From: Polyangia bacterium
GTDB lineage: Bacteria; Myxococcota_A; Polyangia; Fen-1088
Reading direction: 5' to 3'
Assembly (NCBI GenBank): GCA_036267635.1
Contig: DATAVR010000017.1
Location: 2,912-66,911 of the forward strand
Length of the DNA: 64,000 bases
Shown: piece after piece, positions 1 to 64,000 of the stretch
Layout of the letters: each line of letters starts with the position of its first letter
Position numbering within the stretch: the stretch's first letter is position 1
Translations under genes and position numbers: made by a program
Notes under the pieces: model-generated
What the model was told of the DNA's origin: nothing
The model's input: the letters and a program-made list of their open reading frames with translations, nothing else
Database searches by the model: none

Positions 1-76
1 CCGCGCGCCGACCCTCGGTCAAGCGGGCTCCCCGACGGTTTCTTTACAAAACCCCACCAGCGGCGAAGATCGCAAG

Positions 77-724
77 ATGAGGCGATGGTTGGCGCTCGGC
101 GTCGGCGCTGTCTGGATCACCACGGCCAGCTGCAGCGGCAGCTCGGGAACGGCGTGCGGGCAGGCGGCGCCCTGCGGCGGCAACGTGGTGGGGAGCTGGT
201 CGATCGTCGGGTCTTGTTTGTCGCCATCCGGGATGTTCTCCACCGACAGGGACGCTCTCTTCGGGCAGTTCTGTACCGGCGGCACCAACAGCTCCGCCGA
301 CGTCAAAGGGGACGACTCCACCACCTCCTGGGTCGGCGCCTGGTCCTTCAGCTCGACGATGACCTACACGGTTTCGATCCTGGCGAGCGTGCACGAGACG
401 TTCACCTGCGACGACGGCGAGACCTGCTCGGCGCTCGACAGTGCGATCAAGGCGGCCCAGAGCACCTATCCCACCATTCAATCGGCCGGCTGCGCGGCCG
501 CCGGCGGCAGCGGCGCCTGCAATTGCACCGTCGAATGGGCCTCCTTCAACGACGATTCCGGGACCTACGCCGACAACGGCACGGCGCTCTCGTTGGCGGC
601 GACCTCCGGTCTGCCGACCGCCCAGATCGGCTACTGCGTCCAGGGGAACACGATGCACTGGATCCCGACGGAGAGCGTCGCCTCCGGGCCACCGTTCCCC
701 GACATCGTGGCCGAGCGACAATGA
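77..724 (+). CDS. Cys-rich predicted lipoprotein, function unknown
   Basis: Hydrophobic N-terminus ending TASC (lipobox-like); CGG.VVG.W motif and many paired Cys typical of myxobacterial lipoproteins; the only plausible protein among the overlapping ORFs. Confidence 0.75.
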   Translation: MRRWLALGVGAVWITTASCSGSSGTACGQAAPCGGNVVGSWSIVGSCLSPSGMFSTDRDALFGQFCTGGTNSSADVKGDDSTTSWVGAWSFSSTMTYTVSILASVHETFTCDDGETCSALDSAIKAAQSTYPTIQSAGCAAAGGSGACNCTVEWASFNDDSGTYADNGTALSLAATSGLPTAQIGYCVQGNTMHWIPTESVASGPPFPDIVAERQ

Positions 725-758
725 CGCCCTGAGGCCGTGGGCCGGCCCTGCCGCGCCC

Positions 759-977
759 CTACCAGCCGAGCCGAACAGCCAGCCAGAGCGCGGCCAACAA
801 CCCGACGGCGATCAGCGCGTTCGCCAGCACACCGGAGACGAAGTACGGGTAGATGAGCATCGCCAGGCCGACCAGGATCTGCGGCACGCGCGCGAACTTG
901 CGCCCGTAGTTCAGCAGGATGAAGCCGACCGACGAGACGATCAGCGAGGCGATGATCCAGCCGGCGTCGAAGTGCAC
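759..977 (-). CDS. Small (72 aa) membrane protein
   Basis: Almost entirely hydrophobic, 2-3 TM segments; GTG start 6 nt downstream of a TATACT hexamer on the minus strand. Confidence 0.7.
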   Translation of the reverse strand: MHFDAGWIIASLIVSSVGFILLNYGRKFARVPQILVGLAMLIYPYFVSGVLANALIAVGLLAALWLAVRLGW

Positions 978-1011
978 GATCTGAGTATAAGCCGCCCCGG
1001 GGCCAAACGCT

Positions 1012-1473
1012 TCAGGCCATCCAGCGCGGGAAACGCGCCCGCAGGAGCGCGTCGAGGCCGAGGACGCGCCCGGGCGGCGCGACGAGGAAGACCACGAAGA
1101 TCGCCCCCATCAAGAGCGCGTTGCCCGGCGGCACCAGCCCCTGCCCGCTGCCGAAGGCGATCGAGAACAGCATGAGCGCGCCCAGAAATGCCGCGAGGCG
1201 GGTGAGGAGGCCGAGCAGCATCGACAGTCCGATCGAGAGCTCCCCGAGGGTGATGAGCGCGCCGAAGATCTTGGGGTGCGCCCGCGCCGTCTGGACGACC
1301 GGGACGAAGAACGCGTAGGTCTTGTTCGACTCGATCCAGCCGTCGAGCATGCCGAGCAGCGGCGTGCCGTGCAGCCATCCGTGCTGCAGCTTCCCCCAGC
1401 CTTCGAGGAGGAGAATCAACCCGCAGAAAATTCGCAGCGGAACCAGATATCCGAGCGGAATGCGCTCGCCCAT
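1012..1473 (-). CDS. DoxX/DoxD-family membrane protein
   Basis: LRIFCGL..L.EG.GKL, ELSIGL.LLLGLLTRLAA motifs and about 4 TM helices. Confidence 0.8.
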   Translation of the reverse strand: MGERIPLGYLVPLRIFCGLILLLEGWGKLQHGWLHGTPLLGMLDGWIESNKTYAFFVPVVQTARAHPKIFGALITLGELSIGLSMLLGLLTRLAAFLGALMLFSIAFGSGQGLVPPGNALLMGAIFVVFLVAPPGRVLGLDALLRARFPRWMA

Positions 1474-1560
1474 CCGCTCACCTTAGCGGGTCGCGCGGCT
1501 CCTGCAAGTTGTTCGCCGACCGGCGTGCAAGCGCCGTGGTCCAGGTGTTAACGTCCGGCC

Positions 1561-2553
1561 GTGACGGAGACCAAGCGACCGACCAGCCCGGAAGCGGAAG
1601 AGATCCTGGGACTTTATTTCCCCGTGCTCGATCACGGCTTCGTGTCGCTGGTCGACTACATGGGAACCGACGAGTGCGTCGAGCGCGCGGCGCGCGTCAG
1701 CTACGGCTACGGAACGCGGCAGCGCAGCGCCACGCGCGGGCTCCTGCGCTACCTGCGGCGCCACAAGCACACCACGCCCAGCGAGATGGTGGAGCTCAAG
1801 TTCCACTGCTGTATGCCCATGTTCATCGCGCGGCAATGGATCCGCCATCGGACGGCCAACGTGAACGAGTACTCCGGGCGTTACTCGCTGATGCCGATGC
1901 TGTTCTACACGCCGGACGCGGCGCAGCTGCAGACGCAGAGCCGCCAGAACAACCAGGGGCGCAGCGGCCAGGCGGTCGGCGCCGGCGTCCACGCCGAGGC
2001 GCTCCGGCGCTGGGAATCGATCCGCCGCGAGAGCACCGAGGCCTATTCGTGGCTGACCGGGAACGAGGTCGCGCGCGAGCTGGCCCGTATCGATCTGCCG
2101 CTCTCGACCTACACGCAGTGGTACTGGAAGATCGACCTGCACAACCTGCTCCACTTCCTGACCTTGCGCGTGGATGCGCACGCGCAGTGGGAGATCCAGG
2201 AGTACGGGCGCGTGATGGCCGGGATGCTCAAGCGCGTGGCGCCGCTGTCATACGAGGCCTGGATCGACTACGACGTCTGCGGGACACACGTCTCACGCGG
2301 CGAGCTCGAATCGCTGCGCGCGCTGGTCAAGATGGAGAACGACGGTCTCGTGTCGGCCGGCGGCCGGCTCGATCGCGCCGCGCTCGGCGAGCGGAATCTC
2401 TCCAAGCGCGAGATCGACGAGCTCTTCGCCAAGCTGGCGCCCTCGCCCGCCCTCCCCGACTTCAACCTCGACCCCGCCGCCGCCCGCCCCGCCGAGCACT
2501 TCGCCAAGCGCTTCGCAGAGGCAGTCCCGAGCGGCGAAAGACCTACCGAATAG
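1561..2553 (+). CDS. thyX: FAD-dependent thymidylate synthase ThyX
   Basis: RQWIRHRTANVNEYSGRY signature, H.TPSE, ELAR..LP...YT, NLLHFL.LR...HAQWEI. Confidence 0.95.
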   Translation: MTETKRPTSPEAEEILGLYFPVLDHGFVSLVDYMGTDECVERAARVSYGYGTRQRSATRGLLRYLRRHKHTTPSEMVELKFHCCMPMFIARQWIRHRTANVNEYSGRYSLMPMLFYTPDAAQLQTQSRQNNQGRSGQAVGAGVHAEALRRWESIRRESTEAYSWLTGNEVARELARIDLPLSTYTQWYWKIDLHNLLHFLTLRVDAHAQWEIQEYGRVMAGMLKRVAPLSYEAWIDYDVCGTHVSRGELESLRALVKMENDGLVSAGGRLDRAALGERNLSKREIDELFAKLAPSPALPDFNLDPAAARPAEHFAKRFAEAVPSGERPTE

Positions 2554-2559
2554 CCGCGC

Positions 2560-3210
2560 TCACTGCGCCAGGCAGCTTTGGCGTGGCGTGGCGCAGTCGG
2601 TTTGAAAGCAGGTGTTACAACCCGGCCCGCTCGCACCAGCACAGGCCGTCGCGCACTCGTTCGAGGCGCACGAGTCGATCCCCAACAGCAAGCCCGCCAC
2701 CGTCGGGGAAGCTGCCGTCGCGCAGGCGCACTTGCACGCGGCACCGGAGCCATTGGTGTTGCACGTCCCCTCGCAAGTATCGGTGGCGGCGCAGGTCGCT
2801 GAGCCGCTGGGGATGCCCCCACCGCCAGGGCAATCCGTAGCGGCGACAGCTTGGAAGTAGCACATGGCCAGCGCGTTACAGTCGCTGGCCGCGGCGCCCA
2901 GGCAGCTCTTGTAGCTGGCGCTGCTGGCTGTGCAGTCGGCGCTGCAGCTCGCGCTGGTGGTGACGCCGCACGAGGCGAACGTCGCGCAGGCGGCCGCGCA
3001 GAGCGCCTGATCATTGCCACCGCCCGCTCCGCCGTTGCCCGCCGCGCCGCCGCCATTTCCACCAGCTCCCACCACGCTGGACCCGCCCTGCCCCGCCACG
3101 GCCGCAATGCCGCCGCCACCACCGGCTGCGCTCCCGTCCGAGGCTCCGGTCTTACCCGCGCTGGAGCAGGCAGAGACAACCAGAGCTCCCACCAGCAACG
3201 CGCGCCTCAT
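2560..3210 (-). CDS. Cys-rich lipoprotein with Gly-rich linker
   Basis: Lipobox VSAC, Gly/Ala linker, C-terminal domain with about 22 Cys. Confidence 0.8.
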   Translation of the reverse strand: MRRALLVGALVVSACSSAGKTGASDGSAAGGGGGIAAVAGQGGSSVVGAGGNGGGAAGNGGAGGGNDQALCAAACATFASCGVTTSASCSADCTASSASYKSCLGAAASDCNALAMCYFQAVAATDCPGGGGIPSGSATCAATDTCEGTCNTNGSGAACKCACATAASPTVAGLLLGIDSCASNECATACAGASGPGCNTCFQTDCATPRQSCLAQ

Positions 3211-3265
3211 CCTCGCCGTCTAGCGCGACCGATCTGCCGATGACAAGAAACCTCGATCGCCTCAC

Positions 3266-4096
3266 TCAAGCCAACTGAGATGCACGGATCGCGACCGAGG
3301 AGCGGCGACGGACCCAAGCAACGACCAGCGCCGCGACGATGCCGACCGAGACCCACTGCGCCGTCGAGAGGCCGAGCGCTTGGCCGCGGTCGGGGTCACC
3401 CCGGAGAAACTCGATGGCGAAGCGACCGACGGCGTAGATGCCGAGGAACGTCGCGAACGCCCGCCCGTCGCGGCGACCGCGCGCGACCGAAACCGCGGAG
3501 AGCGCGGCCGCGAGCAGGCCGACGGCCGCCTCGTAAAGCTCGGTCGGGTGGACGGGCAGGCTGGGGGCGCCGCGCGGGACGAACCCACGACGCGCGTGAT
3601 CGAGCGCGGCCAGGCTGCCGGGCGGAAACCGAACGCCCCAGCCATGCGCGGTGGGGAGGCCGTAGTCGCACCCGGCCAGGAAGCAGCCGGTCCGCACCAG
3701 CGCGAAGGTGAGCCCGACGCCGATCGCGACCCGGTCGAAGAACGGCGCCAGCGGCTGCCGCGCGCGGTGGAGATAGAGCGCAGCGGCGCCGATCGCAAAC
3801 AGCAGCCCGCCGTACGCGGCCCGACCGGGATTCAAGACCGGGCGCCACGAGGCCGCGGCCACCGCCGCCGGGACCGCGCGCAGCGCTTCGAACAGGTAGC
3901 CGCCGCAGAGCGCCCCGACGTAGGCCGCGGCGATCGCGTAGCCGGTGTGCTTGCGCGAGCTGCGGTCGCGGGCCGCCAGGTGGAGGGCCAGCGCCGAGCC
4001 GATCAGCGTGGCGATCGACGCGAGCTGGAAGTATTCGGGCGCCAGCCAGGCTGGCAGCCCGTGGCGCATTAACCAGTCGACGAGCAACGGTCTCAT
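3266..4096 (-). CDS. lgt: Prolipoprotein diacylglyceryl transferase (Lgt family, probably a paralog)
   Basis: YGGL, R.GCFLAGC.YG, HPTELYE, RFAIEFLR motifs; start moved to ATG 4096, which overlaps the upstream stop (ATGA). Confidence 0.88.
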   Translation of the reverse strand: MRPLLVDWLMRHGLPAWLAPEYFQLASIATLIGSALALHLAARDRSSRKHTGYAIAAAYVGALCGGYLFEALRAVPAAVAAASWRPVLNPGRAAYGGLLFAIGAAALYLHRARQPLAPFFDRVAIGVGLTFALVRTGCFLAGCDYGLPTAHGWGVRFPPGSLAALDHARRGFVPRGAPSLPVHPTELYEAAVGLLAAALSAVSVARGRRDGRAFATFLGIYAVGRFAIEFLRGDPDRGQALGLSTAQWVSVGIVAALVVAWVRRRSSVAIRASQLA

Positions 4097-5121
4097 CGCC
4101 GCCGTCCGATCAGGAAACCGAGCGGCGCCAGCACCCAGACGATCGTGGCGGCGCGGGGGCGCTCGCGGCCGGGCGCCATCCGGCAACTGCCGTCGTCGGG
4201 CGGCGTGCTGCACGAGTCGTCAGATCCGTCGTCGGTGCTGCTGCAGGAGTCGTCCTCGCCGTCGCTGGTGTCGCAGCTGTCGCTCGACGCCGCGCAGCCG
4301 TCCGAGCCGGCTGCACAGGCGTCCCAGAAACTCGGGCCAGGCGGAGGCGGAGAAGGTGGTGGTGGTGGCAGCGGTGGCACAATGGTGCCCGCGTCGAAGG
4401 CCGGATAGGCCAGGTCGTCCGGCGCGCGGCCTCCGTCGAAGGATTCGATGGTTGCGGCCGGCGCGACCGCCGCCGGCGGCGAGGGGACGGCGGCAGAGGT
4501 GACATCGCCGGCCGCGCGCCCGGTCTGCACGTCTGGCGCCCCGCTGTCCCCGATCTCCGCGCCCGGCGCCAGCGCCACCAGCCAAGCGGCATTGACATAG
4601 ATGGTCTGGCCGATCGCGACGGCGCCGGCCGGCCAGCCGACGACCCGTTCGAGCCGACGCGCCCCGGACGCCTCGAGAATCGCGCGCAGTGGCGCCGCCG
4701 CCGCCCCCGACATCGCGCGCGCCTCGAGCGCCGCCGTGGTCGTCGCCACCTCGCCCTCGAGTGCCGGCAATGGATCCCCGTCGGCCGCGCCCGCCGTGGC
4801 CACGACTGTACGCGCGACGCCGTCGCCGATCGCGACGATCACCACCGCGTCGGCGCCCCGGCGTGCGCGGACGTCATCCAGCGCCGCGATCTCGGCGGCG
4901 GGGGTTTTGGCCTCGACGACCGTGTCGGCGGTGGCCTGCTCCGCAGCCGCGGCGTCGAACCGCGCTGCGAGGCGCTGGCGCGCCGAATCGCCCAGCTCGG
5001 CGACCACCGCCGGATCGGCGCGCAGAGCGTCCCGCAGCGGCAGCTCGTCGAGCGGCGGGGCCCCGTCTGCACACCCGACGACGACCAACAACGACAGCAA
5101 AGTCCACCGCACGCCAGGCAT
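4093..5121 (-). CDS. Lipoprotein with acidic Cys-rich segment and C-terminal MYXO-CTERM-like tail
   Basis: MPGVRWTLLSLLVVVGC lipobox; ends DDGSCRMAPGRERPRAATIVWVLAPLGFLIGRRR (Cys, spacer, hydrophobic helix, Arg cluster). Confidence 0.75.
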   Translation of the reverse strand: MPGVRWTLLSLLVVVGCADGAPPLDELPLRDALRADPAVVAELGDSARQRLAARFDAAAAEQATADTVVEAKTPAAEIAALDDVRARRGADAVVIVAIGDGVARTVVATAGAADGDPLPALEGEVATTTAALEARAMSGAAAAPLRAILEASGARRLERVVGWPAGAVAIGQTIYVNAAWLVALAPGAEIGDSGAPDVQTGRAAGDVTSAAVPSPPAAVAPAATIESFDGGRAPDDLAYPAFDAGTIVPPLPPPPPSPPPPGPSFWDACAAGSDGCAASSDSCDTSDGEDDSCSSTDDGSDDSCSTPPDDGSCRMAPGRERPRAATIVWVLAPLGFLIGRRR

Positions 5122-5256
5122 CGGCGCCCATCTACGCAAACACGGTGCCAGCGCAACGCCCCGATTTCCCGGCGAGCGCCCGCCAGGACCGTGACCGCAC
5201 GACGACACACGCGACGCCGGGTGAGGCGCCCTGAACGTGCGACGTGCGGGGGTCGG

Positions 5257-6108
5257 TCAGATCGTGACCAGCTCGCGGACGACGAAGGCGCCGTCCTTGT
5301 CGACGCCGAGGCGTCCGGCGGCGTGGTCGCGATCGTGACCCCAGACGAGCAGCCAGTCCTCGGCGAGGGCGCGGGTGAAGAGAGCGCGCTTGGTCTCGAC
5401 GGTCCGCGCCGGCTCGAGGTCGTAGCTCATCACCCAGGGGAGACGCACGTGCACGGCGGTCGGCACCACGTCGCCGAGGAACAGCGCTTTCGGGCCGTCG
5501 GGCGGCCCGATGAGGATCGATTGGTGGCCGGCGGTGTGGCCGGGCGTCGGAATCACGCGCACGCCGGGGGCGATCTCCGTTTCGCCGTCGACGAGCTGTA
5601 ACAGGCCCGCCTCGCCGAGCGGGCCGACATTTTCCTGCAGATAGCTGGCGCGGTTGCGCTCGTGGGGGTGGGTGGCGTCCTCCCACTCGCGCTTCTGGAT
5701 GACGTGGCGGGCCTTGCGAAACACGGGCGTGATGGCGCCCGACGCCGTCCGCCGCGTCGTCCCGCCGCTGTGATCGAAGTGGAGGTGGGTCATCACCACC
5801 GTGTCGATGTCGTCGGGACCGAGGCCAACCTCTTTCAGCGCCGCGCCGATCGCGCGGTCGTGGTCGATGCCGTAGATCTCCTTCAGCTTGGGCGAGAACT
5901 TGTCGCCGTTGCCGGTCTCGACCAGCACCCGACGGCCGCCGGTCTCGATGAGCAGGCAGCGCGTGCTGTATTGGCAGCGGTTGAGCGCGTCGCACGACAC
6001 CAGCTTGGACCAGAGGGTCTTCGGCACCACCCCGTGCATGGCGCCACCGTCGAGACGAAAGCTGCCGCCGTCGAGCGAGGTGATCCGTGCGTCTCCCAGC
6101 GTGAGCAC
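5257..6108 (-). CDS. MBL-fold metallo-hydrolase (YtnP-like)
   Basis: THLHFDHSGG, GHTAGH, GD motifs; F.LDGGAMHGVVPK.LW N-terminus typical of the YtnP group. Confidence 0.9.
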   Translation of the reverse strand: MLTLGDARITSLDGGSFRLDGGAMHGVVPKTLWSKLVSCDALNRCQYSTRCLLIETGGRRVLVETGNGDKFSPKLKEIYGIDHDRAIGAALKEVGLGPDDIDTVVMTHLHFDHSGGTTRRTASGAITPVFRKARHVIQKREWEDATHPHERNRASYLQENVGPLGEAGLLQLVDGETEIAPGVRVIPTPGHTAGHQSILIGPPDGPKALFLGDVVPTAVHVRLPWVMSYDLEPARTVETKRALFTRALAEDWLLVWGHDRDHAAGRLGVDKDGAFVVRELVTI

Positions 6109-6193
6109 GCAGCGATCTTACCGCACCGACGGCCCCGTGCGACCCGCGCGGGTTGAAACGGCGTGGTGCTGCGCGGTGATATCCTGCGCGGGG

Positions 6194-7240
6194 ATGGCGG
6201 TCTGGCTGGCACTGGTCGCGCTGCTCGCGCTCGATCCTGGCGTCGGAGCTGCGCCTCGGCCCCGGTCCGACGTCCGCTTCCTCAAAGGTCAGCTCCATCT
6301 GCACTCGAATCGGTCGGGCGACAGCGACACGCCGCCCGGGGAGGTCGTCCGCTGGTACGCCGCGCATGGCTACGACTTCATCGTGTTCACCGACCACAAC
6401 CGGATCACCGCGCCGCCGTCGACGCCGGCGATGCTCGTCGTGCCCGGCGTCGAGCTGACCCAGAACAGCGACCGCTGTGTGCCGGCGCCGCCGCCCGGAC
6501 GCAAGTGCCTGCTCCACGTCAACGCGCTGTTCGTGACGCCGCCGGCGCTCGGCCTCATTCCCTGGGGCCTCCCCGCCTCCTCGAGCCGCGCCGCGATCTA
6601 CGGTCGGGCGATCGCGGCGGCGCACCGGATGGGCGGCCTGGCCCAGCTCAACCACCCGAATTTCCACTACGGCGCGGATGGCCCGCTGGTCGCCGCGCTC
6701 GCGCGCCAGGGCCTGACGTTGCTGGAGATCGCCAATCAGTCGTGGGACTCGAACGACATCCCCGACGAAAAGGGGCGCCCGACCTCCGAGGCGATCTGGG
6801 ACGCGGCGCTCACCGCGGGCGCCACCGTGTACGGCACCGCGACCGACGACGCCCACCACTACTTCGACGCCCGCGCGGCAGCCGCCCGGGGCGAGCCGGT
6901 GTTTCCGGGCGACCTCGGCTTCGTGATGGTGCGGGCGCGCAAGGACCCGGGCGCGATCCGCGACGCGCTGGCGCGCGGCGACTTCTACGCCTCCACCGGC
7001 GTGCTGCTGGCGCGCGTCGAGCACGACGCCGAGACGCTCACCATCGAGGTCGACGCCCGCGCGCCCGGCAACCACCGCTTCACCTTCATCGGCGCGGGCG
7101 GCAAGACGCTCGCCACGGCCGAGGGGCGCGCCGCCAGCTTCTCGCTCGGCCGCGTGCGCGGCGGCTACCTGCGCGCCGTCGTCACCGATCGCGCCGGCCA
7201 CAAGGCCTGGACGCAACCGATCCGGCTCGCCGCGCCCTGA
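6194..7240 (+). CDS. Secreted PHP-family (CehA/McbA-like) metallohydrolase
   Basis: Signal peptide; KGQLHLHS..SGD, FTDHN, H.N, NHP, TDDAH metal ligands. Start trimmed to ATG 6194. Confidence 0.8.
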   Translation: MAVWLALVALLALDPGVGAAPRPRSDVRFLKGQLHLHSNRSGDSDTPPGEVVRWYAAHGYDFIVFTDHNRITAPPSTPAMLVVPGVELTQNSDRCVPAPPPGRKCLLHVNALFVTPPALGLIPWGLPASSSRAAIYGRAIAAAHRMGGLAQLNHPNFHYGADGPLVAALARQGLTLLEIANQSWDSNDIPDEKGRPTSEAIWDAALTAGATVYGTATDDAHHYFDARAAAARGEPVFPGDLGFVMVRARKDPGAIRDALARGDFYASTGVLLARVEHDAETLTIEVDARAPGNHRFTFIGAGGKTLATAEGRAASFSLGRVRGGYLRAVVTDRAGHKAWTQPIRLAAP

Positions 7241-7294
7241 GGCCGGCTCCGCCGGCGGCCGCTCCCCGCCGGTTCGCCTTCGTGATACTGGTGG

Positions 7295-8692
7295 ATGGTC
7301 GTGTTGCAGGCGCCGATTCCGGCGGACGAGGTGAAGCGGCTGGCGCTGTTGGCGGCCTGCAACATCATCTACACGCCGGCGGAGCAGGCCTTCGACGACG
7401 TGGCGCGCCTGGCCGCCGATCTCTGCGGGACGGAGATTGCGCTCATCACCCTGGTCGACTCCGACTACCAGTGGTTCAAGGCGCGCGTCGGCGTCGAGCT
7501 GGTGGGGACGCCGCGCGACCTGTCGTTTTGCGGCCACTGCATCAACGGCCACCACCCGCTGGTCGTCGAGGACACGCTCTGCGACCGGCGCTTCGCCGAC
7601 AACCCCCTGGTCACCGGCGAGCCCCGCATTCGCTTCTACGCCGGCGTTCCACTGGAGATCGAGCCTGGGTCGGCGGTGGGCGCGCTGTCGGTGGCCGACC
7701 GTTCGCCGCGCACGCTCACCGAGCGGCAGCTCGAGTCGCTGCGCCGGCTGGCCAAGCAGATCGCGCGCGAGCTCGGCCTCCGTCGCGATCTGGAGAAGGC
7801 GGGCGCGATGACGCCGCTGCCCGACACGCTGATCGCCCCCGGCGCGCTCGTCGGCGGGCGCTGGCGGATGGGGCGAGAGCTCGGGCGCGGCGCCGTCGGG
7901 GTGGTCTACGAGGCGCACGATCGCGATGGGCAACGCGCGGCGGTCAAGTTCCTGCTGCCCGAGTGGCGCGCGCAGGAGGAGGTGCTGGAGCGGTTCGCGC
8001 GCGAGGCGCGCGTGCTCATGCGCCTCGACACGCCGCACGTGGGCCGGCTGCTCGACGTGGGCAACCTCGACGCCGGCCTCGGCGGCGTGCCCTACCTGGT
8101 GCTCGAGTACCTCGAAGGCAAGGACCTCGGCGACGTCATCCGCGACGTCGGGCAGGTGCCGATCCCGCAGGCGGTCCGCTGGTGCGCCGACGCTTGCGAC
8201 GGGGTCGCCCAGGCCCACGAGGTCGGCGTGGTCCATCGCGACCTCAAACCTTCCAATGTCTTCCTGGCCGACACCGGGGGCCGCGAGGCGGTGGTGAAGG
8301 TGCTCGACTTCGGGCTGGCGGCCGGCGATCCGTCGCCCGACAACGCGACCAAGCTGACCGGCAACTACGTGATCGGGTCGCCGGCCTACATGGCCCCGGA
8401 GCAGATGGTCGCCTCGAGCAGCGTCGACGCCCGCGGCGACGTCTGGTCGATGGGGGTCGTGCTCTACGAGCTCCTCTCGGGACAGCTTCCCTTCTCGGGC
8501 CATACGCCGCTCGAGATGTTCGCCGCGGTCATGACCCGACCGCCGATCCCGCTCGCCGCCCACTTCGAGGGCGGCCTGCCGCCAGCCGTGGAGGCCGTCG
8601 TCAACAGGTGCCTGCAGAAGGACCGCGCCGAGCGCTATTCCTCCATGCCGGCGCTGGCCCGCGACCTGCGCGCGCTCGCCGGCGCGGCGTAG
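7295..8692 (+). CDS. GAF domain fused to Hanks-type Ser/Thr protein kinase
   Basis: N-terminal GAF (FDDVARLAA..CG..IALITLVD...QWFKAR.G, RFYAGVPL); kinase motifs GRGAVGVV, AVK, HRDLKPSN, DFG, YMAPE, DVWSMG. Confidence 0.9.
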   Translation: MVVLQAPIPADEVKRLALLAACNIIYTPAEQAFDDVARLAADLCGTEIALITLVDSDYQWFKARVGVELVGTPRDLSFCGHCINGHHPLVVEDTLCDRRFADNPLVTGEPRIRFYAGVPLEIEPGSAVGALSVADRSPRTLTERQLESLRRLAKQIARELGLRRDLEKAGAMTPLPDTLIAPGALVGGRWRMGRELGRGAVGVVYEAHDRDGQRAAVKFLLPEWRAQEEVLERFAREARVLMRLDTPHVGRLLDVGNLDAGLGGVPYLVLEYLEGKDLGDVIRDVGQVPIPQAVRWCADACDGVAQAHEVGVVHRDLKPSNVFLADTGGREAVVKVLDFGLAAGDPSPDNATKLTGNYVIGSPAYMAPEQMVASSSVDARGDVWSMGVVLYELLSGQLPFSGHTPLEMFAAVMTRPPIPLAAHFEGGLPPAVEAVVNRCLQKDRAERYSSMPALARDLRALAGAA

Positions 8693-8696
8693 CCCG

Positions 8697-9842
8697 CTAC
8701 GGCGTCGCGACGGTGGCCGCGGGGCTGTCGGGCGCGGGGGGCGGTGGCGCGGCGACGTCGACCGGCAGCGGAGCCGGCGGCGTGGCGGGCGCGGCCGCGA
8801 TCGGCTCCTGGGCCGATCTCGGCACGACGGGGATCGGCGGCGCCGCGGGCCCCGCCGGGACCAGCGGAGGAGCCGCGGGCGAGGCCGATGTCGAAGCTGC
8901 CGCGGAAGCCGGCGCAGAAGTCGTCATCGACGCCACGCGGGCGCCCGGCGACAGCTTCTGCGGGTGGCTGATGATCCAGTCGGCGACGCGCGCCACGTCG
9001 CCGAAGCGGGTCATCTTCCCGTCGTCGCCGAGGAACGCCATGTAGTAGTTGCGGCCGTCGATCTTGGTCGCCACCACCAGGCAGTAGCGGGCCTCGTCGT
9101 TGTAGCCGGTCTTGCCGCCCAGCACCTGGACGTTGCCGCGCGCCGCCGGGTGGTTGGTGTTGTTGTAGTGAATCGGCGGCTTGCCGACCGGATGCGCGTC
9201 GTACTCGGCGCGCCGGGTGATCGCCGCCAGCGTCGGGTTGGCCATCACCGCCCTCAAAAGGGCGATGATCTCGCGCGGGGTCGAGACGTTCCCCGTCGAG
9301 AGGCCCGTCGGCTCGTGGAAGCGCGTGCTCTTGAGCCCCAGCGCGTGCGCCTTGGCGTTCATCGCCGTCGTCAGCTGCGCGGGGGTGAGCTTCACCGACC
9401 GCCCCAGCGCCGGGATGGCCCGGTTGTCCGAGCCCATCAGCGCCGAATGCAGCAGATCGCGGTTGGAGAGCGTCATCCCCTCGAACAGCCGCGAGCGCGC
9501 CCCACCCTTGGCGACCTCGATGTCGTTCTTGTTGATCGTCGACAGCCCTTCGAGCTCGACCCCTTTTTCCGCCACCACCAGCGTCGCCGCCAGCTTGGAG
9601 ATCGAGGCGATCGGGCGCTCCTTGTCGGCGTTCTTGGCGAACACCGCGCGTCCCCCCTCGTCGATCACCAGCGCCGCTTGCGCCTGGACGTTGGGGAGCC
9701 CGCCCCGCGTGGCCGCGACCGGCCGCTCACGCTCGACGTGCTTGCGGCGCTTCACCGCGTGGCGGGCAAACGCGTTCCCGCTCAAGAGCACGACCGCCAG
9801 AGCGGCGGCCAAGGCCCCGGCGGGCCGATTGAGGCGCCCCAT
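8697..9842 (-). CDS. pbpG: Peptidase S11 D-alanyl-D-alanine endo/carboxypeptidase (PBP7-like) with Pro/Ala-rich tail
   Basis: SxxK (ASISKL), SxN (SDN), KTG motifs; GAGGTG SD before ATG 9842. Confidence 0.83.
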   Translation of the reverse strand: MGRLNRPAGALAAALAVVLLSGNAFARHAVKRRKHVERERPVAATRGGLPNVQAQAALVIDEGGRAVFAKNADKERPIASISKLAATLVVAEKGVELEGLSTINKNDIEVAKGGARSRLFEGMTLSNRDLLHSALMGSDNRAIPALGRSVKLTPAQLTTAMNAKAHALGLKSTRFHEPTGLSTGNVSTPREIIALLRAVMANPTLAAITRRAEYDAHPVGKPPIHYNNTNHPAARGNVQVLGGKTGYNDEARYCLVVATKIDGRNYYMAFLGDDGKMTRFGDVARVADWIISHPQKLSPGARVASMTTSAPASAAASTSASPAAPPLVPAGPAAPPIPVVPRSAQEPIAAAPATPPAPLPVDVAAPPPPAPDSPAATVATP

Positions 9843-9853
9843 CACCTCGACAG

Positions 9854-11035
9854 TTATAAAGGACCGAGCGGCGCGGGCAAGTTCCCCGCCGGTTTGGGCA
9901 CCGAGATCTTGCGCCAGCCGTGCCAGTACTTCAGGCGCAGCTTGGCCACCACAGCCATCGCCGCGGTCATGAGGACGAGCCCAACCGTGGCGCCCCACAT
10001 GCTGAGGCGGTGGTGCAACCGGCCGAGCAGGAGGCCGTAGACGAGCTCGACGTGCACCCAATAGACGAGCAGCGAGGTCTGCCCGAAGAGCCGCATGAGC
10101 GAGAACCAGTGGCGCGGAAAGACGCGCGTCACCAAATAAGCGAGGAGAGCGAGCGGACCGATCTGGCCCAGCCGGTAAAAGAAGGTCCCCGGCCCCATCT
10201 GCTGCACCAGGTCCGACGGGTAGTGGATGATGTACGGGTTGTGGGCGCGGACGATCACCACCGCGCGCATCATCGCCACCCCGACCGCGCCGCTGACGAC
10301 GAAGGCGATCGCCTGCTTGCGCGCGCTGGCGCTGCTGCGGACCCAGTAGTGGCCGATGAGGACGCCGACGAGCGGCCAGGCCAGCGACGGAAAAAGCGGG
10401 AACCAGGCCATCGGCCGCTCGCCGCCCAGGTACGAGGTGAGCGGCCGCGGCAAGAACGACGGGAAGTGCATCGGGCCGACGATCGGGCCGAGCGCGATGA
10501 CGACCGCCGCCGCCAGCAGGGTCGGGACAATTGCCGGTCGCCCGCGCCAGGGCGCGGTGACGAACGCCGCCACCACCATCGACGCGCCGATGCAGTTGAG
10601 GATGTCGACCCGGTAAAGATCGTGCCAGTCCCAGCAGCCGCCGAGCACGTACTCCTGCAGCCGAAACAGGTAGGCCAGCGCGATCACCTCCAGGCCGCGT
10701 TTGGCCGCGGTGCGGACCATCGTCGCGCGATCGACCTTGGCGGCGAGCTGGCTCTCGAAGCGGATCGCCATCGAGACGCCGACCAGCAACAGGAAGAGCC
10801 GCGAGGGGATGCCGCCGATGAAGCGCGTCCAGCCGTAGGCCACCGTCGCCTTCGCCGCCTGGTTGCACCAAGAGTCGTAGAGGTGGGTCTGGATCATCAG
10901 GAGCACGGCCAGGCCGCGCAGCCAGTCGACCGCCTCGATCCGCTGCCGGCGCTTGGGCGTGGGCAGAGGGAGCGCCACCTGGACAGACCCCGGCTCGGCC
11001 CGGCGGAGCTCGGCGCGGGGGGGCGCGGAGCTCAT
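9854..11035 (-). CDS. DUF1624 / heparan-alpha-glucosaminide N-acetyltransferase-like membrane acyltransferase
   Basis: RIEAVDWLRGLAVLLMIQTH, F..L.GVS, D.LNCIG, FPLFP, G..SL..Y..H; multiple TM helices. Confidence 0.8.
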   Translation of the reverse strand: MSSAPPRAELRRAEPGSVQVALPLPTPKRRQRIEAVDWLRGLAVLLMIQTHLYDSWCNQAAKATVAYGWTRFIGGIPSRLFLLLVGVSMAIRFESQLAAKVDRATMVRTAAKRGLEVIALAYLFRLQEYVLGGCWDWHDLYRVDILNCIGASMVVAAFVTAPWRGRPAIVPTLLAAAVVIALGPIVGPMHFPSFLPRPLTSYLGGERPMAWFPLFPSLAWPLVGVLIGHYWVRSSASARKQAIAFVVSGAVGVAMMRAVVIVRAHNPYIIHYPSDLVQQMGPGTFFYRLGQIGPLALLAYLVTRVFPRHWFSLMRLFGQTSLLVYWVHVELVYGLLLGRLHHRLSMWGATVGLVLMTAAMAVVAKLRLKYWHGWRKISVPKPAGNLPAPLGPL

Positions 11036-11151
11036 CCCAGAGGCCCCTCTGACAGGCCCAAGATGGACGAATTTGCCGTGTCCAAGACCGTCTCAATTCC
11101 TGCCGGACGGTGTACGGTTGTCAACGTCTTTTCGCGCGGCCACCGCGCGCG

Positions 11152-11180
11152 TTGACATTGTGTGAGGGGGGGACTATAAA
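11152..11180 (+). promoter_or_regulatory. Consensus sigma70 promoter of rplC
   Basis: TTGACA (11152-11157), 17-bp spacer, TATAAA (11175-11180), 12 nt before the rplC ATG. Confidence 0.75.
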
Positions 11181-11192
11181 CCGCCGCTCGCC

Positions 11193-11948
11193 ATGTCTCT
11201 CAAAATGGGCCTTTTGGGCCGTAAGATCGGAATGACCCAGGTGTTTCATGACGACGGGTCCGCCCTGGGCGTTACCGCCGTCTCCGTCGGCCCCTGCGTG
11301 GTCGTCGGCAAGCGCACCGTCGAGAAGCACGGCTACTCGGCGGTCCAGCTCGGCTTCGAGGAGAAGACCCTCCGGCTGGTGACGCGCCCGGAGAGCGGCT
11401 ACTTCAAGAAGGCCAACATCGAAAAGCCCCTGCGCCACCTGCGCGAGGTGCGGCTCGAGGCCAAAGAGCTCGAGAAGTACGAGGTGGGCAAGGTCATCCG
11501 CGCGTCGGAGGTGTTCAAGCCGGGCGACGTCATCGACGTGGTCGGTACGACCAAGGGCAAGGGCTATCAGGGCGTCATGAAGAAGCACCGCATGGCGGGC
11601 GACTCGGCGACCCACGGAACGCACGAGTTCTTCCGCCACGGCGGCTCGATCGGCTGCCGCCTCACCCCCGGCCGCGTCCACAAGGGCAAGCGGATGTCGG
11701 GGCTCATGGGGAACGTCAAGAGCACGGCCTCCGACCTGGTCGTGGTGAGCGTGCTCGACGACAAGGATCTCGTCCTCATCAAGGGGCCGGTCCCCGGACC
11801 GGCCAACGGCGTCGTCCTCGTGAAGGGGAGCGTCAAGGACGTCAGGAAGTACGTCGTCCCGCGCCAGATCAAAGAGGTCGAGTCGAAGAACCCGATGAAG
11901 GCCTCCAAGAAGGGCGCTCCGGCAGCGGCCGCGTCCAAGAAGAAGTAG
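11193..11948 (+). CDS. rplC: 50S ribosomal protein L3, outside the S10 operon
   Basis: GLLGRKIGMTQVF, GYSAVQLGF, KGKGYQGVMK, GSIG...TPGRV.KGKRMSG.MG, LIKGPVPG. Confidence 0.97.
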   Translation: MSLKMGLLGRKIGMTQVFHDDGSALGVTAVSVGPCVVVGKRTVEKHGYSAVQLGFEEKTLRLVTRPESGYFKKANIEKPLRHLREVRLEAKELEKYEVGKVIRASEVFKPGDVIDVVGTTKGKGYQGVMKKHRMAGDSATHGTHEFFRHGGSIGCRLTPGRVHKGKRMSGLMGNVKSTASDLVVVSVLDDKDLVLIKGPVPGPANGVVLVKGSVKDVRKYVVPRQIKEVESKNPMKASKKGAPAAAASKKK

Positions 11949-11989
11949 CGCGGCGCGCGCCGCGCGGGCTCGATCGACGAGGCGCTCTT

Positions 11990-12586
11990 TTGTCGAAGCT
12001 CGGCGATCCTCGCCACCGTCACGACGCCTTTTTCAAGAAGGCCCGCGGCGCCGGCTTCGCCGCGCGCTCGGTCTACAAGCTGGAGGAGATCGACCGCAAG
12101 CTGCGGCTCCTGCGGGCCGGTGACCGGGTGCTCGACCTCGGCTGCCGGCCGGGCTCGTGGCTGCAGTATGCGAAGAAGGCGGTCGGCGCGCACGGCGCCG
12201 TGGTCGGGATCGACCGCGATCCGCTGCCGCAGCCGATCGCCGGCGCCCGCGTCCTCTGCGCCGATCTGCTGACCGTCACCGACGGCGAGCTTTTGGGGGA
12301 ACTGAAGGCGTTCGACGTTGTCCTCTCGGACATGGCCCCCAACACCACCGGGATCCGGGCCACTGACCAGGCGCGCTCGGCGGCGCTGGTCGAGGAGGCG
12401 CTCGGGCGCGCGGAACGCCTGCTGGCGCCCGGCGGCGGCTTCGTGGCCAAGATCTTCCAGGGGCCCGACGTCGAAGTCATTCGAAAGCGGATGGCGGCCC
12501 GCTTCGCCCAGGTCCGCACGCTCAAGCCCGAGGGGTCACGCGCGGAGAGCACCGAGATTTACCTGGCGGGCAAGGGCTTCGCGTAG
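11990..12586 (+). CDS. rlmE: 23S rRNA U2552 2'-O-methyltransferase RlmE/FtsJ
   Basis: A.RSVYKL.EID, VLDLGC.PGSW.Q, GID, DVVLSDMAPNTTG, K.FQG, KP..SR.ESTE.Y; TTG start. Confidence 0.9.
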   Translation: MSKLGDPRHRHDAFFKKARGAGFAARSVYKLEEIDRKLRLLRAGDRVLDLGCRPGSWLQYAKKAVGAHGAVVGIDRDPLPQPIAGARVLCADLLTVTDGELLGELKAFDVVLSDMAPNTTGIRATDQARSAALVEEALGRAERLLAPGGGFVAKIFQGPDVEVIRKRMAARFAQVRTLKPEGSRAESTEIYLAGKGFA

Positions 12587-12603
12587 ACTTTTCGCGGACG
12601 CCG

Positions 12604-14685
12604 ATGAAGCTCGCCGCGTTCGCCCTCGCCGCCGTCTCGCTCAGCACCGTCCACGCCTCGGCGGCGACGTCGCCTCCCGCGCCCGCTACGCAGAAGATCG
12701 CCATCGACGCGCGCGGCCCGCTGGCCCTCGTCGAGGTGACCCGCACGGTGGCGGCCGAGGCGGGGGGCGAGCACGGCAGCGAAGCGCTGCTCGATCTGGC
12801 GCTCCCCGACGGCAGCGCCCTCGTCTCCGTCGAAGTACGCGACGGCGGCCGCTGGCGCACGGTCGCGCCGGCCGCCGAGGGCGCCGCGCGCACCGCCGAG
12901 GTCTACCGGGCCGAGAGCACGGCGCGTGGTGTGACACCGGCCAGTGAGCCATACGACGAGAACGCCACCCACCGGCTGCGCCTCCTGCGCAGCGCGGGCC
13001 ACGGGACGGCGTCGTTCATGGTGCGCTACCGCTTCGCGGTCCTCCCGATCGCCGCCAGCGGCCGCCTCGTCGTGCGCTTCCCGGCGGCAATCGAGCGGCT
13101 CCCCCCGGCGGCCGAGGTGACCTTGCAGCTGCGCGGCGCCAGCGACGGCGAGATTGCCGGCGTGCCCACCACGCTTGGGCCGAGCGCCGGCGCTGTCACC
13201 GGTCGCGCTTCCACGCGTGGCGCCTGGGAGGTGGCCTGGACGCCACGCGATCCGGCAACCGGGCGCGACACCCTCCCGCTGGAGGCGCGGGTCGCGATCG
13301 CGCCGCTCTCGCCCGAGCAGACCGCGCTGGCGTTCCTGGTGCGCCACCGTCCGAGCGCCTCGACGGCCACACCACAAAGCCTCCTCTTCGTCGTCGATCG
13401 CTCGCGCAGCGTGGGGCTGCCGGGGCTTTCGGCCGAACGCGATCTGGTGCGCGCGATCATCGAAGCGCTCCCTCCCAGCACGCGTTTCGACGCGCTCTTT
13501 TTCGACCGCGGCACCAAGCGCCTCTTCCCGATGAGTCGCCCCGCGACGCACGAAGCGATCGAGGGCTTCGAGACGGAGATGGTCCCCGACCGACTGCGCA
13601 ACGGGACCGACCTGTCGAGCGCGCTGCGCGACGCCGGCGCGCTCTTGCGGCGCGAGGCGACGACATTCGGGCCGCGCACCCTGCTGGTCCTGGTCACCGA
13701 CGGCGCCTTGGCCGACGATCTGGACGGCGCGGCGCTCGACCACGCGCTCGGATCGACGCAGGGCCTCGACATCGCGCTGGCGGCGCTCACCATCCGCCCC
13801 GTCGACGATGAACCGATCGCGCCGCGCGCCCGCGACGCCCTGCGCGCGCTGGCGGCCGCCCGCGGCGGCGTGGCCCGCGAGCTCCGCGCGAACGAGATCG
13901 CCGACGCCGTCCCGGCCGCGCTCGCCGACCTGCAGCGCGGTGGCGATCTCGGCGCGATACGGCTCACCGCCGATGGAACTGAGCGACGCCTGTCAGAGGG
14001 CTTGCCGCCCGGTGGTGCCCTGGCGGGCGTCATCCCGCTCAAAGGGCGGCCGCCGCGCGCCGTGCACGTCGAAGCTGTCGCGCGCGGACTGCGGATCTCC
14101 CTCACGCCGGCCTCCGCGCGTCTCCCGCCGGATTGGTTGCGTCCCTGGATCGCCCGCGGCCGGTCGGATCCGACGCGGTTTTTGAGCGCGCCGTCGCTGG
14201 TCGCGCTCGTCGAGCCTGTCGCGCACACCTCCGGCGCTGCCGAGGCGGCGGTCAAAGGCTCGATGGATCGGATGGTGGTGCGGAACGTGTTGTCGCTGGC
14301 TTACATGCCGCGGGCGCGGGCCTGCTACCTGAATCGCACCGCGGCGACGCCGGCGCTGCGCGATCTCGCCGGGAAGGTGCGGCTGGCGATCGATCTGGTG
14401 CGCGGCGAGGTCGACCGGGCGACCATCGAATCGTCGACGCTCGCCAACCCCGACATCGAGCGCTGCCTGCAGGAGAGCGCGTTCGAGATCGAGGTCCCGC
14501 GCGCCGCCCGCAGCGACGCGCCGGTCACCGCCGTGCTCAATATGGTCTTTCGCCCGCGCACCCCCGACAGGAAGGCCGACGTCGATCTGGGCGCCGTGGG
14601 CGATCAGATCGACCTCGTCATCGAGGAGACACAACGCCGGGAAGCGGCCGCGAAACCACCGACGACACATCCCGGCCAGCCGTAG
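12604..14685 (+). CDS. Secreted VIT-like + vWA domain protein with C-terminal AgmX/PglI (TonB-C-like) domain
   Basis: Signal peptide; MIDAS-like DRSRS, GTDL..AL, LVTDG; C-terminal R.CYL..........G.V.L...L..G.V....I.SSTL....IE.CL pattern. Confidence 0.75.
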   Translation: MKLAAFALAAVSLSTVHASAATSPPAPATQKIAIDARGPLALVEVTRTVAAEAGGEHGSEALLDLALPDGSALVSVEVRDGGRWRTVAPAAEGAARTAEVYRAESTARGVTPASEPYDENATHRLRLLRSAGHGTASFMVRYRFAVLPIAASGRLVVRFPAAIERLPPAAEVTLQLRGASDGEIAGVPTTLGPSAGAVTGRASTRGAWEVAWTPRDPATGRDTLPLEARVAIAPLSPEQTALAFLVRHRPSASTATPQSLLFVVDRSRSVGLPGLSAERDLVRAIIEALPPSTRFDALFFDRGTKRLFPMSRPATHEAIEGFETEMVPDRLRNGTDLSSALRDAGALLRREATTFGPRTLLVLVTDGALADDLDGAALDHALGSTQGLDIALAALTIRPVDDEPIAPRARDALRALAAARGGVARELRANEIADAVPAALADLQRGGDLGAIRLTADGTERRLSEGLPPGGALAGVIPLKGRPPRAVHVEAVARGLRISLTPASARLPPDWLRPWIARGRSDPTRFLSAPSLVALVEPVAHTSGAAEAAVKGSMDRMVVRNVLSLAYMPRARACYLNRTAATPALRDLAGKVRLAIDLVRGEVDRATIESSTLANPDIERCLQESAFEIEVPRAARSDAPVTAVLNMVFRPRTPDRKADVDLGAVGDQIDLVIEETQRREAAAKPPTTHPGQP

Positions 14686-14711
14686 CGGCGCTTCGGCCGC
14701 CAAAGGCCCGT

Positions 14712-14727
14712 GTGCAAAACCTTGCAC
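14712..14727. promoter_or_regulatory. Palindromic candidate operator GTGCAA-N4-TTGCAC
   Basis: Perfect 6+6 inverted repeat in the AT-richer intergenic region about 135 bp upstream of the large lipoprotein gene. Confidence 0.35.
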
Positions 14728-14861
14728 GCTCGCCCGGCAATCAAACGGCGTTACAAATCTGCCGACGGCGACGACGAAGCTGGACTTCCAGATTGGCGCT
14801 CTTGTACGTTACGCCCCGTCCGTCAGTCGCAAAAACGCAGTTTAGTGTGAAGGGAGCTACC

Positions 14862-17800
14862 GTGGGGATCCGTCGGGGGTTCGTGGTCGGTTGTGGTCTG
14901 TTGGGCGCAGTGTGGACCGTGGGATGCGTGGTTCCGTCTTCTCCAGACGAGCCCGCCGCGACGACGCGGGTGCAATCCGCCGTCAGCGGATTCGCGGGCG
15001 TCCTCACCCAGCATAACGATCTGGGTCGCACGGGCGCCAACCTGAGCGAGACGATCCTCAACACCAGCAACGTCAAGGTCGGGACCTTCGGCAAGCTGCA
15101 CGCGCTGGCCGTCACCGGCCAGGTCTACGCGCAGCCGCTGTACATGCCGAGCATCCAGACCACCAACGGGATCAAGAACCTCGTCTTCATCGCCACCGAG
15201 GCCAACGACGTCTATGCCTACAACGCCGACAGCCCCTGGGATCTCGTCTGGTCGCGCACCAACTTCGAGATGCCCTGGGCCTCGACCGCCTGCTCGAACA
15301 CGCAGCCGCTGCTCGGCATCAGCAGCACGCCGGTCATCGATCCGCTGTCGATGACGATGTACGTCGCCGCCAAGACGAACCAGGGCGGCGTGTTCAAGTA
15401 CATGCTCCACGCGCTCAATCTGACCAACGGCGCCGACCGGACCGGCAGCCCGATCGACATGTCGCTCGACGGGTCCCAACACCCGCTCACCGTCCCCGGA
15501 ACCGGCGACGGCGCTCCCGACGGCGGCTCGGGGATCACCTTCGATCCGATGCGGCAGCTCAACCGGGTCGGGCTCACGCTGTCGCAGGGCGTGCTCTTCG
15601 TCGGCTTCGCCAGCCACTGCGACACCAACAACTACCACGGCTGGATCCTGCGCTTCGACACCTCTTTCTCGCCGCCGAAGCCGCTGGCACCGTTCGTGAC
15701 CAACCCCAACACCGGCCACGGCGGCCTCTGGATGGGCGGCGCCGGCTTCAGCGTCGACGCCAACAACGATCTCTACTTCGTGAGCGGCGACGGCGAAAAA
15801 GGGAAGACCACCACCGACGGCAAGCAGCTGGCGAACGCCTTCGTCCGCCTGACCACGGTCGGCCCCACGCAGACGCCGACCGTGGGCAGCTGGTTCATGC
15901 CTTCGGACGTGGCGAACCTCGACACCCTGGACCAAGACCTCGGCGCGGCCGGGCCGCTGCTGATCCCGGGCACCAACCGCATCCTCGGCGGCGGCAAAGG
16001 CGGCATCTACTACCTCCTCGACCGAACCACCATGGGCGGGTTCGTCGCCGGCAGCACGCCCGAGGCGGCCGCCATCCAGCGCTTCGCGCCGACCGCCACC
16101 GGCAACTGGATCGTCGGCAGCCCCATCTTCTGGAACAGCCCCGCCGGCGCGCGCATCTACACCTGGCCCGGCGGCACGCCGCTCGCGTCCTACGCTTTCG
16201 ATCTGACCGCCCAGAAGTTCACCTCGACGACACCCCTCGCGCAGGGGACCGTCAACCCGACCGATCCGCAGGGGGGACACCTGTCGCTCTCGGCCAACGG
16301 CTCGCTCGCCGGCACCGGCATCGTCTGGGCCAACCACGGCCTGGCCAGCGAAGGGAACGGCATGCCCGTCGCTGGCGCGCTCTATGCCTTCAACGCCGAA
16401 AACGTCGCGCAGAAGCTCTGGGACTCGACGCTGGTCTCGAGTGATACGCTGACGAGCTACGCGAAGTACACGCCGCCGACGGTCGCCAACGGCAAGGTCT
16501 ACGTCGCCACCTTCTCGGGCGAGGTCGACGTTTACGGCCTCCTGGCGACGCCGACCGACGCCGGCGTGCGCGACGCGGCGCCCGACCTTCCGATCACCAC
16601 GGTGCTCCACTGCGGCGGCTTCGACGGCGGCGCGCCGCAACCGACGACCTGGACCTACGTCTACAACACCTACTTCGGCCCGGGGACCGCCGGCCACTGC
16701 GCCAACTGCCACGGGAACGCCGCGCCGGGCGGGTTCTCCACCGGAACCTCCCTGGCCGCCACCACCAAGGACACCTTCTATTCGGGGCTCGTCGCCATCG
16801 GGCAGATCTCGACGACGGCGGGGACCAGCTCCGCGCTCGGCAACCCGGCGCAATCGGCGCTGAGCTGGTTCGGGCCGATGCGGACGTCGAGCGCCGGGCT
16901 CCTCATGCCGCAGGATCAGCAGGCGCTGAACCCTGCCGCGGTCGCGGCCGTCTGCGGATGGGTCGCCGCCGGCGCGCTCGACGACGCGGCGAACGGGACG
17001 GCGTGCACCAGCGGATCGCAGTGCACCTCGGGATCGTGCGTCAACGGATTCTGTTGCAACACCACCTGCACCGGCACCTGCACCGCCTGCTCGGCCGCCA
17101 AGACCGGCGGGACCAACGGCACCTGCGCCAACGTCACCGCCGGCACGACCGACGCCCGCTGCGTGGCCGCCCCGCCCTGCGGCAACACCGGCGCCTGCAC
17201 CGCCACCGGCTCTTGCGCCCTGGCGCCGACCACCACCTCCTGCCGCGCGGCGAGCTGCGCCACCGGCACCGCCACCGCCGCCGCCAATTGCAACGGCGCC
17301 GGCGCCTGCCCGACCGCGGTCACCAGCGTCTGCACGCCGTTCATCTGCGGCGCCACCGCCTGCAAGACCACCTGCGCCGCCGACACCGACTGCGTGAGCG
17401 GCGACTTCTGCTCCGGCACCGCCTGCACCGCCAAGAAGGCCAACGGCGGCGCCTGCACCGCCACCGACCAGTGCACGTCGGGAGCGTGCGTCGACGGGTT
17501 CTGCTGCAACACCGCGTGCACGGGCGCTTGCACTGCCTGTTCGAACGCCAAGACCGGCGCCGCCAACGGCACCTGCGCCAACACCACCGCGGGGGCCAGC
17601 GACACCCGCTGCGTGACGGCCCCACCCTGCGGCAACACCGGCGCCTGCAGCGGCAGCGGCACCTGCGCCTTCGCCCCGACCACCACCTCGTGCCGCGCCG
17701 CCAGCTGCGCCTCCGGCACCGCCACCACCGCCGCCAACTGCAACGGCGCCGGCGCCTGTCCGACCGCCGTGACGAAGAGCTGCGCGCCGTTCATCTGCGG

Positions 17801-19859
17801 CGCCACCGCCTGCACCATCTCGTGCACGACGGCCGCCAACTGCGCAGCCAGCGCGCAGTGCACCGGCGGCCTCTGCGTCGCCTGCACCGGCACCACCTGC
17901 CTGGCCAACGGCGCCGCCTGCACCGCCGGCAGCCAGTGCACCACCGGCTCGTGCGTCGACGGGTTCTGTTGCAACACCACCTGCACCGGCACCTGCACCG
18001 CCTGCTCCGCCGCCAAGACCGGCGGGACCAACGGCACCTGCGCCAACGTCGCGGCCGGCACGACCGACGCCCGCTGCGTGGCCGCCCCGCCCTGCGGCAA
18101 CACCGGCGCCTGCACCGCCAGCGGCTCTTGCGCCCTCGCGCCGACCACCACCTCCTGCCGCGCGGCGAGCTGCGCCACCGGCACCGCCACCGCCGCCGCC
18201 AATTGCAACGGCGCCGGCGCCTGCCCGACCGCGGTCACCAGCGCCTGCACGCCGTTCATCTGCGGCGCCACCGCCTGCAAGACCACCTGCGCCGCCGACA
18301 CCGACTGCGTGAGCGGCGACTTCTGCTCCGGCACCGCCTGCACCGCGAAGAAGACGACCGGCAGCGCCTGCACGACGGCCAGTCAGTGCACCTCCGCGGC
18401 GTGCGTCGACGGCTTCTGCTGCAACAGCGCCTGCACCGGCGCCTGCACCGCCTGCTCGAACGCCAAGACCGGCGCCGCCAACGGCACTTGCGCCGGCACC
18501 ACCGCCGGCGCCACCGACACGCGCTGCGTGGCCGCTCCGCCCTGCGGCAACACCGGCACTTGCAGCGGCAGCGGCAGCTGCGCCGTCGCGCCGGCCACCA
18601 CCTCCTGCCGCGCCGCCAGCTGCGCGAGCGGTGTCGCCACCGCCGCCTCCAGCTGCAACGGCACCGGCGCCTGCCCGACGGCGGTCACCAGCTCCTGTGG
18701 CCTGTTCGCCTGCGGGACCACCGCCTGCAAGACCACCTGCGCCGCCGACACCGACTGCGCGAGCGGTGACGCCTGCTCCGGCACCACCTGCGTCGCCAAG
18801 CAGTCCAACGGGACCGCCTGCACCACCGCCACGCAATGTTCCTCGGGCGCGTGTGTCGACGGGCTCTGCTGCAACAGCGCCTGCACCGGCGCCTGCACCG
18901 CCTGCTCGAACGCCAAGACCGGCGCCGCCAACGGCACTTGCGCCAGCACCACGGCCGGCGCCACCGACACGCGCTGCGTGGCGGCTCCGCCCTGCGGGAA
19001 CACCGGCGCTTGCAGCGGCAGCGGCGCCTGCGCCGTCGCGCCGACCACCACCTCTTGTCGCGCCGCCAGCTGCGCCAGCAGCACCGCGACCGCCGCCGCC
19101 AACTGCAACGGCGCCGGCGCCTGCCCGACCACCGTCACGGCGGCCTGCACGCCCTACGTCTGCGGCACGACCGCCTGCAAGACCACCTGCACGACCGCCG
19201 CCGACTGCATCACCGGCGACAGCTGCACGACGGGCGTCTGCACGGCGCCGGCGGCGACCTGCACCGCGGCGATCGCCGTCGTGGACGACTTCGAGGACGA
19301 CAACAACCAGATCAGACTGCTCGACGGTCGCAACGGCCCGCTCTACACCTACGCCGACACGACCGGCTCGACCATCACGCCGGCCGCGGGCGCCATCTTC
19401 GCGCCGACCGCGCCGGGCGACGTCACGCCGAAGTTCGCGGCGCACGTCTCGGGCAAGCTGTCGACCGCCGCTACGGTGTGGGCCGGCTTCGGCATGGACT
19501 TCCTGACGCCGAAGGCGCTCTACAACGCCTCGAAGTACACCGGCATCTCGTTCTACGCCAAGAAGGGCTCCTCGACCGCCTCGAGCGCCGTCCGGGTGAA
19601 GGTGCCCGACCGCAACACCGATCCGACGGGCGGCGTCTGCACCTCCTGCTCGAACGACTTCGGCTCCGACCTGACGCTGACGACCACCTGGACCAAGTTC
19701 ACCCTCCCGTTCACCAGCCTGACCCAGCAGGCCGGTTGGGGCGCGCCCCGCCCCGCCCACCTCGATCCGACCGGCGTCGTGGCCGTGCAATTTCAGGTGA
19801 CGGCCGCGGGCGCCAACTACGACATCTGGCTCGACGACGTCACGTTCACCTGCAACTGA
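14862..19859 (+). CDS. 1665-aa modular lipoprotein: PQQ-type beta-propeller, c-type cytochrome domain, five Cys-rich repeats, CBM11/CIA30-like domain
   Basis: AAGGGAG SD before GTG 14862; lipobox TVGC; VLTQHND..RTGAN..ET.L...NV...FGKL propeller start; CANCH at 16698-16712 with later LMP and W...GA; repeats; C-terminal VDDFED...G.W/Y..Y.D...WAG.G...Y.GISF.AK...W.KF..PF..L...Q.W domain. Confidence 0.85.
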   Translation: MGIRRGFVVGCGLLGAVWTVGCVVPSSPDEPAATTRVQSAVSGFAGVLTQHNDLGRTGANLSETILNTSNVKVGTFGKLHALAVTGQVYAQPLYMPSIQTTNGIKNLVFIATEANDVYAYNADSPWDLVWSRTNFEMPWASTACSNTQPLLGISSTPVIDPLSMTMYVAAKTNQGGVFKYMLHALNLTNGADRTGSPIDMSLDGSQHPLTVPGTGDGAPDGGSGITFDPMRQLNRVGLTLSQGVLFVGFASHCDTNNYHGWILRFDTSFSPPKPLAPFVTNPNTGHGGLWMGGAGFSVDANNDLYFVSGDGEKGKTTTDGKQLANAFVRLTTVGPTQTPTVGSWFMPSDVANLDTLDQDLGAAGPLLIPGTNRILGGGKGGIYYLLDRTTMGGFVAGSTPEAAAIQRFAPTATGNWIVGSPIFWNSPAGARIYTWPGGTPLASYAFDLTAQKFTSTTPLAQGTVNPTDPQGGHLSLSANGSLAGTGIVWANHGLASEGNGMPVAGALYAFNAENVAQKLWDSTLVSSDTLTSYAKYTPPTVANGKVYVATFSGEVDVYGLLATPTDAGVRDAAPDLPITTVLHCGGFDGGAPQPTTWTYVYNTYFGPGTAGHCANCHGNAAPGGFSTGTSLAATTKDTFYSGLVAIGQISTTAGTSSALGNPAQSALSWFGPMRTSSAGLLMPQDQQALNPAAVAAVCGWVAAGALDDAANGTACTSGSQCTSGSCVNGFCCNTTCTGTCTACSAAKTGGTNGTCANVTAGTTDARCVAAPPCGNTGACTATGSCALAPTTTSCRAASCATGTATAAANCNGAGACPTAVTSVCTPFICGATACKTTCAADTDCVSGDFCSGTACTAKKANGGACTATDQCTSGACVDGFCCNTACTGACTACSNAKTGAANGTCANTTAGASDTRCVTAPPCGNTGACSGSGTCAFAPTTTSCRAASCASGTATTAANCNGAGACPTAVTKSCAPFICGATACTISCTTAANCAASAQCTGGLCVACTGTTCLANGAACTAGSQCTTGSCVDGFCCNTTCTGTCTACSAAKTGGTNGTCANVAAGTTDARCVAAPPCGNTGACTASGSCALAPTTTSCRAASCATGTATAAANCNGAGACPTAVTSACTPFICGATACKTTCAADTDCVSGDFCSGTACTAKKTTGSACTTASQCTSAACVDGFCCNSACTGACTACSNAKTGAANGTCAGTTAGATDTRCVAAPPCGNTGTCSGSGSCAVAPATTSCRAASCASGVATAASSCNGTGACPTAVTSSCGLFACGTTACKTTCAADTDCASGDACSGTTCVAKQSNGTACTTATQCSSGACVDGLCCNSACTGACTACSNAKTGAANGTCASTTAGATDTRCVAAPPCGNTGACSGSGACAVAPTTTSCRAASCASSTATAAANCNGAGACPTTVTAACTPYVCGTTACKTTCTTAADCITGDSCTTGVCTAPAATCTAAIAVVDDFEDDNNQIRLLDGRNGPLYTYADTTGSTITPAAGAIFAPTAPGDVTPKFAAHVSGKLSTAATVWAGFGMDFLTPKALYNASKYTGISFYAKKGSSTASSAVRVKVPDRNTDPTGGVCTSCSNDFGSDLTLTTTWTKFTLPFTSLTQQAGWGAPRPAHLDPTGVVAVQFQVTAAGANYDIWLDDVTFTCN
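16989..19250 (+). repeat. Five tandem intragenic repeats of about 450 nt (150 aa, 24 Cys each)
   Basis: Units start at about 16989, 17439, 17904, 18354, 18804; units 1 and 3 are near-identical in DNA. Confidence 0.92.
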
Positions 19860-19922
19860 TCGAACGCGACCAGGCCGACGTCAGAGGCGCACGCGGACGG
19901 CCAGCGCACGCGAAGCGGGCTC

Positions 19923-19950
19923 CCGCGACCCACCCCCTGCTGGGTCGCGG
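19923..19950 (+). terminator. Hairpin, possible intrinsic terminator
   Basis: CCGCGACCCA-8 nt loop-TGGGTCGCGG followed by TGTATT, downstream of the large lipoprotein gene. Confidence 0.45.
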
Positions 19951-20087
19951 TGTATTCGAGCGTCTCGCCTGCCCGCGCCGCACAGGGCCCGCGATCTCAG
20001 CCCAGAACGGAGGCCCCCGGAACCTTCGTCGCGGCGGTCCGAGATTCATCAGGCTCCCTCGCGCGAAGGGATCTAGAATTGGGGCAC

Positions 20088-20417
20088 ATGGAAGAGACTG
20101 CGTTCAATCCCAAACGGCGCCTCTGCCCCGACGGCAGCTGCGTGGGCGTCCTTGGTGCCGACGGGCGCTGCAGCGTTTGCCGGCGCTCCGCGGGAGCGGG
20201 TGGCGACTCGCCAGCTGAGTCGTTTGCCGATTCGTCCGGCGATACGTCTGCTGAGATCTTGGCCGCCGCCGGCGATGACGACGCGCGCGCCTCCGAGAGA
20301 GGGGACGGAGCGAGCTCCGGCTTCGATCCGAGGCGCCGGCTGTGTGACGACGGGAGCTGCGTCGGCGTGGTGGGCGCCACCGGAGTCTGTGGCACCTGCG
20401 GTCGGAGAGCGGACTAG
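20088..20417 (+). CDS. Small protein with duplicated 4-Cys motif (putative double zinc finger)
   Basis: FNPKRRLCPDGSCVGVLGADGRCSVC and FDPRRRLCDDGSCVGVVGATGVCGTC joined by an acidic linker. Confidence 0.72.
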   Translation: MEETAFNPKRRLCPDGSCVGVLGADGRCSVCRRSAGAGGDSPAESFADSSGDTSAEILAAAGDDDARASERGDGASSGFDPRRRLCDDGSCVGVVGATGVCGTCGRRAD

Positions 20418-20418
20418 C

Positions 20419-20778
20419 GTGCCGAGCGTCGCTGTCGTCGGGGCCTCGAGCGCACCGCAGAAGTTCGGCAACAAGGCGGTCCGCGCCTACCTGCGCCGGG
20501 GCTGGACGGTCTACCCGGTGAATCCCAACGAAAAGACGATCGAAGGGCTGCCGGTCTACGCCCGCGTCGAGGATCTGCCGGCCGGCGTGGAGCGCTTCTC
20601 GCTCTACGTGCCGCCCTCCGTCGGGATCACGCTGCTGGAGGCGATCAAGAGCAAGCAGCCGAAGGAGGTCTATCTCAACCCGGGCTCCGAGAGCGACGAG
20701 CTCATCGCCCGCGCCGAGACGTTGGGCCTGGAACCGATCCTCGCCTGTTCGATCATCGAGATCGGCGAGCGGCCTTGA
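20419..20778 (+). CDS. CoA-binding domain protein (YccU-like)
   Basis: VAVVGAS..PQKFG.KAV......G.TVYPVNP....IEG, LNPG, C..I; GTG start 1 nt after the upstream stop. Confidence 0.85.
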   Translation: MPSVAVVGASSAPQKFGNKAVRAYLRRGWTVYPVNPNEKTIEGLPVYARVEDLPAGVERFSLYVPPSVGITLLEAIKSKQPKEVYLNPGSESDELIARAETLGLEPILACSIIEIGERP

Positions 20779-20797
20779 GCTAATCTCGCGCGCCTCG

Positions 20798-21730
20798 ATG
20801 CCGGCTTACGCGGTCAACAGCATGCTCGATCTCATCGGCGGGACGCCGCTGGTGAGGCTGCGCCACCTCGTCGACCCGACGATGGCCGACGTGTTCTGCA
20901 AGTGCGAGCAGTTCAACCCGGGCGGTTCGCTCAAGGATCGGGTGGCGCTCTCGATGATCGAGGCGGGCGAGCGCGACGGAAAGCTCACGCCGGGAGAGTC
21001 GGTGATCATCGAGCCGACCTCCGGCAACACCGGCGTCGGGCTGGCGCTGGTGTCGGCGGCCAAGCGCTATCGCCTCATCCTGACAATGCCCGACAACATG
21101 TCGCTCGAGCGGCGCGCGCTGCTCAAGGCCTACGGGGCCGAGCTGCACCTGACGCCGGCGGCGGCGGTCATGCGCGGCGCGGTCGAGCGCGCCCAAGAAC
21201 TCGCCCGCGATTACCCGCACGCCTTCATGCCGCAGCAATTCAACAACCCGGCCAACGTCGCCGCGCACTACCGCACGACGGGCCCCGAGATCGTCGCCCA
21301 GCTCGGCAACCGCAGCCCGGACGCCTTCGTGCACGGCGTGGGGACGGGCGGGACGATCACCGGCGTCGGGCGGGTGCTGCGGGAGCTGCGCCCCGACGTG
21401 CGCATCGTGGCGGTCGAGCCGGACAAGAGCGCCGTGCTGTCGGGCGGACCGCCGGGCGAGCACCGGATCGACGGCATCGGCGCCGGGTTCGTGCCGGCCA
21501 TCCTCGACAGAGCCGTGCTCTCGGAGGTGCGGACGATCTCCGAAGGCGACGCGCAGCGGACCAAGCTGGCGCTGGCGCGGCGCGAGGGGCTGCTGGTCGG
21601 CATCTCCGCCGGCGCCTCGGTGAAGATCGCGCTCGACGTCGCGCGCGAGCTCGGGCCCGGCAAGACCGTCGTCACCATCCTCTGCGACACCGGCGAGCGG
21701 TACTTCTCGTCGGACGCCTATTTCGAGTAA
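20798..21730 (+). CDS. cysK: Cysteine synthase A (PLP)
   Basis: NPGGSLKDR (PLP Lys), EPTSGNTG, QQFNNPAN, GVGTGGT, H.I.GIGAGF.P, DTGERY.S. Confidence 0.9.
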   Translation: MPAYAVNSMLDLIGGTPLVRLRHLVDPTMADVFCKCEQFNPGGSLKDRVALSMIEAGERDGKLTPGESVIIEPTSGNTGVGLALVSAAKRYRLILTMPDNMSLERRALLKAYGAELHLTPAAAVMRGAVERAQELARDYPHAFMPQQFNNPANVAAHYRTTGPEIVAQLGNRSPDAFVHGVGTGGTITGVGRVLRELRPDVRIVAVEPDKSAVLSGGPPGEHRIDGIGAGFVPAILDRAVLSEVRTISEGDAQRTKLALARREGLLVGISAGASVKIALDVARELGPGKTVVTILCDTGERYFSSDAYFE

Positions 21731-21740
21731 GGGGCCGCGA

Positions 21741-22472
21741 GTGAGCTCCCCGCCGGCCGTGTTGATCCTGGGGGCCGGCGGTCTCGGCTGTCCGGCGGCG
21801 CTGGCGCTGGCGGCGGGCGGCGTCGCGCGGATCGGCGTGGTCGACGACGACCGCGTCGACACCACGAACCTCCACCGCCAGATCCTGTTTTCCGACGCCG
21901 ACGTCGGTGAAGCGAAGGCGACCGCGTTCGCGCGGGCCCTGGCCCGGCGTTTTCCGACCGTCGAGGTGACGCCGCACGCCGTTCGCTTCGAGGTGGAGAA
22001 CGCGCGGGCGCTGGTCGCCGCGTATGACGTCATCGTCGACGGGACCGACAACTTCGCGGCCAAGTTCCTGGCCAACGACGCGGCCGTGCTCTGCGGCAAA
22101 CCGCTGGTCCACGGTGCCGCGGTCGCGCTGGGGGGGCAGATGCTCACCGTCCCCGCCGGCGGGCGCCCCTGTTACCGGTGCCTCTTCGAGGAGCCGCCCC
22201 CTGCGGGCGTCGGCCCCTCGTGTGCGGAAGCTGGCGTGCTGGGTCCGGTGCCGGGCGTCATCGGAGCCTTGCTGGGGGTGGAGGCCGCCCGGCTGGCCAA
22301 AGGCGAAACTCCCGCTTTCGTTGGGCGATTGGTCCAGTATGATTCCCGTTCGATGTCGGTCCGGACCGTCCGCTTCAACCCCAACCCGCTGTGCGCCGTC
22401 TGCGGCCCCGAGGCGCGCATCCGCGACCTGTCGGCCGCCGAGTACCCGGCCGCTGACTGTGCAACACCATGA
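21741..22472 (+). CDS. moeB: ThiF/MoeB-family adenylyltransferase (E1-like), catalytic motifs intact, N-terminal RYxRQ helix absent
   Basis: GAGGLG, DDDRVD.TNLHRQ, K, DGTDN, CYRC, SCAEAGV, CAVC; no rhodanese domain. Confidence 0.88.
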   Translation: MSSPPAVLILGAGGLGCPAALALAAGGVARIGVVDDDRVDTTNLHRQILFSDADVGEAKATAFARALARRFPTVEVTPHAVRFEVENARALVAAYDVIVDGTDNFAAKFLANDAAVLCGKPLVHGAAVALGGQMLTVPAGGRPCYRCLFEEPPPAGVGPSCAEAGVLGPVPGVIGALLGVEAARLAKGETPAFVGRLVQYDSRSMSVRTVRFNPNPLCAVCGPEARIRDLSAAEYPAADCATP

Positions 22473-23740
22473 GCACCGCCCCCGCCATGAACCAACCCTC
22501 GTACGTCCAGGGACTCAGCTGCCGTGAGTGCGGCACGCGCTACGACAAGGCCCCCATCCACGTCTGCGAAAACTGCTTCGGCCCGCTCGAGGTCGCCTAC
22601 GACTACGCCCGCATCGGCCAGGTGCTGACCCGCACCGCGATCGAGGCGCGTCCGAAGTCGATGTGGCGCTACGCCGAGCTGCTGCCGCTCGACGGTCCGC
22701 CCGCGGTCGGGCAGGCGAGCGGGATGACGCCGCTCCTGCGCGCCGATCGCCTGGCCAAGCGGCTCGGGCTCAAGGAGGTGTGGGTGAAGAACGACGCCGT
22801 CAGCTACCCGACGCTGTCGTTCAAGGATCGCGTCGTCTCGGTCGCGGTGTCGAAGGCGATCGAGTTCGGCATCGGCACCATCGCCTGCGCCTCGACCGGA
22901 AACCTGGCCAACGCCACCGCCGCCCAGGCCGCCGCGGCGGGGCTGCCGGCCGTCATCCTGGTCCCCTACGATCTCGAGCCGGCCAAGATCCTCGGCACCA
23001 GCATCTACGGCGCGCGCGTGGTCAGCGTCAAAGGGACCTACGACGACGTCAACCGGTTGTGCTCGGAGATCGCCGGTAAGTACGGCTGGGGCTTCGTCAA
23101 CGTCAACCTCCGCCCGTTCTATGCCGAGGGCTCCAAGAGCTACGCCTACGAGATCGCCGAGCAGCTCGGCTGGCGGCTGCCGGCGCACGTCGTCGTCCCC
23201 ATGGCCGGCGGCTCGCTGGTGACCAAGGTGGGCAAGGCGTTCGGCGAATTCGAGAAGTTGGGCCTCGTCGCGGCGCCCGCGCGCAAGCCGCGCATCCACG
23301 GCGCCCAGGCCGAGGGGTGCGCGCCGATCATCGACATGGTGCTCGAGAACCGCGATCATGTCCGGCCGGTCAAGACGCCGACGAGCATCGCCAAGTCGCT
23401 GGCCATCGGTAACCCGGCCGACGGCTTCTATGCCCGCCAGACGATCATCGGCTCGGGCGGCTGGGCCGCCAAGCCGAACGACGACGAGATCATCGCCGCC
23501 ATGCGCCTCCTGGCCGAGACCGAGGGGATCTTCACCGAGACGGCCGGCGGGGTGACGCTCGGCGCGGCGCTCAAGCTGATCGCCGGCGGTCAGATCGGCA
23601 AGGACGACGGGCCGGTGGTCATCTGCATCACCGGCAACGGGATGAAGACGCAGGACCCGCTGGTCGGCAAGCTGCCCAAGCCGGCGCTGATCGGCCCGCG
23701 CCTCGGTGATTTCGACGATCTGCAGGCGACCTGGACCTGA
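22469..23740 (+). CDS. thrC: Threonine synthase-family PLP enzyme with N-terminal Zn ribbon
   Basis: CREC...C..CFGPL, PT.SFKDR, STGNLA, N.RP.Y.EG.K, P.AGG.L, ETAGG, ITGNG.K; the true substrate is not certain. Confidence 0.8.
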   Translation: MSTAPAMNQPSYVQGLSCRECGTRYDKAPIHVCENCFGPLEVAYDYARIGQVLTRTAIEARPKSMWRYAELLPLDGPPAVGQASGMTPLLRADRLAKRLGLKEVWVKNDAVSYPTLSFKDRVVSVAVSKAIEFGIGTIACASTGNLANATAAQAAAAGLPAVILVPYDLEPAKILGTSIYGARVVSVKGTYDDVNRLCSEIAGKYGWGFVNVNLRPFYAEGSKSYAYEIAEQLGWRLPAHVVVPMAGGSLVTKVGKAFGEFEKLGLVAAPARKPRIHGAQAEGCAPIIDMVLENRDHVRPVKTPTSIAKSLAIGNPADGFYARQTIIGSGGWAAKPNDDEIIAAMRLLAETEGIFTETAGGVTLGAALKLIAGGQIGKDDGPVVICITGNGMKTQDPLVGKLPKPALIGPRLGDFDDLQATWT

Positions 23741-23764
23741 CCTGGACCCAAGAGGAGAGAATTC

Positions 23765-24037
23765 ATGGCCACCATCCGCATACCGACGCCGCTTCGCAAG
23801 CTGACCCAGGGCAAGGAAGAGGTCACCGCGACGGGCGCCACGATCGGCGCCCTCATCGCCAGCCTGGAGACGCAGTACCCGGGGATCAAGGAGCGGATCT
23901 GCGACGACAGCGGTCAGGTCCGCCGCTTCGTCAACATCTTCGCCAACGACGAAGACATCCGCTTCCTCAAGAATCTCGACACGGCCGTCAAGGATACCGA
24001 CGAGATCTCGATCGTTCCGGCGATCGCCGGCGGATGA
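23765..24037 (+). CDS. MoaD/ThiS/CysO-family ubiquitin-like sulfur carrier
   Basis: IRIPTPLR..T.G, RRFVNIF.N.EDIRF, C-terminal IVPAIAGG; strong SD AGAGGAG. Confidence 0.92.
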   Translation: MATIRIPTPLRKLTQGKEEVTATGATIGALIASLETQYPGIKERICDDSGQVRRFVNIFANDEDIRFLKNLDTAVKDTDEISIVPAIAGG

Positions 24038-24597
24038 CCCCCGAAGAGGTCCAACGTTACGCGCGCCAGATCGCGCTCCCCGAAGTCGGCCCCCAAGGAC
24101 AGGCGCGGATCTGCGCCGCGCGCGTGCTGATCGTCGGCGGCGGGCTCGCCGCGGAGACGGCCGCGTCGTATCTGAAGGCCGCCGGCCTGGGCGAGGTGAT
24201 CGCGCGCGAGCTCCCTCCGGGCGACGGTGAGGCTTGGATGACGGCGTTGGCGGGAATCGATCTGGTCGTCCGCGCCGGGTTCGACGACGACGCGATGCTG
24301 GGCGCGGCCAAGCGGCTCGGGCTGCCGGTGATCGTGGTGCGGGCCGCGGCCGCGCAGATCGATCTGCTCTCGTTCCCTCGACGGGCGCCGGCGCCCGAGG
24401 CCTCCCTGGAGGTCCCGCTGCAGGCAGCCGCGACGTCCACCCCGGGCGCAGCCGACGTTCTCGGCGGAGCGCTGGCGGCCGCCGAGGCGCTGGTCCGCCT
24501 GGCGCGCATCGACGGCGAAATTGGCAGGATTCGCCACCTGCGGCTCCCCCTCGACGGCGGCCTGCCGCTGGCGCAGGAGATCGGCGGGCGGGCGTGA
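24034..24597 (+). CDS. Degenerate ThiF/MoeB-like protein (predicted catalytically inactive)
   Basis: Keeps RYARQI.LPEVG..GQ and a Rossmann-like VLIVGGG, but lacks DxD/NLxRQ, the Mg-binding Asp, the Zn-binding CxxC pairs and the active Cys. Confidence 0.8.
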   Translation: MTPEEVQRYARQIALPEVGPQGQARICAARVLIVGGGLAAETAASYLKAAGLGEVIARELPPGDGEAWMTALAGIDLVVRAGFDDDAMLGAAKRLGLPVIVVRAAAAQIDLLSFPRRAPAPEASLEVPLQAAATSTPGAADVLGGALAAAEALVRLARIDGEIGRIRHLRLPLDGGLPLAQEIGGRA

Positions 24598-25565
24598 ACC
24601 AGCAACTCGACGTCGTCCGCCGCGCGCGCCTGCGCGTCGCCGAGCGGGTCACCGACCTCATCGGCGACACGCCGATCGTGCGGCTGCATTGCTTTGAACG
24701 CGATTCGCCCGGCGTCGAGCTGTGGGCCAAGTGCGAGTTCCTCAACCCAGGCGGCTCGGTCAAGGATCGCGCCGCCTACCAGATGATCCGCGACGCCATC
24801 CGCACCGGCGCGCTCAAGCCCGGGCAGACGATCATCGACTCGACGAGCGGCAACACCGGCGTCGCCTACGCGCTCATCGGCGGCGCGCTCGGCTACCCTG
24901 TCACGCTGGTGATGCCCGGCAACGTCTCCTGGGCGCGCCGCAAGATCACCGAGGCGTTCGGGACGACGCTGGTCTTCTCCGATCCGATGGAGGGTTCCGA
25001 CGGCGCGATTCGCCTCTGCCGCAAGATGGTCGACGACAACCCCGGCCACTACTTCTATCCCGACCAGTACTCGAACCTCTCCAACCCGCTCGGCCACTAC
25101 AACACCACGGGGCGGGAGATCTGGGAGCAGACCGAGGGGCGCGTCACCCACTTCGTGACCGGCATCGGCACCACCGGCACGGTGATGGGGACCGGACGCC
25201 GGTTGAAAGAATACCGCCGCGACATCGAGGTCTGGGCGGTCGAACCCGCGGACGCGCTGCACGGCCTCGAGGGGTTGAAGCACATGGAGAGCTCGCTCGT
25301 CCCCGCCATCTACCACCCCGAAGAGCTGAACGGCGTGCTGGCCATGGACACCGACGAGGCCTGGGACGTCTCCGAGCGGCTGGCCAAGGAGGAGGGCCTC
25401 CTGGTCGGCCACTCCTCGGGCGCGTCGCTGGCGGGCGGCCTGCGCATCGCCAGGCGGCTGGTCGCCGCCGGCAAACCGGGCTTCATCGTGACGCTGTTCC
25501 CCGATCGCGCCGAGCGCTACTTCGAGGCGCCGGTCCCGCCGAAAGCCGAGCAGTCGGTCACATGA
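24594..25565 (+). CDS. cysM: Cysteine synthase B family (CysM-like)
   Basis: NPGGSVKDR, DSTSGNTG, DQY.N..N...HY.TTG, GIGTTGT, GLEGLKHM, G.SSGA; GTG overlaps the upstream TGA. Confidence 0.87.
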   Translation: MNQQLDVVRRARLRVAERVTDLIGDTPIVRLHCFERDSPGVELWAKCEFLNPGGSVKDRAAYQMIRDAIRTGALKPGQTIIDSTSGNTGVAYALIGGALGYPVTLVMPGNVSWARRKITEAFGTTLVFSDPMEGSDGAIRLCRKMVDDNPGHYFYPDQYSNLSNPLGHYNTTGREIWEQTEGRVTHFVTGIGTTGTVMGTGRRLKEYRRDIEVWAVEPADALHGLEGLKHMESSLVPAIYHPEELNGVLAMDTDEAWDVSERLAKEEGLLVGHSSGASLAGGLRIARRLVAAGKPGFIVTLFPDRAERYFEAPVPPKAEQSVT

Positions 25566-26062
25566 GCGACATCGACGTCGGCGAGCTCCCGCCGCCCCAC
25601 CCCACGGTCTCTGCCGAGGCGCTGGCGGCCATGTACGCGCACGCGCGCCGCGACTACCCCAACGAATGCTGCGGCGTCGTCTTCGGGCCCAAGGGGACGC
25701 CGGCCGCCGACCGCGCCGTCGCCTGCGTCAACACGCAGAACGATCTGCACGCGCAGGATCCGGCGACCCACGCCCGCGACGCGCGCACCGCCTACAACCT
25801 CGGCGCGGGCGATCTGTTCAAGCTCGGCAAGAGCCTGCGTGGCGACACGCCCGCCAAGATCATCTACCACTCGCACGTCGACGTCGGCGCCTACTTCAGC
25901 GACACCGACCAGGCCGCCGCCGTCATGGACGGCGAGCCCTCTTACCCGGTCGAGTACCTGGTCATCGACGTCCGCCAGGACAGCGTTGGCGGCGCCGCAC
26001 AATTCGCCTGGGACGCGGCCGCCCGCCGCTACCTCGAAGTCGGCCGCTACCCGGGCGCCTGA
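25562..26062 (+). CDS. JAB/MPN+ metallopeptidase (Mec, CysO-cysteine peptidase-like)
   Basis: YPNECCG and YHSHVDVGAYFSDTD (HxH-x7-S-x2-D JAMM motif). Confidence 0.88.
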   Translation: MSDIDVGELPPPHPTVSAEALAAMYAHARRDYPNECCGVVFGPKGTPAADRAVACVNTQNDLHAQDPATHARDARTAYNLGAGDLFKLGKSLRGDTPAKIIYHSHVDVGAYFSDTDQAAAVMDGEPSYPVEYLVIDVRQDSVGGAAQFAWDAAARRYLEVGRYPGA

Positions 26063-26139
26063 CCCGCGACGCGGGCCGCGATTGACAGGCCGCAGTCCAG
26101 CGGCCCAGACTGCAGGCCTCCACGTTCCGAGGAGGTTCG

Positions 26140-27393
26140 ATGCGCACCCCCCGCGTCCTCGTCTCGTTGTTGGTTGCCGCGCCATTGCTGAGCCTGGGCC
26201 TCGTCGGCTGCGGCGGCGACGGCTCGAAGTGCTGCGATGTCATGACCGGACAGGGCGGCGACGGCGCGACTGGCGGCAGCTCCGCGACCGGCGGCGGCAG
26301 CGCGACCGGCGGTAACGGCGCGACCGGCGGCGCGGGCACGACCGGCGGCGCGACGGGGGGTGCCGCTGGCGCCAACGCATCGGGCGGCAACGGCGGCGCC
26401 AGCGCCAAGGGAGGCGCGGGCGGCGGCAGCGCGACCGGCGGTGCGGGCGGCGGCAAAGCTGGTACGGGCGGCAGCAACGCGTCCGGCGGCAACGGCGGCG
26501 CCAGCGCCAAGGGAGGCGCGGGCGGCAACAGCGGCGCCGGCGGGAAAGGCGGCGCGACCGCGACCGGCGGCACCGCGGGCGGCGGCAGCGCGGGCAGCTC
26601 GGGCGCCGCCGGCAGCGGTCCGCCCCAGACTGTCACCACCGCGGGCGGGACCTGGAACTTCGTCTGGTCGGACGAGTTCAACGGCAGCGGCGCGCCCGAC
26701 GCGTCGAACTGGGGCTACGAGAAGGGCTTCGTGCGCAATCAGGAGTTGCAGTGGTACCAGCCCGACAACGCGACGGTGGCGAACGGCCTTTTGACCATCG
26801 CCGCGCAGAAAGTCCACATCCTGAACCCCAACTACGTCGCCGGCAGCAGCAACTGGCAGACCAACCGGCAGTACTACGACTACACCTCGACCTCGATGAC
26901 GACGTCGGGGAAGCACTCGTTCCAGTACGGCCGCTTCGAGATGCGCGCCAAGATCGACATCCGCCAGGGGAGCTGGCCGGCGTTCTGGATCCTCGGCGAC
27001 GGCACCTCCTGGCCGGCCTCGGGCGAGGTCGACATCATGGAGTATTACGCCAACAAGGTGCTGGCGAACGTCTGCACGCCCGCCGGGAGCAACTGCACCT
27101 GGGACAGCACCAATCAGTCGCCGGCCTCGCTCGGCACCAACTGGGGCGACGATTTCCACATCTGGGCGATGGAGTGGGACGCCACGACCATCAACCTCTT
27201 CCTCGACGGCAAGCAGGTCAACACTTACGCCGTCTCCGCCGCCGGCAGCGGGTCGAGCAACCCCTACGACAGCAAGAAGTTCTACATCCTGGTCAACCTC
27301 GCCATCGGCGCCAACGGCGGCGACCCCACCAACACGACCTTCCCGATCAGCTACCAGGTCGACTACGTCCGCGTGTACCAGAAGGCGAACTGA
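26140..27393 (+). CDS. GH16 glycoside hydrolase lipoprotein with Gly-rich linker
   Basis: GAGGAGG SD; lipobox LVGC; WSDEFNG, NQELQWY, YGRFE.RAK, WPAFW, GEVDIME catalytic motif, FYILVNLAIG, VDYVRVYQ. Confidence 0.9.
   Translation: MRTPRVLVSLLVAAPLLSLGLVGCGGDGSKCCDVMTGQGGDGATGGSSATGGGSATGGNGATGGAGTTGGATGGAAGANASGGNGGASAKGGAGGGSATGGAGGGKAGTGGSNASGGNGGASAKGGAGGNSGAGGKGGATATGGTAGGGSAGSSGAAGSGPPQTVTTAGGTWNFVWSDEFNGSGAPDASNWGYEKGFVRNQELQWYQPDNATVANGLLTIAAQKVHILNPNYVAGSSNWQTNRQYYDYTSTSMTTSGKHSFQYGRFEMRAKIDIRQGSWPAFWILGDGTSWPASGEVDIMEYYANKVLANVCTPAGSNCTWDSTNQSPASLGTNWGDDFHIWAMEWDATTINLFLDGKQVNTYAVSAAGSGSSNPYDSKKFYILVNLAIGANGGDPTNTTFPISYQVDYVRVYQKAN
26374..26526 (+). repeat. 51-nt direct repeat (two copies, 102-nt period) in the GH16 linker
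   Basis: 26374-26424 and 26476-26526 both encode NASGGNGGASAKGGAGG with 2 silent differences. Confidence 0.7.
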
Positions 27394-27408
27394 TCCGAGG
27401 AGGTCCCC

Positions 27409-28428
27409 ATGCGCTTCTCCAACCTGCTCGTTTCGCTGGCGGTGGTCGGATTCGTTTCCGCGCTCGCCGGTGGTTGCGGCAACAGCACCCTCGGCACGTC
27501 GACCGGCAGCGGCGGCAGCTCGGCGACCGGCAGTGGCGGTGCGACGGGAACCGGGGGCGCGACGACCGGCAGCGGCGGGAGCACGGCGACCGGCGGCGCG
27601 ACCGGCACCGGCGGCGCGACCGGCACCGGCGGCAGCGGGGCGATGACCAGCGGGTGCGGCGCCACGTCGCCGGCGCTCGGTCCGTCGAACCCGCAGACGA
27701 TCAACGTGACCGACAGCAAGGGTACGGTCACCGCGCGTCAGTTCTACGTCTCCATCCCGAGCGATTACGATCCGACGAAGTCGTACCGGCTGATCTTCGC
27801 CTGGCACTACGCCGGAGGCACGGCTGCCACGCTGGCGGGCACCGGCTACAGCGGCGGCTACTATGGGGTGCAACCCAAGCTGCCCGAGGCGATCTACGTC
27901 GCGGGACAGGGGCTCGAGAGCACGGCGGGAGACGCCACCACCACCGGCTGGCCCAACACCAACGGCGGCGACATCGCCTTCCTGAAGGCGATGCTGACCT
28001 GGCTCGAGTCGAACCTCTGCGTCGACACGACCCGCATCATGGCCACGGGGATGAGCTACGGCGGCATCATGTCCGACACGCTCGGCTGTCAGATGCCCGA
28101 CGTCTTCCGCGCCGTCGCCGTCATGTCCGGTGCGCTCTACAGTTTCGGTCCCAGCTCGTCGTGCAAGAGCCACGACATCGCGGCCTGGATCACCCACGGC
28201 ACCGCCGACACCACCGTCGACATCTCGGGCGACGAGACCGCGCGCGATCAGTTTTTGGCCGACAACCACTGCGGCACGACGAGCACCGCCGTCGATCCCT
28301 CCCCCTGCCTGTCCTACGACGGTTGCGACAGCGGCTACCCCATCGTCTGGTGCCCCGTCGACGGCGAGGGCCACACCATTCCCACCTTCGCCGCCGGCGC
28401 CATCGCCACCTTCCTCGGGCAGTTCTAA
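27409..28428 (+). CDS. Alpha/beta-hydrolase lipoprotein (PHB depolymerase / CE1 esterase-like)
   Basis: Lipobox AGGC; L.F.WH..GG, GMSYGG nucleophile elbow, HGTAD, GHT.P. Confidence 0.8.
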   Translation: MRFSNLLVSLAVVGFVSALAGGCGNSTLGTSTGSGGSSATGSGGATGTGGATTGSGGSTATGGATGTGGATGTGGSGAMTSGCGATSPALGPSNPQTINVTDSKGTVTARQFYVSIPSDYDPTKSYRLIFAWHYAGGTAATLAGTGYSGGYYGVQPKLPEAIYVAGQGLESTAGDATTTGWPNTNGGDIAFLKAMLTWLESNLCVDTTRIMATGMSYGGIMSDTLGCQMPDVFRAVAVMSGALYSFGPSSSCKSHDIAAWITHGTADTTVDISGDETARDQFLADNHCGTTSTAVDPSPCLSYDGCDSGYPIVWCPVDGEGHTIPTFAAGAIATFLGQF

Positions 28429-28431
28429 GGG

Positions 28432-28478
28432 GGCTCGCGCGTCAGCGGTGCGCCCGCAGGTCGGCGACGCGCGAGGCC
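28432..28478 (+). terminator. GC-rich hairpin after the esterase gene
   Basis: CTCGCGCGTC (28434-28443) pairs with GACGCGCGAG (28466-28475); no U-tract. Confidence 0.3.
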
Positions 28479-28604
28479 TGACGGCGGTCGAGATCGTAGA
28501 GGGCCGTCGGGCGGAACGTAGGGGCCGGTCAGGCAGCGAAACATCGTTGAAAAGCTATACGGCGCCGCTGCGACCGTCCATCGAGTCGAGGTAGAGTAAC
28601 CCCC

Positions 28605-29621
28605 GTGACCGCCCCCCTCTTCCTGCGCGCCTGCCGTGGCGAGACGACCGAACGGACGCCGCTGTGGCTGATGCGGCAAGCGGGCCGCTATCTCCCCGAG
28701 TACCGGCAGGTGCGCGCGGGGGTCAGCTTTCTCGAGCTCTGCAAGACGCCCAAGCTGGCGGCGGAGGTGACGCTGCAGCCGATCCGGCGGTTCGGGTTCG
28801 ACGCCGCGATCCTGTTTTCCGATCTGCTGGTGCCGCTCGAGGCGATGGGGCTGGCGGTCGAATTCACCGACGAGGGGCCGCGGCTGCCGCAGCCGGTGCG
28901 GACCGCGGCCGATCTGGCGCGGGTGGCGCCCTTCGATCCGGCGGCGCGCACGCCGTTCGTGATGGAGACGATCGCGTCGGTCACGTCCGCGCTCGGTCCG
29001 GAGACGCCGGTCATCGGGTTCGCGGGCGCGCCGTTCACCGTCGCCACCTACGCCGTCGAAGGGAAGACCTCGAAGACCTTCGGCGAGACCAAGCGCCTTT
29101 TTTACGAGCGCCCGGCCGACGCGCACCGGCTGCTCGGCCTCATCGGCGAGGCGACGCGCGACTACCTGCTGGCCCAGATTCGCGCCGGCGCGGCGGCGGT
29201 GCAGCTGTTCGATTCGTGGGTCGGCGTGCTGTCGGCCGAGGACTTCGAGACCTTCGCGCTGCCGCCGACGACGGCGCTGGTGGCGGCGCTGCGGGCGACC
29301 GGCGTGCCGGTCATCTACTTCGCCAACGGCGCGGCGGCGATCCTCGATCGCGTGGCGCGCGTCGGGGCCGACGTCTACGGCGTCGACTGGCGGCTGCCGC
29401 TCGACGAGGCGCGCGTGCGGCTCGGCGATGCGCGCGCCGTGCAGGGGAACCTCGATCCGGCCGTCCTTCTGGGCCCGCCCGCCGAGATCGAGCGGCGCGC
29501 GCGCGACATCGTCCGGCGCGGTGGCAAGCGCGGCCACGTCTTCAACCTCGGCCACGGGATCACCCCCGACGTGCCGCTCGAGTCGGTCACTGCGCTGGTG
29601 GCCGCCGTCCGGGGCGCCTGA
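28605..29621 (+). CDS. hemE: Uroporphyrinogen decarboxylase
   Basis: P.WLMRQAGRYLPEY, DAAILFSDLL, IGFAGAPFT.A.Y, QGNLDP, FNLGHGI.P. Confidence 0.97.
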   Translation: MTAPLFLRACRGETTERTPLWLMRQAGRYLPEYRQVRAGVSFLELCKTPKLAAEVTLQPIRRFGFDAAILFSDLLVPLEAMGLAVEFTDEGPRLPQPVRTAADLARVAPFDPAARTPFVMETIASVTSALGPETPVIGFAGAPFTVATYAVEGKTSKTFGETKRLFYERPADAHRLLGLIGEATRDYLLAQIRAGAAAVQLFDSWVGVLSAEDFETFALPPTTALVAALRATGVPVIYFANGAAAILDRVARVGADVYGVDWRLPLDEARVRLGDARAVQGNLDPAVLLGPPAEIERRARDIVRRGGKRGHVFNLGHGITPDVPLESVTALVAAVRGA

Positions 29622-30637
29622 TGGCCGCCGCTGCACCGGCGGCGGCGCGCGAGAGAGAGCCGCTCGGCCTCATCGCGCTCAACCTGGGCGGCCCCGGATC
29701 GCTCGACGAGGTGGAACCGTTCCTGCGGCGGCTGTTCGGCGATCCCGACGTCATCCAGCTCGGCTGGGCGCGGCCGCTGCAACCGCTGCTCGCCTGGCTG
29801 ATCGCCCGCCGCCGGGCGGAGTTTTCGCGCGCCGCCTACGCGCAGATCGGCGGCCGCTCGCCGATCCTCGAGGAGACGACGGCCCAGGCGCGCGCGGTGG
29901 CCGAGGTTCTGGCGTCGCGCGGGATCGCCACCGTTCCCGTCGTGGCGATGGCCGCCTGGCACCCGCTGGCCGGCGCTGCGCTGGCGACGCTGGCCGCGGG
30001 CGGCGTTCGGCGCGCGGTGGCGCTGCCGTTCTATCCACAAGAGTCGCGCACCACGACCGGATCGTCGCTCGGCCAGCTCGAGGAGGCCCGCAAGCTCCAC
30101 CCGGAAATGGAGATCGCGCCGGTCACGCGTTACCCCGATGCCGAGGGCTATTTGCAGGCGGTCGTCGAGCGCATCGAGGAGGCCGCGCGCACGCTGCCGG
30201 CGGAGCACGCGGGCACCGCCCCGGTTCTGTTTTCAGCGCACGGGTTGCCGGAGTCGTACATCCGGCGCGGCGATCCATACCTCGACGACGTCCGGATCAC
30301 CGTCGAAGCGATCACCCGCCGCATGGGTCTCGGAGATCGCGCGCGGCTCTGCTTCCAGAGCCGCGTCGGCCCGCAGCGCTGGCTCAGCCCCACCACCGAG
30401 ACCGGGCTCGACGAGCTGGCCGCCGCCGGCCGGCCCGCCGTCATCGTCGTCCCCATCGCCTTCACCGGCGAGCACATCGAGACGCTGCAAGAGATCGACA
30501 TCCTCTACCGCGAGCGCGCCGAGAAGGCCGGCATCATCTACTTCGCCCGCGCCCGCACCGTCGGCACCCACCCGGCCTTCATCGCAACGCTGGCGGACCT
30601 GACCGAGGCCGCCGCCCGCGCGCGCGGCTGGACCTAG
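29621..30637 (+). CDS. hemH: Ferrochelatase
   Basis: LNLGGP, Y.QIGG.SP, PFYPQ.S..TTGSS, LFSAHGLP, GDPY, FQSRVGP..WL.P, F..EHIETL.EID. Confidence 0.93.
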   Translation: MAAAAPAAAREREPLGLIALNLGGPGSLDEVEPFLRRLFGDPDVIQLGWARPLQPLLAWLIARRRAEFSRAAYAQIGGRSPILEETTAQARAVAEVLASRGIATVPVVAMAAWHPLAGAALATLAAGGVRRAVALPFYPQESRTTTGSSLGQLEEARKLHPEMEIAPVTRYPDAEGYLQAVVERIEEAARTLPAEHAGTAPVLFSAHGLPESYIRRGDPYLDDVRITVEAITRRMGLGDRARLCFQSRVGPQRWLSPTTETGLDELAAAGRPAVIVVPIAFTGEHIETLQEIDILYRERAEKAGIIYFARARTVGTHPAFIATLADLTEAAARARGWT

Positions 30638-30646
30638 GGTCAGCGC

Positions 30647-31990
30647 GTGCGCATCGCGATCATCGGCGGCGGCATCTCGGGGCTGACGGCCGCTCACCTG
30701 CTCGCGGGCGGCGGTCATGACGTGGTGCTGATCGACGAGGCGCCCGAGCCGGGCGGCCTCGTCTCCAGCCCGCGCGTAGAGGGGTTTCTCTGCGAGCGCG
30801 GCCCGCAGGCGGTGCTCGACGGCTCGGACGAGACGCGGGCGCTCATCGCCAGCGCCGGCCTCGAGCCGCGGATCGTGCGCGCCCTCCCCGCTTCCCGCCG
30901 CCGGTCGGTCTACCTGGCGGGTCGATTGCGGCCGTTCCCGGCCGGCCCGCCGGCGCTGCTCAAGACCGACCTCTTCAGCGCGGGCGGCAAGCTGCGGCTC
31001 CTCGGCGAGCCGTTCGTCCGCCGCCGCGCCGAGGGCGCGGAAGACGACGAATCGGTGTTCGACTTCGTGGCGCGCCGGTTCGGACGGCAAGCCGCCGAGC
31101 GCGCGGCGGGGCCGGCCCTCATCGGCATCTACGCGGGCGACGCCACCGCGCTGTCGCTGCGCGCAGCTTTTCCGCGGCTGGCCGCGCTCGAGCGCGAGCA
31201 CGGCAGCGTCCTCCGCGGCCTGTTTCGCACCCGCGGCAGGAGCCGGCTCGGCCGGCCGGTCTCGTTCCCCGACGGCCTCTCGGAGCTGCCGCGCGCGCTG
31301 GCGGCGACGCTCGGGTCACGACGGCGCGTCGCGACGGCCGGGGCCATCGAACCGGCCGCCGGGGGCGGCTGGACCGTCGCGCTCGAGGGCGGCGGCGCAC
31401 CGATCGAGGCCGAGCGCCTCGTTCTCGCGACGCCCGCCGCCGCCAGCGCCGCGCTGCTGGCGCCGCACGCCCCGGCGGCGGCTGAGGCGCTCGGCGCCAT
31501 CCCGCACGCGCCGGTGGCGGTGGTCTGTCTCGGATTCCGTGCCGCCGACGCCGCCACGCTGGGGATGAATCTCGACAGCTACGGCTTCGTCGTCGCGCGC
31601 GGCGAGGGCCTCCGGCTCCTCGGCTGCCAGTTCGAGTCGTCGGTGTTCCCCGGACGGGCGCCCGACGGTGGCGTGCTGCTGCGCGCCCTCCTCGGGGGAA
31701 CCTTCGATCCGGCGCTCGTCGAGGCGGACGACCAGGTCGTGGCCGGCCAGGCGATCGGCGATCTCCGCCGTGCCGTGGGGCTCCGCCGGGAGCCCGATCT
31801 CGTTCGCGTCTGGCGGGCCCGCCCCGGGATCCCCCAGTACGACCGCGGCCACCTCGCCCGCATCCGCGCGGTCGACGACGCCGTCGCGCGCCTGCCGGGC
31901 CTGACCGTGATCGGTCAAGCCCTCCGCGGCGTCGGAATGAGCGCCTGCATCCAGACGGCCGCCGCGCTTTCCCGCGACTTCGCAACTTGA
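30647..31990 (+). CDS. hemG: Protoporphyrinogen/coproporphyrinogen oxidase (HemY-type flavoprotein)
   Basis: IIGGGISGL.AA, E.GP, GIYAGD...LS, G.G.V, SS.FP.RAP.G, IPQY..GH, G.G...C. Confidence 0.92.
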   Translation: MRIAIIGGGISGLTAAHLLAGGGHDVVLIDEAPEPGGLVSSPRVEGFLCERGPQAVLDGSDETRALIASAGLEPRIVRALPASRRRSVYLAGRLRPFPAGPPALLKTDLFSAGGKLRLLGEPFVRRRAEGAEDDESVFDFVARRFGRQAAERAAGPALIGIYAGDATALSLRAAFPRLAALEREHGSVLRGLFRTRGRSRLGRPVSFPDGLSELPRALAATLGSRRRVATAGAIEPAAGGGWTVALEGGGAPIEAERLVLATPAAASAALLAPHAPAAAEALGAIPHAPVAVVCLGFRAADAATLGMNLDSYGFVVARGEGLRLLGCQFESSVFPGRAPDGGVLLRALLGGTFDPALVEADDQVVAGQAIGDLRRAVGLRREPDLVRVWRARPGIPQYDRGHLARIRAVDDAVARLPGLTVIGQALRGVGMSACIQTAAALSRDFAT

Positions 31991-32036
31991 TTCTGAGCCC
32001 GCTCGGCCGGATTCTTCCGGGCAGAGGGAGGAGATC

Positions 32037-32816
32037 ATGCGCGCCCTGAGAAATCTGTTCGCTCTCGTCGTGATCGTCGTCGTCCTGGGCGGAGGCGCTT
32101 TGGTGGCGTTTCGTGTCGCGCGCCAAAAACCCTCCAACCCCGAGGAGATCAAAGAGAATCTCGTGGCGGTCAGCGCCGCGGGCACCTATCTCTACGCCGC
32201 GCGCGTCGGGACGCACGTCGTGCTCTTCGACACCGGCGCCGACCCGGCCGGCAACCCGGTCGACATGGCGTTGGCCGGCCTTCATGCCGGCCGTGGCGAC
32301 GTCTCTGACGTCTTCCTGACCCACGCGCACGGCGACCACATGGCGGCCGCGAGCGCTCTCACCGGCGCCCGGGTCCATCTCGGCCAGGGCGACGTGCCGT
32401 ACGCCGAAGGGAAAGCCCCCTGGGACAACCTGTTCTTGCGGGTGATCGCCAAGGGGATGGGGGCGCCGTCGATCAACGTGAGCGATCCGTTGAACGGCGT
32501 GATGGCCATCGACCTCGGCGGGGGGAAGACGGTCAAGGCGATCCCGGTCCCGGGCCACACCCCCGGCTCCTACGTGTTTCTGTATGACGGCGTGCTGTTC
32601 GTGGGAGACACGGCGGTGTTCAAGCAGGGTCGGCTCGATCGCGGGCCGGGGCTGTTCGACAGCAACAGCGATCAGGTGAAGGCGTCGGTCGCGGCGCTCA
32701 AACAGCAGCTGACCGGCGCCGACATCGACGCCGTCTGCACCGGACACGGCGGCTGCACCCCGGTCGGGCTCGGCCGCACGCTGCTCGACGACTTCATCGG
32801 CCGGGTCGGCAGCTGA
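32037..32816 (+). CDS. Membrane-anchored MBL-fold metallo-hydrolase
   Basis: N-terminal TM; DTG, LTHAHGDH, PGHTPGS, LFVGD, GHG; GGAGGAG SD. Confidence 0.85.
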   Translation: MRALRNLFALVVIVVVLGGGALVAFRVARQKPSNPEEIKENLVAVSAAGTYLYAARVGTHVVLFDTGADPAGNPVDMALAGLHAGRGDVSDVFLTHAHGDHMAAASALTGARVHLGQGDVPYAEGKAPWDNLFLRVIAKGMGAPSINVSDPLNGVMAIDLGGGKTVKAIPVPGHTPGSYVFLYDGVLFVGDTAVFKQGRLDRGPGLFDSNSDQVKASVAALKQQLTGADIDAVCTGHGGCTPVGLGRTLLDDFIGRVGS

Positions 32817-32818
32817 GC

Positions 32819-33712
32819 GTGCTGCAGCTCTTTCCGATCGTCGCCACGCTGATGGCGCTCGGCGGCTCGCCCCAGCGCGCGCCGACGCCCGACGAGCTGC
32901 GCCTCTTCGACGAGGGGACGCACGCCCTCGCCGCCGGCGACGCGCGCGCCGCCGAGAAAGCCTGGCGCGCCGGCTACCAGATCGGACACGACCCGGCGTT
33001 CCTGGTCCACCTCGGGGAGGCCGAGGAGAAAGCGGGGGCGCCGGCCGAAGCGCTCGAGAGCTACCGGCGCTATCTGCGCGAGGCTCCCGACGCCTCCGAC
33101 CGCGCCGACATCGAGCAGCGGCTGGCCCGCCTCGGGCCCGCGGCGCCGCCCCCTGCGGCCGCGGCGCCCGGGACGGCCGCGGAGACGCCCGGCGAGTTCG
33201 GCGGCGCACCCCCGGCCGCCGCGCCAGCGCCCGCCGCCCCGACGACCGCCCCCGCGCCGGCTGCCGGTGCGCGCGTGGACGCCGAGAAGCCGACCGCCCA
33301 GACCGCCGAAGACTCGGGATGGAACCGGACCAACGCGACCGCGGTGATCGCCGCCGGCGTCACCGTGGCGCTGCTCGGGACGGCCGCTTTCTATGGCGCC
33401 GAGGCGAGCTCGAAGGAGAACGACATCAACCGATTGATCACCTTTCGTTCTCCGCCCCCCGCCTACTCCGCGGTCGCGGCGGAGTACACGAGCGCCATGA
33501 GCGACGGGCGCAGCGACGCCCACGCCGCCCGGGTCCTGCTGGTCGTCGCCGCCGGAACAGGGGTCGTGGCGGCGGTCTTCTTCGTCCTCGATGCCTTGAG
33601 CGGCCGCTCCGAGGCGGTCCCCGCGGCGACGCCCGTGCCCGCGGTCTCGGTCTCGCTGGCGCCGGTGGCGACCGGCCTTGGAGCGCTCGGAGCTTGGTCG
33701 TGGCGATTTTGA
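32819..33712 (+). CDS. TPR-like exported protein with C-terminal hydrophobic helices
   Basis: F.EG......G....A...W..GY......FL..LG.A.EK.G...EA...Y.RYL...P...DRA TPR pattern; Pro/Ala linker. Confidence 0.7.
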   Translation: MLQLFPIVATLMALGGSPQRAPTPDELRLFDEGTHALAAGDARAAEKAWRAGYQIGHDPAFLVHLGEAEEKAGAPAEALESYRRYLREAPDASDRADIEQRLARLGPAAPPPAAAAPGTAAETPGEFGGAPPAAAPAPAAPTTAPAPAAGARVDAEKPTAQTAEDSGWNRTNATAVIAAGVTVALLGTAAFYGAEASSKENDINRLITFRSPPPAYSAVAAEYTSAMSDGRSDAHAARVLLVVAAGTGVVAAVFFVLDALSGRSEAVPAATPVPAVSVSLAPVATGLGALGAWSWRF

Positions 33713-33966
33713 GGACGGTTCTTGGATCTGGGAGCCGCCCGCTGCGGCTGCTGGCGCTGCTGCTGGCGGCCGCCGGACTGACGGCCTGTTTCAACCCTGC
33801 CCAGCCCGGCTGCGCTTTCTCCTGCGCCACCGACGGCCGCTGTCCGTCCGGGTACAGCTGCGGGAGCGACCTCATCTGCCACCGCGACGACGGCCAGGGG
33901 AGCTGCGCCATCTCGGCGGACGCCGCGGCCGGCGACGCGGCCCGCGACGCGACCAGCGGGCAGTAG
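33709..33966 (+). CDS. Small Cys-rich lipoprotein
   Basis: LLAAAGLTAC lipobox followed by C.FSC..DG.CP.GY.C....C; TTG start overlapping the upstream stop (start uncertain). Confidence 0.6.
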   Translation: MRTVLGSGSRPLRLLALLLAAAGLTACFNPAQPGCAFSCATDGRCPSGYSCGSDLICHRDDGQGSCAISADAAAGDAARDATSGQ

Positions 33967-34032
33967 CAGCGGGAGAAGCTTTTCGCGTGGAGCCGGCCCC
34001 CCTCCGCGTATAGACTCCCGCGCGGAAACGAC

Positions 34033-34782
34033 ATGGGCTTTTTGGATCTGTTTTCGAAGGAGAAGACGCGCGAGCGGAACGCCGCCCGCGCCATCGCCAA
34101 GTACGCCCAGTCGCCCGACCGGCTGAAGGCGCTGCAGACGCTGCTGGCCGACGGATCGCCCGAGGCGCTCTACGCGGTCATGCGCCGCTTCGGCATGATG
34201 TACGACAAGACGATCGACGACGAGCAGGAGAAGGACTACGTCTTCGAGAGCCTGGTCGAAAAGGGGGGCGTCGTCCTGGTGCCGCTCAAGAAGTACCTGC
34301 TGGCGGCTGATTCGATCACCTGGCCCTTGCGGGTGCTCGACAAGATCGTGGCGACCAAGGACGAGGTCATCGAGGTGCTCGCCGAGGTGATGCAACGCCA
34401 CGAGCCCGGCTACGAGCGCGACCCCACCAAGAAGATGCAGCTCCTGACCCACCTCGGCGGGATCAAGAACCCGAGCGTGCCGGCGCTGGTGATCCCCTAT
34501 CTCGCCGACATGGACGCCGGCGTGCGCTATACAGCTGTCGAGACGTTGCTCGCCCAGGGGGACGAGGCGGCGGCGCGCGATCCGCTGCTCGACCTCTTCG
34601 TCTCCGCAGCGGAGGAGAGCCTTCGGTTGCGCATCCGGATCGCCGATGGGTTCGCCGAGCTCGGGTGGCCGCTCGGGGACAAGCGGGCAGAGGTGGAGAA
34701 GCGCCTCCCCGACGCGTTCGCCATCGAGGCGCGCGGCAAGGAGCCGGCGCGCATCAAGAAGAAGCCCGCCGCGAAGGAATAA
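34033..34782 (+). CDS. HEAT-repeat protein
   Basis: Helical repeats such as [16 protein letters not shown]; 2 nt before carB. Confidence 0.72.
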
Positions 34783-34784
34783 CG

Positions 34785-38126
<3,342 letters not shown>

Positions 38127-38128
38127 CC

Positions 38129-38611
38129 ATGGCCAAGTTCCCGATGACGCCGCGCGGGCAGCAGGCCCTGCGCGAAGAGCTCAAGCGGCTGCGTGAGGTC
38201 GAGCGCCCCAAGAACGTGCTCGACATCGAGGAGGCGCGCGCCCACGGCGATCTCAAAGAGAACGCCGAATATCACGCCGCCAAGGAGCGCCAGGGATTCA
38301 TCGAGGGCAGGTCGCGCGACATCGAATCTATTCTTGCTCAGGCCGAGGTGATCGATCCGACCAAGCTGTCCGGCAGCAAGGTGGTGTTCGGGGCCACGGT
38401 GAAGCTGACCGACACCGACAGCGGTGACGAGGTGACCTACATGGTCGTCGGCGACCACGAGGCCGACATCAAGGCGGGACGGATCGCCGTCTCCGCGCCG
38501 CTCGCGCGCGCCATGATCGGCCGCGAGAAGGGCGAGTCGGTCACGCTGAAGACCGGCAAGGGGACCCGCGAATACGAGATCTCCGACGTTCGCTTCGTCG
38601 CGGCGAGCTGA
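38129..38611 (+). CDS. greA: Transcription elongation factor GreA
   Basis: [18 protein letters not shown]...[17 protein letters not shown]. Confidence 0.96.
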
Positions 38612-38625
38612 TCGAAGCGCAGTGC

Positions 38626-39024
38626 TCAGCGATCAGCGCTGGCGTCGGCAGCAGCGCCGGCCTGGCCGCCGCTGCCTGAGGCGCCCGCAGCGCCGCCACC
38701 TTGGCCGGCGGTTGCGCCCGCGTCGCCCGCCACCCCGGCCGCGCCCGTCGCCCCGGCTGCGCCCGTCGCCCCGGCTGCGCCACCGTTGCCGGCCGCGCCC
38801 GCCCCAGCCGCGCCGTTGCCAGCCGTTCCGCCCGTGCCGGTCGTGACGGTGCCGACGTTCTCCGCCTGACAAACCCCCGGCGAGGCCTCACCGTTGCCGC
38901 TACAAAAGCCGCTCGAGCAGTCGCTGTCTTGCACGCATCGTCCGCCGATCCCCTGCGAGCAGGCGGCGCTGCCGAGGGCCGAGAGAACAAAAATCAGAGC
39001 CAGCCGAGAAGAGAACCGACACAT
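38626..39024 (-). CDS. Small Cys-rich lipoprotein with Gly/Ala tail
   Basis: MCRFSSRLALIFVLSALGSAAC lipobox, C..D.DC.SG.C, GAAGA repeats; C-terminal part of the long minus-strand ORF 38626-40728. Confidence 0.6.
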   Translation of the reverse strand: MCRFSSRLALIFVLSALGSAACSQGIGGRCVQDSDCSSGFCSGNGEASPGVCQAENVGTVTTGTGGTAGNGAAGAGAAGNGGAAGATGAAGATGAAGVAGDAGATAGQGGGAAGASGSGGQAGAAADASADR

Positions 39025-39093
39025 GCGAGGTCGCTCAGTTACCACGCACCCACCTGACTGTCTATGGCCGAAACCTTGAGGTACGTTTCCCGC

Positions 39094-40959
39094 ATGCGTC
39101 CTTCGATTCGCTGGACCCTCGCTCTGGTTGCCTGCGTCGGTGGCGCCGTCCTGGCTGGGAGCGTCGCCTCTGCCGTCGACGTCCCCGGCAAATCGGCGGC
39201 CAAGCCCGCGCCCAGGGCGTCCCACAAGTCGGCGACGGAGAAGGAGGCAGAGGCCTTCCTGACCACCGTGACCAGCCTGCTGGCCCCCGTCGCGGTCACC
39301 GCGAACCTGGCCGACTGGGCCTCGCTCACCGACGTGACGCCCGAGCACACCGGCCAGCGGACCGGGGCGGACAAGGCGCTGGCGGCGCTGGCTGGCTCCA
39401 AGCTCATCATCGAGCGGAGCAAGGCGCTGCTCAAGGATCGAAAGCAGCTGGACGAGAGCACCGCGCGGCAGCTCGAAAAGCTCCTGCTCGGCGCGGCCGA
39501 GAGCCCGGGGACGATCCCCGAGGTGGTGACCGCGCGAGTGGAGGCCGAAGCGCATCAGTCGAGCATCATGGATGGCTACACCTTCTGCGCGGCGCCGGCC
39601 AAAGGGGGCGCCTGTGCGCGGCCGACGACGGCCAACGAGATCGACGAGGTCCTCCGCAAGTCGCGCGATCTCCCCGAGCGGCTGCGCGTCTGGACGGCCT
39701 CGAAGGAGATCGGCCGCCCGCTCAAGCCGGGGCTGGTCCAGCTGGTGAAGCTGCGCAACCAGGTGGCGCGCGAGATGGGTTACCATTCTTACTTCGCGCT
39801 CCAGGTCGCCGACTACGGGATGACCGTCGACGAGATGATGAAGCTGCTCGACGACGCGCTGGAGACGACCAAGCCGCTCTACGACGAGCTGCACTGCTTC
39901 GCCAGGTACGAGCTGGCGGCGCGGTTCAAGCGGCCGCCGCCGCACCTCATCCCGGCGCACTGGATCGGCAACCGCTGGGCGCAGACCTGGCCGGGCATCA
40001 TCGAGTCGGCCAACCTGGATCCTCTGTTCAAGGGCGCCTCGGCGGAGAGCATCGTCCGCAGCGCCGAGAACTTCTACCTCTCGCTCGGCTTCCCCAAGCT
40101 CCCCCCTACGTTCTGGGAACGCTCGGACCTCTACCCGGTGCCGCCCGGCGTCGCCCGCAAGAAGAACGCCCACGCTTCGGCCTGGGACATCGACCGCGCC
40201 GGGGACGTCCGCTCGCTCATGAGCGTCGAGCCGAACGAGGAGTGGTTCGGCACCGCCCACCACGAGCTCGGCCACATCTACTACTTCCTCTCCTACGACC
40301 GGCCCGAGGTCCCTTACCTGCTGCGCGACGGAGCCAACCGCGCCTTTCACGAGGCCATCGGCGAGCTGGCCAAGCTGGCCAGCCAAGAGACACCTTATTT
40401 GGTGAAGGTCGGCGTGATGCCCGACGGCAAGCAGCCCGACGCGACCGCCTGGCTGCTGCAGTCGGCGCTGGATTCGATCGTATTTTTGCCCTTCTCCGCC
40501 GGAACCATGAGCCACTTCGAGCACGATCTCTACGAGAGCGAGCTGCCGCCGGAAGAATGGCAGGTGCGCTGGTGGGAGGACGTCGCCACCTTCCAGGGGG
40601 TCGTGCCGCCGAACGGCCGTGAAGGCGATCTCTGCGACGCCTGCACCAAGACGCACATCAACGACGATCCGGCCCAGTACTACGACTACGCGCTGGCGAC
40701 GATGATCAAGTTCCAGCTGCACGACCACATCTGCAGCAAGATTCTCAAGCAGGACGTGCGGGCCTGCGACTACTCGGGCAGCAAGGAGGTCGGCGCCTTT
40801 CTGAAGGGGATCCTGTCGCTGGGCGCGACGCGCGACTGGCGGGCGGTCATCAAGGAGGCGACCGGCGAGCCGATCTCGCCGCGCGCGATGATGGCCTTCT
40901 ACGAGCCGCTGGTCGACGTGCTGGCCAAACGCAACGAAGGCCGGGACTGCACCCGGTGA
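39094..40959 (+). CDS. M2-family metallopeptidase (peptidyl-dipeptidase A, ACE-like), secreted
   Basis: Signal peptide; HHELGH zinc motif, GAN..FHEAIGE, H.SAWD, Y.DY...T..KFQLH. Confidence 0.9.
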   Translation: MRPSIRWTLALVACVGGAVLAGSVASAVDVPGKSAAKPAPRASHKSATEKEAEAFLTTVTSLLAPVAVTANLADWASLTDVTPEHTGQRTGADKALAALAGSKLIIERSKALLKDRKQLDESTARQLEKLLLGAAESPGTIPEVVTARVEAEAHQSSIMDGYTFCAAPAKGGACARPTTANEIDEVLRKSRDLPERLRVWTASKEIGRPLKPGLVQLVKLRNQVAREMGYHSYFALQVADYGMTVDEMMKLLDDALETTKPLYDELHCFARYELAARFKRPPPHLIPAHWIGNRWAQTWPGIIESANLDPLFKGASAESIVRSAENFYLSLGFPKLPPTFWERSDLYPVPPGVARKKNAHASAWDIDRAGDVRSLMSVEPNEEWFGTAHHELGHIYYFLSYDRPEVPYLLRDGANRAFHEAIGELAKLASQETPYLVKVGVMPDGKQPDATAWLLQSALDSIVFLPFSAGTMSHFEHDLYESELPPEEWQVRWWEDVATFQGVVPPNGREGDLCDACTKTHINDDPAQYYDYALATMIKFQLHDHICSKILKQDVRACDYSGSKEVGAFLKGILSLGATRDWRAVIKEATGEPISPRAMMAFYEPLVDVLAKRNEGRDCTR

Positions 40960-42017
40960 TCGCGCCGCGACTGGCAGCGGCGGCGCTCGCGCTCGGGTTG
41001 ACCGCGCTCAACGGCGCCACGCCGCCGCCCCATGCGCCTGGCACGATGCAGGTGCCGCCGCTCGGGCTGCCGCCCCCACCCGCGCCCCCGGCCGAGCGCC
41101 AGCGCGGCGTGGCGCTCGGCCTCTTCGCCGAGGACGTCAGCTTCTCCTACGGCGCGCTGCTGGCGGAGATCGTCGCGCTCGGCGCCACCCACGTCGCGCT
41201 GGTGGTGCCGCTTTATCAGACCGACGGCGCCAGCGACGAGCTGGCGCTCGACACCCGGTTCTCCCCCACCCTCGACTCTGTCGCCGAGACCGCGCGCGCC
41301 GCCAAGCGCGACGGCCTGGAGGTGACGATCTTCCCCATCGTTCGGCTGTCGGCGCCGCGCGCCGGCGAGTGGCGCGGCACGCTGGCGCCGCGCGATCGCG
41401 ACGCCTGGTTTCAAAGCTACGGCGACAAGCTGGGCGATCTGGCCGGCGTCGCCGCGATGACCGGCGCCAAGCGGCTGGTCGTCGGCAGCGAGCTGTCGAC
41501 GCTCGACGGCGATCTGGCCCGCTGGCGGCCGCTCATCGACAAGGTGCGTGCGGTCTTCGGCGGCAAGCTCGTCTACTCGGCCAACTGGGATCACTACAAG
41601 AACGCGCCGCTCTTCGATCTGGTCGACGAAGAGGGGATCTCGGGCTACTTCAACCTGCGCGACGCCACGGCCCCCGACGACGACGCCACCGCGGAGGCGG
41701 GCTGGCGGCGGGTGCGGCAGGAGATCGAAGCCTGGCGCGCCGGCCGCACGGCCCCCTTCATCTTCACCGAGCTCGGCTACCGCTCGCGCGCCGGCGCCAC
41801 CGCCGCGCCCTGGGACGAGAGCCCGGGTGGCAAGCCCGATCCCGACGAGCAGCGCCGCGGCTTCGCCGCGTTCCGCCGCGCCTGGACCGGATCGGCCACG
41901 CTCGACGGCGTCTACATCTGGAACTGGTACGGCTACGGCGGTCCCGCCACCACCGGTTACACGCCGCGCGGAAAGCCCGCCGAGCCCGAGGTCCGGGCGC
42001 TGCTCGAAGGTCTCTAG
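40956..42017 (+). CDS. GH113-family (GTA TIM-barrel-like) glycoside hydrolase
   Basis: WF.SY, VGSEL, YSANWD, D..GI..YF.L, FTELGY, G...W.W, Y.P.GKPAE. Confidence 0.8.
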   Translation: MIAPRLAAAALALGLTALNGATPPPHAPGTMQVPPLGLPPPPAPPAERQRGVALGLFAEDVSFSYGALLAEIVALGATHVALVVPLYQTDGASDELALDTRFSPTLDSVAETARAAKRDGLEVTIFPIVRLSAPRAGEWRGTLAPRDRDAWFQSYGDKLGDLAGVAAMTGAKRLVVGSELSTLDGDLARWRPLIDKVRAVFGGKLVYSANWDHYKNAPLFDLVDEEGISGYFNLRDATAPDDDATAEAGWRRVRQEIEAWRAGRTAPFIFTELGYRSRAGATAAPWDESPGGKPDPDEQRRGFAAFRRAWTGSATLDGVYIWNWYGYGGPATTGYTPRGKPAEPEVRALLEGL

Positions 42018-42060
42018 ATCTTCTCTAGCTCGGGGACCCTGGACGGTTCCCGCGATTGGG

Positions 42061-43848
42061 CTACCGCTGGCCCATCGCGCGGGCGGCGATGAGGGCGCCC
42101 ACGGAGTTGAACGTCGCCGGCGGAAAGGTGAGGTCCATCGTCCAGGTCTTGCCGGCGCCGTCGCCCCCGGCGGTGACGATCATCGGGATCGGCCCGCTGT
42201 TGCCGGTCTTGGCCGCCGTCAATTCCGGGGTGACGCCCAAGCTCCCGAGCAGACCCAGCACCGGCGCGAAGTCGAAGTAGTTGAAGCTGTCGCGCCCTTT
42301 CGCCGACGTCTCGGCCTCGGTGAACGCGGCGGCCTTGGCGGCTCCGGCCTTGCCCGCGGCGACCGCGGTGAGGCGGGCGCGCGCGTCGCGGCCGAAGGTG
42401 ACCAGCAGGCGCGTCCCCGCCACCGCCTCATAAAGGTCGAGCCCCCCCTTGGCCAGCAGGTGCCTCATCGTCTCGGTGTCGAGCACGCTCCCCTTCTTGA
42501 CCGTGAAGTTGATCCGCACCGCCTTGAGCTTGCCGACCGTCTCGCGCTTGGCCGTCAGATCGAACGACAGCGCCGAGGGGAACTGCGACCGGATGAACGC
42601 GATCGTGGCGGCGCTGTCCATGTGCCCGAGCGCGGTGCCGAGCTTGGCCGCGCTGGCTGCATCCTTGAGCGAGGTCGAGAACGCCACGGTGAAGTAGGGC
42701 GCGGCCTTGGCGACCGAAGCGAGCATCGACTGCATTCCCCCGACGGCGGCGATATAGGCGTCGTAGTAAAGGAGCGCCGCGGCAGCCCCCTTCTCCTTGC
42801 TCGCCGCCAGCCGCGCCCGGTAGACGCCGAACACGTCGCGCCAGAACGTCCCGATGCTCGACGCGCCGATCATCATCGGCGCCCCCGTCGCTCCGGCCCA
42901 GATGGCGGGGTCGATCTGGAACGGCCGCACCTCGCGCGCCACCCCCTCGAGCCCCGTCCCGGGGCGCGCCATGAGCCGCGTCCGCAGCGTCAGCCCGCGC
43001 GCCGGATCGATCGAGAGCCCGATCTCGACCCGCTCGGCGTCGCCCACCAAGGAGAGCATCTTCCCCAACATGTCGTAGACGGAGCTGTCGGTGGCGCTCG
43101 AAGGGCTCGTCGCCTGCTGCAGCTGCCGGAGTTGATCCAAGGCCTGGGTGATCGCGCTCTTGACGTCGGTCCCGTGCGCGCGGGCGATCGCCTCGGGGTA
43201 GAGCGTGGTCGTGACGTCGTCGGCGCTGGCGCGGCGCGCCTCCAGCGCCAGCATCGTCCCGCGCGCCATCCCCTCGACCTCGTCGCCGAGGACCACCACG
43301 CTCCCCGCGCGATAGACCCACCCCTGGGATTTGCCCGAGCCGTTGGCGATCATCGTCAGCGGTCCGCTGGTCATGACCGGTTTGCCGAGCGCCGCGATCA
43401 GCTTCTCGGCCTCGGCCGGGCCGCGCGCCGGAATGGCCATCACCAGGCCGGTTCGCCCCTTGTCGTCGAGCGCGACCACTGCCGCGCCGCCCGGGCTGGC
43501 GAGGTCGAGGTTGGCGGCCACTTCGGGCGCCAGCCCCGCGTTCGCCAGCAACATGTCGCGCACCCCTTCGGGGGTCATCGGGATCGGCACGGCCGACCCG
43601 ATCAGCTTCACGCCGTTCGCCAGCAGCCGATCGACCGATCCGACGGAGACCGTGGCGAGCTGGTAGGGACGCGCCGTCGCCGCGGGGAGCAGCGTGACCG
43701 GCGGGCCGACGCTCGGCTGGGCGGGCGTCTTGGCCACCACCACCGCACCGGGCGCGGTGGCCGGCGTTTTCGGCGGTGGCGCCGTCTGCGCGCAAGCCGC
43801 CGCCAGCAGACAAGCCAGAACCAGACCCCCTCGCGCGCGCTCGATCAT
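42061..43848 (-). CDS. Large lipoprotein of unknown function
   Basis: MIERARGGLVLACLLAAAC lipobox; 595-aa ordered alpha/beta-looking sequence. Confidence 0.8.
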   Translation of the reverse strand: MIERARGGLVLACLLAAACAQTAPPPKTPATAPGAVVVAKTPAQPSVGPPVTLLPAATARPYQLATVSVGSVDRLLANGVKLIGSAVPIPMTPEGVRDMLLANAGLAPEVAANLDLASPGGAAVVALDDKGRTGLVMAIPARGPAEAEKLIAALGKPVMTSGPLTMIANGSGKSQGWVYRAGSVVVLGDEVEGMARGTMLALEARRASADDVTTTLYPEAIARAHGTDVKSAITQALDQLRQLQQATSPSSATDSSVYDMLGKMLSLVGDAERVEIGLSIDPARGLTLRTRLMARPGTGLEGVAREVRPFQIDPAIWAGATGAPMMIGASSIGTFWRDVFGVYRARLAASKEKGAAAALLYYDAYIAAVGGMQSMLASVAKAAPYFTVAFSTSLKDAASAAKLGTALGHMDSAATIAFIRSQFPSALSFDLTAKRETVGKLKAVRINFTVKKGSVLDTETMRHLLAKGGLDLYEAVAGTRLLVTFGRDARARLTAVAAGKAGAAKAAAFTEAETSAKGRDSFNYFDFAPVLGLLGSLGVTPELTAAKTGNSGPIPMIVTAGGDGAGKTWTMDLTFPPATFNSVGALIAARAMGQR

Positions 43849-43937
43849 GGCGGGACCATACCCGCAGGCGCCCCATGCCTCTAGCATTTTCGCGGCGCGA
43901 GTTGCGGTGCCGCGTCTCGCTTGCTACCGTCGGCGAG

Positions 43938-44264
43938 ATGTTGCGATCGGCGCGAACCCGACTGGTCTGCACCACGGCGATGGCGCTGCTCACCGGCGCG
44001 CTCATGGCCGGCTGCGGGAGCTCGCCGCCCGTCGACATGTACTTCGGGACGGACGTGGGCGCCGACTTCCGGGCCCCGGTGACCGACGCGGGTGGAGACA
44101 CGAACGTGACGCCAGGGTCGGGCGTCGACGGAGGCGGCCAAGCTGGCCAGGGCGGTTCCGGCGGTTCTGGATTGTCCGGCGCCGCCGGCCAAGGCGGATC
44201 CTCCGGACAGACCGGCGCCGACGCCGCCGCCGGCAGCAACGGCGCGGCCGGCGCGGGCTCATGA
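43938..44264 (+). CDS. Small lipoprotein with Gly-rich tail
   Basis: ALMAGC lipobox, short YFGTD motif, then low-complexity tail. Confidence 0.55.
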   Translation: MLRSARTRLVCTTAMALLTGALMAGCGSSPPVDMYFGTDVGADFRAPVTDAGGDTNVTPGSGVDGGGQAGQGGSGGSGLSGAAGQGGSSGQTGADAAAGSNGAAGAGS

Positions 44265-44355
44265 TCGGCATGGACATCGGGCCCGATTTGGTCGAAAAAA
44301 GCTCTATCGAACCCTCGCCTGTCGCGAGGGGGGAATAGCCGCCCGAGGGGAACCG

Positions 44356-45804
44356 ATGCAGGTCGTTTGCGCCACGTGCCAGCTCAGCTTCGACGCGCCC
44401 GAGGGGGCGACCGGCCTCGTCTGTCCGATCTGCCGCGGTCCGCTGCGCGCACAGGCCGCCGCGGGAGCCGCCGGTGACGGCGCCGCGGGCGATGCGGCCA
44501 AGTCGGGTCACGCCTGGAGCGGCGGCGACCTCGACGATCTGATCGCCATCTTGAGCGCGCCGGCGATCTCGGCGCGCGTCGAGGTTCTCGGCGCGACGGG
44601 CGACGCGGCGATCGGCGAGGTCCACCTGCTGGCCGGCGGCGTCTCGGATTCGATTTACAACGGCAAGGCGACCGACGACGCGCTCGACCGGCTGCGCGCC
44701 GAGAAACCGACCCGCTTCCGCGTCGAGCAGCGGCTCCCCAACGCCACCGACGGCAACCTGAGCGATCCGGGCCCCGAAACCGGGACGCTCGACGGGCGCG
44801 CGCTCGCGCACCTCATGCGCTATTGCGAAGACTACGTCATCAGCTGCGCCATCGACGTGTGGCGCGGCAACGAGACGGCGCGCGTGGAGTACAAGCGCGG
44901 CGAGATCAGCGGCGTCACCGTCGGCGGCATCGACGCTCCCGAGCGGCTCGCCGAGGTGATGCAGTGGTCGTCGGGAAATTATCGGCTGATCGTCCCCGAG
45001 TTCAAGCTGCCGCCCACCGCCCCGAAGCGCGCCAAGCCGGCGACCGCGGAGCCAGTCCCGGTTCCGGCGCCCGCCGCCTCCGCGCAAGCGGCGCGGCAGG
45101 GGAGCTCGACCAAGACCATCTTCGGCATGCCGGTCGCCGAGGTCGCCAAGGCGCGCGCCGCGGCGGAGGCCGCCAAGGCCGCCGCCGAGGCTGCCAAGGC
45201 GGCGGCAGCGCCACAGCCCGCGGCGCCGCGGGTGGCGACGCCGATCCCGGTGCCCGCGCCCGCGCCGGTCACCCCCCGCCTCACCCCGCCCGGCGTGGCG
45301 CCGAGCGCGACGCCGGCACCAATGGCCGCCTCCAGCGCCACCAAGACCATCTTCGGCGTCCCCGCGCCGAAGGCGCCGGAAGGGTACTTGCCAGGACAGC
45401 GCACCTCGCAGCCGGGCGCGCCCGCGGTGACCGCCGAGGCAGACTCCGCGCGCACCGAGACCGCCAAGGTCGATCGAAAGATGGGGGCGCGGAAGGTCGA
45501 CGTTCCGGCGCCGGCGATCGCGGCACCGGAGCACGGGCAGCCGCGGGGCTCGGCCGCCCCGGGCGCACCGATGATGGCGCCCTCCGCCGAGCCGAGCGAG
45601 CCTCAACCGACGACGCAACCTGGATTCGACTCGAAGGTCGCCGCCCGCAAGAAGGCCGAGCCGGCGGCGCCTGCGCCCGCCCCCGCGGAAAAGCCGCGCA
45701 AGCCCCGCCGGGAGACGCCGATCTGGACGTACATCGGCGTCGGATTCGCCTTCGGGCTGGTGTTGCTCGGCATCTACCAGCTCTACGGCCTGCTGGCACA
45801 TTGA
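44356..45804 (+). CDS. Zn-ribbon + DUF4388-like domains + Pro/Ala-rich region + C-terminal TM
   Basis: CATC...CPIC; G.L.DL...L...A.S..VEV and GTL.G..L..LM.YCE segments; two TKTIFG motifs; C-terminal hydrophobic helix. Confidence 0.75.
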   Translation: MQVVCATCQLSFDAPEGATGLVCPICRGPLRAQAAAGAAGDGAAGDAAKSGHAWSGGDLDDLIAILSAPAISARVEVLGATGDAAIGEVHLLAGGVSDSIYNGKATDDALDRLRAEKPTRFRVEQRLPNATDGNLSDPGPETGTLDGRALAHLMRYCEDYVISCAIDVWRGNETARVEYKRGEISGVTVGGIDAPERLAEVMQWSSGNYRLIVPEFKLPPTAPKRAKPATAEPVPVPAPAASAQAARQGSSTKTIFGMPVAEVAKARAAAEAAKAAAEAAKAAAAPQPAAPRVATPIPVPAPAPVTPRLTPPGVAPSATPAPMAASSATKTIFGVPAPKAPEGYLPGQRTSQPGAPAVTAEADSARTETAKVDRKMGARKVDVPAPAIAAPEHGQPRGSAAPGAPMMAPSAEPSEPQPTTQPGFDSKVAARKKAEPAAPAPAPAEKPRKPRRETPIWTYIGVGFAFGLVLLGIYQLYGLLAH

Positions 45805-45814
45805 GGCGCCCCGC

Positions 45815-46579
45815 GTGCTGACCTCCGTCGTCGACGCCTACCGGCGGACGCGGAAGCCGAAGGACATTCTCTGGAACAAGCTCGTCGCGCGGCCGCTGGC
45901 GGCAGTGGTGATCGTCCCCCTGGCGCGCACGCGCGTGACGCCGAATCAGGTCACGCTGGCGACGCTGCCGGTTTTCCTGGTCGGCGCCGCGCTGATCGCC
46001 TTCCGACCGAGCTGGGGCGCGCTCTGCGCCGGAGTGGCGATCCTCGAGCTTTCGTACGTGCTCGATTGCGCCGACGGACAGCTGGCGCGCCTCAAAGGGA
46101 CGTCGTCTCCCGTCGGCGCGCACCTCGACTTCCTGATGGACGAGCTGAAGGCGTTCGCGCTGGTCGCGGCGGTCGCCGTCCGGCTGTGGGGACCGGCGCA
46201 CGAGGCGCGCTGGCTGCTGGAGGGCGTCGGCGGGCTGGTCGTCATCGCCGCGGCCATCAGCCTCACCACCTTCATGCGCCGCCCGGAATACGCCGCCGCG
46301 ACCGGGGCCTCCGTCGCCAAGGGGGCCGGTGACTACGGCGAAGGGTTCGCCGCCGACGCGCCGGCGCCGGCGTCCCCCCGGCGGTCACCTCTCGCTTTGG
46401 CCGAGGCGCTGGGGCGCTTCGTGGTCCACTACCCGAGCTACATTGTCTTCGTGGCGCTGGCCAACCGGATGGACCTCTTTCTTCACGCCTACCTGGTGAT
46501 GAACGCCGCCTACGCCGCGCGCGCGCTGCTGTCGATCGGCCGCGCGCTCGGACGCAGCGCCCGCGGGGACGCCAAATGA
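45815..46579 (+). CDS. CDP-alcohol phosphatidyltransferase
   Basis: TPNQVT and DCADGQLARLKGTSSPVGAHLDFLMD signature. Confidence 0.87.
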   Translation: MLTSVVDAYRRTRKPKDILWNKLVARPLAAVVIVPLARTRVTPNQVTLATLPVFLVGAALIAFRPSWGALCAGVAILELSYVLDCADGQLARLKGTSSPVGAHLDFLMDELKAFALVAAVAVRLWGPAHEARWLLEGVGGLVVIAAAISLTTFMRRPEYAAATGASVAKGAGDYGEGFAADAPAPASPRRSPLALAEALGRFVVHYPSYIVFVALANRMDLFLHAYLVMNAAYAARALLSIGRALGRSARGDAK

Positions 46580-47355
46580 AAGCGATCATCGTCGCGGCCG
46601 GGCGCGGGCGTCGGCTCGGGTCGGAGACCGAGGAGATCCCCAAGTGCATGGTGAAGGTCGCCGGACGGGCGATCCTCCACCGCCAGCTCGACGCGCTGGC
46701 CGCCGCGGGCGTCGACGACGTGGTGGTGGTGCGGGGCTACCGGGGCGACAAGATCGCGCCGCCCGCGGGCGGTCCCCCGCTGCGGTTCGTCGACAACCCC
46801 GACTGGGCGACCAACAACATCTTCACCTCGCTGTTCTTCGCGGAGCGCGAGATGAAGGACGGGTTCCTGTTTTCATATTCGGACATCGTGTTCGCGCCCG
46901 AGCACGCGCGCCGGTTGGTCGAGGCCCCGGGCCCGGTGGCGCTGGTGATCGATCGCCGCTGGCGCGACGCCTACGAGGGACGCACGCTCCACCCGGTGAG
47001 CGAGGCCGAGCTGGCGCGGGTCGAGGGGGCCGGCGCCGCCGCGGCCGTCACGCGGGTCGGCAAACGGCTGGTCGCGGCCGAGGATGCGGCCGGCGAGTTC
47101 ATCGGCCTGGCGCGGTTTTCGCCCGAGGGTGCCGCCGCGCTCGGCGAGATCTGGCGTGAGGCCAGCGCAAGCGGCCGGGAGGCGCCTTTCGGGGCCGCCG
47201 CCAGCCTGGATCAGGCTTACCTCAGCGACGGCCTCAACGCCCTGGTCGGGCGCGGGGTGACGCTGCGGCCGCTCTTCATCGACGGCCTCTGGCGCGAGAT
47301 CGACACCGAACAGGATCTGGCGCGCGCCGAAGAAACCATCCCCTCGTGGACCTGA
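46576..47355 (+). CDS. Phosphocholine/sugar-phosphate cytidylyltransferase (LicC/IPCT-like nucleotidyltransferase)
   Basis: AIIVAAGRGRRL....EIPKC, GY, N..W..NN...SL, YSDI, GEFIGL, W.EIDT.QDL. Confidence 0.85.
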   Translation: MKAIIVAAGRGRRLGSETEEIPKCMVKVAGRAILHRQLDALAAAGVDDVVVVRGYRGDKIAPPAGGPPLRFVDNPDWATNNIFTSLFFAEREMKDGFLFSYSDIVFAPEHARRLVEAPGPVALVIDRRWRDAYEGRTLHPVSEAELARVEGAGAAAAVTRVGKRLVAAEDAAGEFIGLARFSPEGAAALGEIWREASASGREAPFGAAASLDQAYLSDGLNALVGRGVTLRPLFIDGLWREIDTEQDLARAEETIPSWT

Positions 47356-47756
47356 CTCCGATGCCCGGTCCCGACCCCGCCCACTGGCTGCACCGGTTGA
47401 CCGCCGAGGAGTGGCTGGCGGCGGCGGCGACCGAGATCGCCCACGCCGAGGCAGCGCTCGCGCGCCGCGCCGCGCGGCCCGGTGTCACGCACGCGCGCCG
47501 GGCCGCCGGGATGGCCTGGAACGCCGTCCTGACCGCCCATCCCGACGAGCGCGCCGGCCGCAGCTACATGGAGCACGTGGTCGCGCTGGCAGGCGACGCC
47601 GCCCTCCCCGACGAGATTCGTGCGGCGGCCCAGCGCCTGCGCGACACGCCCGCCGCCCCGCCCGAGCTGGTCACGCTCGGCAAGCCCGATCTCGCCCCGG
47701 CCCACGACGCCCGAACCATCCTCGACCACGCCCGCCGCCTGCTCAACCCCAACTGA
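47346..47756 (+). CDS. Hypothetical helical protein (weak HEPN-like pattern)
   Basis: EEWLAAA..EI..A..AL......G...ARRAAGMA.NAVL; start uncertain (GTG 47346, or ATG 47361 in the same frame). Confidence 0.55.
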   Translation: MDLTPMPGPDPAHWLHRLTAEEWLAAAATEIAHAEAALARRAARPGVTHARRAAGMAWNAVLTAHPDERAGRSYMEHVVALAGDAALPDEIRAAAQRLRDTPAAPPELVTLGKPDLAPAHDARTILDHARRLLNPN

Positions 47757-47801
47757 AAGCGCGGGGGATCAAAGGGCGCGCAGCGCCCGACGTCCCCCGA
47801 T

Positions 47802-48470
47802 CTAAGTCAGCGAGAACGGGTACGACACGACCTGGCTGCCGTTCGAGGGGGGAAAACGCAGGCCGCCCACCACGCCCCGAATGCAGCCGGTCAGCCCCCC
47901 CTTCTGCAGGATGGCCGGCGCCTCGACGCGCACACCACGGACGTTGCCGCCGCGCTGGATGCGAAACTTCACCGTGACGCGCCCGGGGACGTAGGTCTCC
48001 TCGTCCGGGCGGGCGTGCGCGATGCAATCGAGGACTGCTTGCTCCCGGGCCCGAAAACGAAGGTCGATGTCATCCTGGCCGAGCTCGCGCGAGCCGCTGT
48101 CGTCGGTCGCGTCGCCCAGGCGGACGACGTCGGGACGCAACAGGTCGTCCCCCTGGCTCACCAGCTTGAGGTCCGTGGGCGACAGCTTGACCGGCTCAGG
48201 CTCGTTTTCGATCGGCGGCGGCGGCGCTCGGGTCGGGCCGGCGCCCCCGGATGGGACGCCCGCGGTGGCCCCCGATGTTCCTTCGGCCCGGGCGACGCGC
48301 GTGGCGCCGCGGTGGCGGCGCTTCTTCCGCTCGCGCGCCTCCCTGGGCGGCGCTCCGCCGTCCGCCGCCAGGTGGACCGTGGGCCCCGGGTGCCGGCCCA
48401 GCTCCCTCCAATAGATATAACCGCCGTACGCCAGAGCCGCGACCAGGAGGCCGAGGAAAAACCCTTTCAT
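47802..48470 (-). CDS. Membrane-anchored AgmX/PglI C-terminal (TonB-C-like) domain protein
   Basis: N-terminal TM; L.Q.DI......VLDCI, G.VTVKF.I...G.V..V, CI......LRFP.......YPF. Confidence 0.75.
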   Translation of the reverse strand: MKGFFLGLLVAALAYGGYIYWRELGRHPGPTVHLAADGGAPPREARERKKRRHRGATRVARAEGTSGATAGVPSGGAGPTRAPPPPIENEPEPVKLSPTDLKLVSQGDDLLRPDVVRLGDATDDSGSRELGQDDIDLRFRAREQAVLDCIAHARPDEETYVPGRVTVKFRIQRGGNVRGVRVEAPAILQKGGLTGCIRGVVGGLRFPPSNGSQVVSYPFSLT

Positions 48471-48528
48471 CTCGGTCGGAACGGTACACTACCGGAATCG
48501 GCACGGGCGCGCGCCCTCCGGGGGCGCC

Positions 48529-48558
48529 TTGACCTCGCGGAAGTGAAGGCACTATCTT
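48529..48558 (+). promoter_or_regulatory. Candidate sigma70 promoter for hup
   Basis: TTGACC (48529-48534), 18-bp spacer, TATCTT (48553-48558); AGGAG SD lies before the hup ATG. Confidence 0.5.
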
Positions 48559-48635
48559 TAGCGGGTTTCGAGCTGCGCGAGTTCGCTGTGCGCGTGTGAG
48601 AGTGTCAGAAACCAAACTAGGAGAAAACGAAGCTC

Positions 48636-48917
48636 ATGAAGAAGGCTGATCTGGTCGACGTCGTGGCGCAGCAGAAGAATCTGCAGAGGCAGCAAGTGGA
48701 GATCACCATCGACGCGCTCATCGATGCCATCGCCGAAGGGTTGTCGAAAGGCGAGCGGATCGATCTGCGCGGCTTCGGCGCCTTCGCGGTCCGAGAATCC
48801 GCGGCCCGCACCGGGCGCAACCCCCAGACGGGCGCGCCGATCGAGATCGCGGCCCGCCGCGTACCCACCTTCAAAGCCGGCAAGGAGCTTCGGGACAAGG
48901 TCAACCGCCCCGCCTGA
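48636..48917 (+). CDS. hup: HU/IHF-family nucleoid-associated protein
   Basis: K.DL...VA, GE.I.LRGFG.F, AR.GRNPQTG..I.I.A.RVP.FKAGKELRDKVN. Confidence 0.93.
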   Translation: MKKADLVDVVAQQKNLQRQQVEITIDALIDAIAEGLSKGERIDLRGFGAFAVRESAARTGRNPQTGAPIEIAARRVPTFKAGKELRDKVNRPA

Positions 48918-48985
48918 CAGCGGAGCCCGAAGCCCGAAGTCCCCCACGCACCAAGCACGCAAGCAATCAGGCATTAGAAGAAGAG

Positions 48986-49579
48986 ATGGGTACCCGACTT
49001 TTCATCGGCAATCTTTCGTACAACGTCACCGAGCAGGAGTTACGGGAGGCGTTCACTGGCGAACAGATCGAGCTTCGCAGCGTCCGCGTGGCCCTCGATC
49101 GCGAGACCGGGCGGCCACGTGGGTTCGCCTTCGTCGAGACCGCCACCGACGACGGCGCCAAGGCTTCGATCGAGAAGCTCTCCGGGCGCATCCTCCAGGG
49201 CCGCCCGATCATCGTCGAGGAGGCACAGGCCAAGCCGGCCGGACCGCGCCCGGGCGGGTTCGGCGCCGGTCCCCCCCGCCCCGGCGGCGGCTTCGCCCCG
49301 CGTCCCCCTGGGGCGGGGCCAGGTGGCCCACCCCGCGGGCCAGGTGGCTTCGGCGGACCTCCTCGTCCGGGCGGAGGTCCCGGCGGCCCACCCCGCGACT
49401 TCGGCCCGCCGCGGACTCCGGGCGGTTTCAGGCCCGGGGGCTTCGGTGCGGCACCGGGTGCCCGCCCCAGCGAGGGCCCTCCCCGCCGCGAGCGCCCTGA
49501 AAAGAAGCGTTCGACCCGCCCCAAGCCCGAGGAGCGCGAGCGGGGCAACTGGCGCTGGGACGGCAAGGACGACGAGTAG
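48986..49579 (+). CDS. RRM RNA-binding protein with Gly/Pro/Arg-rich tail
   Basis: RNP2 LFIGNL, RNP1 RGFAFVE, DRETGRPRG, GRPI.V.EA; low-complexity C-terminus. Confidence 0.9.
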   Translation: MGTRLFIGNLSYNVTEQELREAFTGEQIELRSVRVALDRETGRPRGFAFVETATDDGAKASIEKLSGRILQGRPIIVEEAQAKPAGPRPGGFGAGPPRPGGGFAPRPPGAGPGGPPRGPGGFGGPPRPGGGPGGPPRDFGPPRTPGGFRPGGFGAAPGARPSEGPPRRERPEKKRSTRPKPEERERGNWRWDGKDDE

Positions 49580-49665
49580 TAGGGCGCGGGGGCGCTAACC
49601 GTCGCCCGCACGCCGCCCCGCGCGAGCCGGCCCGAAAAATGCGATAATTCGCCTGGGGCGCGCAC

Positions 49666-50469
49666 GTGACGCCGGGGCGGATTTTGGTAGTCGACGATGA
49701 TCCGTGGATCCAACGGATCGTTGCGCGCGCGCTCGGGCAGCGTGGACATCAGGTCAGCCTGGCCGGCGACGCGTCCGGCGCGTTCGTGGTCGGGTCGAAG
49801 ATCAAGCCCGAGCTGATCCTCACCGCCATCTCGCTGCCGGCCATCGAGGGCTGGGCCTGGTGGGAGAGGCTCCGCACGCTGCCCGCGTGCGCCGACGCGC
49901 CGATCATCTTTTTGCATTCGGATCTCGACGCCTCGATCACGATTCGGGGCGAAGGTCCCCGCGATCAGCGTCTCCGCAAGCCGTTTCGCGTGGAAGATCT
50001 GGAGCGTGCAGTCGTTACTGCTCTCGGGGGCGGGACAGTGCACACGCTCGTTGGCCATCAGACGGCGCCGGCCGAAACTGCCGAGGTGAGACCCTCGGCC
50101 GGGCACCGGCCGCTGTCGGCCTTGCGGGGCGCGCTCGATCAGCTCGGCCTCTCCAGCGTTCTCACCATCCTGGAGATGGAGCGCAAGAGCGGCATCCTCC
50201 TCTGCGAACGCGAGTCCGGTGTGGCGCGCATGTTCCTGCGCAAGGGGCGCGTCGTCCGCGCCGACAGCGACGAGCCGCGCCTCTCGGGCGCCGCCGCGGT
50301 CTACGAGGCGCTGACCTGGCGCAGCGGCTCGTTCGATTTTCTGATCGGCGACATCGGCGGCGTCGACGACATCCAGGCCTCGACGACCTTCCTGCTGCTG
50401 GAAGGGGCGCGCCGGATCGACGAGGCGAACGAAATTCGCCGCACGGGCTCCGCAGAGAGCAAAATCTAG
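49666..50469 (+). CDS. Atypical receiver domain + DUF4388 domain protein
   Basis: ILVVDDD, PELILTAISLP (phosphoacceptor Asp replaced by Ala), RKPF; C-terminal LRGALDQLGLSSVL.ILE.ERKSG.L...W..G.F.F. Confidence 0.8.
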   Translation: MTPGRILVVDDDPWIQRIVARALGQRGHQVSLAGDASGAFVVGSKIKPELILTAISLPAIEGWAWWERLRTLPACADAPIIFLHSDLDASITIRGEGPRDQRLRKPFRVEDLERAVVTALGGGTVHTLVGHQTAPAETAEVRPSAGHRPLSALRGALDQLGLSSVLTILEMERKSGILLCERESGVARMFLRKGRVVRADSDEPRLSGAAAVYEALTWRSGSFDFLIGDIGGVDDIQASTTFLLLEGARRIDEANEIRRTGSAESKI

Positions 50470-50474
50470 CCTTC

Positions 50475-51443
50475 GTGGAGCTCCCAACGAAAGCAGACGG
50501 TGATCGGGAGATCATCGAGCTCGACATCGTCGTGCCCGTCGAGTGCGGCGGCTGGCGGCTCGATCACTTTCTGAAACGACGGATCGGCCGTCTGTCGCGC
50601 ACGCGCATCCAGGCGATCCTCCGCGAGCAGATCTTCTTCTCCGACGGGCGGGCGGTTCGGCCGGCGGCCGCGGTGCGCGCCGGCGAGACGATCCTCCTGC
50701 GACGACCGGCGCCGATCGAGCCCGAGGTGCCGCGGCACTTCGAGATCCTCTACCAAGACCCGAGCGTCTTGGTCATCGACAAGCCGGCCGGCCTGCCGAT
50801 GCACACCACCGCCAAGTTCTGGCGCAACACGCTGACGGCGCTCTTGCGCGAGCGCTACCCCGACGAGCAGATGGAGATCGCCCACCGCATCGATCGCGAG
50901 ACCTCGGGCGTCCTCGTCGTCGCGCGCGGCCGCGAGGTGGCGAGCTTTCTCACCCGCGCCTTCGCCCGCCGCGCCGTGGAAAAGACCTACCTCGCGCTGG
51001 TGAAGGGCGCCCCGCCCGACGAGGGGCGGATCGATCGGCCGCTCAAGCTGCTCGACAGTCCGTCGCACATCATGATGGGGCCGGCGGACGATGGCCTCGC
51101 GGCCGTCACCCGCTACCGCGTGGTGCGGCGGTTCGCCGCGCACGCGCTCTGCGAGGCGCACCCGGAGACCGGCCGGCAGCACCAGATCCGCGTTCACTTC
51201 CAGTCGATCGGTCACCCGATCGTGGGGGACAAGCTGTACGGCGCGGGTGAAGCGCTGTTCATGCGCGCCTGCGACGAGGGGGTCACGCCCGAGCTCCTGG
51301 CCTGCTTCGACGGCCTCGCCCGCCATGCGCTGCACGCGCACCGCCTGACCTTCCCGCACCCGGTCACGCGCCAGCCCGTCACCGTCGAGAGCCCGCTGCC
51401 GGCCGACCTGCGCGACTACCTGGAACGGCTCCCCGCGCGGTAG
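50475..51443 (+). CDS. RluA/RluC/RluD-family pseudouridine synthase with S4-like domain
   Basis: RLDHFL, IDKPAGL..H, HRIDRETSG, K.YLALV.G, TGR.HQIRVH..SIGHPIVGD.LYG, LHA..L.F.HP. Confidence 0.9.
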   Translation: MELPTKADGDREIIELDIVVPVECGGWRLDHFLKRRIGRLSRTRIQAILREQIFFSDGRAVRPAAAVRAGETILLRRPAPIEPEVPRHFEILYQDPSVLVIDKPAGLPMHTTAKFWRNTLTALLRERYPDEQMEIAHRIDRETSGVLVVARGREVASFLTRAFARRAVEKTYLALVKGAPPDEGRIDRPLKLLDSPSHIMMGPADDGLAAVTRYRVVRRFAAHALCEAHPETGRQHQIRVHFQSIGHPIVGDKLYGAGEALFMRACDEGVTPELLACFDGLARHALHAHRLTFPHPVTRQPVTVESPLPADLRDYLERLPAR

Positions 51444-51449
51444 CGCGGC

Positions 51450-52334
51450 TCACTCGGAGCTGGGCGTGTCGAGCACGCGGGAGATGCTGAGATCGAGGCG
51501 GCTGACCAGCAGCCCGGCCAGCGAACGGAACTCGCCCGGCGGCAGGCGCAGCTTGGCGCAGACCTCGCGCTCGGTCGTCGCCAGCACCTGCTCGCGCGCG
51601 CGGGCGATCCAACGGGTGATCGTCGACTGGTTGACGCTGTAGATGTTGGCCAGCTGCTCGTGCGACAGGCCGCTCACGATGGTCAGCTTGAGCAGCAGGC
51701 GATCGCGATCGGGTAGACCGGCCAGAGCCTCCCGCACAGCGGTCTCGAATTCCGCCTTGTAGCGCGTCCGCAAATAGTCGACCTCGGGATGCTCGTGAAC
51801 GGGCAGGATCTCGTCGACCAGCGGATCGCCGCCGGTCCGCGCCTCCGCGCGCCGCAGATCGAGCGCCACCCGCTGGGCCGCCACCGCCACCCAGGCGGCC
51901 AGCGGCCCCCGCCCGGCGTACGATTGAATGCGTGGGGCCTGCACCTCGGTCCCCACGAAGATCCGTTGCCAGAGGATCTGGCGGACCTCGTCGCGCAGGT
52001 CGGGGCTGCGGTCGACGCGTGCCACGGCAGCGGTGATCGCCCCGGCGCAGAGCCGATCGCACTCGGCCAGCGCGTTCGGAACCCCATCTGAGCAGGCGAT
52101 GGCGAGCGCGAGATCCCCGATGTAGAGGTCCGGCAGGCCGCTCTCGACGTCGTCGCCGACCGACCGGGCGATCGCCTCGACCAACCGCACCCCGTCGATG
52201 GCCAGCTCCGGCCAGGCGCTCGCGGCCTCGGCCACGATTGTGCGCAAGCGCACTTCGAGATCGGCCGGCAGGCGCGCCGAGGGGCGCGCGTGTGCGAAAT
52301 AACGGGCCAATTCCGGCTCCCGCGCGGCCGACAT
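51450..52334 (-). CDS. ECF-type sigma-70 factor, Myxococcales family
   Basis: DL.LA.AC..G...AL, RI..YAGRGPL.AWV.V.A.R.ALD, L..L...DR.LL......GL..E.LA..Y.V..STI.RW..RAR. Confidence 0.85.
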   Translation of the reverse strand: MSAAREPELARYFAHARPSARLPADLEVRLRTIVAEAASAWPELAIDGVRLVEAIARSVGDDVESGLPDLYIGDLALAIACSDGVPNALAECDRLCAGAITAAVARVDRSPDLRDEVRQILWQRIFVGTEVQAPRIQSYAGRGPLAAWVAVAAQRVALDLRRAEARTGGDPLVDEILPVHEHPEVDYLRTRYKAEFETAVREALAGLPDRDRLLLKLTIVSGLSHEQLANIYSVNQSTITRWIARAREQVLATTEREVCAKLRLPPGEFRSLAGLLVSRLDLSISRVLDTPSSE

Positions 52335-52420
52335 TGCAACGCTAACCTACCAGACGGCTGGCGCAATGCGCAGCTTCTCGCGTCCGGGCGCCGGTCTCTG
52401 CGATAATCGCCCGCCCGGCC

Positions 52421-54997
52421 ATGGACTGTCTCGACGAGGAGACCGTCGTTGCGTTCGTCAACGGTGCGCTGCGCGGACCTGCGCTCGCGGCCGTCGAGCG
52501 CCACCTGGTCGATTGCCCCGCCTGCGCGACGTTGGTCGCCGTCGCAGCGCCCGCCACCGCCGGCGGCGCGAGATCGGCGGCGGCCCCCGAGCTCTCGGTC
52601 GGCCGGTATCGCCTCCTGCGCCTCGTTGGCCGCGGCGGGATGGGCGAGGTCTACGCCGCGCACGATCCGGAGCTGGATCGCAAGGTGGCCATCAAGATCC
52701 TGCGGGCCGACGCGCGCCCCGACAACATCGAGGCGGCGCGCCTCGCGCGGGAAGCGCAGGCGGTGGCCAGGCTCTCCCACCCGAACGTGGTCGCCATCTA
52801 CGACGTCGGCTCGTCGGCCGGCCGGATGTTCCTGGCAATGGAGCTGGTCGAAGGGGAGACGCTGGCGATCTGGCTGGCGCGCGAGCTGCGGACACCGAGC
52901 GAGATCCTCACCATGTTCCTGATGGCCGGCCGGGGCCTGGCCGCCGCGCACCGGGCCGGCATCGTCCATCGGGACTTCAAGCCACAGAACGTGATGGTGG
53001 CCCGCGACGGCAGCGCGCGGGTGATGGACTTCGGCCTGGCGGCCGCGGGCGATCCCACCCGCCCCCAGCAGGTTCGCCTCACCAAGGCGGGCGCCATCCT
53101 CGGAACGCCGCTCTATATGTCGCCCGAGCAGATGGTCGGCCAACCGGTCGATCCGCGCGCCGATCAATTCAGCTTCTGCGTGGCGCTCTGGGAGGCGTTG
53201 CACGGCGGGCGACCGTTCCAGGGGACGACCTTGCTCGAGCTGCGGGGGGACGTGCTGGCGGGTCGACCGCGTCCCGGCCCGCTGCAGAGCCGCGTTCCCC
53301 GGCGCCTGCAGGCGGCGCTCCTTCGAGGGCTGGCGGTCGATCGCGCGCGCCGCTTCCCCGACATGAACGCGCTGCTCGCCGAGCTCACCGCCGCGACAGC
53401 GGAGAGGCGGGGGCAGACGGCCACCGTCGGCGTCGCTCTCGGGCTGGCGCTGGCCGCCCTGGTGGGGGGCACGACGATCTGGCGCCTGCGGGCCCGGGCT
53501 GCGGCCGCCTGCGATCCCAGCGCCAAGCTGGCCAACGTCTGGGAGACCGCGCCCGACGGCCGCATGCGGCGCGAGACCCGCGCCGCTTTCTTGGCCGCCG
53601 CGAACGACGTCCCCGACGCGCGCGAGCGGTTCGAGCGCGTCGCCCAGCTGCTCGACGGCTATGCCCAGGGCTGGGCGAGTGCTTCGCGCGAGGCCTGCGA
53701 GACGGCGAGGCGCACGGCGGACAGCGTGACGGCGTTGCGAACCAGCTGCCTCGATCGGCGGCGCGCCGATCTGGCGGCACTGACCGACGTGCTCGCCCAC
53801 GCGGACGCCAAGGTGGTGCGCCGCTCGATCGCCGCCGTCTCGTCGCTCGGGCGCGTCGACGGCTGCTCCGATCTGGTCGCGCTGCGAAGCGCGCCGCTCC
53901 CCCCGTCCGATCCCGCGCTGCGGGCCCGCGTCGACCAGCTGACCGGCCGTCTGCTGGCGCTCCGCGCCACCGCCGCGGCGGGCCACGACTGGCAGGCGCT
54001 GGAGCCGGTCGGCGCGCTCGTCGAGGACGTCCGGGCGGCGGCGTACGATCCGCTGCTGGTCGAGGCGCTGCTCGTCGACGCGCGTATCCGCTCGCCGTTC
54101 GATCCCGAGGGGGCGATCCCGCTCTACGAAGAGGCCTACCGGCGGGCGGGAGCGCTGCACCTCGACGATTTTTCCGCCGAGGCCGCCATTCAGCTCACCG
54201 CCATCGTGGGGACGTTCCAGCACCATTTCCCCGACGGAGAGAAGTGGGCCGGGCTCGCCGAGGTCGCCATCGGGCACGCCGGCGAGCACGAGCGCCTGCG
54301 CGGCTGGTTCTACAACGTGCGCGGCGCGCTGGAGGCGGCGCAGGGGCAATGGCGGCGCGCGGAGAGCGACTTCGGCGCGTCGGCCTCTGTCCGCGAGCAG
54401 ATCCTCGGCGCCGGCCATCCTGACTTGGCGGCGTCGCTGGTGAACCTCTCCAAGGCCGCGCTCATGCTGGGCGACGCCGACCAGGCGCTCGAGGCCGCCG
54501 CGCGCGCCTACAAGCTGGCGAGCGCCGTCTTCCCGGGGGACGCCTACGAAGTGAACGCGGCGCTGCTGGCGCGCGCGCATGCGCTCGTCGTGCTCAAGCG
54601 GACCGCCGACGCGCGCGCCGACGTGACCGCCGTCGAGACGGCGTTCGAGAAGACGCTGGGCCGCGACCACCCTTTCCTGGCCGATCCGATGACCGTCTTC
54701 GGCGAGGTCGCGCTCGCCGAGGGGCAACCGCAAGAGGCGCGCGCGGTGCTGGAGCGCGCCTGGGAGATTCGCTCCACCCACGTGACCGACGGCGGCGCGC
54801 GCGAGGAGACCGGGTTCGCCCTGGCCCGCGCGATCTGGGGCTCCGCCGAGGCGGATCGCACTCACGCGCTGGAGTTGGCCAACGAAGCGCGCGACGGCTT
54901 GGCGGCGATCCCGGATCTGGCTGCGCGGTTGGCAGTCGCGCAGCAGTGGATCGGCGAGCGTGCCGACGCCCACGCCGCGCGGCGCGCTCAGCGCTGA
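52421..54997 (+). CDS. Ser/Thr kinase with N-terminal anti-sigma-type zinc finger (HxxxCxxC), TM and C-terminal TPR region
   Basis: HLVDCPAC; GRGGMGEVY, VAIK, HRDFKPQN, DFG, YMSPEQ, DQFSFCV; TM at GVALGLALAALVGG; TPR-like LG..HP..A..L.NL. Confidence 0.9.
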   Translation: MDCLDEETVVAFVNGALRGPALAAVERHLVDCPACATLVAVAAPATAGGARSAAAPELSVGRYRLLRLVGRGGMGEVYAAHDPELDRKVAIKILRADARPDNIEAARLAREAQAVARLSHPNVVAIYDVGSSAGRMFLAMELVEGETLAIWLARELRTPSEILTMFLMAGRGLAAAHRAGIVHRDFKPQNVMVARDGSARVMDFGLAAAGDPTRPQQVRLTKAGAILGTPLYMSPEQMVGQPVDPRADQFSFCVALWEALHGGRPFQGTTLLELRGDVLAGRPRPGPLQSRVPRRLQAALLRGLAVDRARRFPDMNALLAELTAATAERRGQTATVGVALGLALAALVGGTTIWRLRARAAAACDPSAKLANVWETAPDGRMRRETRAAFLAAANDVPDARERFERVAQLLDGYAQGWASASREACETARRTADSVTALRTSCLDRRRADLAALTDVLAHADAKVVRRSIAAVSSLGRVDGCSDLVALRSAPLPPSDPALRARVDQLTGRLLALRATAAAGHDWQALEPVGALVEDVRAAAYDPLLVEALLVDARIRSPFDPEGAIPLYEEAYRRAGALHLDDFSAEAAIQLTAIVGTFQHHFPDGEKWAGLAEVAIGHAGEHERLRGWFYNVRGALEAAQGQWRRAESDFGASASVREQILGAGHPDLAASLVNLSKAALMLGDADQALEAAARAYKLASAVFPGDAYEVNAALLARAHALVVLKRTADARADVTAVETAFEKTLGRDHPFLADPMTVFGEVALAEGQPQEARAVLERAWEIRSTHVTDGGAREETGFALARAIWGSAEADRTHALELANEARDGLAAIPDLAARLAVAQQWIGERADAHAARRAQR

Positions 54998-55025
54998 GCG
55001 TGGCGGCCTGACGGCTGAGGACGAC

Positions 55026-55493
55026 TCAGCTCTTCGGCGGGGTCAGCTCCTCGTCGACGATTCGTTTGACCGCCGATGGATCGAGCTTCCCTTTGTTCGC
55101 CTTCATGATCTCGCCCACGACACGTCCTGCCGCCTTGGGATCGGAGATACCGAGGCGCACGATCGCCTCGCGCACGATCGCGCGCGTCTCGTCGTCGGAG
55201 GCGGCCTTGGGGAGGAACTGCGCGCAAAACCCGATCTCGAAATCGATCTGGGCGATGGCGTCGGCGCCGCGCGCGCCGATCGCCGCATACTCCTCGCGCG
55301 ACTTGCGGAGCTGCTTTTGATAGGCGGTGATCACATCCAGCCAGAGCGCGTCGTCGAGCGGACCCTTGAATCCGGCCGCGGTGCGGCGCTCCGTGTGCTT
55401 GGTCTTGATCATCCGGATGCAGTCGGCGGTGCGACTGTCCTTGGCGCGCATCGCAGCCTTGAGGAGATCGTTGAGTTGAACGTCAATCGGCAT
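55026..55493 (-). CDS. GatB/YqeY domain protein
   Basis: L..AM.AKD......IRMIK, KQLRKS.EEY, EI.F...FLP, G...G..MK...G..D...V; start trimmed to ATG 55493. Confidence 0.9.
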   Translation of the reverse strand: MPIDVQLNDLLKAAMRAKDSRTADCIRMIKTKHTERRTAAGFKGPLDDALWLDVITAYQKQLRKSREEYAAIGARGADAIAQIDFEIGFCAQFLPKAASDDETRAIVREAIVRLGISDPKAAGRVVGEIMKANKGKLDPSAVKRIVDEELTPPKS

Positions 55494-55650
55494 GACCGTG
55501 GAACCTAGGCCGAAATCGATAGCCCCGCAACCGCACACGCTGTGAACGAGGGGCACGCTTTGGCGACGAGCACCGGTCCGGGTGCTATATTCTTGAGGTC
55601 TTGGCGCCGCTTGCAGTGGGCGCGCCGCTTGCTTACCTCGGGGGGTGGTC

Positions 55651-56598
55651 ATGCGACTCAACAGCTCACTGTCGGCGCTCGTTGGAATGGTCGGCCTCGG
55701 GTTGCTCGGGGCCGGAAATGCCCACGCCCAGGCGGAGGCTGCCCCACCTCCCCAACCATCCCCGCCGGAAGCTGCCGCCGCGGCACCGGACCAGATGCCC
55801 ACACAGGCGGCGGCGCCCGAGCAGGGCCCCCCACAGCAGGACTACCCGATCCCGCCCAGCGTTCAGGGCGCGGCGGTTCCTGTTCAGGGCGGCGGCTATT
55901 GCTTCGGCGGCCCTCATCCGGCCCCCGGCGGCGGCTGGGAGGCCACGCAGACGCCGCACGTCCACAACTACGCGCCGTTCGATCTGCGGCTCTTCTCCTT
56001 CCACAACGGCTGCTACTACTTCATCGGCGACCCGCGTGACTTCGGCTACACGGGTCAGACCTACAGCTACTACGGCGCGCACCCGATCTCCGACGAGTAC
56101 GGCGGTGGTTGGTGCTTCATGGTCGGGCCGCACTCCCACTGGTGGCGGCCGTGGTCACCGTACTTCACCACCGTCGGGCCCTGGTACTACTGGCAGGGAC
56201 CCTACGATCCGTTCTTCTGGGCCTACTGGCCGTTCTATTCGTTTTACTACCGCAGCTACTACCCGAGCTACTACGCGGGCGGCCGCTACTTCCGCGGCGG
56301 GTTCCGCGCGGCGCCGCCGATCGCGCGGGTCCCTGCCTCGGTGGGGGCCGGCTGGCGCGGTGGCGCCGGATACCGAGGCGCGCCGGCCGGCGGCGGCTGG
56401 CATGGCGCTCCGGCGGCCGGAGCCGGTGCCTGGCGTGGTGGCGCAGGCGCACCCGCCTACGGCGGCGGCTGGCACGGCGGCGCGGCGGTCCCCTACTCCG
56501 CCCCGCGCGTCGGTGGCGGCGGGACCTTCCGCGGCGGCGGCGGCTTCCACGGCGGCGGCTTCCACGGCGGCGGCGGCTTCCACATCCACGGTCGTTGA
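55651..56598 (+). CDS. Secreted aromatic/His-rich protein with Gly-rich GGGFHGGG tail
   Basis: Signal peptide ending AHA; Pro-rich linker; two HP...GGGW...HxH repeats; Tyr/Trp-rich segment. Confidence 0.65.
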   Translation: MRLNSSLSALVGMVGLGLLGAGNAHAQAEAAPPPQPSPPEAAAAAPDQMPTQAAAPEQGPPQQDYPIPPSVQGAAVPVQGGGYCFGGPHPAPGGGWEATQTPHVHNYAPFDLRLFSFHNGCYYFIGDPRDFGYTGQTYSYYGAHPISDEYGGGWCFMVGPHSHWWRPWSPYFTTVGPWYYWQGPYDPFFWAYWPFYSFYYRSYYPSYYAGGRYFRGGFRAAPPIARVPASVGAGWRGGAGYRGAPAGGGWHGAPAAGAGAWRGGAGAPAYGGGWHGGAAVPYSAPRVGGGGTFRGGGGFHGGGFHGGGGFHIHGR

Positions 56599-56830
56599 CC
56601 TTTCGGACGCTCGCCTTTCGTTTCACGCGATCGTCTCCCGTCCTGGTCAACGGACAACTCCCGTTACGTGCGGCGCGAACATCGCGCTTCGATCGGGCGC
56701 TGCTTGCCGCACGTGAGCTTCCTGCATCGACGGACTGAGACGCTTCTTGCCGCGCGCGTGCGGGGTTCTCGTTCGCCCGAGGTCAGTTCAAGCTTGAACG
56801 CGGCATAGGCTGTGTGGCCTCGAAGCGCCT
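56593..56830. ncRNA. Candidate structured intergenic RNA element (unassigned)
   Basis: Series of inverted repeats in a 241-bp gap between convergent genes; matches no RNA family I recognise. Confidence 0.2.
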
Positions 56831-56839
56831 GTGGCCCTC

Positions 56840-58414
56840 TTAGTTGTTGCCGTGGGGGAAGAAGCTGTCGTCGTAGGAGAACTCGGTGTAGCGGTCGAAG
56901 CCGATCGCCAGCAAGAGATTGACGGCCACGGCCACCACCACGAGCGCGCGGAACAGCTTCGTCAGTGGGCGGTTGCCGACGGCCAGCAACACCATGAAGT
57001 AGATCATGTAGTCGAGGCTAAAACGATAGCCCCACTGCACGTAGCCGGAGTTCTGATAGAGCAGCGACGGGAGCGCGGTCGTGAGGATGGTGATCCAGAG
57101 CGCCTTGGTGAGCGGGCTCCGCTCCTGCGGCATCACGGTGTAGGCGAGGTTGGGCGAAGTGACGAGCAGGCTCATCCCGTGCTGGCTCACCTTCACGTAC
57201 GGGTAGCGGGTCATGATGCGCGGCAGGAGCACCAGCGCGGCGGCCAGGTTGCGCGACAAGAAGTGGTAGTTGAAGAGGCCGAAGCGAAACATCCGATCTT
57301 GCCACTGGACCGGCATGAACTTGTGCCCGAACTCGAACGGGTTCTGGAAGCGCGCGTAGTTGTAGACGGCCAGCGCCGCGCCGCCGGCGGCGATGGGGGC
57401 CGCGAACTTCAGCAGTGAGGAGAACAGCGCGCGGCGCGACTTCGGATCGCGCAGACCGTCGCGGCCACCGACGGCGCGCACCGCCTCGAACAGGAACAGC
57501 GGCAGGACCACCCAGGGCGGGCGGGTGGCGAAGCCGAGCGCCACACAGATCCCCGCCAGCACCGGCCGACGCGCCTCGATCGACGCCCAGACGTAGCCGA
57601 TCGACAGCGTGACGGCGACGATCTGGGCGGTGAACCAGACCTCCCCGACGACGGAGCAGAAGTAGTAGACCGATCCCACGCCGAACATGGCGGTCAGCCA
57701 CAGATCGTCGACCTCGCTCCGGCGAGAGAGCCCGCGGGTCCGCAGCGCGCGCAGCAGCAGGAACAGCAGCATCGGGTTGATGGCCGCCCAGAGCGCGGTG
57801 AACAGCACGTCGTTGAAGTGCAGCCCCCAGACCGCCACGAACGGCAACAGCGGGACCGCCGGGAACGGCGGGAACGAGACCAGACGGACCGTCGACCGCG
57901 AGACGATCTCGGCCGCCGGGATGGTGTAGGGCTGGCCGCGCAGCGGGTAGAGGCGGTCGGCCGGGCCGCCGATGCGCCCCCCGCCGTAGATCCCGCGTAC
58001 CTCGCGGCCGCCCTTCAGCTCGAGGACGTCGATCTTCGCCCAGTCGTTTTCGTTGGGCGGCGGCCCCGCGAGGGTCAGCCGGCCATGCAGCCAGCCGTCG
58101 GCGAGGTAGACGTAGTGGTTGTACTGCGAGTGCGTGCGCAACCTGCCACCCGACGCGCCCAGGAAGGCCCCGGCGAAGGCCACATAGACGACCAAGGCGC
58201 CCCGCCACCCGCGCAAGAGACGCGAGAGCCGCGAGGCCGGCGGCCCGTCCGGCGGCGGGGCCAGCGGCGAGGCCGGCGGAGGGGCCGGCGGATCGACCGC
58301 CGCCTTCGTCAGCGGCGCGTCGGCGGGCGGGGCCGCGGCGGACGCCGCCTCGGGAGGTCCCGCGCTCAACGCGCGCCCGGCCTGGGAAGCTTCGCCATCG
58401 CTCTTTTTGTACAT
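56840..58414 (-). CDS. Polytopic membrane protein, GT-C-fold glycosyltransferase-like
   Basis: H...LAD.WL.G.L, S.PP.PA....PFV, WF.AQ, A..TRP, YN..RF..P.EFG, GLF...F..RN, GY.Q.GYRF.LDY; start MYKK at 58414 is uncertain. Confidence 0.72.
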   Translation of the reverse strand: MYKKSDGEASQAGRALSAGPPEAASAAAPPADAPLTKAAVDPPAPPPASPLAPPPDGPPASRLSRLLRGWRGALVVYVAFAGAFLGASGGRLRTHSQYNHYVYLADGWLHGRLTLAGPPPNENDWAKIDVLELKGGREVRGIYGGGRIGGPADRLYPLRGQPYTIPAAEIVSRSTVRLVSFPPFPAVPLLPFVAVWGLHFNDVLFTALWAAINPMLLFLLLRALRTRGLSRRSEVDDLWLTAMFGVGSVYYFCSVVGEVWFTAQIVAVTLSIGYVWASIEARRPVLAGICVALGFATRPPWVVLPLFLFEAVRAVGGRDGLRDPKSRRALFSSLLKFAAPIAAGGAALAVYNYARFQNPFEFGHKFMPVQWQDRMFRFGLFNYHFLSRNLAAALVLLPRIMTRYPYVKVSQHGMSLLVTSPNLAYTVMPQERSPLTKALWITILTTALPSLLYQNSGYVQWGYRFSLDYMIYFMVLLAVGNRPLTKLFRALVVVAVAVNLLLAIGFDRYTEFSYDDSFFPHGNN

Positions 58415-58445
58415 CGAGATCGCAGCCGAGAGAACGCCCCGATCG

Positions 58446-60062
58446 TCACCGAGGTGGCCGACGGTAGACGGTGACCATCGGCACGCCGTCCAGGGTGAGG
58501 ATCCGGATCGGCGTCGCCGTACCGTAGGAGTTCCAGATCCACTGCTCGATCTTGGCGAAGTGGAGCTCGGGGATGACGAGGGCCAGCCGGGAGGCGGAGA
58601 TCCCCTGCTCTTCCCACCCGGTGTCGCCACCGAAATCTTTGCGCAGGAGCCCCTGCTGCTTGTAGGTCGCCACCGACTCGTAGTTGGTGTCGTGCCAGTA
58701 GATCTGGGTGCCGACTGGGAGCGTCTCGTTCATCCAGGGGAGCAGCGGGCGCACCGGGTAACCCCAGAACTGGCGCAGCATTCCGTGGTCGGCGGCGCCG
58801 GGGACGCCGCCAGCCAGCGCCGAGTACTGCGCCAGGCCGAACGGATGCGCGTGCCAGGCGTCGACCACCCCCGGCGCGGCCGCCAGGGCGATCACCAGCG
58901 CGGCGAGCGGCCGGCGCAGCCCTTCGGTGGCGCGCGCCAGCGCCACGCCCGCGAACAGCGCCAGGAACGGCATCGCGTTGATCCAGTGCTTCGTGCCGCC
59001 GAAGATCGGCGTCTTGGGCCGTGCGATGATGAGCAGCGGAACCAGGAAGTTGAGGCCCCAGAGCAAGGCGATCTGGTAGCGCGCGCGCGCGCGCCAGACG
59101 AGCACGAGACCGGCAAGGCCCAGTAATAGCGTCACCAGCGGCGTGGTGAACGCCGTCAACACAAACGCGTAGCTCGCCGGTCCCGGCGGCCGGTTGTAGT
59201 TCTTCCCGAAGTAGGCGGTGTTGTAATAATGGTGGTGCAGGTGAAAGCTGAGGTACTGGCCGAGCCGCGAGAAGGTGTCGGTCCAGACCCAGGGCCAGTG
59301 GCCGATCAGGATCAGCGGCCCGCCGATGGCCATCGCCACGAAGACCCAGAAGCTCCGGCGATCGCCGCGGCCCACCGAGACGTGGACCAGCCAGTGCACG
59401 AACAGGATGGGCGGCAGGAAAAACGCGTTCAGCTTCGTCGCCAGCGCCACCCCGTAAAAGAGGCCGCAGACGATGAAGCGCGAGAGCCGCGGCTCCCGCA
59501 GCGCGCGCCAGTAGGCCCAGACGACCGCCAGCCCGGTGGTCGCCACGGCGGTGTCGAAGGCGGCGAGCTGCGCGTGAAAGAAGACGCGCGGCAGCGCCGC
59601 GTAGAGCAGCGCCGCGCAAAGGCCAGCGCGGCGTGAATCGACCTCGGTCCCGAACAGGTAGCAGAAGCCGACCGCCAGCGCCGAGATGACGATCCCCGGC
59701 AGTCGAAATCCGGTCGAGATGCTCACCAGGCCCAACCGCTCGTGCAGGAGTGCCTCGGAGGCGCCGAACAGCATTTTCATGAACGCCGGATGCTCGAAGT
59801 TGCCGCCGAAATGCTGATCGATGCTGGAGATCTTCAGCGCGGCGCTGGGATTCCGGAAGAGCTCCGCGATCCACTCCCAGGCCAGGCGCCCGAAGTGAAA
59901 GTAGAACCCCTCGTCGCGCGCGAAACCGGTGCCGCGCTGGGCGATGAGCAGGAAGATCATCCAGATCACCGACAGGCCGAGCGCGATCGCGTAATCGCTG
60001 CGTAGAGCGCGGGCGAGCATTCGAGCGAGCGAGCGAGCGGGCCGGACCGACCGGTCGGTCAT
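58446..60062 (-). CDS. ArnT/PMT-like (GT39/GT83-type) GT-C glycosyltransferase
   Basis: DEGFY acidic first-loop motif, EHP...K, R.P, P..F.H......D, G.AL.TK.N, many TM helices. Confidence 0.83.
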   Translation of the reverse strand: MTDRSVRPARSLARMLARALRSDYAIALGLSVIWMIFLLIAQRGTGFARDEGFYFHFGRLAWEWIAELFRNPSAALKISSIDQHFGGNFEHPAFMKMLFGASEALLHERLGLVSISTGFRLPGIVISALAVGFCYLFGTEVDSRRAGLCAALLYAALPRVFFHAQLAAFDTAVATTGLAVVWAYWRALREPRLSRFIVCGLFYGVALATKLNAFFLPPILFVHWLVHVSVGRGDRRSFWVFVAMAIGGPLILIGHWPWVWTDTFSRLGQYLSFHLHHHYYNTAYFGKNYNRPPGPASYAFVLTAFTTPLVTLLLGLAGLVLVWRARARYQIALLWGLNFLVPLLIIARPKTPIFGGTKHWINAMPFLALFAGVALARATEGLRRPLAALVIALAAAPGVVDAWHAHPFGLAQYSALAGGVPGAADHGMLRQFWGYPVRPLLPWMNETLPVGTQIYWHDTNYESVATYKQQGLLRKDFGGDTGWEEQGISASRLALVIPELHFAKIEQWIWNSYGTATPIRILTLDGVPMVTVYRRPPR

Positions 60063-60799
60063 TGGTGCACCTCGGCGTGAAAGCAGAAGGTGCGCGAGCG
60101 CGGACGGGCGGCGGTCAGATGGAACTGGACGCTCGCCGGGTGCCCCGCGAAGCGCGCGGTGTCGAGCGCCACCCGCCGCCAGCCGTCGTTGTCGAAGCTC
60201 TGGTCGGAGAGCCGCTCACCGTCGATCGACGTCTCCAGGGTCACCGGCGCGTCGCTGTCGTAACGCGACTGAAAATCCGCGATGCCACCGCCCACCGCGA
60301 TCGAGGCGCCCATCGGGACATCCTTGAAGGTGAGCGTCTCGCCAGGGCGCGCGGGCAGACAGAGGTAGGGAAGGAAGTCGATCTCGCCGACGTGACGCCG
60401 CTCGGGCATCGCGGCCGTGAAGTCGAACAGGACCTTCGCCGCGGGGCGCTCGATGCGGCGGACGCGCACGCGCCCGAACGACCGATCGTCGGTGACCTGG
60501 CCGACGGCCTCCGGATACCGGGCGCCGCGGATCGAGACCTCCCAGAGGCGCGCCTGGCGTGAGCGATCCGGGCGGGCGGCCTCCTCGACGGAGACGAGAT
60601 CGCCAAAGTGAAGGCGCCCGATCGGATCGACCCAGTGCGGGGCGAAGACGATGCCGTCGCCCGGCTGCACCTGCGCGCGCACGTAGGCCGCGGCCGCGTC
60701 CCAACTGGCCTCCGACGGCACGTGCAGATAGATGGCGGTCTGGACACCCACCTCGGCCAAGCCGGCCAGCGCCACGCAGAGGGCGAACGCCCGCTTCAC
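60059..60799 (-). CDS. Membrane-anchored periplasmic protein of the glycosylation cluster
   Basis: N-terminal TM, W..A...V.....PGD.I...P.W motif and C-terminal beta-sandwich-like part resembling the tail of the upstream gene; GTG overlaps the upstream TGA. Confidence 0.65.
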   Translation of the reverse strand: MKRAFALCVALAGLAEVGVQTAIYLHVPSEASWDAAAAYVRAQVQPGDGIVFAPHWVDPIGRLHFGDLVSVEEAARPDRSRQARLWEVSIRGARYPEAVGQVTDDRSFGRVRVRRIERPAAKVLFDFTAAMPERRHVGEIDFLPYLCLPARPGETLTFKDVPMGASIAVGGGIADFQSRYDSDAPVTLETSIDGERLSDQSFDNDGWRRVALDTARFAGHPASVQFHLTAARPRSRTFCFHAEVHQ

Positions 60800-63255
60800 C
60801 GCACCTCCGCATCGAAGCAGAGGTCGCGCGCATTGTCGCGCGGCGCGGAGATCGTGAAGCTGACGTCTCCGGGTCGGCCCGTCCCGGGAGCGCGCGGCAG
60901 CGCGAACGAGAACCACCCCTTGCGGTTCGGCTGCATGCCGCTTTCGGCCGCCGCGCCGTCCTGGGCGACGTCGATCCGGATCGAGGCGCCTGCCCGATCC
61001 TGGTCGACGGCGGGATCGAAGAGGCCATGGTGAACCACCAGCTCGCGTCCGCGGGGGACGTCGGGGAACGTCACCGTCAAGGGCACGCCGGCCGTCGGGT
61101 GGGCCCAGACGCAAGAGCGCCGGACGCCGCCGATCCGGCCGTGCGTCCGCCCGACGTAGCTCCAACCAGGAGCTCCGCACTGCAACCGCGATCCCGCTTG
61201 GAGGCATGGGCTGTCGCCGAGGCTGGCGCGGGCCGACGAGACCTGCTCGACCGCCTGCCAGACCGGCCGCGCCGGGCGCTTCGCCAGGCGCAGCAGCGGA
61301 ACGAGCAGCATCACCGCGACGACCCCCACGACGAGCGCGCGTTCGAGCTGCGCTGCGTGTAGGGCGGGCACGCGGGCCAACAAGCGATCGAGCGTCGGCT
61401 GGGAGGCGACCAGCATGAACCCGATGATGAGCAGCGCCCCGAGCGAGATCAGTCGGCCGAGCACGTCGGCGGCACGGGAGACGAAATCGACCTCCAGCAG
61501 GTGCCCGTTCGCCGGGACCTCCATGAAGATCGGCTCGGCGGCGAGCGCGACGGTGCGGATCGGGACCTCTCGCCCGTCGAGCCGCGCGCGCCAGGACGGG
61601 TAGGCCGCGACGTGCAGCACCAGGCGGCTCGCGCCGTCGGTTCCGCTGAGCGCAATCCGCACGTGCTCGGGATCGAAGCGCTCGACCTCGACCTGCCCCG
61701 CCCCTTCCAACGTGAAGCGGTCGGGGCTGTAGCCGGTGAACCGATAGACGGCAATCGAGCCAAAGCGCTCTGCGAGTTGGAGATTGGGATCGCCGAGCCC
61801 CCCGCGGACCACCACCCACTTCACGCCGAGGACCCGGTAGAGATCGTCGTTCGCCTGGTCGGGCTTGTGGACGAAGTTGGCGGCCGGGGTGAAGCCGACC
61901 TTGTAGGCCGGCGTGTCGTTCTCGATCGGTGCGGCGGCGAAGTAGTGATCGTTGTAGGGGGCGACGTAAGCGATTCGATAGAAGGGGCCCGGCTTGGCGC
62001 GCTCGGCGCGCGACCAGTCGAGGAACTCCCGGTAGGCGTGCGCCTCACCGAGCCCCTCGCGCGTCACCAGCCTCGGATAGCGCGCCTCGTGGGCGACCAG
62101 CAGCGGCGCCACGATCAGCGAAACCCAGCCGACGAGGCGCAGCCAGCCACCCCAGCTTGGCGCCAGCGACCAGGCGGCGAGCGCGAACAGGCAGGCCTTC
62201 GCCGGCGCCACCAGGCGCTGGTACTGGATCCGCCCCAGCGACGGCGAGATTCGCTCCAGCATCGAAGTGGTGTCGGTGGAGGCGATCGTCAACGTGAGCA
62301 GCGCGAAGGCGCCCAGGAAGATCGGCCAACGCTCGCGGCGCAGAAGGCCGATCGCCAGCCCGGCCAGCGACAGCCAGACCAGCGGCGGCGGAACGTTCTG
62401 GAAAACGTTCCCGCGCCAGAGCCCCTCGCCGATCGCCGCCAGCGAGCGAAACGGATCTCCGTACGCCGCCATGAACCCCGACCGCGCGGCGAAGGGGATG
62501 GTGAACAGCGCCGCCATCCCCCATCCGAGCGCGGCGACGCCAACCGAGCGGCCGACCGCGCGCAAGATCGGCGTCCGCGGCTCGCCGAGGCCCAGGCACC
62601 GGAGCGCGATCAAGATCGGCAGCGCGATCCCCAGGCTCACCAGCGACAGTGGATGGCAGAGCAGCGAGAAACCGAACGCGGCGGCCGCCTTCCCGGCGTC
62701 GCGGGGGCGGCCCGAGCCAATCGCCTCGTCGAGCCAGGTCAGCCCGACCAGGAGCGCCGACGACGACAGCTGCTGCGGCCAGACGCCCCAGTAGACGCTG
62801 TAGACGAACCCCCCTTCGCGGTACTCGCCGCAGTCGAGGACGAAGAGCAAGGCCGCCAAAAGCGCCGCGACAGGACCCAGGCGGCGAGCCACGCGCCAGA
62901 TGCAGAGCGCGCTGACCACGTACATCGCAAAGATCCCGAACGCATAGGTCGCCTCCCAGGAGAACGGGAAGGTCAGGAAGCGCGCCGCGGCCAGCCACCA
63001 GTCGGCACCCGGCGGGTAGTCCTGCCCGGCCGGCCACCCCGCGAACCAGTAGTCGCTCCAGCCGGTGAGGTGGCCACGGGCCAGCTCCTTCGTGAAGAAG
63101 TGCCAGGCGCGGAACATGTGGACCGTGTGGTCCTGGGACAGCACCGGCTGGCCGGTCGGGACCGGCCACAGCAGCCAGGCGATCACCCCCGCCAGGACGA
63201 GGGCGGCGAGGAGCGGCCGTGCGAGCCAGGCTCGGAGCCGTTCATCGAACCGCAT
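60796..63255 (-). CDS. GT-C membrane protein (6-pyruvoyl-tetrahydropterin synthase-related / YfhO-like)
   Basis: DH.VH, WS..W.AG.P....YPP, G.W.Q..S, YfhO-like C-terminal L......YP.W.A..DG....I......FM.V. Confidence 0.8.
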   Translation of the reverse strand: MRFDERLRAWLARPLLAALVLAGVIAWLLWPVPTGQPVLSQDHTVHMFRAWHFFTKELARGHLTGWSDYWFAGWPAGQDYPPGADWWLAAARFLTFPFSWEATYAFGIFAMYVVSALCIWRVARRLGPVAALLAALLFVLDCGEYREGGFVYSVYWGVWPQQLSSSALLVGLTWLDEAIGSGRPRDAGKAAAAFGFSLLCHPLSLVSLGIALPILIALRCLGLGEPRTPILRAVGRSVGVAALGWGMAALFTIPFAARSGFMAAYGDPFRSLAAIGEGLWRGNVFQNVPPPLVWLSLAGLAIGLLRRERWPIFLGAFALLTLTIASTDTTSMLERISPSLGRIQYQRLVAPAKACLFALAAWSLAPSWGGWLRLVGWVSLIVAPLLVAHEARYPRLVTREGLGEAHAYREFLDWSRAERAKPGPFYRIAYVAPYNDHYFAAAPIENDTPAYKVGFTPAANFVHKPDQANDDLYRVLGVKWVVVRGGLGDPNLQLAERFGSIAVYRFTGYSPDRFTLEGAGQVEVERFDPEHVRIALSGTDGASRLVLHVAAYPSWRARLDGREVPIRTVALAAEPIFMEVPANGHLLEVDFVSRAADVLGRLISLGALLIIGFMLVASQPTLDRLLARVPALHAAQLERALVVGVVAVMLLVPLLRLAKRPARPVWQAVEQVSSARASLGDSPCLQAGSRLQCGAPGWSYVGRTHGRIGGVRRSCVWAHPTAGVPLTVTFPDVPRGRELVVHHGLFDPAVDQDRAGASIRIDVAQDGAAAESGMQPNRKGWFSFALPRAPGTGRPGDVSFTISAPRDNARDLCFDAEVR

Positions 63256-63412
63256 GCGGCGGGAAATCTAGCCCGGATCCCCCACGCCGTCACGCGACGG
63301 CCAGCCGTACCTTGCTCAGACGCGACCAACCCCGAGCAGAGCCCGCAGGGCCGGGCCCAGAGCGGAACCGGGAGTTTGACATACTCGACAAGATATCGGA
63401 CAGAAGTTACCG

Positions 63413-63970
63413 ATGGGTGATCAAGGTTCGGAGGGGCTGTTCTCGCCATTTCTCCGGCGGAGGCGGGTGGAGGCTGTTCGGAGTCTCCTGGATGATCGTG
63501 TGCTCGATTTTGGATGCGGGACCGGGAAGCTGGCCGAATTGTGCGACCCATCGCAATACTGCGGCGTGGACATAAGCGACGCCGCGCTGGACTTGGCTCG
63601 CCGGAACCATCCCCACCATAGGTTCGCAAAAGAATTGCCAGAGGCAGAGGTGTTCGACACCATCGTCGGCTTGGCTGTCATCGAGCACGTCAAACAGCCC
63701 GCAAGTTTGCTGGAGCGATTCCGCAAGCTGGTGACTGCCGAGGGCCAACTGATACTGACGACTCCTCATCCAACTTTCGGGTTGGTTCACGATTTCGGAG
63801 CCATGCTGGGACTCTTCAGCAAAGAAGCGAGCGATGAGCATGAAACGCTTCTGGACCGGGAGCTCATGCTGGCGATTGCGCGCACATCGGGCTGGAATTT
63901 GGTCTCAGCGCATCGATTCCTCTTCGGCGCAAACCAGGTTTTTGTTTTGCATCCGACCTCAGATCCGTAG
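63413..63970 (+). CDS. Class I SAM-dependent methyltransferase (lower GC)
   Basis: VLDFGCGTG, GVDIS, FD.I..LAVIEHV, G.LI.TTP. Confidence 0.85.
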   Translation: MGDQGSEGLFSPFLRRRRVEAVRSLLDDRVLDFGCGTGKLAELCDPSQYCGVDISDAALDLARRNHPHHRFAKELPEAEVFDTIVGLAVIEHVKQPASLLERFRKLVTAEGQLILTTPHPTFGLVHDFGAMLGLFSKEASDEHETLLDRELMLAIARTSGWNLVSAHRFLFGANQVFVLHPTSDP

Positions 63971-64000
63971 CAACTGAACCGAACCCGTGGTTTGAGAATC

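Follow-up and report, generated by a model that had tools for sequence, protein, structure and literature searches.

Organization and conservation of the operon

The window analysed here is a stretch of 64,000 nucleotides from the MAG of a Polyangia bacterium, a soil myxobacterium. By GC3 frame analysis, inspection of start codons and searches of Pfam and NCBIfam, we delimited one operon of nine genes, here referred to as g1 to g9.

20088-26062, + strand: the nine-gene operon
20088-20417, + strand: g1, protein of 109 aa with a twin C-x4-C-x9-C-x2-C motif, no family
20419-20778, + strand: g2, CoA-binding-domain protein, 119 aa (PF13380 CoA_binding_2, 93.4 bits)
20798-21730, + strand: g3, conventional O-acetylserine sulfhydrylase CysK, 310 aa (TIGR01139)
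21741-22472, + strand: g4 (E1a), ThiF/MoeB-type adenylating enzyme, 243 aa (PF00899, 218.5 bits)
22469-23740, + strand: g5, ThrC-family PLP enzyme with N-terminal Zn ribbon, 423 aa (TIGR00260, 255.8 bits)
23765-24037, + strand: g6, ThiS/MoaD-type ubiquitin-like sulfur carrier, 90 aa (PF02597, 64.9 bits)
24034-24597, + strand: g7 (E1b), degenerate E1 domain, 187 aa (ThiF match in residues 9-55 only)
24594-25565, + strand: g8, CysM-like PLP enzyme, 323 aa (CysK/M family)
25562-26062, + strand: g9, JAB/JAMM metalloprotease, 166 aa (PF14464 Prok-JAB, 63.7 bits)

The junctions from g1 to g9 are +1, +19, +10, -4, +24, -4, -4 and -4 nt. The four 4-nt overlaps lie between g4 and g5 (at an ATGA), g6 and g7, g7 and g8, and g8 and g9, so that g8 is coupled to both of its neighbours and the start of g9 overlaps its stop; the carrier gene g6 begins 24 nt downstream of g5. 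These positions agree with the preliminary description, which had reported nine plus-strand genes with overlaps or gaps of 1-24 nt and had proposed a synteny survey. Across the MAGs of Polyangia/Myxococcales, about 50 loci show the same gene order, the identity of g5 falling to about 65-73%, and the order is therefore not due to chance. All nine genes are under purifying selection (dN/dS 0.04-0.52). The operon has unrelated neighbours. Its upstream side carries a gene for a VWA protein and an ORF of 1908 aa; on its downstream side are GH16, an esterase and hemE/H/Y.

The carrier protein and the genomic inventory

The carrier g6, which ends in ...AIAGG, exceeds all other genes of the operon in conservation, with 82-99% identity and a dN/dS of 0.04-0.12. 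It is also the sole free-standing ThiS-family gene in the genome, the others being ThiS-ThiG and MoaD-MoaE fusions. Gene absences are provisional, because the genome is a MAG and 90% complete. The absence of rhodanese and cysE, noted earlier, holds for the operon and not for the genome, where a rhodanese-MoeB fusion (C132) is encoded elsewhere, as is a CysE-like gene with a sub-threshold score of 152 bits. No TusA was detected in the 90% complete genome, and neither MetX nor MetA was found, nor any MetY above cut-off. Since a type-II homoserine-kinase-like gene is present, O-phosphohomoserine is likely the sole activated homoserine, judging from this gene content.

CysK, the CysM-like enzyme and the JAB protease

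As already described, g3 is a conventional CysK. It scores 397.9 bits against TIGR01139 (cut-off 350.95) and has the PLP Lys (SLKDR), TSGNTG and GTGGT; a paralogue with 70% identity is located elsewhere (C32). The adjacency of CysK, E1 and a ThrC-like gene is preceded by SAM riboswitches in two loci, L057 and L060. The order is also present in L063; the RNA-family scan covered the former two.

The second enzyme of this family, g8, stays below the cut-offs of both TIGR01138 (327 bits against 394) and TIGR01136 (323 bits against 344), with its PLP motifs intact. Relative to CysK, the alignment shows g8 to lack 6 residues in the loop ahead of the substrate-binding region. The order Ubl-CysM-(JAB)-E1 was seen again in Thermodesulfobacteriota loci. 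The protease g9 has intact motifs, namely ...NECCG... and HSHVDVGAYFSDTD (HxHx7Sx2D), giving the pattern E...HxHx7Sx2D. The combination of a CysM-like enzyme, a carrier and a JAB protease matches the mycobacterial CysO/CysM/Mec layout. We propose that g8 may be a cysteine synthase dependent on the carrier thiocarboxylate, and that g9 is a putative Mec/HcyD-like protease releasing Cys and Hcy from carrier-amino-acid adducts.

It could be argued that g3, g5 and g8, the three PLP enzymes, all draw on free sulfide, with the carrier, E1 and JAB proteins merely co-located and serving an unrelated thiolation of a cofactor, tRNA or natural product. In fact, g3 is a standard sulfide-dependent enzyme, and g8 has no specific similarity to M. 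tuberculosis CysM, since it matches ordinary CysKs at least as closely (222 bits) as that enzyme (186 bits). However, genes for thiamine, Moco, tRNA thiolation or siderophores lie neither within the operon nor beside it, ThiS and MoaD are already fused to their own partners elsewhere in the genome, and the 4-nt overlaps bind g4 to g5 and g6 through g9 to one another. We thus regard mere co-location as scarcely credible.

A proposed split E1 pair

The preliminary description had listed two E1s. The pair is real, but its members differ: g4 is an active-type E1 truncated at the N terminus, and g7 is degenerate. The former covers only positions 23-237 of the PF00899 profile, and its MoeB alignment begins at residue 33. 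It has neither the N-terminal Arg-finger helix nor a rhodanese domain, while GAGGLG, DDDxVDxxNLHRQ, GxxK, TDN, PCYRC, SCAEAGV and CAVCG are retained in the alignment. By comparison, g7 matches ThiF, MoeB or Uba4 within residues 2-55 only. It has preserved the E1 fold along with the Arg-finger helix (RYxRQ) at its N terminus; gone from its alignment are GxGGxG, the DxD..NLxRQ..K block, TDN, PCYRC and the loop Cys. The top PDB matches of its AF2 model (pLDDT 89.3, pTM 0.84) are Uba4, ThiF and MoeB (TMq 0.66-0.70, E 1e-9 to 4e-6), with SAE1 further down the list (TMq 0.64-0.67). Five residues (R8, R11, G19, G22 and Q23) are invariant across 27 g7 homologues.

The g4-type truncation is present in 26/26 Polyangia loci, while RYSR[HQ] stands 27 aa ahead of the G-loop in 27/27 outgroup E1s. 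Because the motifs are perfectly partitioned across the loci compared, the sequences suggest that g4 and g7 are complementary halves of a heterodimeric E1, in which g7 is proposed to be the non-catalytic partner. Full-length relatives of g7 occur only in Polyangia/Myxococcales-type MAGs, and a truncated E1a adjoins them wherever the contig reaches far enough upstream. Moreover, E1a and E1b are also paired in a minimal cluster, g1-E1a-Ubl-E1b-JAB-DsrE-TusA, which is headed by g1 (L226; the L234 cluster is similar). In eukaryotic E1s and in yeast Tcd1-Tcd2, too, one adenylation domain is inactive and the other active. Tcd1-Tcd2 is a heterodimer precedent with one donor subunit, and in ThiF (R11) and MoeB (R14) it is the neighbouring subunit that supplies the Arg finger (PMC13139853).

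On the other hand, MoeB and ThiF reportedly do not require their Arg finger, and in E. coli TcdA there is none (PMC13139853), so g4 might act alone and g7 might do something else. In that case g4 would be an Arg-finger-less homodimer, and g7 a regulator or a scaffold or adaptor, for example one docking the carrier to CysM or JAB. The divergence of g7 fits such a role: it evolves fastest among g3-g9 (36-77% identity, dN/dS 0.26-0.52), and a C-terminal Zn motif and beta-alpha unit have been lost from it in the clade of the window. Nevertheless, the best-kept part of g7 is the RxxRQ..LP..G..GQ helix, exactly what g4 has lost, and loss in g4 and presence of g7 coincide without exception. In addition, the two remain paired even in the minimal cluster, and E1-family enzymes are obligate dimers via this E1 domain (PMC13139853). 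We therefore consider a role of g7 outside the E1 unlikely, though it deserves some weight.

The ThrC-like enzyme and its probable link to methionine

We further focused on g5, which passes the ThrC equivalog cut-off (TIGR00260). A second ThrC is encoded at C164 (230 bits, cut-off 167) with 31% identity to g5, which argues that g5 is not the housekeeping ThrC. The Zn ribbon is not diagnostic, as the protein at C164 likewise has one at its N terminus. In 33/34 outgroup loci, the 3.5 kb downstream of the ThrC-like gene contain a single Ubl gene. The layout with an E1 and with the one Ubl placed between the ThrC-like gene and CysK or CysM was found in 17 of 28 outgroup loci, often in the company of DsrE, PAPS reductase, a sulfate symporter or a small sulfite reductase. 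RF00162 SAM riboswitches (72-98 bits) stand directly upstream of the clusters of g5 orthologues in 13/17 outgroup loci; these orthologues belong to other phyla and are 59-64% identical. No riboswitch was found in the window or in 8 Polyangia loci, so the methionine link rests on the orthologues from other phyla.

A route from O-phosphohomoserine through MetM, MetO, Mec and MoeZ by means of a thiocarboxylate was published in 2024, with MetM 'often misannotated as threonine synthase' (bioRxiv 10.1101/2024.10.14.618325, Appendix 4; PMC13759103, Table 2). All named g5 homologues among those listed are annotated as 'threonine synthase'. A SAM riboswitch is reported upstream of S. albulus metM (PMC12172450), in agreement with those ahead of the outgroup orthologues. 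Here g5 is likened to Streptomyces albulus MetM (2024) by context. Given the separate ThrC, the missing MetX, MetA and MetY, the single free-standing carrier and the riboswitches of the orthologues, g5 is most likely a MetM-type homocysteine synthase that would use O-phosphohomoserine and the carrier thiocarboxylate. A second sulfur product of the ThrC-like enzyme had been suggested before; the riboswitches upstream of the orthologues point to homocysteine as its identity, by a MetM/MetO-type route. A cystathionine-gamma-synthase-like gene (505 bits, just below the cut-off of 513) counts against this reading.

Alternatively, only cysteine would be made on the carrier in the CysO/CysM/Mec manner, with g5 a second ThrC or a co-regulated beta/gamma-replacement enzyme. 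Besides the ThrC-level score and the shared Zn ribbon, this reading is favoured by nine Polyangia loci whose otherwise identical operons have no g5, which is thus dispensable for the core. MetX/MetY are not always present instead in such genomes; both are missing from G017 and G018. Against a cysteine-only role, the carrier gene directly follows g5, whose outgroup counterparts nearly always have one Ubl nearby and whose orthologues are under SAM rather than threonine control, threonine has its own synthase in the genome, and the MetX, MetA and MetY routes are missing at 90% completeness. Overall, we hold it to be improbable.

A proposed carrier-dependent pathway to two amino acids

We considered together which genes are present, how they are ordered and conserved, the state of their motifs, the predicted fold of g7, the genomic inventory and the riboswitches of orthologues. 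The operon as a whole is best explained, with a probability of roughly 0.6, as serving protein-thiocarboxylate sulfur incorporation into two amino acids, cysteine and homocysteine. First, going by homology, g4 would adenylate the C-terminal Gly-Gly of g6, probably as a g4:g7 heterodimer in which catalytically dead g7 gives the Arg-finger helix missing from g4. Second, sulfide or a persulfide would convert the acyl-adenylate to g6-COSH, the candidate donors being free sulfide, the rhodanese-MoeB fusion encoded outside the operon and the Cys-rich g1. Third, g8 would join g6-COSH to the aminoacrylate from O-phosphoserine or O-acetylserine, and after an S-to-N shift g9 would free cysteine; g5 would act likewise on O-phosphohomoserine, with g9 freeing homocysteine. 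Within the same operon, g3 would remain a conventional sulfide-dependent cysteine synthase.

Both halves of this scheme have been published as pathways. The variants that are new are the proposed sharing of one carrier and the division of the E1 between an active subunit and a "dead" helper. One ubiquitin-like carrier would feed both cysteine and homocysteine, the methionine precursor. The MetM-type reading of g5, the CysO/CysM/Mec layout and the 17/28 outgroup loci support the branched one-carrier scheme suggested in the preliminary description.

Ubl, E1 and JAB proteins could also constitute a SAMP/Urm1-like conjugation system, alone or beside sulfur transfer, with the neighbouring PLP enzymes or others as targets and JAB as deconjugase. 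Archaeal SAMPs and Thermus TtuB serve in both conjugation and sulfur transfer. Here, g6 reaches the SAMP1 equivalog cut-off (NF041918, 62.5 bits against 60), UbaA is the second-best NCBIfam match of g4, desampylase is the sole one of g9, and the minimal L226 cluster has no PLP enzyme. This possibility, raised earlier, is in our view very improbable: UbaA (229 bits, cut-off 450) and desampylase (31 bits, cut-off 130) fall far short, no E2 or E3 was found, and the PADLOC matches are to generic E1 domains only. Moreover, the module lies consistently among sulfhydrylases, sulfite reductase, PAPS reductase, DsrE and TusA, and is preceded by SAM riboswitches.

The leading pair g1-g2

The protein g1 has no match in Pfam, NCBIfam or PADLOC. 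It consists of two F[DN]PxxRRLCxDGxCxGxxGxxGxCxxCGR modules separated by a variable acidic linker without conservation, while 23 columns, including all 8 Cys, are invariant among 15 homologues (dN/dS 0.28-0.51). Its AF2 model is poor (pLDDT 59.7), with two small beta-knuckles and a disordered linker. The start of g2 is 1 nt past g1, and the two stay paired in relatives. The preliminary description gave them too much weight as integral parts of the operon: in some relatives they lie 1.6-4.8 kb from g3, and in others they are missing. They are thus a looser add-on module, accessory to the operon. The g1 family is distributed across Myxococcota, heading this operon in about 45 loci and solitary in about 28, where no g2 was detected; downstream of solitary g1, hemE was found in 3/3 loci examined (L177, L195 and L214).

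Gene organization and conservation

The genes were called from third-position GC, start-codon inspection and Pfam/NCBIfam scans; third-position GC reveals the true frames because the window has a GC content of about 70%.

Genes of the operon, with coordinates in the window
g1: 20088-20417, + strand; 109 aa; two C-x4-C-x9-C-x2-C modules; matches no family
g2: 20419-20778, + strand; 119 aa; CoA_binding_2
g3: 20798-21730, + strand; 310 aa; CysK, above the equivalog cut-off
g4: 21741-22472, + strand; 243 aa; ThiF/MoeB E1
g5: 22469-23740, + strand; 423 aa; ThrC family, Zn ribbon at the N-terminus
g6: 23765-24037, + strand; 90 aa; ThiS/MoaD ubiquitin-like carrier (Ubl), GG C-terminus
g7: 24034-24597, + strand; 187 aa; ThiF resemblance confined to the first 55 residues
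g8: 24594-25565, + strand; 323 aa; CysM-like
g9: 25562-26062, + strand; 166 aa; JAB protease, JAMM motif intact

The successive junctions from g1 to g9 are +1, +19, +10, -4, +24, -4, -4 and -4 nt. The preliminary description of nine genes was correct in coordinates, strand and junctions. Both flanks are unrelated to the operon, with a VWA protein and a 1908-aa ORF upstream and GH16, an esterase and hemE/H/Y downstream. A scan for consensus promoters and terminators gave no upstream sigma-70 site and no terminator, which is uninformative in a myxobacterium of 70% GC. Moreover, no riboswitch or leader was found upstream of g1, and a single sub-threshold sRNA match (E 0.79) was dismissed.

The genome containing the window is a Polyangia MAG of 5.7 Mb in 194 contigs, 90% complete. 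A synteny survey had been called for in the preliminary description. We searched species-representative genomes with g5, a g7 alignment and a g1 alignment, and the operon order recurred in about 50 loci of Polyangia/Myxococcales type, all arranged as g3-g4-(g5)-g6-g7-g8-g9 and usually with g1-g2 ahead. Pairwise dN/dS against five relatives was 0.04-0.33 for the enzymes and the carrier, 0.26-0.52 for g7 and 0.28-0.51 for g1; all nine genes are therefore kept by selection. Nine loci are without g5 while the rest of the operon is identical, so the ThrC-like gene is a module gained or lost exactly between E1 and carrier. Several loci have g1-g2 at a distance of 1.6-4.8 kb from g3 or lack them altogether; thus the core is g3-g9, and g1-g2 are a looser companion. 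Two Polyangia relatives have a gene for a 786-aa hybrid histidine kinase inserted between CysK and the g4-type E1 (L022:4800-7163, L026:4789-7149). Its domains are an XylR_N/V4R sensor, PAS, HisKA-HATPase and a receiver, and it could regulate the operon in response to a small molecule. The genes g3, g5, g8 and g9 appear broken into neighbouring frames only in long-read MFD MAGs (loci L001, L004, L032, L088, L098 and L113), which most likely reflects indel errors of long-read assembly and not true frameshifts.

A complementary pair of E1 proteins

Two E1s had been counted in the operon from the sequence alone. This stands for g4, which has a complete adenylation site, but g7 is degenerate, having the E1 fold with its catalytic motifs lost. 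In fact, the two proteins complement each other. The g4 protein consists of a ThiF domain only; its alignment to MoeB does not begin before residue 33, nor that to the ThiF profile before position 23. It retains the G-loop, DxD..NLxRQ, the Lys, TDN, both Zn CxxC pairs and the loop Cys, and it is without the N-terminal helix carrying the RYxRQ arginine finger. The first 55 residues of g7 align to the arginine-finger helix and the next strand, and the remainder is without G-loop, nucleotide-binding block, TDN, Zn ligands and Cys. The AF2 model of g7 (pLDDT 89.3) has the fold of an E1 adenylation domain; the PDB entries closest to it are Uba4, ThiF and MoeB, with SAE1, the inactive SUMO-E1 subunit, lower down the list. 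Residues R8, R11, G19, G22 and Q23 are invariant in 27 g7 homologues. We rejected a decaying pseudogene for g7 because of dN/dS below 1, the confident fold and conservation in about 50 genomes.

The same complementarity was found across loci. The arginine-finger helix is absent from all 26 of the compared E1 genes that adjoin a g7, and the outgroup E1s without g7 carry RYSR[HQ] exactly 27 residues before the G-loop in 27 of 27 cases. Apparent arginine-finger matches upstream of the g4-type E1 in L021, L229, L233 and L210 were rejected as Arg-rich out-of-frame read-through with wrong spacing. In ThiF and MoeB the finger is donated by the neighbouring subunit, and an E1-like heterodimer in which one subunit is the donor is on record from yeast, Tcd1-Tcd2 (PMC13139853). 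Since MoeB and ThiF do not strictly require the finger (PMC13139853), we consider a g4:g7 heterodimer likely, with a probability of about 0.6, and no more than that. Full-length relatives of g7 were confined to the Polyangia/Myxococcales-type group in the search with the g7 alignment. One locus, L035, has two intact E1s at the same two positions, plausibly the ancestral state. Ancestral and derived states are therefore both available for comparison, and the pair offers a recent, small bacterial model of the passage from homodimeric MoeB/ThiF to the asymmetric active/inactive architecture of eukaryotic E1s. In annotation, 187-aa proteins of the g7 type should be recognised as degenerate E1 subunits.

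We compared the pair with the known asymmetric E1s, that is, eukaryotic NAE1-UBA3 and SAE1-SAE2, bacterial BilD, which has IAD and AAD within one chain (PMC11354881), and Tcd1-Tcd2. In all of them, as predicted here, one ThiF-fold domain keeps the adenylation site and the other is catalytically dead, its N-terminal arginine reaching the partner's ATP site. As in NAE1-UBA3, SAE1-SAE2 and Tcd1-Tcd2, the halves come from two genes. Unlike these systems, the present pair is a predicted complex with no catalytic-Cys domain or ubiquitin-fold domain, its predicted substrate is a sulfur carrier and not a protein modifier, g4 has physically lost its own N-terminal helix, and the origin of the pair is recent and restricted to a clade of Polyangia-type MAGs. 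Our literature search, which covered earlier accounts of split E1s incompletely, returned no bacterial heterodimeric ThiF/MoeB E1.

A Ubl, an E1 and a JAB protease could also serve protein conjugation, and the archaeal SAMP1 profile scored 62.5 against a cut-off of 60. However, UbaA (229 against 450) and the desampylase (31 against 130) were far below their cut-offs, features of a canonical E1 cascade are absent, as g4 with 243 aa is a ThiF domain only and no E2 lies in the operon, and the PADLOC E1-E2 models match only the Rossmann part, generically. Conjugation is therefore disfavoured. An anti-phage Ubl system was likewise rejected, since PADLOC gave only generic E1 matches.

The ThrC-like protein and a probable link to homocysteine

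Streptomyces albulus reportedly converts O-phosphohomoserine to homocysteine by a thiocarboxylate route (Hasebe et al. 2024, Appl Environ Microbiol 90:e0124724, as summarised in PMC13759103, Table 2, and bioRxiv 10.1101/2024.10.14.618325, Appendix 4). It comprises MetM (UniProt A0A059WBP2), MetO as carrier, Mec as JAB hydrolase and MoeZ as E1, and MetM is described in these summaries as a ThrC homologue "often misannotated" as threonine synthase. A SAM riboswitch lies upstream of S. albulus metM (PMC12172450). We tested a MetM reading of g5 indirectly, through paralogy, gene inventory, carrier adjacency and riboswitches.

The alternative is that g5 is a second ThrC. It scores 256 bits on TIGR00260, and among the best 120 matches listed in a protein search, all at least 79% identical, every named one is a "threonine synthase", a name that is uninformative on function. 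The genome has another ThrC on contig C164 (230 bits, above the equivalog cut-off), which is 31% identical to g5, so g5 is a paralogue of the housekeeping threonine synthase. The C164 protein (ORF around 12861-13997) also opens with a Zn-ribbon-like CxxC...CxxC segment, and the N-terminal ribbon thus does not discriminate MetM-like proteins from ThrC in this genome. Against a second ThrC stand the adjacency to the carrier and the riboswitches. The carrier g6 begins 24 nt downstream of g5. Of 34 outgroup orthologues of g5 (59-64% identity; Thermodesulfobacteriota, Verrucomicrobiota and others), 33 have exactly one Ubl in the 3.5 kb downstream. Moreover, an RF00162 SAM riboswitch (72-98 bits) lies directly upstream of the cluster in 13 of the 17 outgroup loci scanned; such a riboswitch speaks strongly, and independently of the other evidence, for a part in methionine synthesis. 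No SAM riboswitch was found in the window or in eight Polyangia loci scanned, so regulation there differs. On this evidence a second ThrC is disfavoured.

The gene inventory points in the same direction. MetY, MetX and MetA are absent from this 90% complete MAG and from most of its genus, and a type-II homoserine-kinase-like gene is present; O-phosphohomoserine is therefore probably the sole activated homoserine. The distribution of g5 against MetX/MetY among 21 relatives is only partly complementary and was not used as strong evidence: G015 has MetX and MetY without g5, but neither occurs in G017 or G018, and both occur in G003. The most economical reading is that the second product of the carrier pathway would be homocysteine, made by a MetM-like g5. 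The preliminary description had spoken of another sulfur product from the ThrC-like enzyme, and its interpretation is sharpened here by the orthologue riboswitches, the inventory and the carrier adjacency. This would give a function to a very abundant "threonine synthase" of soil metagenomes, with thousands of close homologues so called where they are named, and suggests a methionine route for a large group of uncultured Polyangia without MetX, MetA and MetY. Proteins of the g5 type adjoining a ThiS-like gene should not be named threonine synthase.

The riboswitch-led clusters of ThrC-like, Ubl, CysM and E1 genes are in Thermodesulfobacteriota, Verrucomicrobiota and Desulfuromonadales MAGs (SAM-I at L040:7728-7836, L049:7812-7924, L057:3171-3283, L058:7727-7862 and L044:7725-7860, and in L046/47/50/53/54/55/60/61 at about 5790-7920). 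In L057 and L060 the riboswitch stands ahead of CysK, E1 and ThrC-like genes and so places a CysK under SAM regulation, a hint that cysteine-derived sulfide for the homocysteine branch may come from CysK. Outgroup neighbours also include a small sulfite reductase encoded between the ThrC-like and Ubl genes, together with a Na/sulfate symporter, PAPS reductase and DsrE, which from gene content would complete a sulfate-to-thiocarboxylate picture. The sulfite-reductase-like gene encodes about 320-330 aa with NIR_SIR and 4Fe-4S domains (L040:9386-10351, L057:6776-7771), and in L040 the E1 is followed by a radical-SAM gene and then the Na/sulfate-symporter gene.

Like MetM and MetO, the operon pairs a ThrC-family PLP enzyme, a paralogue of housekeeping ThrC, with a ThiS/MoaD-type GG carrier, has a JAB hydrolase and an E1 in the pathway, and has orthologues of its ThrC-like gene under SAM-riboswitch control as metM is. 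It differs in that the carrier is also flanked by a CysM-like gene and is the sole free carrier in the genome, that E1 and JAB are encoded within the operon and not elsewhere as in S. albulus, that the E1 is split into active and degenerate subunits, and that the window has no riboswitch. Because g6 ends in GG, it needs no C-terminal maturation, another difference from the MetO system.

Homocysteine synthesis in Wolinella succinogenes reportedly proceeds through HcyS/HcyF/HcyD/MetY, according to Krishnamoorthy and Begley in 2011. These genes are operon type 4e of PMC1779556. Alike are the carrier thiocarboxylate giving carrier-homocysteine, its release by JAB and the E1 without rhodanese, and the sulfite reductase, PAPS reductase and sulfate transporter neighbours resemble those of our outgroup relatives. 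Unlike here, where a ThrC fold would use O-phosphohomoserine, the Wolinella enzyme is an O-acetylhomoserine sulfhydrylase of the Cys/Met-PLP fold acting on O-acetylhomoserine.

One carrier, probably for two synthases

The genome has three ThiS-family genes in all. Two of them, ThiS-ThiG on contig C63 and MoaD-MoaE on contig C65, are fused to their cognate partners, so g6 is the sole free-standing carrier in this 90% complete MAG. It is the best-conserved gene of the operon, ends in AIAGG and lies between g5 and the g7-g8-g9 block, with g6-g7-g8-g9 joined by 4-nt overlaps. The g9 protein has the HSHx7SxxD motif and the upstream Glu. The g8/g6/g9 trio corresponds to the actinobacterial CysM/CysO/Mec arrangement (PMC1779556 Table 1, rows 4c-4d). 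In addition, a ThrC-like gene, one Ubl, a CysK/M-family gene and an E1 occur together in 17 of the 28 outgroup loci with enough downstream sequence. Considering the sole carrier, its neighbours and this outgroup layout, a branched pathway is the most economical reading, and the branched carrier-dependent pathway proposed in the preliminary description gains support. That the carrier is merely co-located with the PLP enzymes is disfavoured, as the genes overlap and the operon has no cofactor or tRNA thiolation genes. The operon would be a natural case of one thiocarboxylate carrier partitioned between two amino-acid synthases, which raises questions of specificity and flux control.

A weak point is g8. 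It scores 327 on TIGR01138 (cut-off 394) and 323 on TIGR01136 (cut-off 344), and 186 bits to M. tuberculosis CysM against 222 bits to CysKs, with no specific closeness to the former. Its putative CysM character comes from the gene context and a loop 6 residues shorter than that of CysK. CysO/CysM/Mec+/MoeZ of M. tuberculosis are operon type 4c/4d of Iyer, Burroughs & Aravind 2006 (PMC1779556). As in that system, a CysK/M-family enzyme, a ThiS/MoaD carrier and a JAB protease (g8/g6/g9) are adjacent and coupled, and the predicted chemistry would be alike: the thiocarboxylate attacks aminoacrylate, the acyl group shifts and proteolysis releases the product. Unlike in that system, g8 is under the CysM equivalog cut-off, and the operon has in addition a CysK, a MetM-like enzyme and a dead second E1. 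Both half-pathways, CysO/CysM of M. tuberculosis and MetO/MetM of S. albulus, are already known; new are the complementary E1 pair and the proposed union of these half-pathways around a single carrier in one operon.

The ThiS-ThiG fusion is at C63:5162-6178 (+) and the MoaD-MoaE fusion at C65:21451-22125 (-), with an internal junction ...PPVAGG-AGPE. The latter must be cleaved after GG or function uncleaved, and the JAB protease of the operon is a candidate processing enzyme.

Sulfur donor and companion genes

No rhodanese lies in the operon, where g4 matches the ThiF domain alone; the MetM/MetO and CysO systems have a rhodanese-bearing E1 of MoeZ type. The absence noted from the sequence thus stands for the operon but not for the genome, which has a rhodanese-MoeB fusion on contig C132. 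Here a rhodanese at the N-terminus is joined to a complete MoeB-type E1 with RYARH (about 30-1394, near the contig end), and the protein could serve g6 as an alternative activator or sulfur donor. CysO-type operons "always" carry SirA/TusA according to Iyer et al. (PMC1779556), unlike this one, and TusA was rejected as the missing sulfur relay, being absent from the 90% complete genome. The g1 protein has eight of eight Cys within 23 invariant columns, in two knuckle-like modules around a disordered acidic linker, and its AF2 model is of low confidence. Binding of CoA by g2 is predicted by homology only.

A wider reading joins these elements, and we put it forward tentatively, as rather doubtful in its entirety. 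The E1 would be an obligate two-gene heterodimer, an active subunit minus the arginine-finger helix and a dead subunit supplying it, arisen independently of eukaryotic E1s in a sulfur-carrier system. It would load one Ubl shared by two PLP synthases for cysteine and homocysteine, a branched thiocarboxylate hub that would stand in for both direct sulfhydrylation and transsulfuration in the myxobacteria concerned, and g1 would be a dedicated sulfur/zinc relay in place of rhodanese/TusA.

A minimal cluster of Kofleriaceae type contains a g1-like gene, a truncated g4-type E1, ThiS, a g7-like E1 (RRYARH), JAB, DsrE and TusA, and no PLP enzyme, so the split E1 pair also exists outside the Cys/Met context. 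By gene content the cluster may link g1 loosely to the E1/Ubl module and, in turn, the module to sulfur relay. It is at L226:4980-8350 in a Kofleriaceae MAG, and L234 and L237 are similar. The g1 family is widespread in Myxococcota, with about 28 loci without the sulfur operon. In the three operon-free loci examined, hemE is downstream of g1, at 50-110 nt in L177 (5001-6434) and L195 (5001-6406) and at about 1 kb in L214 (5001-7394), which has an intervening minus-strand ORF. In the window hemE is at 28605-29621, 2.5 kb past the operon, and the operon, GH16 and the esterase separate it from g1; possibly, g1 and hemE were neighbours before the operon was inserted between them.

Follow-up and report, generated by a model that had tools for sequence, protein, structure and literature searches.

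Among the closest described systems are the sulfur-carrier E1s of E. coli, MoeB-MoaD and ThiF-ThiS, which are homodimeric (PDB entries 1JW9 and 1ZUD). In both MoeB and ThiF, an N-terminal arginine extends into the ATP site of the partner subunit. E1-like enzymes that have no such arm are also known (MccB and PaaA). Asymmetric E1s, in which a live adenylation domain is paired with a dead one, are a hallmark of eukaryotic ubiquitin-like activation. To our knowledge, the origin of asymmetric E1s from symmetric dimers of the MoeB/ThiF type is an open evolutionary question.

The arginine fingers of MoeB (Arg14) and ThiF (Arg11) are reportedly not essential for catalysis, and TcdA has no finger (PMC13139853). 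In Tcd1/Tcd2, the ct6A dehydratase heterodimer of yeast, Arg59 of the inactive Tcd1 completes the site of Tcd2, and this finger is likewise non-essential (PMC13139853). BilD combines an inactive and an active adenylation domain in one bacterial E1, with Arg9 contributed by the inactive domain (PMC10557695). Other known bacterial E1-like proteins are described as homodimers (Chambers et al.; PMC10557695).

Results

The operon and its two E1 genes

The window (the whole stretch of DNA that was analyzed, 64,000 nucleotides) contains an operon with a GG-ended carrier of the MoaD/ThiS fold, a JAMM protease and a PLP enzyme of the CysM type, which are the parts of a CysO/CysM/Mec+ system, together with two ThiF-related genes, E1-A and E1-B (Table 1). 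The start of the ThrC-like gene overlaps the E1-A stop (ATGA). The ATG of E1-B overlaps the TGA of the carrier gene in the same manner, as had been read from the sequence before this analysis, and the E1-B stop overlaps the cysM start (GTGA). The position of the CoA_binding_2 gene is conserved among related loci. Searches of the operon's proteins against Pfam and NCBIfam returned no E2-like match, and the only rhodanese-MoeB of the genome is located off the operon, on contig C132.

Table 1. Coordinates of the operon genes and of the arm motif within the window
Feature	Position	Strand	Basis or remark
Small protein with twin C-x4-C-x9-C-x2-C motifs, operon head; putative member of the system	20088..20417	+	inside ORF 19950-20417
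CoA_binding_2 domain protein, approximate start codon	20419..20778	+	Pfam PF13380, 91.3 bits
CysK-type cysteine synthase	20798..21730	+	TIGR01139 cysK 397.9 bits, cut-off 350.95
E1-A, active MoeB/ThiF-type adenylation subunit without N-terminal RYxRQ helices	21741..22472	+	Pfam ThiF, MoeB alignment, motifs, orthologues
ThrC-like PLP enzyme with N-terminal Zn ribbon	22469..23740	+	PALP 223.7 bits, TIGR00260 255.8 bits
MoaD/ThiS/SAMP-type sulfur carrier (Ubl), C-terminus AIAGG	23765..24037	+	ThiS 64.9 bits; NF041918 SAMP1 62.5, cut-off 60
E1-B, catalytically dead ThiF-fold paralogue keeping the N-terminal arm	24034..24597	+	profiles, AlphaFold2, Foldseek, homologues, omega
RYARQ motif; Arg11 (24064-24066), proposed trans arginine finger	24055..24069	+	invariance, HMM coordinates
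CysM-type cysteine synthase, GTGA overlap with E1-B stop	24594..25565	+	best model TIGR01138 cysM, 325.9 bits, under its cut-off of 394.2; PALP 216
JAMM/JAB metalloprotease, Mec+-like	25562..26062	+	Pfam Prok-JAB 63.7 bits

E1-A is a protein of 243 amino acids. The original prediction credited it with the full adenylation machinery, and every motif named is found in the translation: GAGGLG, VDDDRVDTTNLHRQ, the lysine within GEAKA, DGTDN, CYRC, CAVC and SCAEAG. The Pfam ThiF profile (PF00899) scores 218.5 bits against a gathering cut-off of 28.1 and is matched from position 23 to 237 of its 238 positions. In phmmer alignments, MoeB 33-248 corresponds to residues 6-222 of E1-A, and ThiF 30-245 to its residues 6-223. 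By the Pfam and MoeB alignments, E1-A begins directly at the Rossmann strand; its crossover loop is as long as that of MoeB. The further claim that the RYxRQ helix is neither present in E1-A nor encoded in frame upstream also holds, as the profile match starts only at position 23 and no RYxRQ occurs in the in-frame sequence 5' of the gene in the window. E1-A clusters with bacterial MoeB-type enzymes both by NCBIfam models and in a tree. It falls under all NCBIfam equivalog cut-offs (MoeB, MoeZ, ThiF and UbaA were tested), scoring 248.6 bits with the best model, PRK08762 (cut-off 449), 198.1 with PRK05690 (cut-off 266) and 187.2 with TIGR02356 (cut-off 275). This shortfall is due in part to the missing N-terminus.

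E1-B (187 amino acids) scores 25.8 bits with the same Pfam profile, below the gathering cut-off, and covers only positions 1-47, so that the profile coverage of the two proteins is complementary. NCBIfam MoeB models match residues 2-55 of E1-B with E = 7.5e-13, and PRK08762 is again the best model, with E1-B placed at its positions 121-174 and E1-A at 150-376. In E1-B, GxGGxG has become GGGLA, the segment of the Mg-binding Asp reads DLVVR, and an invariant Arg80 occupies the Asp position of DxTDN. NLxRQ, the CxxC Zn sites and the conserved Cys are all absent from the sequence and its alignments; the residues that would bind ATP and Mg (those of GxGGxG and NLxRQ, the Lys and the Asp of DxTDN) are replaced or deleted. 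Both the placement of RYARQ in E1-B and this list of losses had been predicted correctly. Outside the arm, E1-B has conserved features of its own, namely Arg80, FDDD and RHLRLPLDG, for which a heterodimer model offers no explanation.

The AlphaFold2 monomer of E1-B (pLDDT 90.1, pTM 0.86) is of low confidence only at the first 20 residues, which form the arm (61-70). AlphaFold2 and Foldseek together describe a ThiF-type Rossmann fold across the entire chain. Foldseek gives a probability of 1.00 for Uba4, ThiF, PaaA, MoeB, MccB, Uba5 and SAE1; for Uba4 and ThiF, E values are 2e-10 to 1e-8 with TMq of 0.69-0.72, which excludes a chance resemblance. Uba4, ThiF and MoeB are the top-ranking structures. 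The segment DVLGGALAAAEALVRL, a putative dimer helix according to the original prediction, is modeled as a helix (139-157). It is the sole element outside the N-terminal part to be retained in the shortest E1-B relatives (127-147 amino acids), in which the arm is followed only by the first beta-alpha-beta unit and by the helix that comes after the crossover loop.

Conservation of the arm and its association with an arm-less E1

Position by position, the arm of E1-B matches ThiF 1-58 and MoeB 7-59, and in ungapped HMM coordinates Arg11 is equivalent to ThiF Arg11 and MoeB Arg14. Conservation of this arginine, on which the original prediction depended, is complete: it is invariant in 112/112 homologues (alignment A2), likewise in alignment A1, and is kept in 32/32 E1-B-like proteins across all layouts, down to ∼29% identity. 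In every layout, conservation of E1-B is highest in the arm, which includes the exact finger Arg.

The proposed survey for joint occurrence of arm-less E1s and arm-bearing paralogues was positive in several lineages. In 30/30 complete loci, which represent roughly three to four independent clades rather than 30 independent events, an arm-less active E1 is paired with a dead, arm-bearing paralogue encoded shortly downstream of the carrier gene. These loci fall into four operon layouts, all of which have kept an active adenylation domain together with an inactive one. The window's own family accounts for 19 loci. Seven come from other Myxococcota families and have the layout E1 - Ubl - short E1-B - JAB; four come from MAGs labeled Binatia/Acidoferrales, with the layout ThiF - (ThrC) - ThiS - CysM - (NIL) - dead ThiF. 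Note that the latter assignment is soft because the names are MAG labels within one 90% cluster. Throughout the 30 loci, E1-A orthologues likewise begin at the Rossmann strand, and the RYxRQ motif is absent both within these genes and upstream. By comparison, RYxR[QH] is kept in 27/27 stand-alone or carrier-fused E1s of the same phylum (25 canonical, 2 fused to a Ubl), so that arm loss stands at 30/30 versus 0/27. One unpartnered arm-less E1 was found, in a 3-kb locus (L027).

A phylum-wide search with the E1-B profile returned mostly the N-termini of ordinary MoeB/MoeZ, plus a few short ORFs that led to the short-E1-B layout. Scanning with the pattern QI[EA]RYSR[QH]I (alignment A3, Binatia/Acidoferrales-type) was abandoned; the pattern is common to ordinary MoeB, and 80/80 loci returned were canonical E1s. 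A tree of 57 active domains leaves single versus multiple origin of the split unsettled (support of the relevant branches 88/46 and 83/70). The dead paralogues are currently annotated as “ThiF family adenylyltransferase” or “hypothetical protein”.

Given reports that MoeB and ThiF do not depend on their arginine fingers for catalysis and that TcdA has none (PMC13139853), E1-A might act as a homodimer without an arm. It would then be a self-sufficient adenylase that has shed a dispensable element, and E1-B a non-catalytic accessory that regulates the pathway or that brings the carrier, or the thiocarboxylate formed on it, to CysM or ThrC, its N-terminal helices being conserved for that other interaction. 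The invariant motifs beyond the arm (R80, FDDD and RHLRLPLDG) speak for such a role, as does the fact that E1-B always adjoins the Ubl gene and often cysM, but these motifs are gone from the short forms. Moreover, neither the strict tracking of arm loss with a dead arm-bearing paralogue nor the standing of the arm, complete with finger Arg, as the best-conserved part of E1-B is explained if E1-A works by itself. We consider this account unlikely, though it is the most serious competitor of a heterodimer in which E1-B donates the arm.

Selection on E1-B and the start of E1-A

Values of omega (dN/dS) for E1-B are ∼0.26-0.33. The gene is under purifying selection rather than the relaxed, pseudogene-like selection that would have spoken against the original prediction. 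Intact homologues number 209 in metagenomic data, and 40 clusters at the 50% level match with E ≤ 1e-30. Matches at E ≤ 1e-15 occur in 54 genomes of the order, and the ORF is intact in every one of them, with two of the matches reading through a single TGA. Fourteen columns are invariant over 112 sequences. E1-B is also the fastest-evolving gene of the operon, with ∼75% identity versus 91-96% for its neighbors. A functionless, decaying duplicate (a pseudogene or the remnant of a gene fission) might be expected to evolve in this way, to lose all catalytic motifs as E1-B has, and to appear in shortened versions in some lineages. Such a reading is very improbable and effectively refuted by the omega values and the intact homologues, and the invariant columns, the confidently predicted fold and the conserved position and translational coupling of the gene argue against it as well. 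E1-B is not a pseudogene.

With a source genome in 194 draft contigs, one might suspect that E1-A lacks its N-terminus only through an error (wrong start codon, frameshift or faulty assembly), but the idea has next to no probability and is refuted by the comparative data, given that a complete cysK ends 10 nt upstream of E1-A and that the truncated start recurs in 30 independent assemblies, several of them with stops or non-coding DNA just upstream.

Discussion

A model for the split E1

The profile, motif and co-occurrence data support the view that E1-A and E1-B represent complementary halves of E1 function. Probably, a MoeB-type E1 was duplicated and the two copies then degenerated in complementary ways to give these paralogues, which most likely form a dimer resembling that of MoeB but with only one active site. 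We infer from the sequences that E1-A forms a heterodimer with E1-B and that this association may be obligate, as originally proposed. With arm and active site on separate gene products, a dimer can have no more than one site.

By analogy with characterized systems, E1-A would bind ATP and Mg and adenylate the C-terminal Gly-Gly of the operon's carrier, which would be the first step towards a carrier thiocarboxylate. E1-B, predicted to be unable to bind nucleotide, would provide its N-terminal helix pair with Arg11 in trans, so that the arm contacts the active site of E1-A. Once the site of E1-B was dead, the arm of E1-A would no longer have been needed, and for this reason it may have been lost. 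Following the pattern of the CysO/CysM/Mec+ route of mycobacteria, the thiocarboxylate would feed the CysM-like and ThrC-like PLP enzymes, and the JAMM protease would free the product.

With somewhat less assurance than for the dimer itself, we favor the broader view that these loci define a class of two-gene E1s, fairly widespread in bacteria and not recognized before, in which an arm-less active subunit acts together with a dead “arm donor” that may be as short as ∼130 residues. The class would span at least four operon layouts and, by MAG labels, more than one phylum. Through duplication and complementary degeneration, bacteria would have arrived independently at an asymmetric E1 architecture that is elsewhere represented by the eukaryotic E1s and BilD.

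If the model is true, these operons offer a tractable natural bacterial model of the transition from symmetric to asymmetric E1s at its simplest stage, with separate small genes, no Cys domain and no E2. Degeneration of E1-B can be viewed in grades (Zn sites kept, then lost, then half of the domain lost), and the minimal role of an inactive E1 subunit would become definable. There is relevance for annotation too: the dead paralogues are at present labeled as adenylyltransferases or left hypothetical, and the window's arm-less E1-A falls short of every NCBIfam equivalog cut-off.

Comparison with known systems

E1-A shares its fold with E. coli MoeB and ThiF and is expected to share their chemistry; it has all adenylation motifs, the CxxC pairs for Zn and the Cys of the loop. 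In those enzymes arm and active site lie on one polypeptide, giving a symmetric two-site dimer, whereas here they are distributed over two gene products. The mycobacterial CysO-CysM-Mec+ system with MoeZ, a thiocarboxylate-dependent route to cysteine, has the same components: a carrier ending in GG, a PLP enzyme of the CysM type, a MoeB-type E1 and a JAMM protease. However, MoeZ is a single full-length E1 with a rhodanese domain, whereas the E1 of this operon is split and has no rhodanese, and the operon further encodes a CoA-binding protein, CysK and a ThrC-like enzyme.

The original prediction also drew a parallel with asymmetric Aos1/Uba2. At the sequence level the parallel stands. In SAE1/SAE2 (Aos1/Uba2) and NAE1/UBA3, the N-terminal Arg helix is preserved on the inactive subunit, which has the ThiF fold, and the E1-B profile matches the SAE1 N-terminus (E ∼0.003). 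The active subunit begins near the Rossmann strand in SAE2 as in E1-A; in SAE2 this strand starts at residue 19, and there is no arm. Unlike the eukaryotic SUMO and NEDD8 E1s, E1-A has neither a catalytic-Cys domain nor a ubiquitin-fold domain, no E2 is found among the operon genes, and the carrier belongs to the MoaD/SAMP type and is encoded within a sulfur operon of the Cys/Met type. Judging from these sequences, the split E1 is a bacterial development with an origin independent of the eukaryotic E1s.

The parallel is not unique, since BilD is already an asymmetric bacterial E1. BilD, the E1 of the Bil antiphage ubiquitination systems, is a single chain (IAD-AAD-CYS) that conjugates proteins with an E2; the present system comprises two separate genes, has no CYS domain and belongs to a biosynthetic sulfur-carrier context. 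Yeast Tcd1/Tcd2 is also a duplicated ThiF-family pair in which an inactive paralogue gives an arginine finger, as is predicted here. It differs in acting on tRNA rather than a Ubl, in having two subunits of nearly full length and in being eukaryotic. A two-gene bacterial E1 was not described in the literature covered by full-text searches or in Iyer et al. 2006; an earlier mention in Burroughs et al. 2009, on the E1-like superfamily, is possible. Asymmetric pairing thus has known analogues in BilD and yeast Tcd1/Tcd2, and the two-gene bacterial arrangement is a new variant of it.

Operon organization

The region from 20.1 to 26.1 kb is a densely packed plus-strand operon in DNA of ~70% G+C. 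Start and stop codons overlap as ATGA at E1-A/ThrC, Ubl/E1-B and CysM/JAB, and as GTGA at E1-B/CysM (Ubl being the sulfur carrier). The protein encoded first carries two nearly identical C-x4-C-x9-C-x2-C motifs (RRLCPDGSCVGV..G.C..C) and, because a rhodanese domain is missing from the operon's E1, could be a candidate sulfur-relay or metal-binding partner. Only three ThiF-family genes are present in this genome: E1-A, E1-B and, on another contig, a rhodanese-MoeB fusion of ordinary type, in which an LRYARH helix and the full set of active-site motifs are present.

Downstream (26140-30637), genes for a Gly-rich, lipoprotein-like GH16-type glycoside hydrolase and an esterase-like protein come first, and hemE (28605-29621) and a gene resembling ferrochelatase come next; the GH16 and URO-D assignments were made by analogy with a compared locus, L004. 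The L004 operon has the same downstream neighbours, and synteny thus reaches past the operon. Upstream, a 1908-aa ORF (14133-19859) encodes a beta-propeller-like region followed by many tandem Cys-rich modules (CNTxCTGxCxACS...); it has no relation to the E1 pair.

Features of the operon in the window and of related loci (L, compared loci)
Feature	Location	Strand	Remarks
Small twin-Cys-motif protein	20088-20417, inside ORF 19950-20417	+	operon's first gene
CoA_binding_2 protein	between twin-Cys gene and CysK	+	domain/family profile match
CysK	20798-21730	+	profile match
E1-A	21741-22472	+	profile match
ThrC-like PLP enzyme with Zn ribbon	22469-23740	+	profile match
MoaD/ThiS/SAMP-type carrier, C-terminal AIAGG	23765-24037	+	profile match
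E1-B	24034-24597	+	profile match
CysM	24594-25565	+	profile match
JAMM/JAB protease	25562-26062	+	profile match
Carrier-E1 fusions	L063:3954-5570, L064:6642-8339	-	ORF 539-566 aa, adjoins CysM-like gene
Type-2 layout	L072-L074		ThiF - ThiS - CysM - dead ThiF
Type-2 layout	L162		ThiF - ThrC-like - ThiS - CysM - NIL - dead ThiF, then sulfate-uptake and ATP-sulfurylase genes
Type-3 layout	other Myxococcota families		arm-less E1 - Ubl - E1-B of 127-147 aa - JAB

E1-A and E1-B

Every adenylation motif listed for E1-A in the original prediction was found in its translation. The protein scores 218.5 bits against Pfam ThiF, yet the match begins at profile position 23. Since its alignments begin at MoeB 33 (to 248), ThiF 30 (to 245) and Uba4 residue 36, E1-A is without ~30 N-terminal residues. 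The reported absence of the N-terminal RYxRQ helix (the arm) also holds: a complete cysK stops 10 nt upstream, and no RYxRQ is encoded in the upstream frame.

E1-B had been described as the converse of E1-A, and its sequence does match MoeB/ThiF models only across the first ~55 residues (Pfam positions 1-47; NCBIfam E = 7.5e-13; PDB ThiF 1-58, MoeB 7-59). As claimed, active-site motifs have been lost: the glycine loop has degenerated, the NLxRQ-Lys segment is missing, and an invariant Arg occupies the position of the Mg-binding Asp. In the alignment of homologues, CxxC pairs are absent and no Cys is conserved. An AlphaFold2 model (112-sequence alignment; pLDDT 90.1, pTM 0.86) has a Rossmann-type fold, with best PDB matches to Uba4, ThiF, PaaA, MoeB, MccB, Uba5 and SAE1 (probability 1.00, TMq ~0.7). 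The modelled E1-B is accordingly a whole, shrunken E1 domain, not an N-terminal fragment joined to an unrelated part. Low confidence in the isolated-chain model is limited to the first 20 residues, the arm, as would be expected of a segment packing on a partner; this is weak evidence.

In a 5.8-billion-protein set, 209 E1-B homologues of 183-213 aa were found, the named members all being Polyangia MAGs; a 1.84-billion representative set yielded 40 clusters at E ≤ 1e-30. Selection is purifying (dN/dS 0.26-0.33 versus the window copy, within its genus), compared with 0.05-0.2 for flanking genes and ~0.2-0.3 for E1-A. Within the operon E1-B evolves fastest, which fits a non-catalytic role. Its Arg11 is invariant among the homologues aligned and, in ungapped HMM coordinates, occupies the position of ThiF Arg11 and MoeB Arg14, arginine fingers donated by the neighbouring subunit (PMC13139853).

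Co-occurrence survey

The survey suggested in the original prediction, for co-occurrence of arm-less E1s with arm-bearing paralogues, was positive. In the window's GTDB family (type 1), E1-B was found in 54/89 genomes at E ≤ 1e-15; genomes seemingly without it have a divergent copy (29-39% identity) at the same position. At each of the 19 complete loci, the orthologue of E1-A starts at the Rossmann strand, E1-B follows the carrier gene, and every E1-B has the second Arg of R-x-x-R-[QH]. In a sister genus that has no such pair, the carrier (AIAGG end) forms an in-frame fusion with a full-length E1 in which RYSRH is retained; the window's order of carrier then E1-B looks like an unfused, degenerate version of this L063/L064 fusion.

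An exhaustive profile search gave a second dead-E1 family (type 2), whose members keep the arm and the two Zn CxxC pairs and lack the ATP motifs. The active ThiF lacks RYxRQ at 4/4 loci, with little or no upstream open frame, and one cluster carries Binatia and Acidoferrales MAG labels. A NIL-domain protein precedes the dead E1 (L162:4089-9407; also L073/L074 beyond 5681), and a radical-SAM-like protein, Na/sulfate symporter, Usp protein and ATP sulfurylase follow it; this neighbourhood links the split-E1 operon with sulfate assimilation. Type 3, reached via short-ORF matches in a phylum-wide E1-B search, occurs in 11 of 401 sampled genomes (eight genera, five families).

Across types 1-3, each of the 30 active E1s without an arm shares its operon with a dead paralogue that bears one; the arm is kept in 25/25 canonical and 2/2 Ubl-fused E1s of the phylum. 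Note that in a tree of active domains each arm-less clade is monophyletic with a long stem; these clades may or may not share one origin, so the 30 loci reflect about 3-4 independent events, not 30. Locus L027 (genome G087) has, in an ORF from 550, an active-looking E1 domain (G-loop and NLxRQ) without RYxRQ, on a very long branch and with no partner visible within the 3-kb locus, which shows that arm-less E1s also occur outside the paired clades.

Only the first ~55-60 residues of E1-B can be aligned across all three types. The shortest forms retain the pair of N-terminal helices, the initial beta-alpha-beta unit including an LNPD segment, and one further helix, equivalent to E1-B 139-157 and originally proposed as a dimer helix. 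This pattern points to the arm as the part singled out by conservation. In some genera of the window's family E1-B is much shorter (L053-L056, genomes G484 and G486-G488; 98-157 aa from motif to stop), so that even type 1 seems, from these sequences, able to do without the C-terminal half; a MAG frameshift may explain the 98-aa case. Two further segments are conserved in type 1: residues 80-87 (24271-24294), invariant or near-invariant, with Arg80 in place of the Mg-binding Asp followed by GFDDDAM, and a C-terminal RHLRLPLDG (residues 167-175; 24532-24558). Both are lost from the short forms.

Interpretation

The most economical reading, which we consider probable, is that E1-A and E1-B form a heterodimer. 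One copy of each would make a MoeB-like dimer whose only active site, in E1-A, would be completed by the arm of E1-B; E1-A would have lost its own arm because the site served by that arm, in E1-B, is dead. The term "obligate" goes too far, since the MoeB and ThiF fingers and Tcd1 Arg59 are reported to be non-essential (PMC13139853). That E1-A is self-sufficient and E1-B an accessory protein is rather unlikely. E1-B is a real, folded protein under selection, and its being a pseudogene is highly improbable; an artefact behind E1-A's missing N-terminus is less credible still. The heterodimer does not account for the invariant Arg80, FDDD and RHLRLPLDG of type 1, which may serve some additional contact, such as one with the carrier or CysM.

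Comparison with known asymmetric E1s

The arrangement proposed here, in which an inactive partner completes a single active site, is that of SAE1/SAE2 and NAE1/UBA3, and also of bacterial BilD and yeast Tcd1/Tcd2. SAE2, like E1-A, is short before the Rossmann strand, beginning ~18 residues ahead of it, and the N-terminus of SAE1 weakly matches the E1-B profile. Known bacterial E1-like proteins apart from BilD are homodimers (Chambers et al., PMC10557695); BubCD is likewise a homodimer. Full-text literature searches, whose scope did not take in the 2009 E1-superfamily survey, yielded no account of a bacterial E1 encoded by two genes. The principle of an inactive paralogue donating an arginine is already known; what appears to be new is to find it spread over a pair of distinct small genes within sulfur-carrier operons of bacteria, across several lineages and operon layouts.

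Follow-up and report, generated by a model that had tools for sequence, protein, structure and literature searches.

The ThrC-fold enzyme encoded in the window, that is, the whole stretch of 64,000 nucleotides analyzed here, is very probably an ortholog of MetM, a thiocarboxylate-dependent homocysteine synthase, as judged from sequence identity, phylogeny, and active-site residues. Together with the adjacent sulfur carrier, it adds a new member to a system that was reported in 2024, the chemistry itself having been published. As stated in PMC13759103, the MetM of Hasebe et al. 2024 (AEM 90:e01247-24) is a threonine synthase homolog that converts O-phosphohomoserine to homocysteine, with sulfur supplied by the carrier MetO in its thiocarboxylated form and with help from Mec and MoeZ; the same text gives A0A059WBP2 and A0A059W7F4 as the Streptomyces albulus accessions for MetM and MetO, respectively. 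GapMind 2026 describes the MetM/MetO route as experimentally supported, MetM as dependent on the MetO thiocarboxylate, and its frequent misannotation as threonine synthase (PMC13759103; 10.1101/2024.10.14.618325). The named database homologs close to the window enzyme are likewise labeled "threonine synthase."

Relationship of the window enzyme to MetM

The gene, the ATG of which overlaps the moeB stop codon, encodes a 423-aa protein of the PALP fold (PF00291, E 4e-66), with the PLP lysine, K119, located within an SFKDR motif. The validated MetM of S. albulus (A0A059WBP2, encoded in the locus BHXC01000007) is 50% identical to the window enzyme (E 2e-118) and 28% identical to the other ThrC of the genome, and a search of the genome with MetM recovered the window gene as the top match. 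The threonine synthase profile TIGR00260 scores the window enzyme above its cut-off (256 bits compared to 167) but is not discriminating in this case, given that the MetM-type genes of Streptomyces also exceed the cut-off.

In quick maximum-likelihood trees, computed with SH-aLRT support and without bootstrap, an actinobacterial group including A0A059WBP2 joined the window enzyme and its relatives from myxobacterial operons in a single clade (SH-aLRT 100, stem ~0.88-0.9), apart from the actinobacterial ThrC, the plant-type ThrC, other ThrC-like groups, and the cysteate synthases of TIGR03844. The window enzyme is ~30-37% identical to the ThrC-type members of the tree and less than 26% identical to the cysteate synthases. 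Thus, the phylogenetic comparison with ThrC and cysteate synthases that had been proposed in the sequence-only reading of this DNA placed the enzyme away from both and with MetM. Threonine synthases of known structure (Thermus 1uim, Aquifex 2zsj, Mycobacterium tuberculosis 2d1f, and Arabidopsis 1e5x) and cysteate synthase share with the window enzyme fold-type II PLP chemistry and the elimination of phosphate from a phospho-amino acid, but belong to separate clades and have different conserved active-site residues.

The differences in the active site follow those of MetM. The nearly invariant ThrC residues T88, F134, S155, N157, and R160 (Thermus numbering, verified on the alignment) are replaced by L146, Y191, N213, R215, and Y218, which are the residues of MetM, and the position of Thermus N188 is occupied by G247; in Thermus ThrC, R160, T88, and S155 are involved in phosphate binding and in the product-assisted addition of water. 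Accompanying these replacements, the ThrC motif N-S-V-N-P-x-R reads N-V-N-L-R-P-F-Y in the window enzyme, and STGNT reads STGNL. At 30 diagnostic columns, which we derived from 20 MetM-type and 18 ThrC sequences as positions conserved within each set but different between the two, the window enzyme is MetM-like at 19, ThrC-like at 4, and neither at 7. The 11 of 30 columns that are not MetM-like, as well as the 50% identity to MetM, leave room for functional divergence.

The N-terminal CxxC-x11-CxxC motif (C18, C21, C33, and C36) and the position of the gene between those for an E1 and a MoaD-like carrier are as the sequence-only reading had described them. However, the Zn ribbon, which that reading took as a pointer to a function other than that of ThrC, has no diagnostic value in this respect because the real threonine synthase of the genome also starts with an N-terminal four-Cys knuckle; the motif is present in cysteate synthases as well. 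A weak match of the window enzyme to the NinF Pfam family proved to be the Cys motif itself and is also seen in the validated MetM.

The operon and its counterparts in other genomes

The gene belongs to a tightly packed plus-strand operon (20419-26062) in which stop and start codons overlap at four junctions (Table 1), and the CoA-binding protein gene at its 5' end is probably co-transcribed with the rest. Just upstream of the latter lies a small open reading frame (20088-20417) with two similar Cys-rich motifs, and translated open reading frames farther downstream in the window (28605-31990) correspond to hemE and to ferrochelatase-like and protoporphyrinogen-oxidase-like haem genes. A search of the window against Rfam at the gathering threshold yielded no SAM or other riboswitch, and a scan for sigma-70 promoters and terminators returned nothing useful.

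Table 1. Genes of the window operon and related genes elsewhere in the genome
Feature	Location	Strand or orientation	Supporting data
Small CoA-binding-domain protein	20419-20778	+	PF13380, E 2e-26
CysK-type cysteine synthase A	20798-21730	+	TIGR01139, 398 bits (cut-off 351)
MoeB/ThiF-family E1, predicted carrier adenylyltransferase	21741-22472	+	PF00899, E 9e-65, model positions 23-237
MetM-type homocysteine synthase (predicted; ThrC fold)	22469-23740	+	50% identity to MetM, clade, residues
MetO/CysO-type ubiquitin-like sulfur carrier, free Gly-Gly end	23765-24037	+	PF02597, MetO identity, CysO match
Degenerate ThiF-like protein	24034-24597	+	PF00899, model positions 1-47 only
CysM-like cysteine synthase	24594-25565	+	TIGR01138, 327 bits (below cut-off 394)
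Mec-type JAB/JAMM metallopeptidase	25562-26062	+	PF14464, E 2e-17
Plant-type threonine synthase	contig C164, 10386-14120	divergent from thrA	556 bits to Arabidopsis 1e5x (window enzyme, 104 bits); gltB then follows
Second E1, N-terminal rhodanese domain	contig C132, 30-1391		candidate carrier-loading enzyme

The carrier, a 90-aa protein of the ThiS/MoaD family (PF02597, E 1e-17) encoded 24 nt past the stop codon of the enzyme gene, is 52% identical to S. albulus MetO (BHXC01000007), and its closest PDB entry is M. tuberculosis CysO (3dwg_C, E 1e-24). Carriers of relatives bear short C-terminal extensions (GGC, GGR, GGDR, and others) in 18 of 31 matches, a count in which three loci figure twice, and such extensions would explain Mec as a trimming enzyme. 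The window carrier needs no trimming because its end is already GG. The operon E1 contains the GxGxxG motif and two CxxC motifs and has neither a rhodanese domain nor the usual N-terminal RYxRQ segment. That segment is all that is intact in the degenerate ThiF-like protein. The N-terminal ~55 aa of the latter, including RYxRQ, are the sole part that fits E1 models, and the protein is kept across the genus, with 54-77% identity in relatives; it may complement MoeB to form a two-piece E1.

CysM of M. tuberculosis is a CysO-dependent cysteine synthase (PMC3227635). In its C-terminal specificity region (residues ~180-280), the CysM-like protein of the window best matches 3dwg/3dki, with a lead of only ~3 bits, and it has Lys in place of Arg220 of the mycobacterial enzyme, the position thus being basic in both. 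The operon resembles the CysO/CysM/Mec/MoeZR system of M. tuberculosis (PMC3227635) in containing a CysO-like carrier, a CysM-like enzyme, a JAB peptidase, and an E1, but differs from it in that the carrier gene directly follows that for the ThrC-fold MetM and the operon E1 has no rhodanese domain. With the MetM/MetO system of S. albulus, it shares the order of enzyme and carrier, the clade, the active-site motifs, a separate true thrC, and the availability of an E1 and Mec, here encoded by moeB and mec of the operon itself. The host is a myxobacterium instead of Streptomyces, however, the S. albulus carrier ends in GGC and not GG, and the S. albulus locus has a SAM-I riboswitch and continues after metM-metO with genes for a cold-shock protein and GroEL, whereas the window operon combines the rhodanese-less E1, the ThiF fragment, cysK, cysM, and mec. 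Peculiar to the window is a self-contained operon without a riboswitch or a NIL protein.

The carrier gene lies directly 3' of the enzyme gene in all 27 loci from this genome and its relatives and in none of three loci of more distant ThrC-like matches (35-43% identity); the pairing is more than chance. Among actinobacterial loci with homologs of ~50% identity, a carrier match was found in 70 of 81, and all 13 that were tested, including that of S. albulus, have a SAM-I riboswitch upstream; these predicted elements tie the MetM clade to methionine. No CysM matches were detected in the actinobacterial enzyme-carrier loci examined, and Rfam gave no SAM riboswitch match in three related myxobacterial operons. 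Within the fetched flanks, the order cysK-moeB-metM-metO-thiF'-cysM is largely kept in those genus members that have the enzyme (22 of 24) and also in four other families, with mec following cysM at the end of the operon in the three wider loci checked, from three other families. In one relative (G026, locus L176), the MoeB and ThiF segments both map to one continuous MoeB region.

A MetM-type enzyme is carried by 26 of 28 relatives, and only one of the 28 has metA/metY and none a strong metX; the weak MetX-like matches in six of them score ~100 bits, compared to at least 360 bits within the top-scoring group of the phylum sample. These relatives are kin, hence non-independent, and their genomes are incomplete, so that the rarity of metA, metX, and metY is consistent with MetM being the source of homocysteine but is no proof of it. 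In the wider phylum, the enzyme was present in 1 of 150 sampled genomes, which renders a co-occurrence test against metX uninformative. A metY-metA pair accompanies metM-metO in a genus relative (G003, contig C1, 96218-98307), perhaps as a recent gain. A different ThrC-like subfamily is encoded amid sulfonate, cysteine, and sulfate transport genes on the Aliarcobacter cibarius plasmid pACIB (4998-6197), a context suggestive of additional functions of this fold in sulfur metabolism, outside threonine synthesis.

Threonine and methionine genes and competing assignments

Two genes of the genome score above the TIGR00260 cut-off, the window gene and the plant-type gene on C164, so that the search for another thrC suggested in the sequence-only reading did find a second one, and the window gene is not the only candidate. 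The C164 gene stands back to back with thrA, which encodes an aspartokinase-homoserine dehydrogenase, and threonine is predicted to be made by this separate plant-type ThrC; the suspicion that the window enzyme is not the threonine synthase of the cell is thereby upheld as probable, together with the MetM clade and residues. As had been noted, no hom or thrB is found near the enzyme, or indeed anywhere on the window contig. A candidate type II homoserine kinase, scoring below the cut-off, is encoded on contig C157 and could supply O-phosphohomoserine; GHMP-type thrB, HomK, and ThrH were not found in the genome.

The genome encodes MetH and MetF, and none of MetA, MetX, MetY, and MetE was found, which, at 90% completeness, leaves their absence unproven. 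MetM would fill the homocysteine gap left without metA, metX, and metY. The sole gene for a PLP enzyme of Cys/Met metabolism directly follows the 3' end of the cystathionine beta-synthase gene, a context consistent with the reverse route from homocysteine to cysteine, although by NCBIfam a gamma-synthase role is possible. The cystathionine beta-synthase gene appears to be split between contigs C66 (1-861) and C51 (20574-22292), which probably adjoin, and the next gene is cystathionine gamma-lyase-like. Also encoded are IscS-like proteins and, for sulfate assimilation, cysDN, cysH, and a sulfite reductase-like gene. The CysK/CysM/CBS family comprises six paralogs, distributed over contigs C32, C66, C72, C129, and the window; the C32 paralog shares 70% identity with the window CysK, and its gene lies next to cysH and the sulfite reductase-like gene.

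The presence of a bona fide thrC next to thrA weighs against the best-placed competing explanation, which we consider improbable, namely, a second, or else bifunctional, threonine synthase that perhaps also acts as a threonine deaminase, with the carrier, E1, and Mec serving CysM only, in the manner of mec-cysO-cysM. The carrier could indeed serve only the co-encoded CysM, as its top PDB match to CysO and the cysM and mec genes of the operon might suggest, and the enzyme does pass the thrC cut-off. A precedent comes from Microcystis aeruginosa PCC7806, for which the accessible part of the report (PMC12172450) describes a "ThrC" and a carrier, respectively 51.6% and 47% identical to MetM and MetO; this "ThrC" reportedly formed some threonine from OPHS and deaminated threonine, with 2-oxobutyrate as an in vitro product, and its behavior in vivo was judged to fall short of that of a full MetM, the assay described there having used Na2S and not the loaded carrier. 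By the description in that text, the Microcystis locus is like that of the window in the adjacent carrier, the absence of a SAM riboswitch, and a second, canonical thrC, the difference being that its enzyme is reported as a threonine synthase/deaminase (PMC12172450). Its lack of the riboswitch also means that this element, typical of actinobacterial members, is not defining for MetM/MetO. Against a threonine synthase stand, furthermore, the replacement of conserved ThrC residues of the active site, among them the counterpart of R160, by those of MetM, the SAM-controlled actinobacterial enzyme-carrier pair with no CysM match beside it, and the failure to find another homocysteine route in the genome.

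Still less probable is an O-phosphohomoserine sulfhydrylase that mainly uses free sulfide, or makes cystathionine from cysteine, and for which the carrier would be dispensable: free sulfide should be available given the sulfate assimilation genes, but the enzyme is accompanied by the carrier in 27 of 27 myxobacterial-type and 70 of 81 actinobacterial loci, and GapMind gives MetM as dependent on the MetO thiocarboxylate (PMC13759103). A cysteate synthase or another enzyme adding sulfur to O-phosphoserine (sulfite giving cysteate, the carrier giving cysteine) is the least credible option, for all that the fold and the N-terminal Cys motif are common to TIGR03844 and the operon is one for cysteine synthesis, since the TIGR03844 score is far below the cut-off (63.5 bits compared to 324.9), the genome has no match at E 1e-60, cysteate synthases form a distant, long-branch clade, and cysK and cysM already supply cysteine synthases. 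Thus, of the sulfur additions put forward earlier, that of the carrier thiocarboxylate to O-phosphohomoserine, giving homocysteine, stands as probable through the match to MetM, whereas that of sulfite, giving cysteate, does not; the sequence-only reading had not identified the published system.

Proposed route and implications

Under the MetM assignment, ThrA and the putative type II homoserine kinase, the genes for both of which were found, would make O-phospho-L-homoserine. By analogy with the chemistry of MoeZ and CysO, an E1 would adenylate the C-terminal Gly of the carrier, and a persulfide donor would convert it to Gly-COSH; the candidates for this E1 are the operon MoeB, possibly together with the ThiF-like fragment, and the rhodanese-fused enzyme encoded on C132. 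As published work has demonstrated for MetM/MetO of S. albulus, and as expected for an ortholog, the PLP enzyme would eliminate phosphate from O-phosphohomoserine, after which the carrier thiocarboxylate, instead of water at C-beta, would add at C-gamma. Homocysteine would be released either directly or through cleavage of a carrier-homocysteine adduct by Mec, and MetH would methylate it to methionine. A more tentative and on balance doubtful extension of this scheme is that the operon is a sulfur hub, in which one carrier, loaded by the in-operon and possibly two-piece E1, feeds both MetM for homocysteine and CysM for cysteine from O-phosphoserine. In such a hub, Mec would release the products and not merely trim a carrier whose end is already GG.

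The assignment corrects a systematic misannotation, whereby MetM-type genes are labeled "threonine synthase," and suggests a route for methionine synthesis without metA, metX, and metY in these uncultured myxobacteria. The compact operon also offers a handy test bed for the question of whether a single carrier supports the synthesis of both cysteine and homocysteine.
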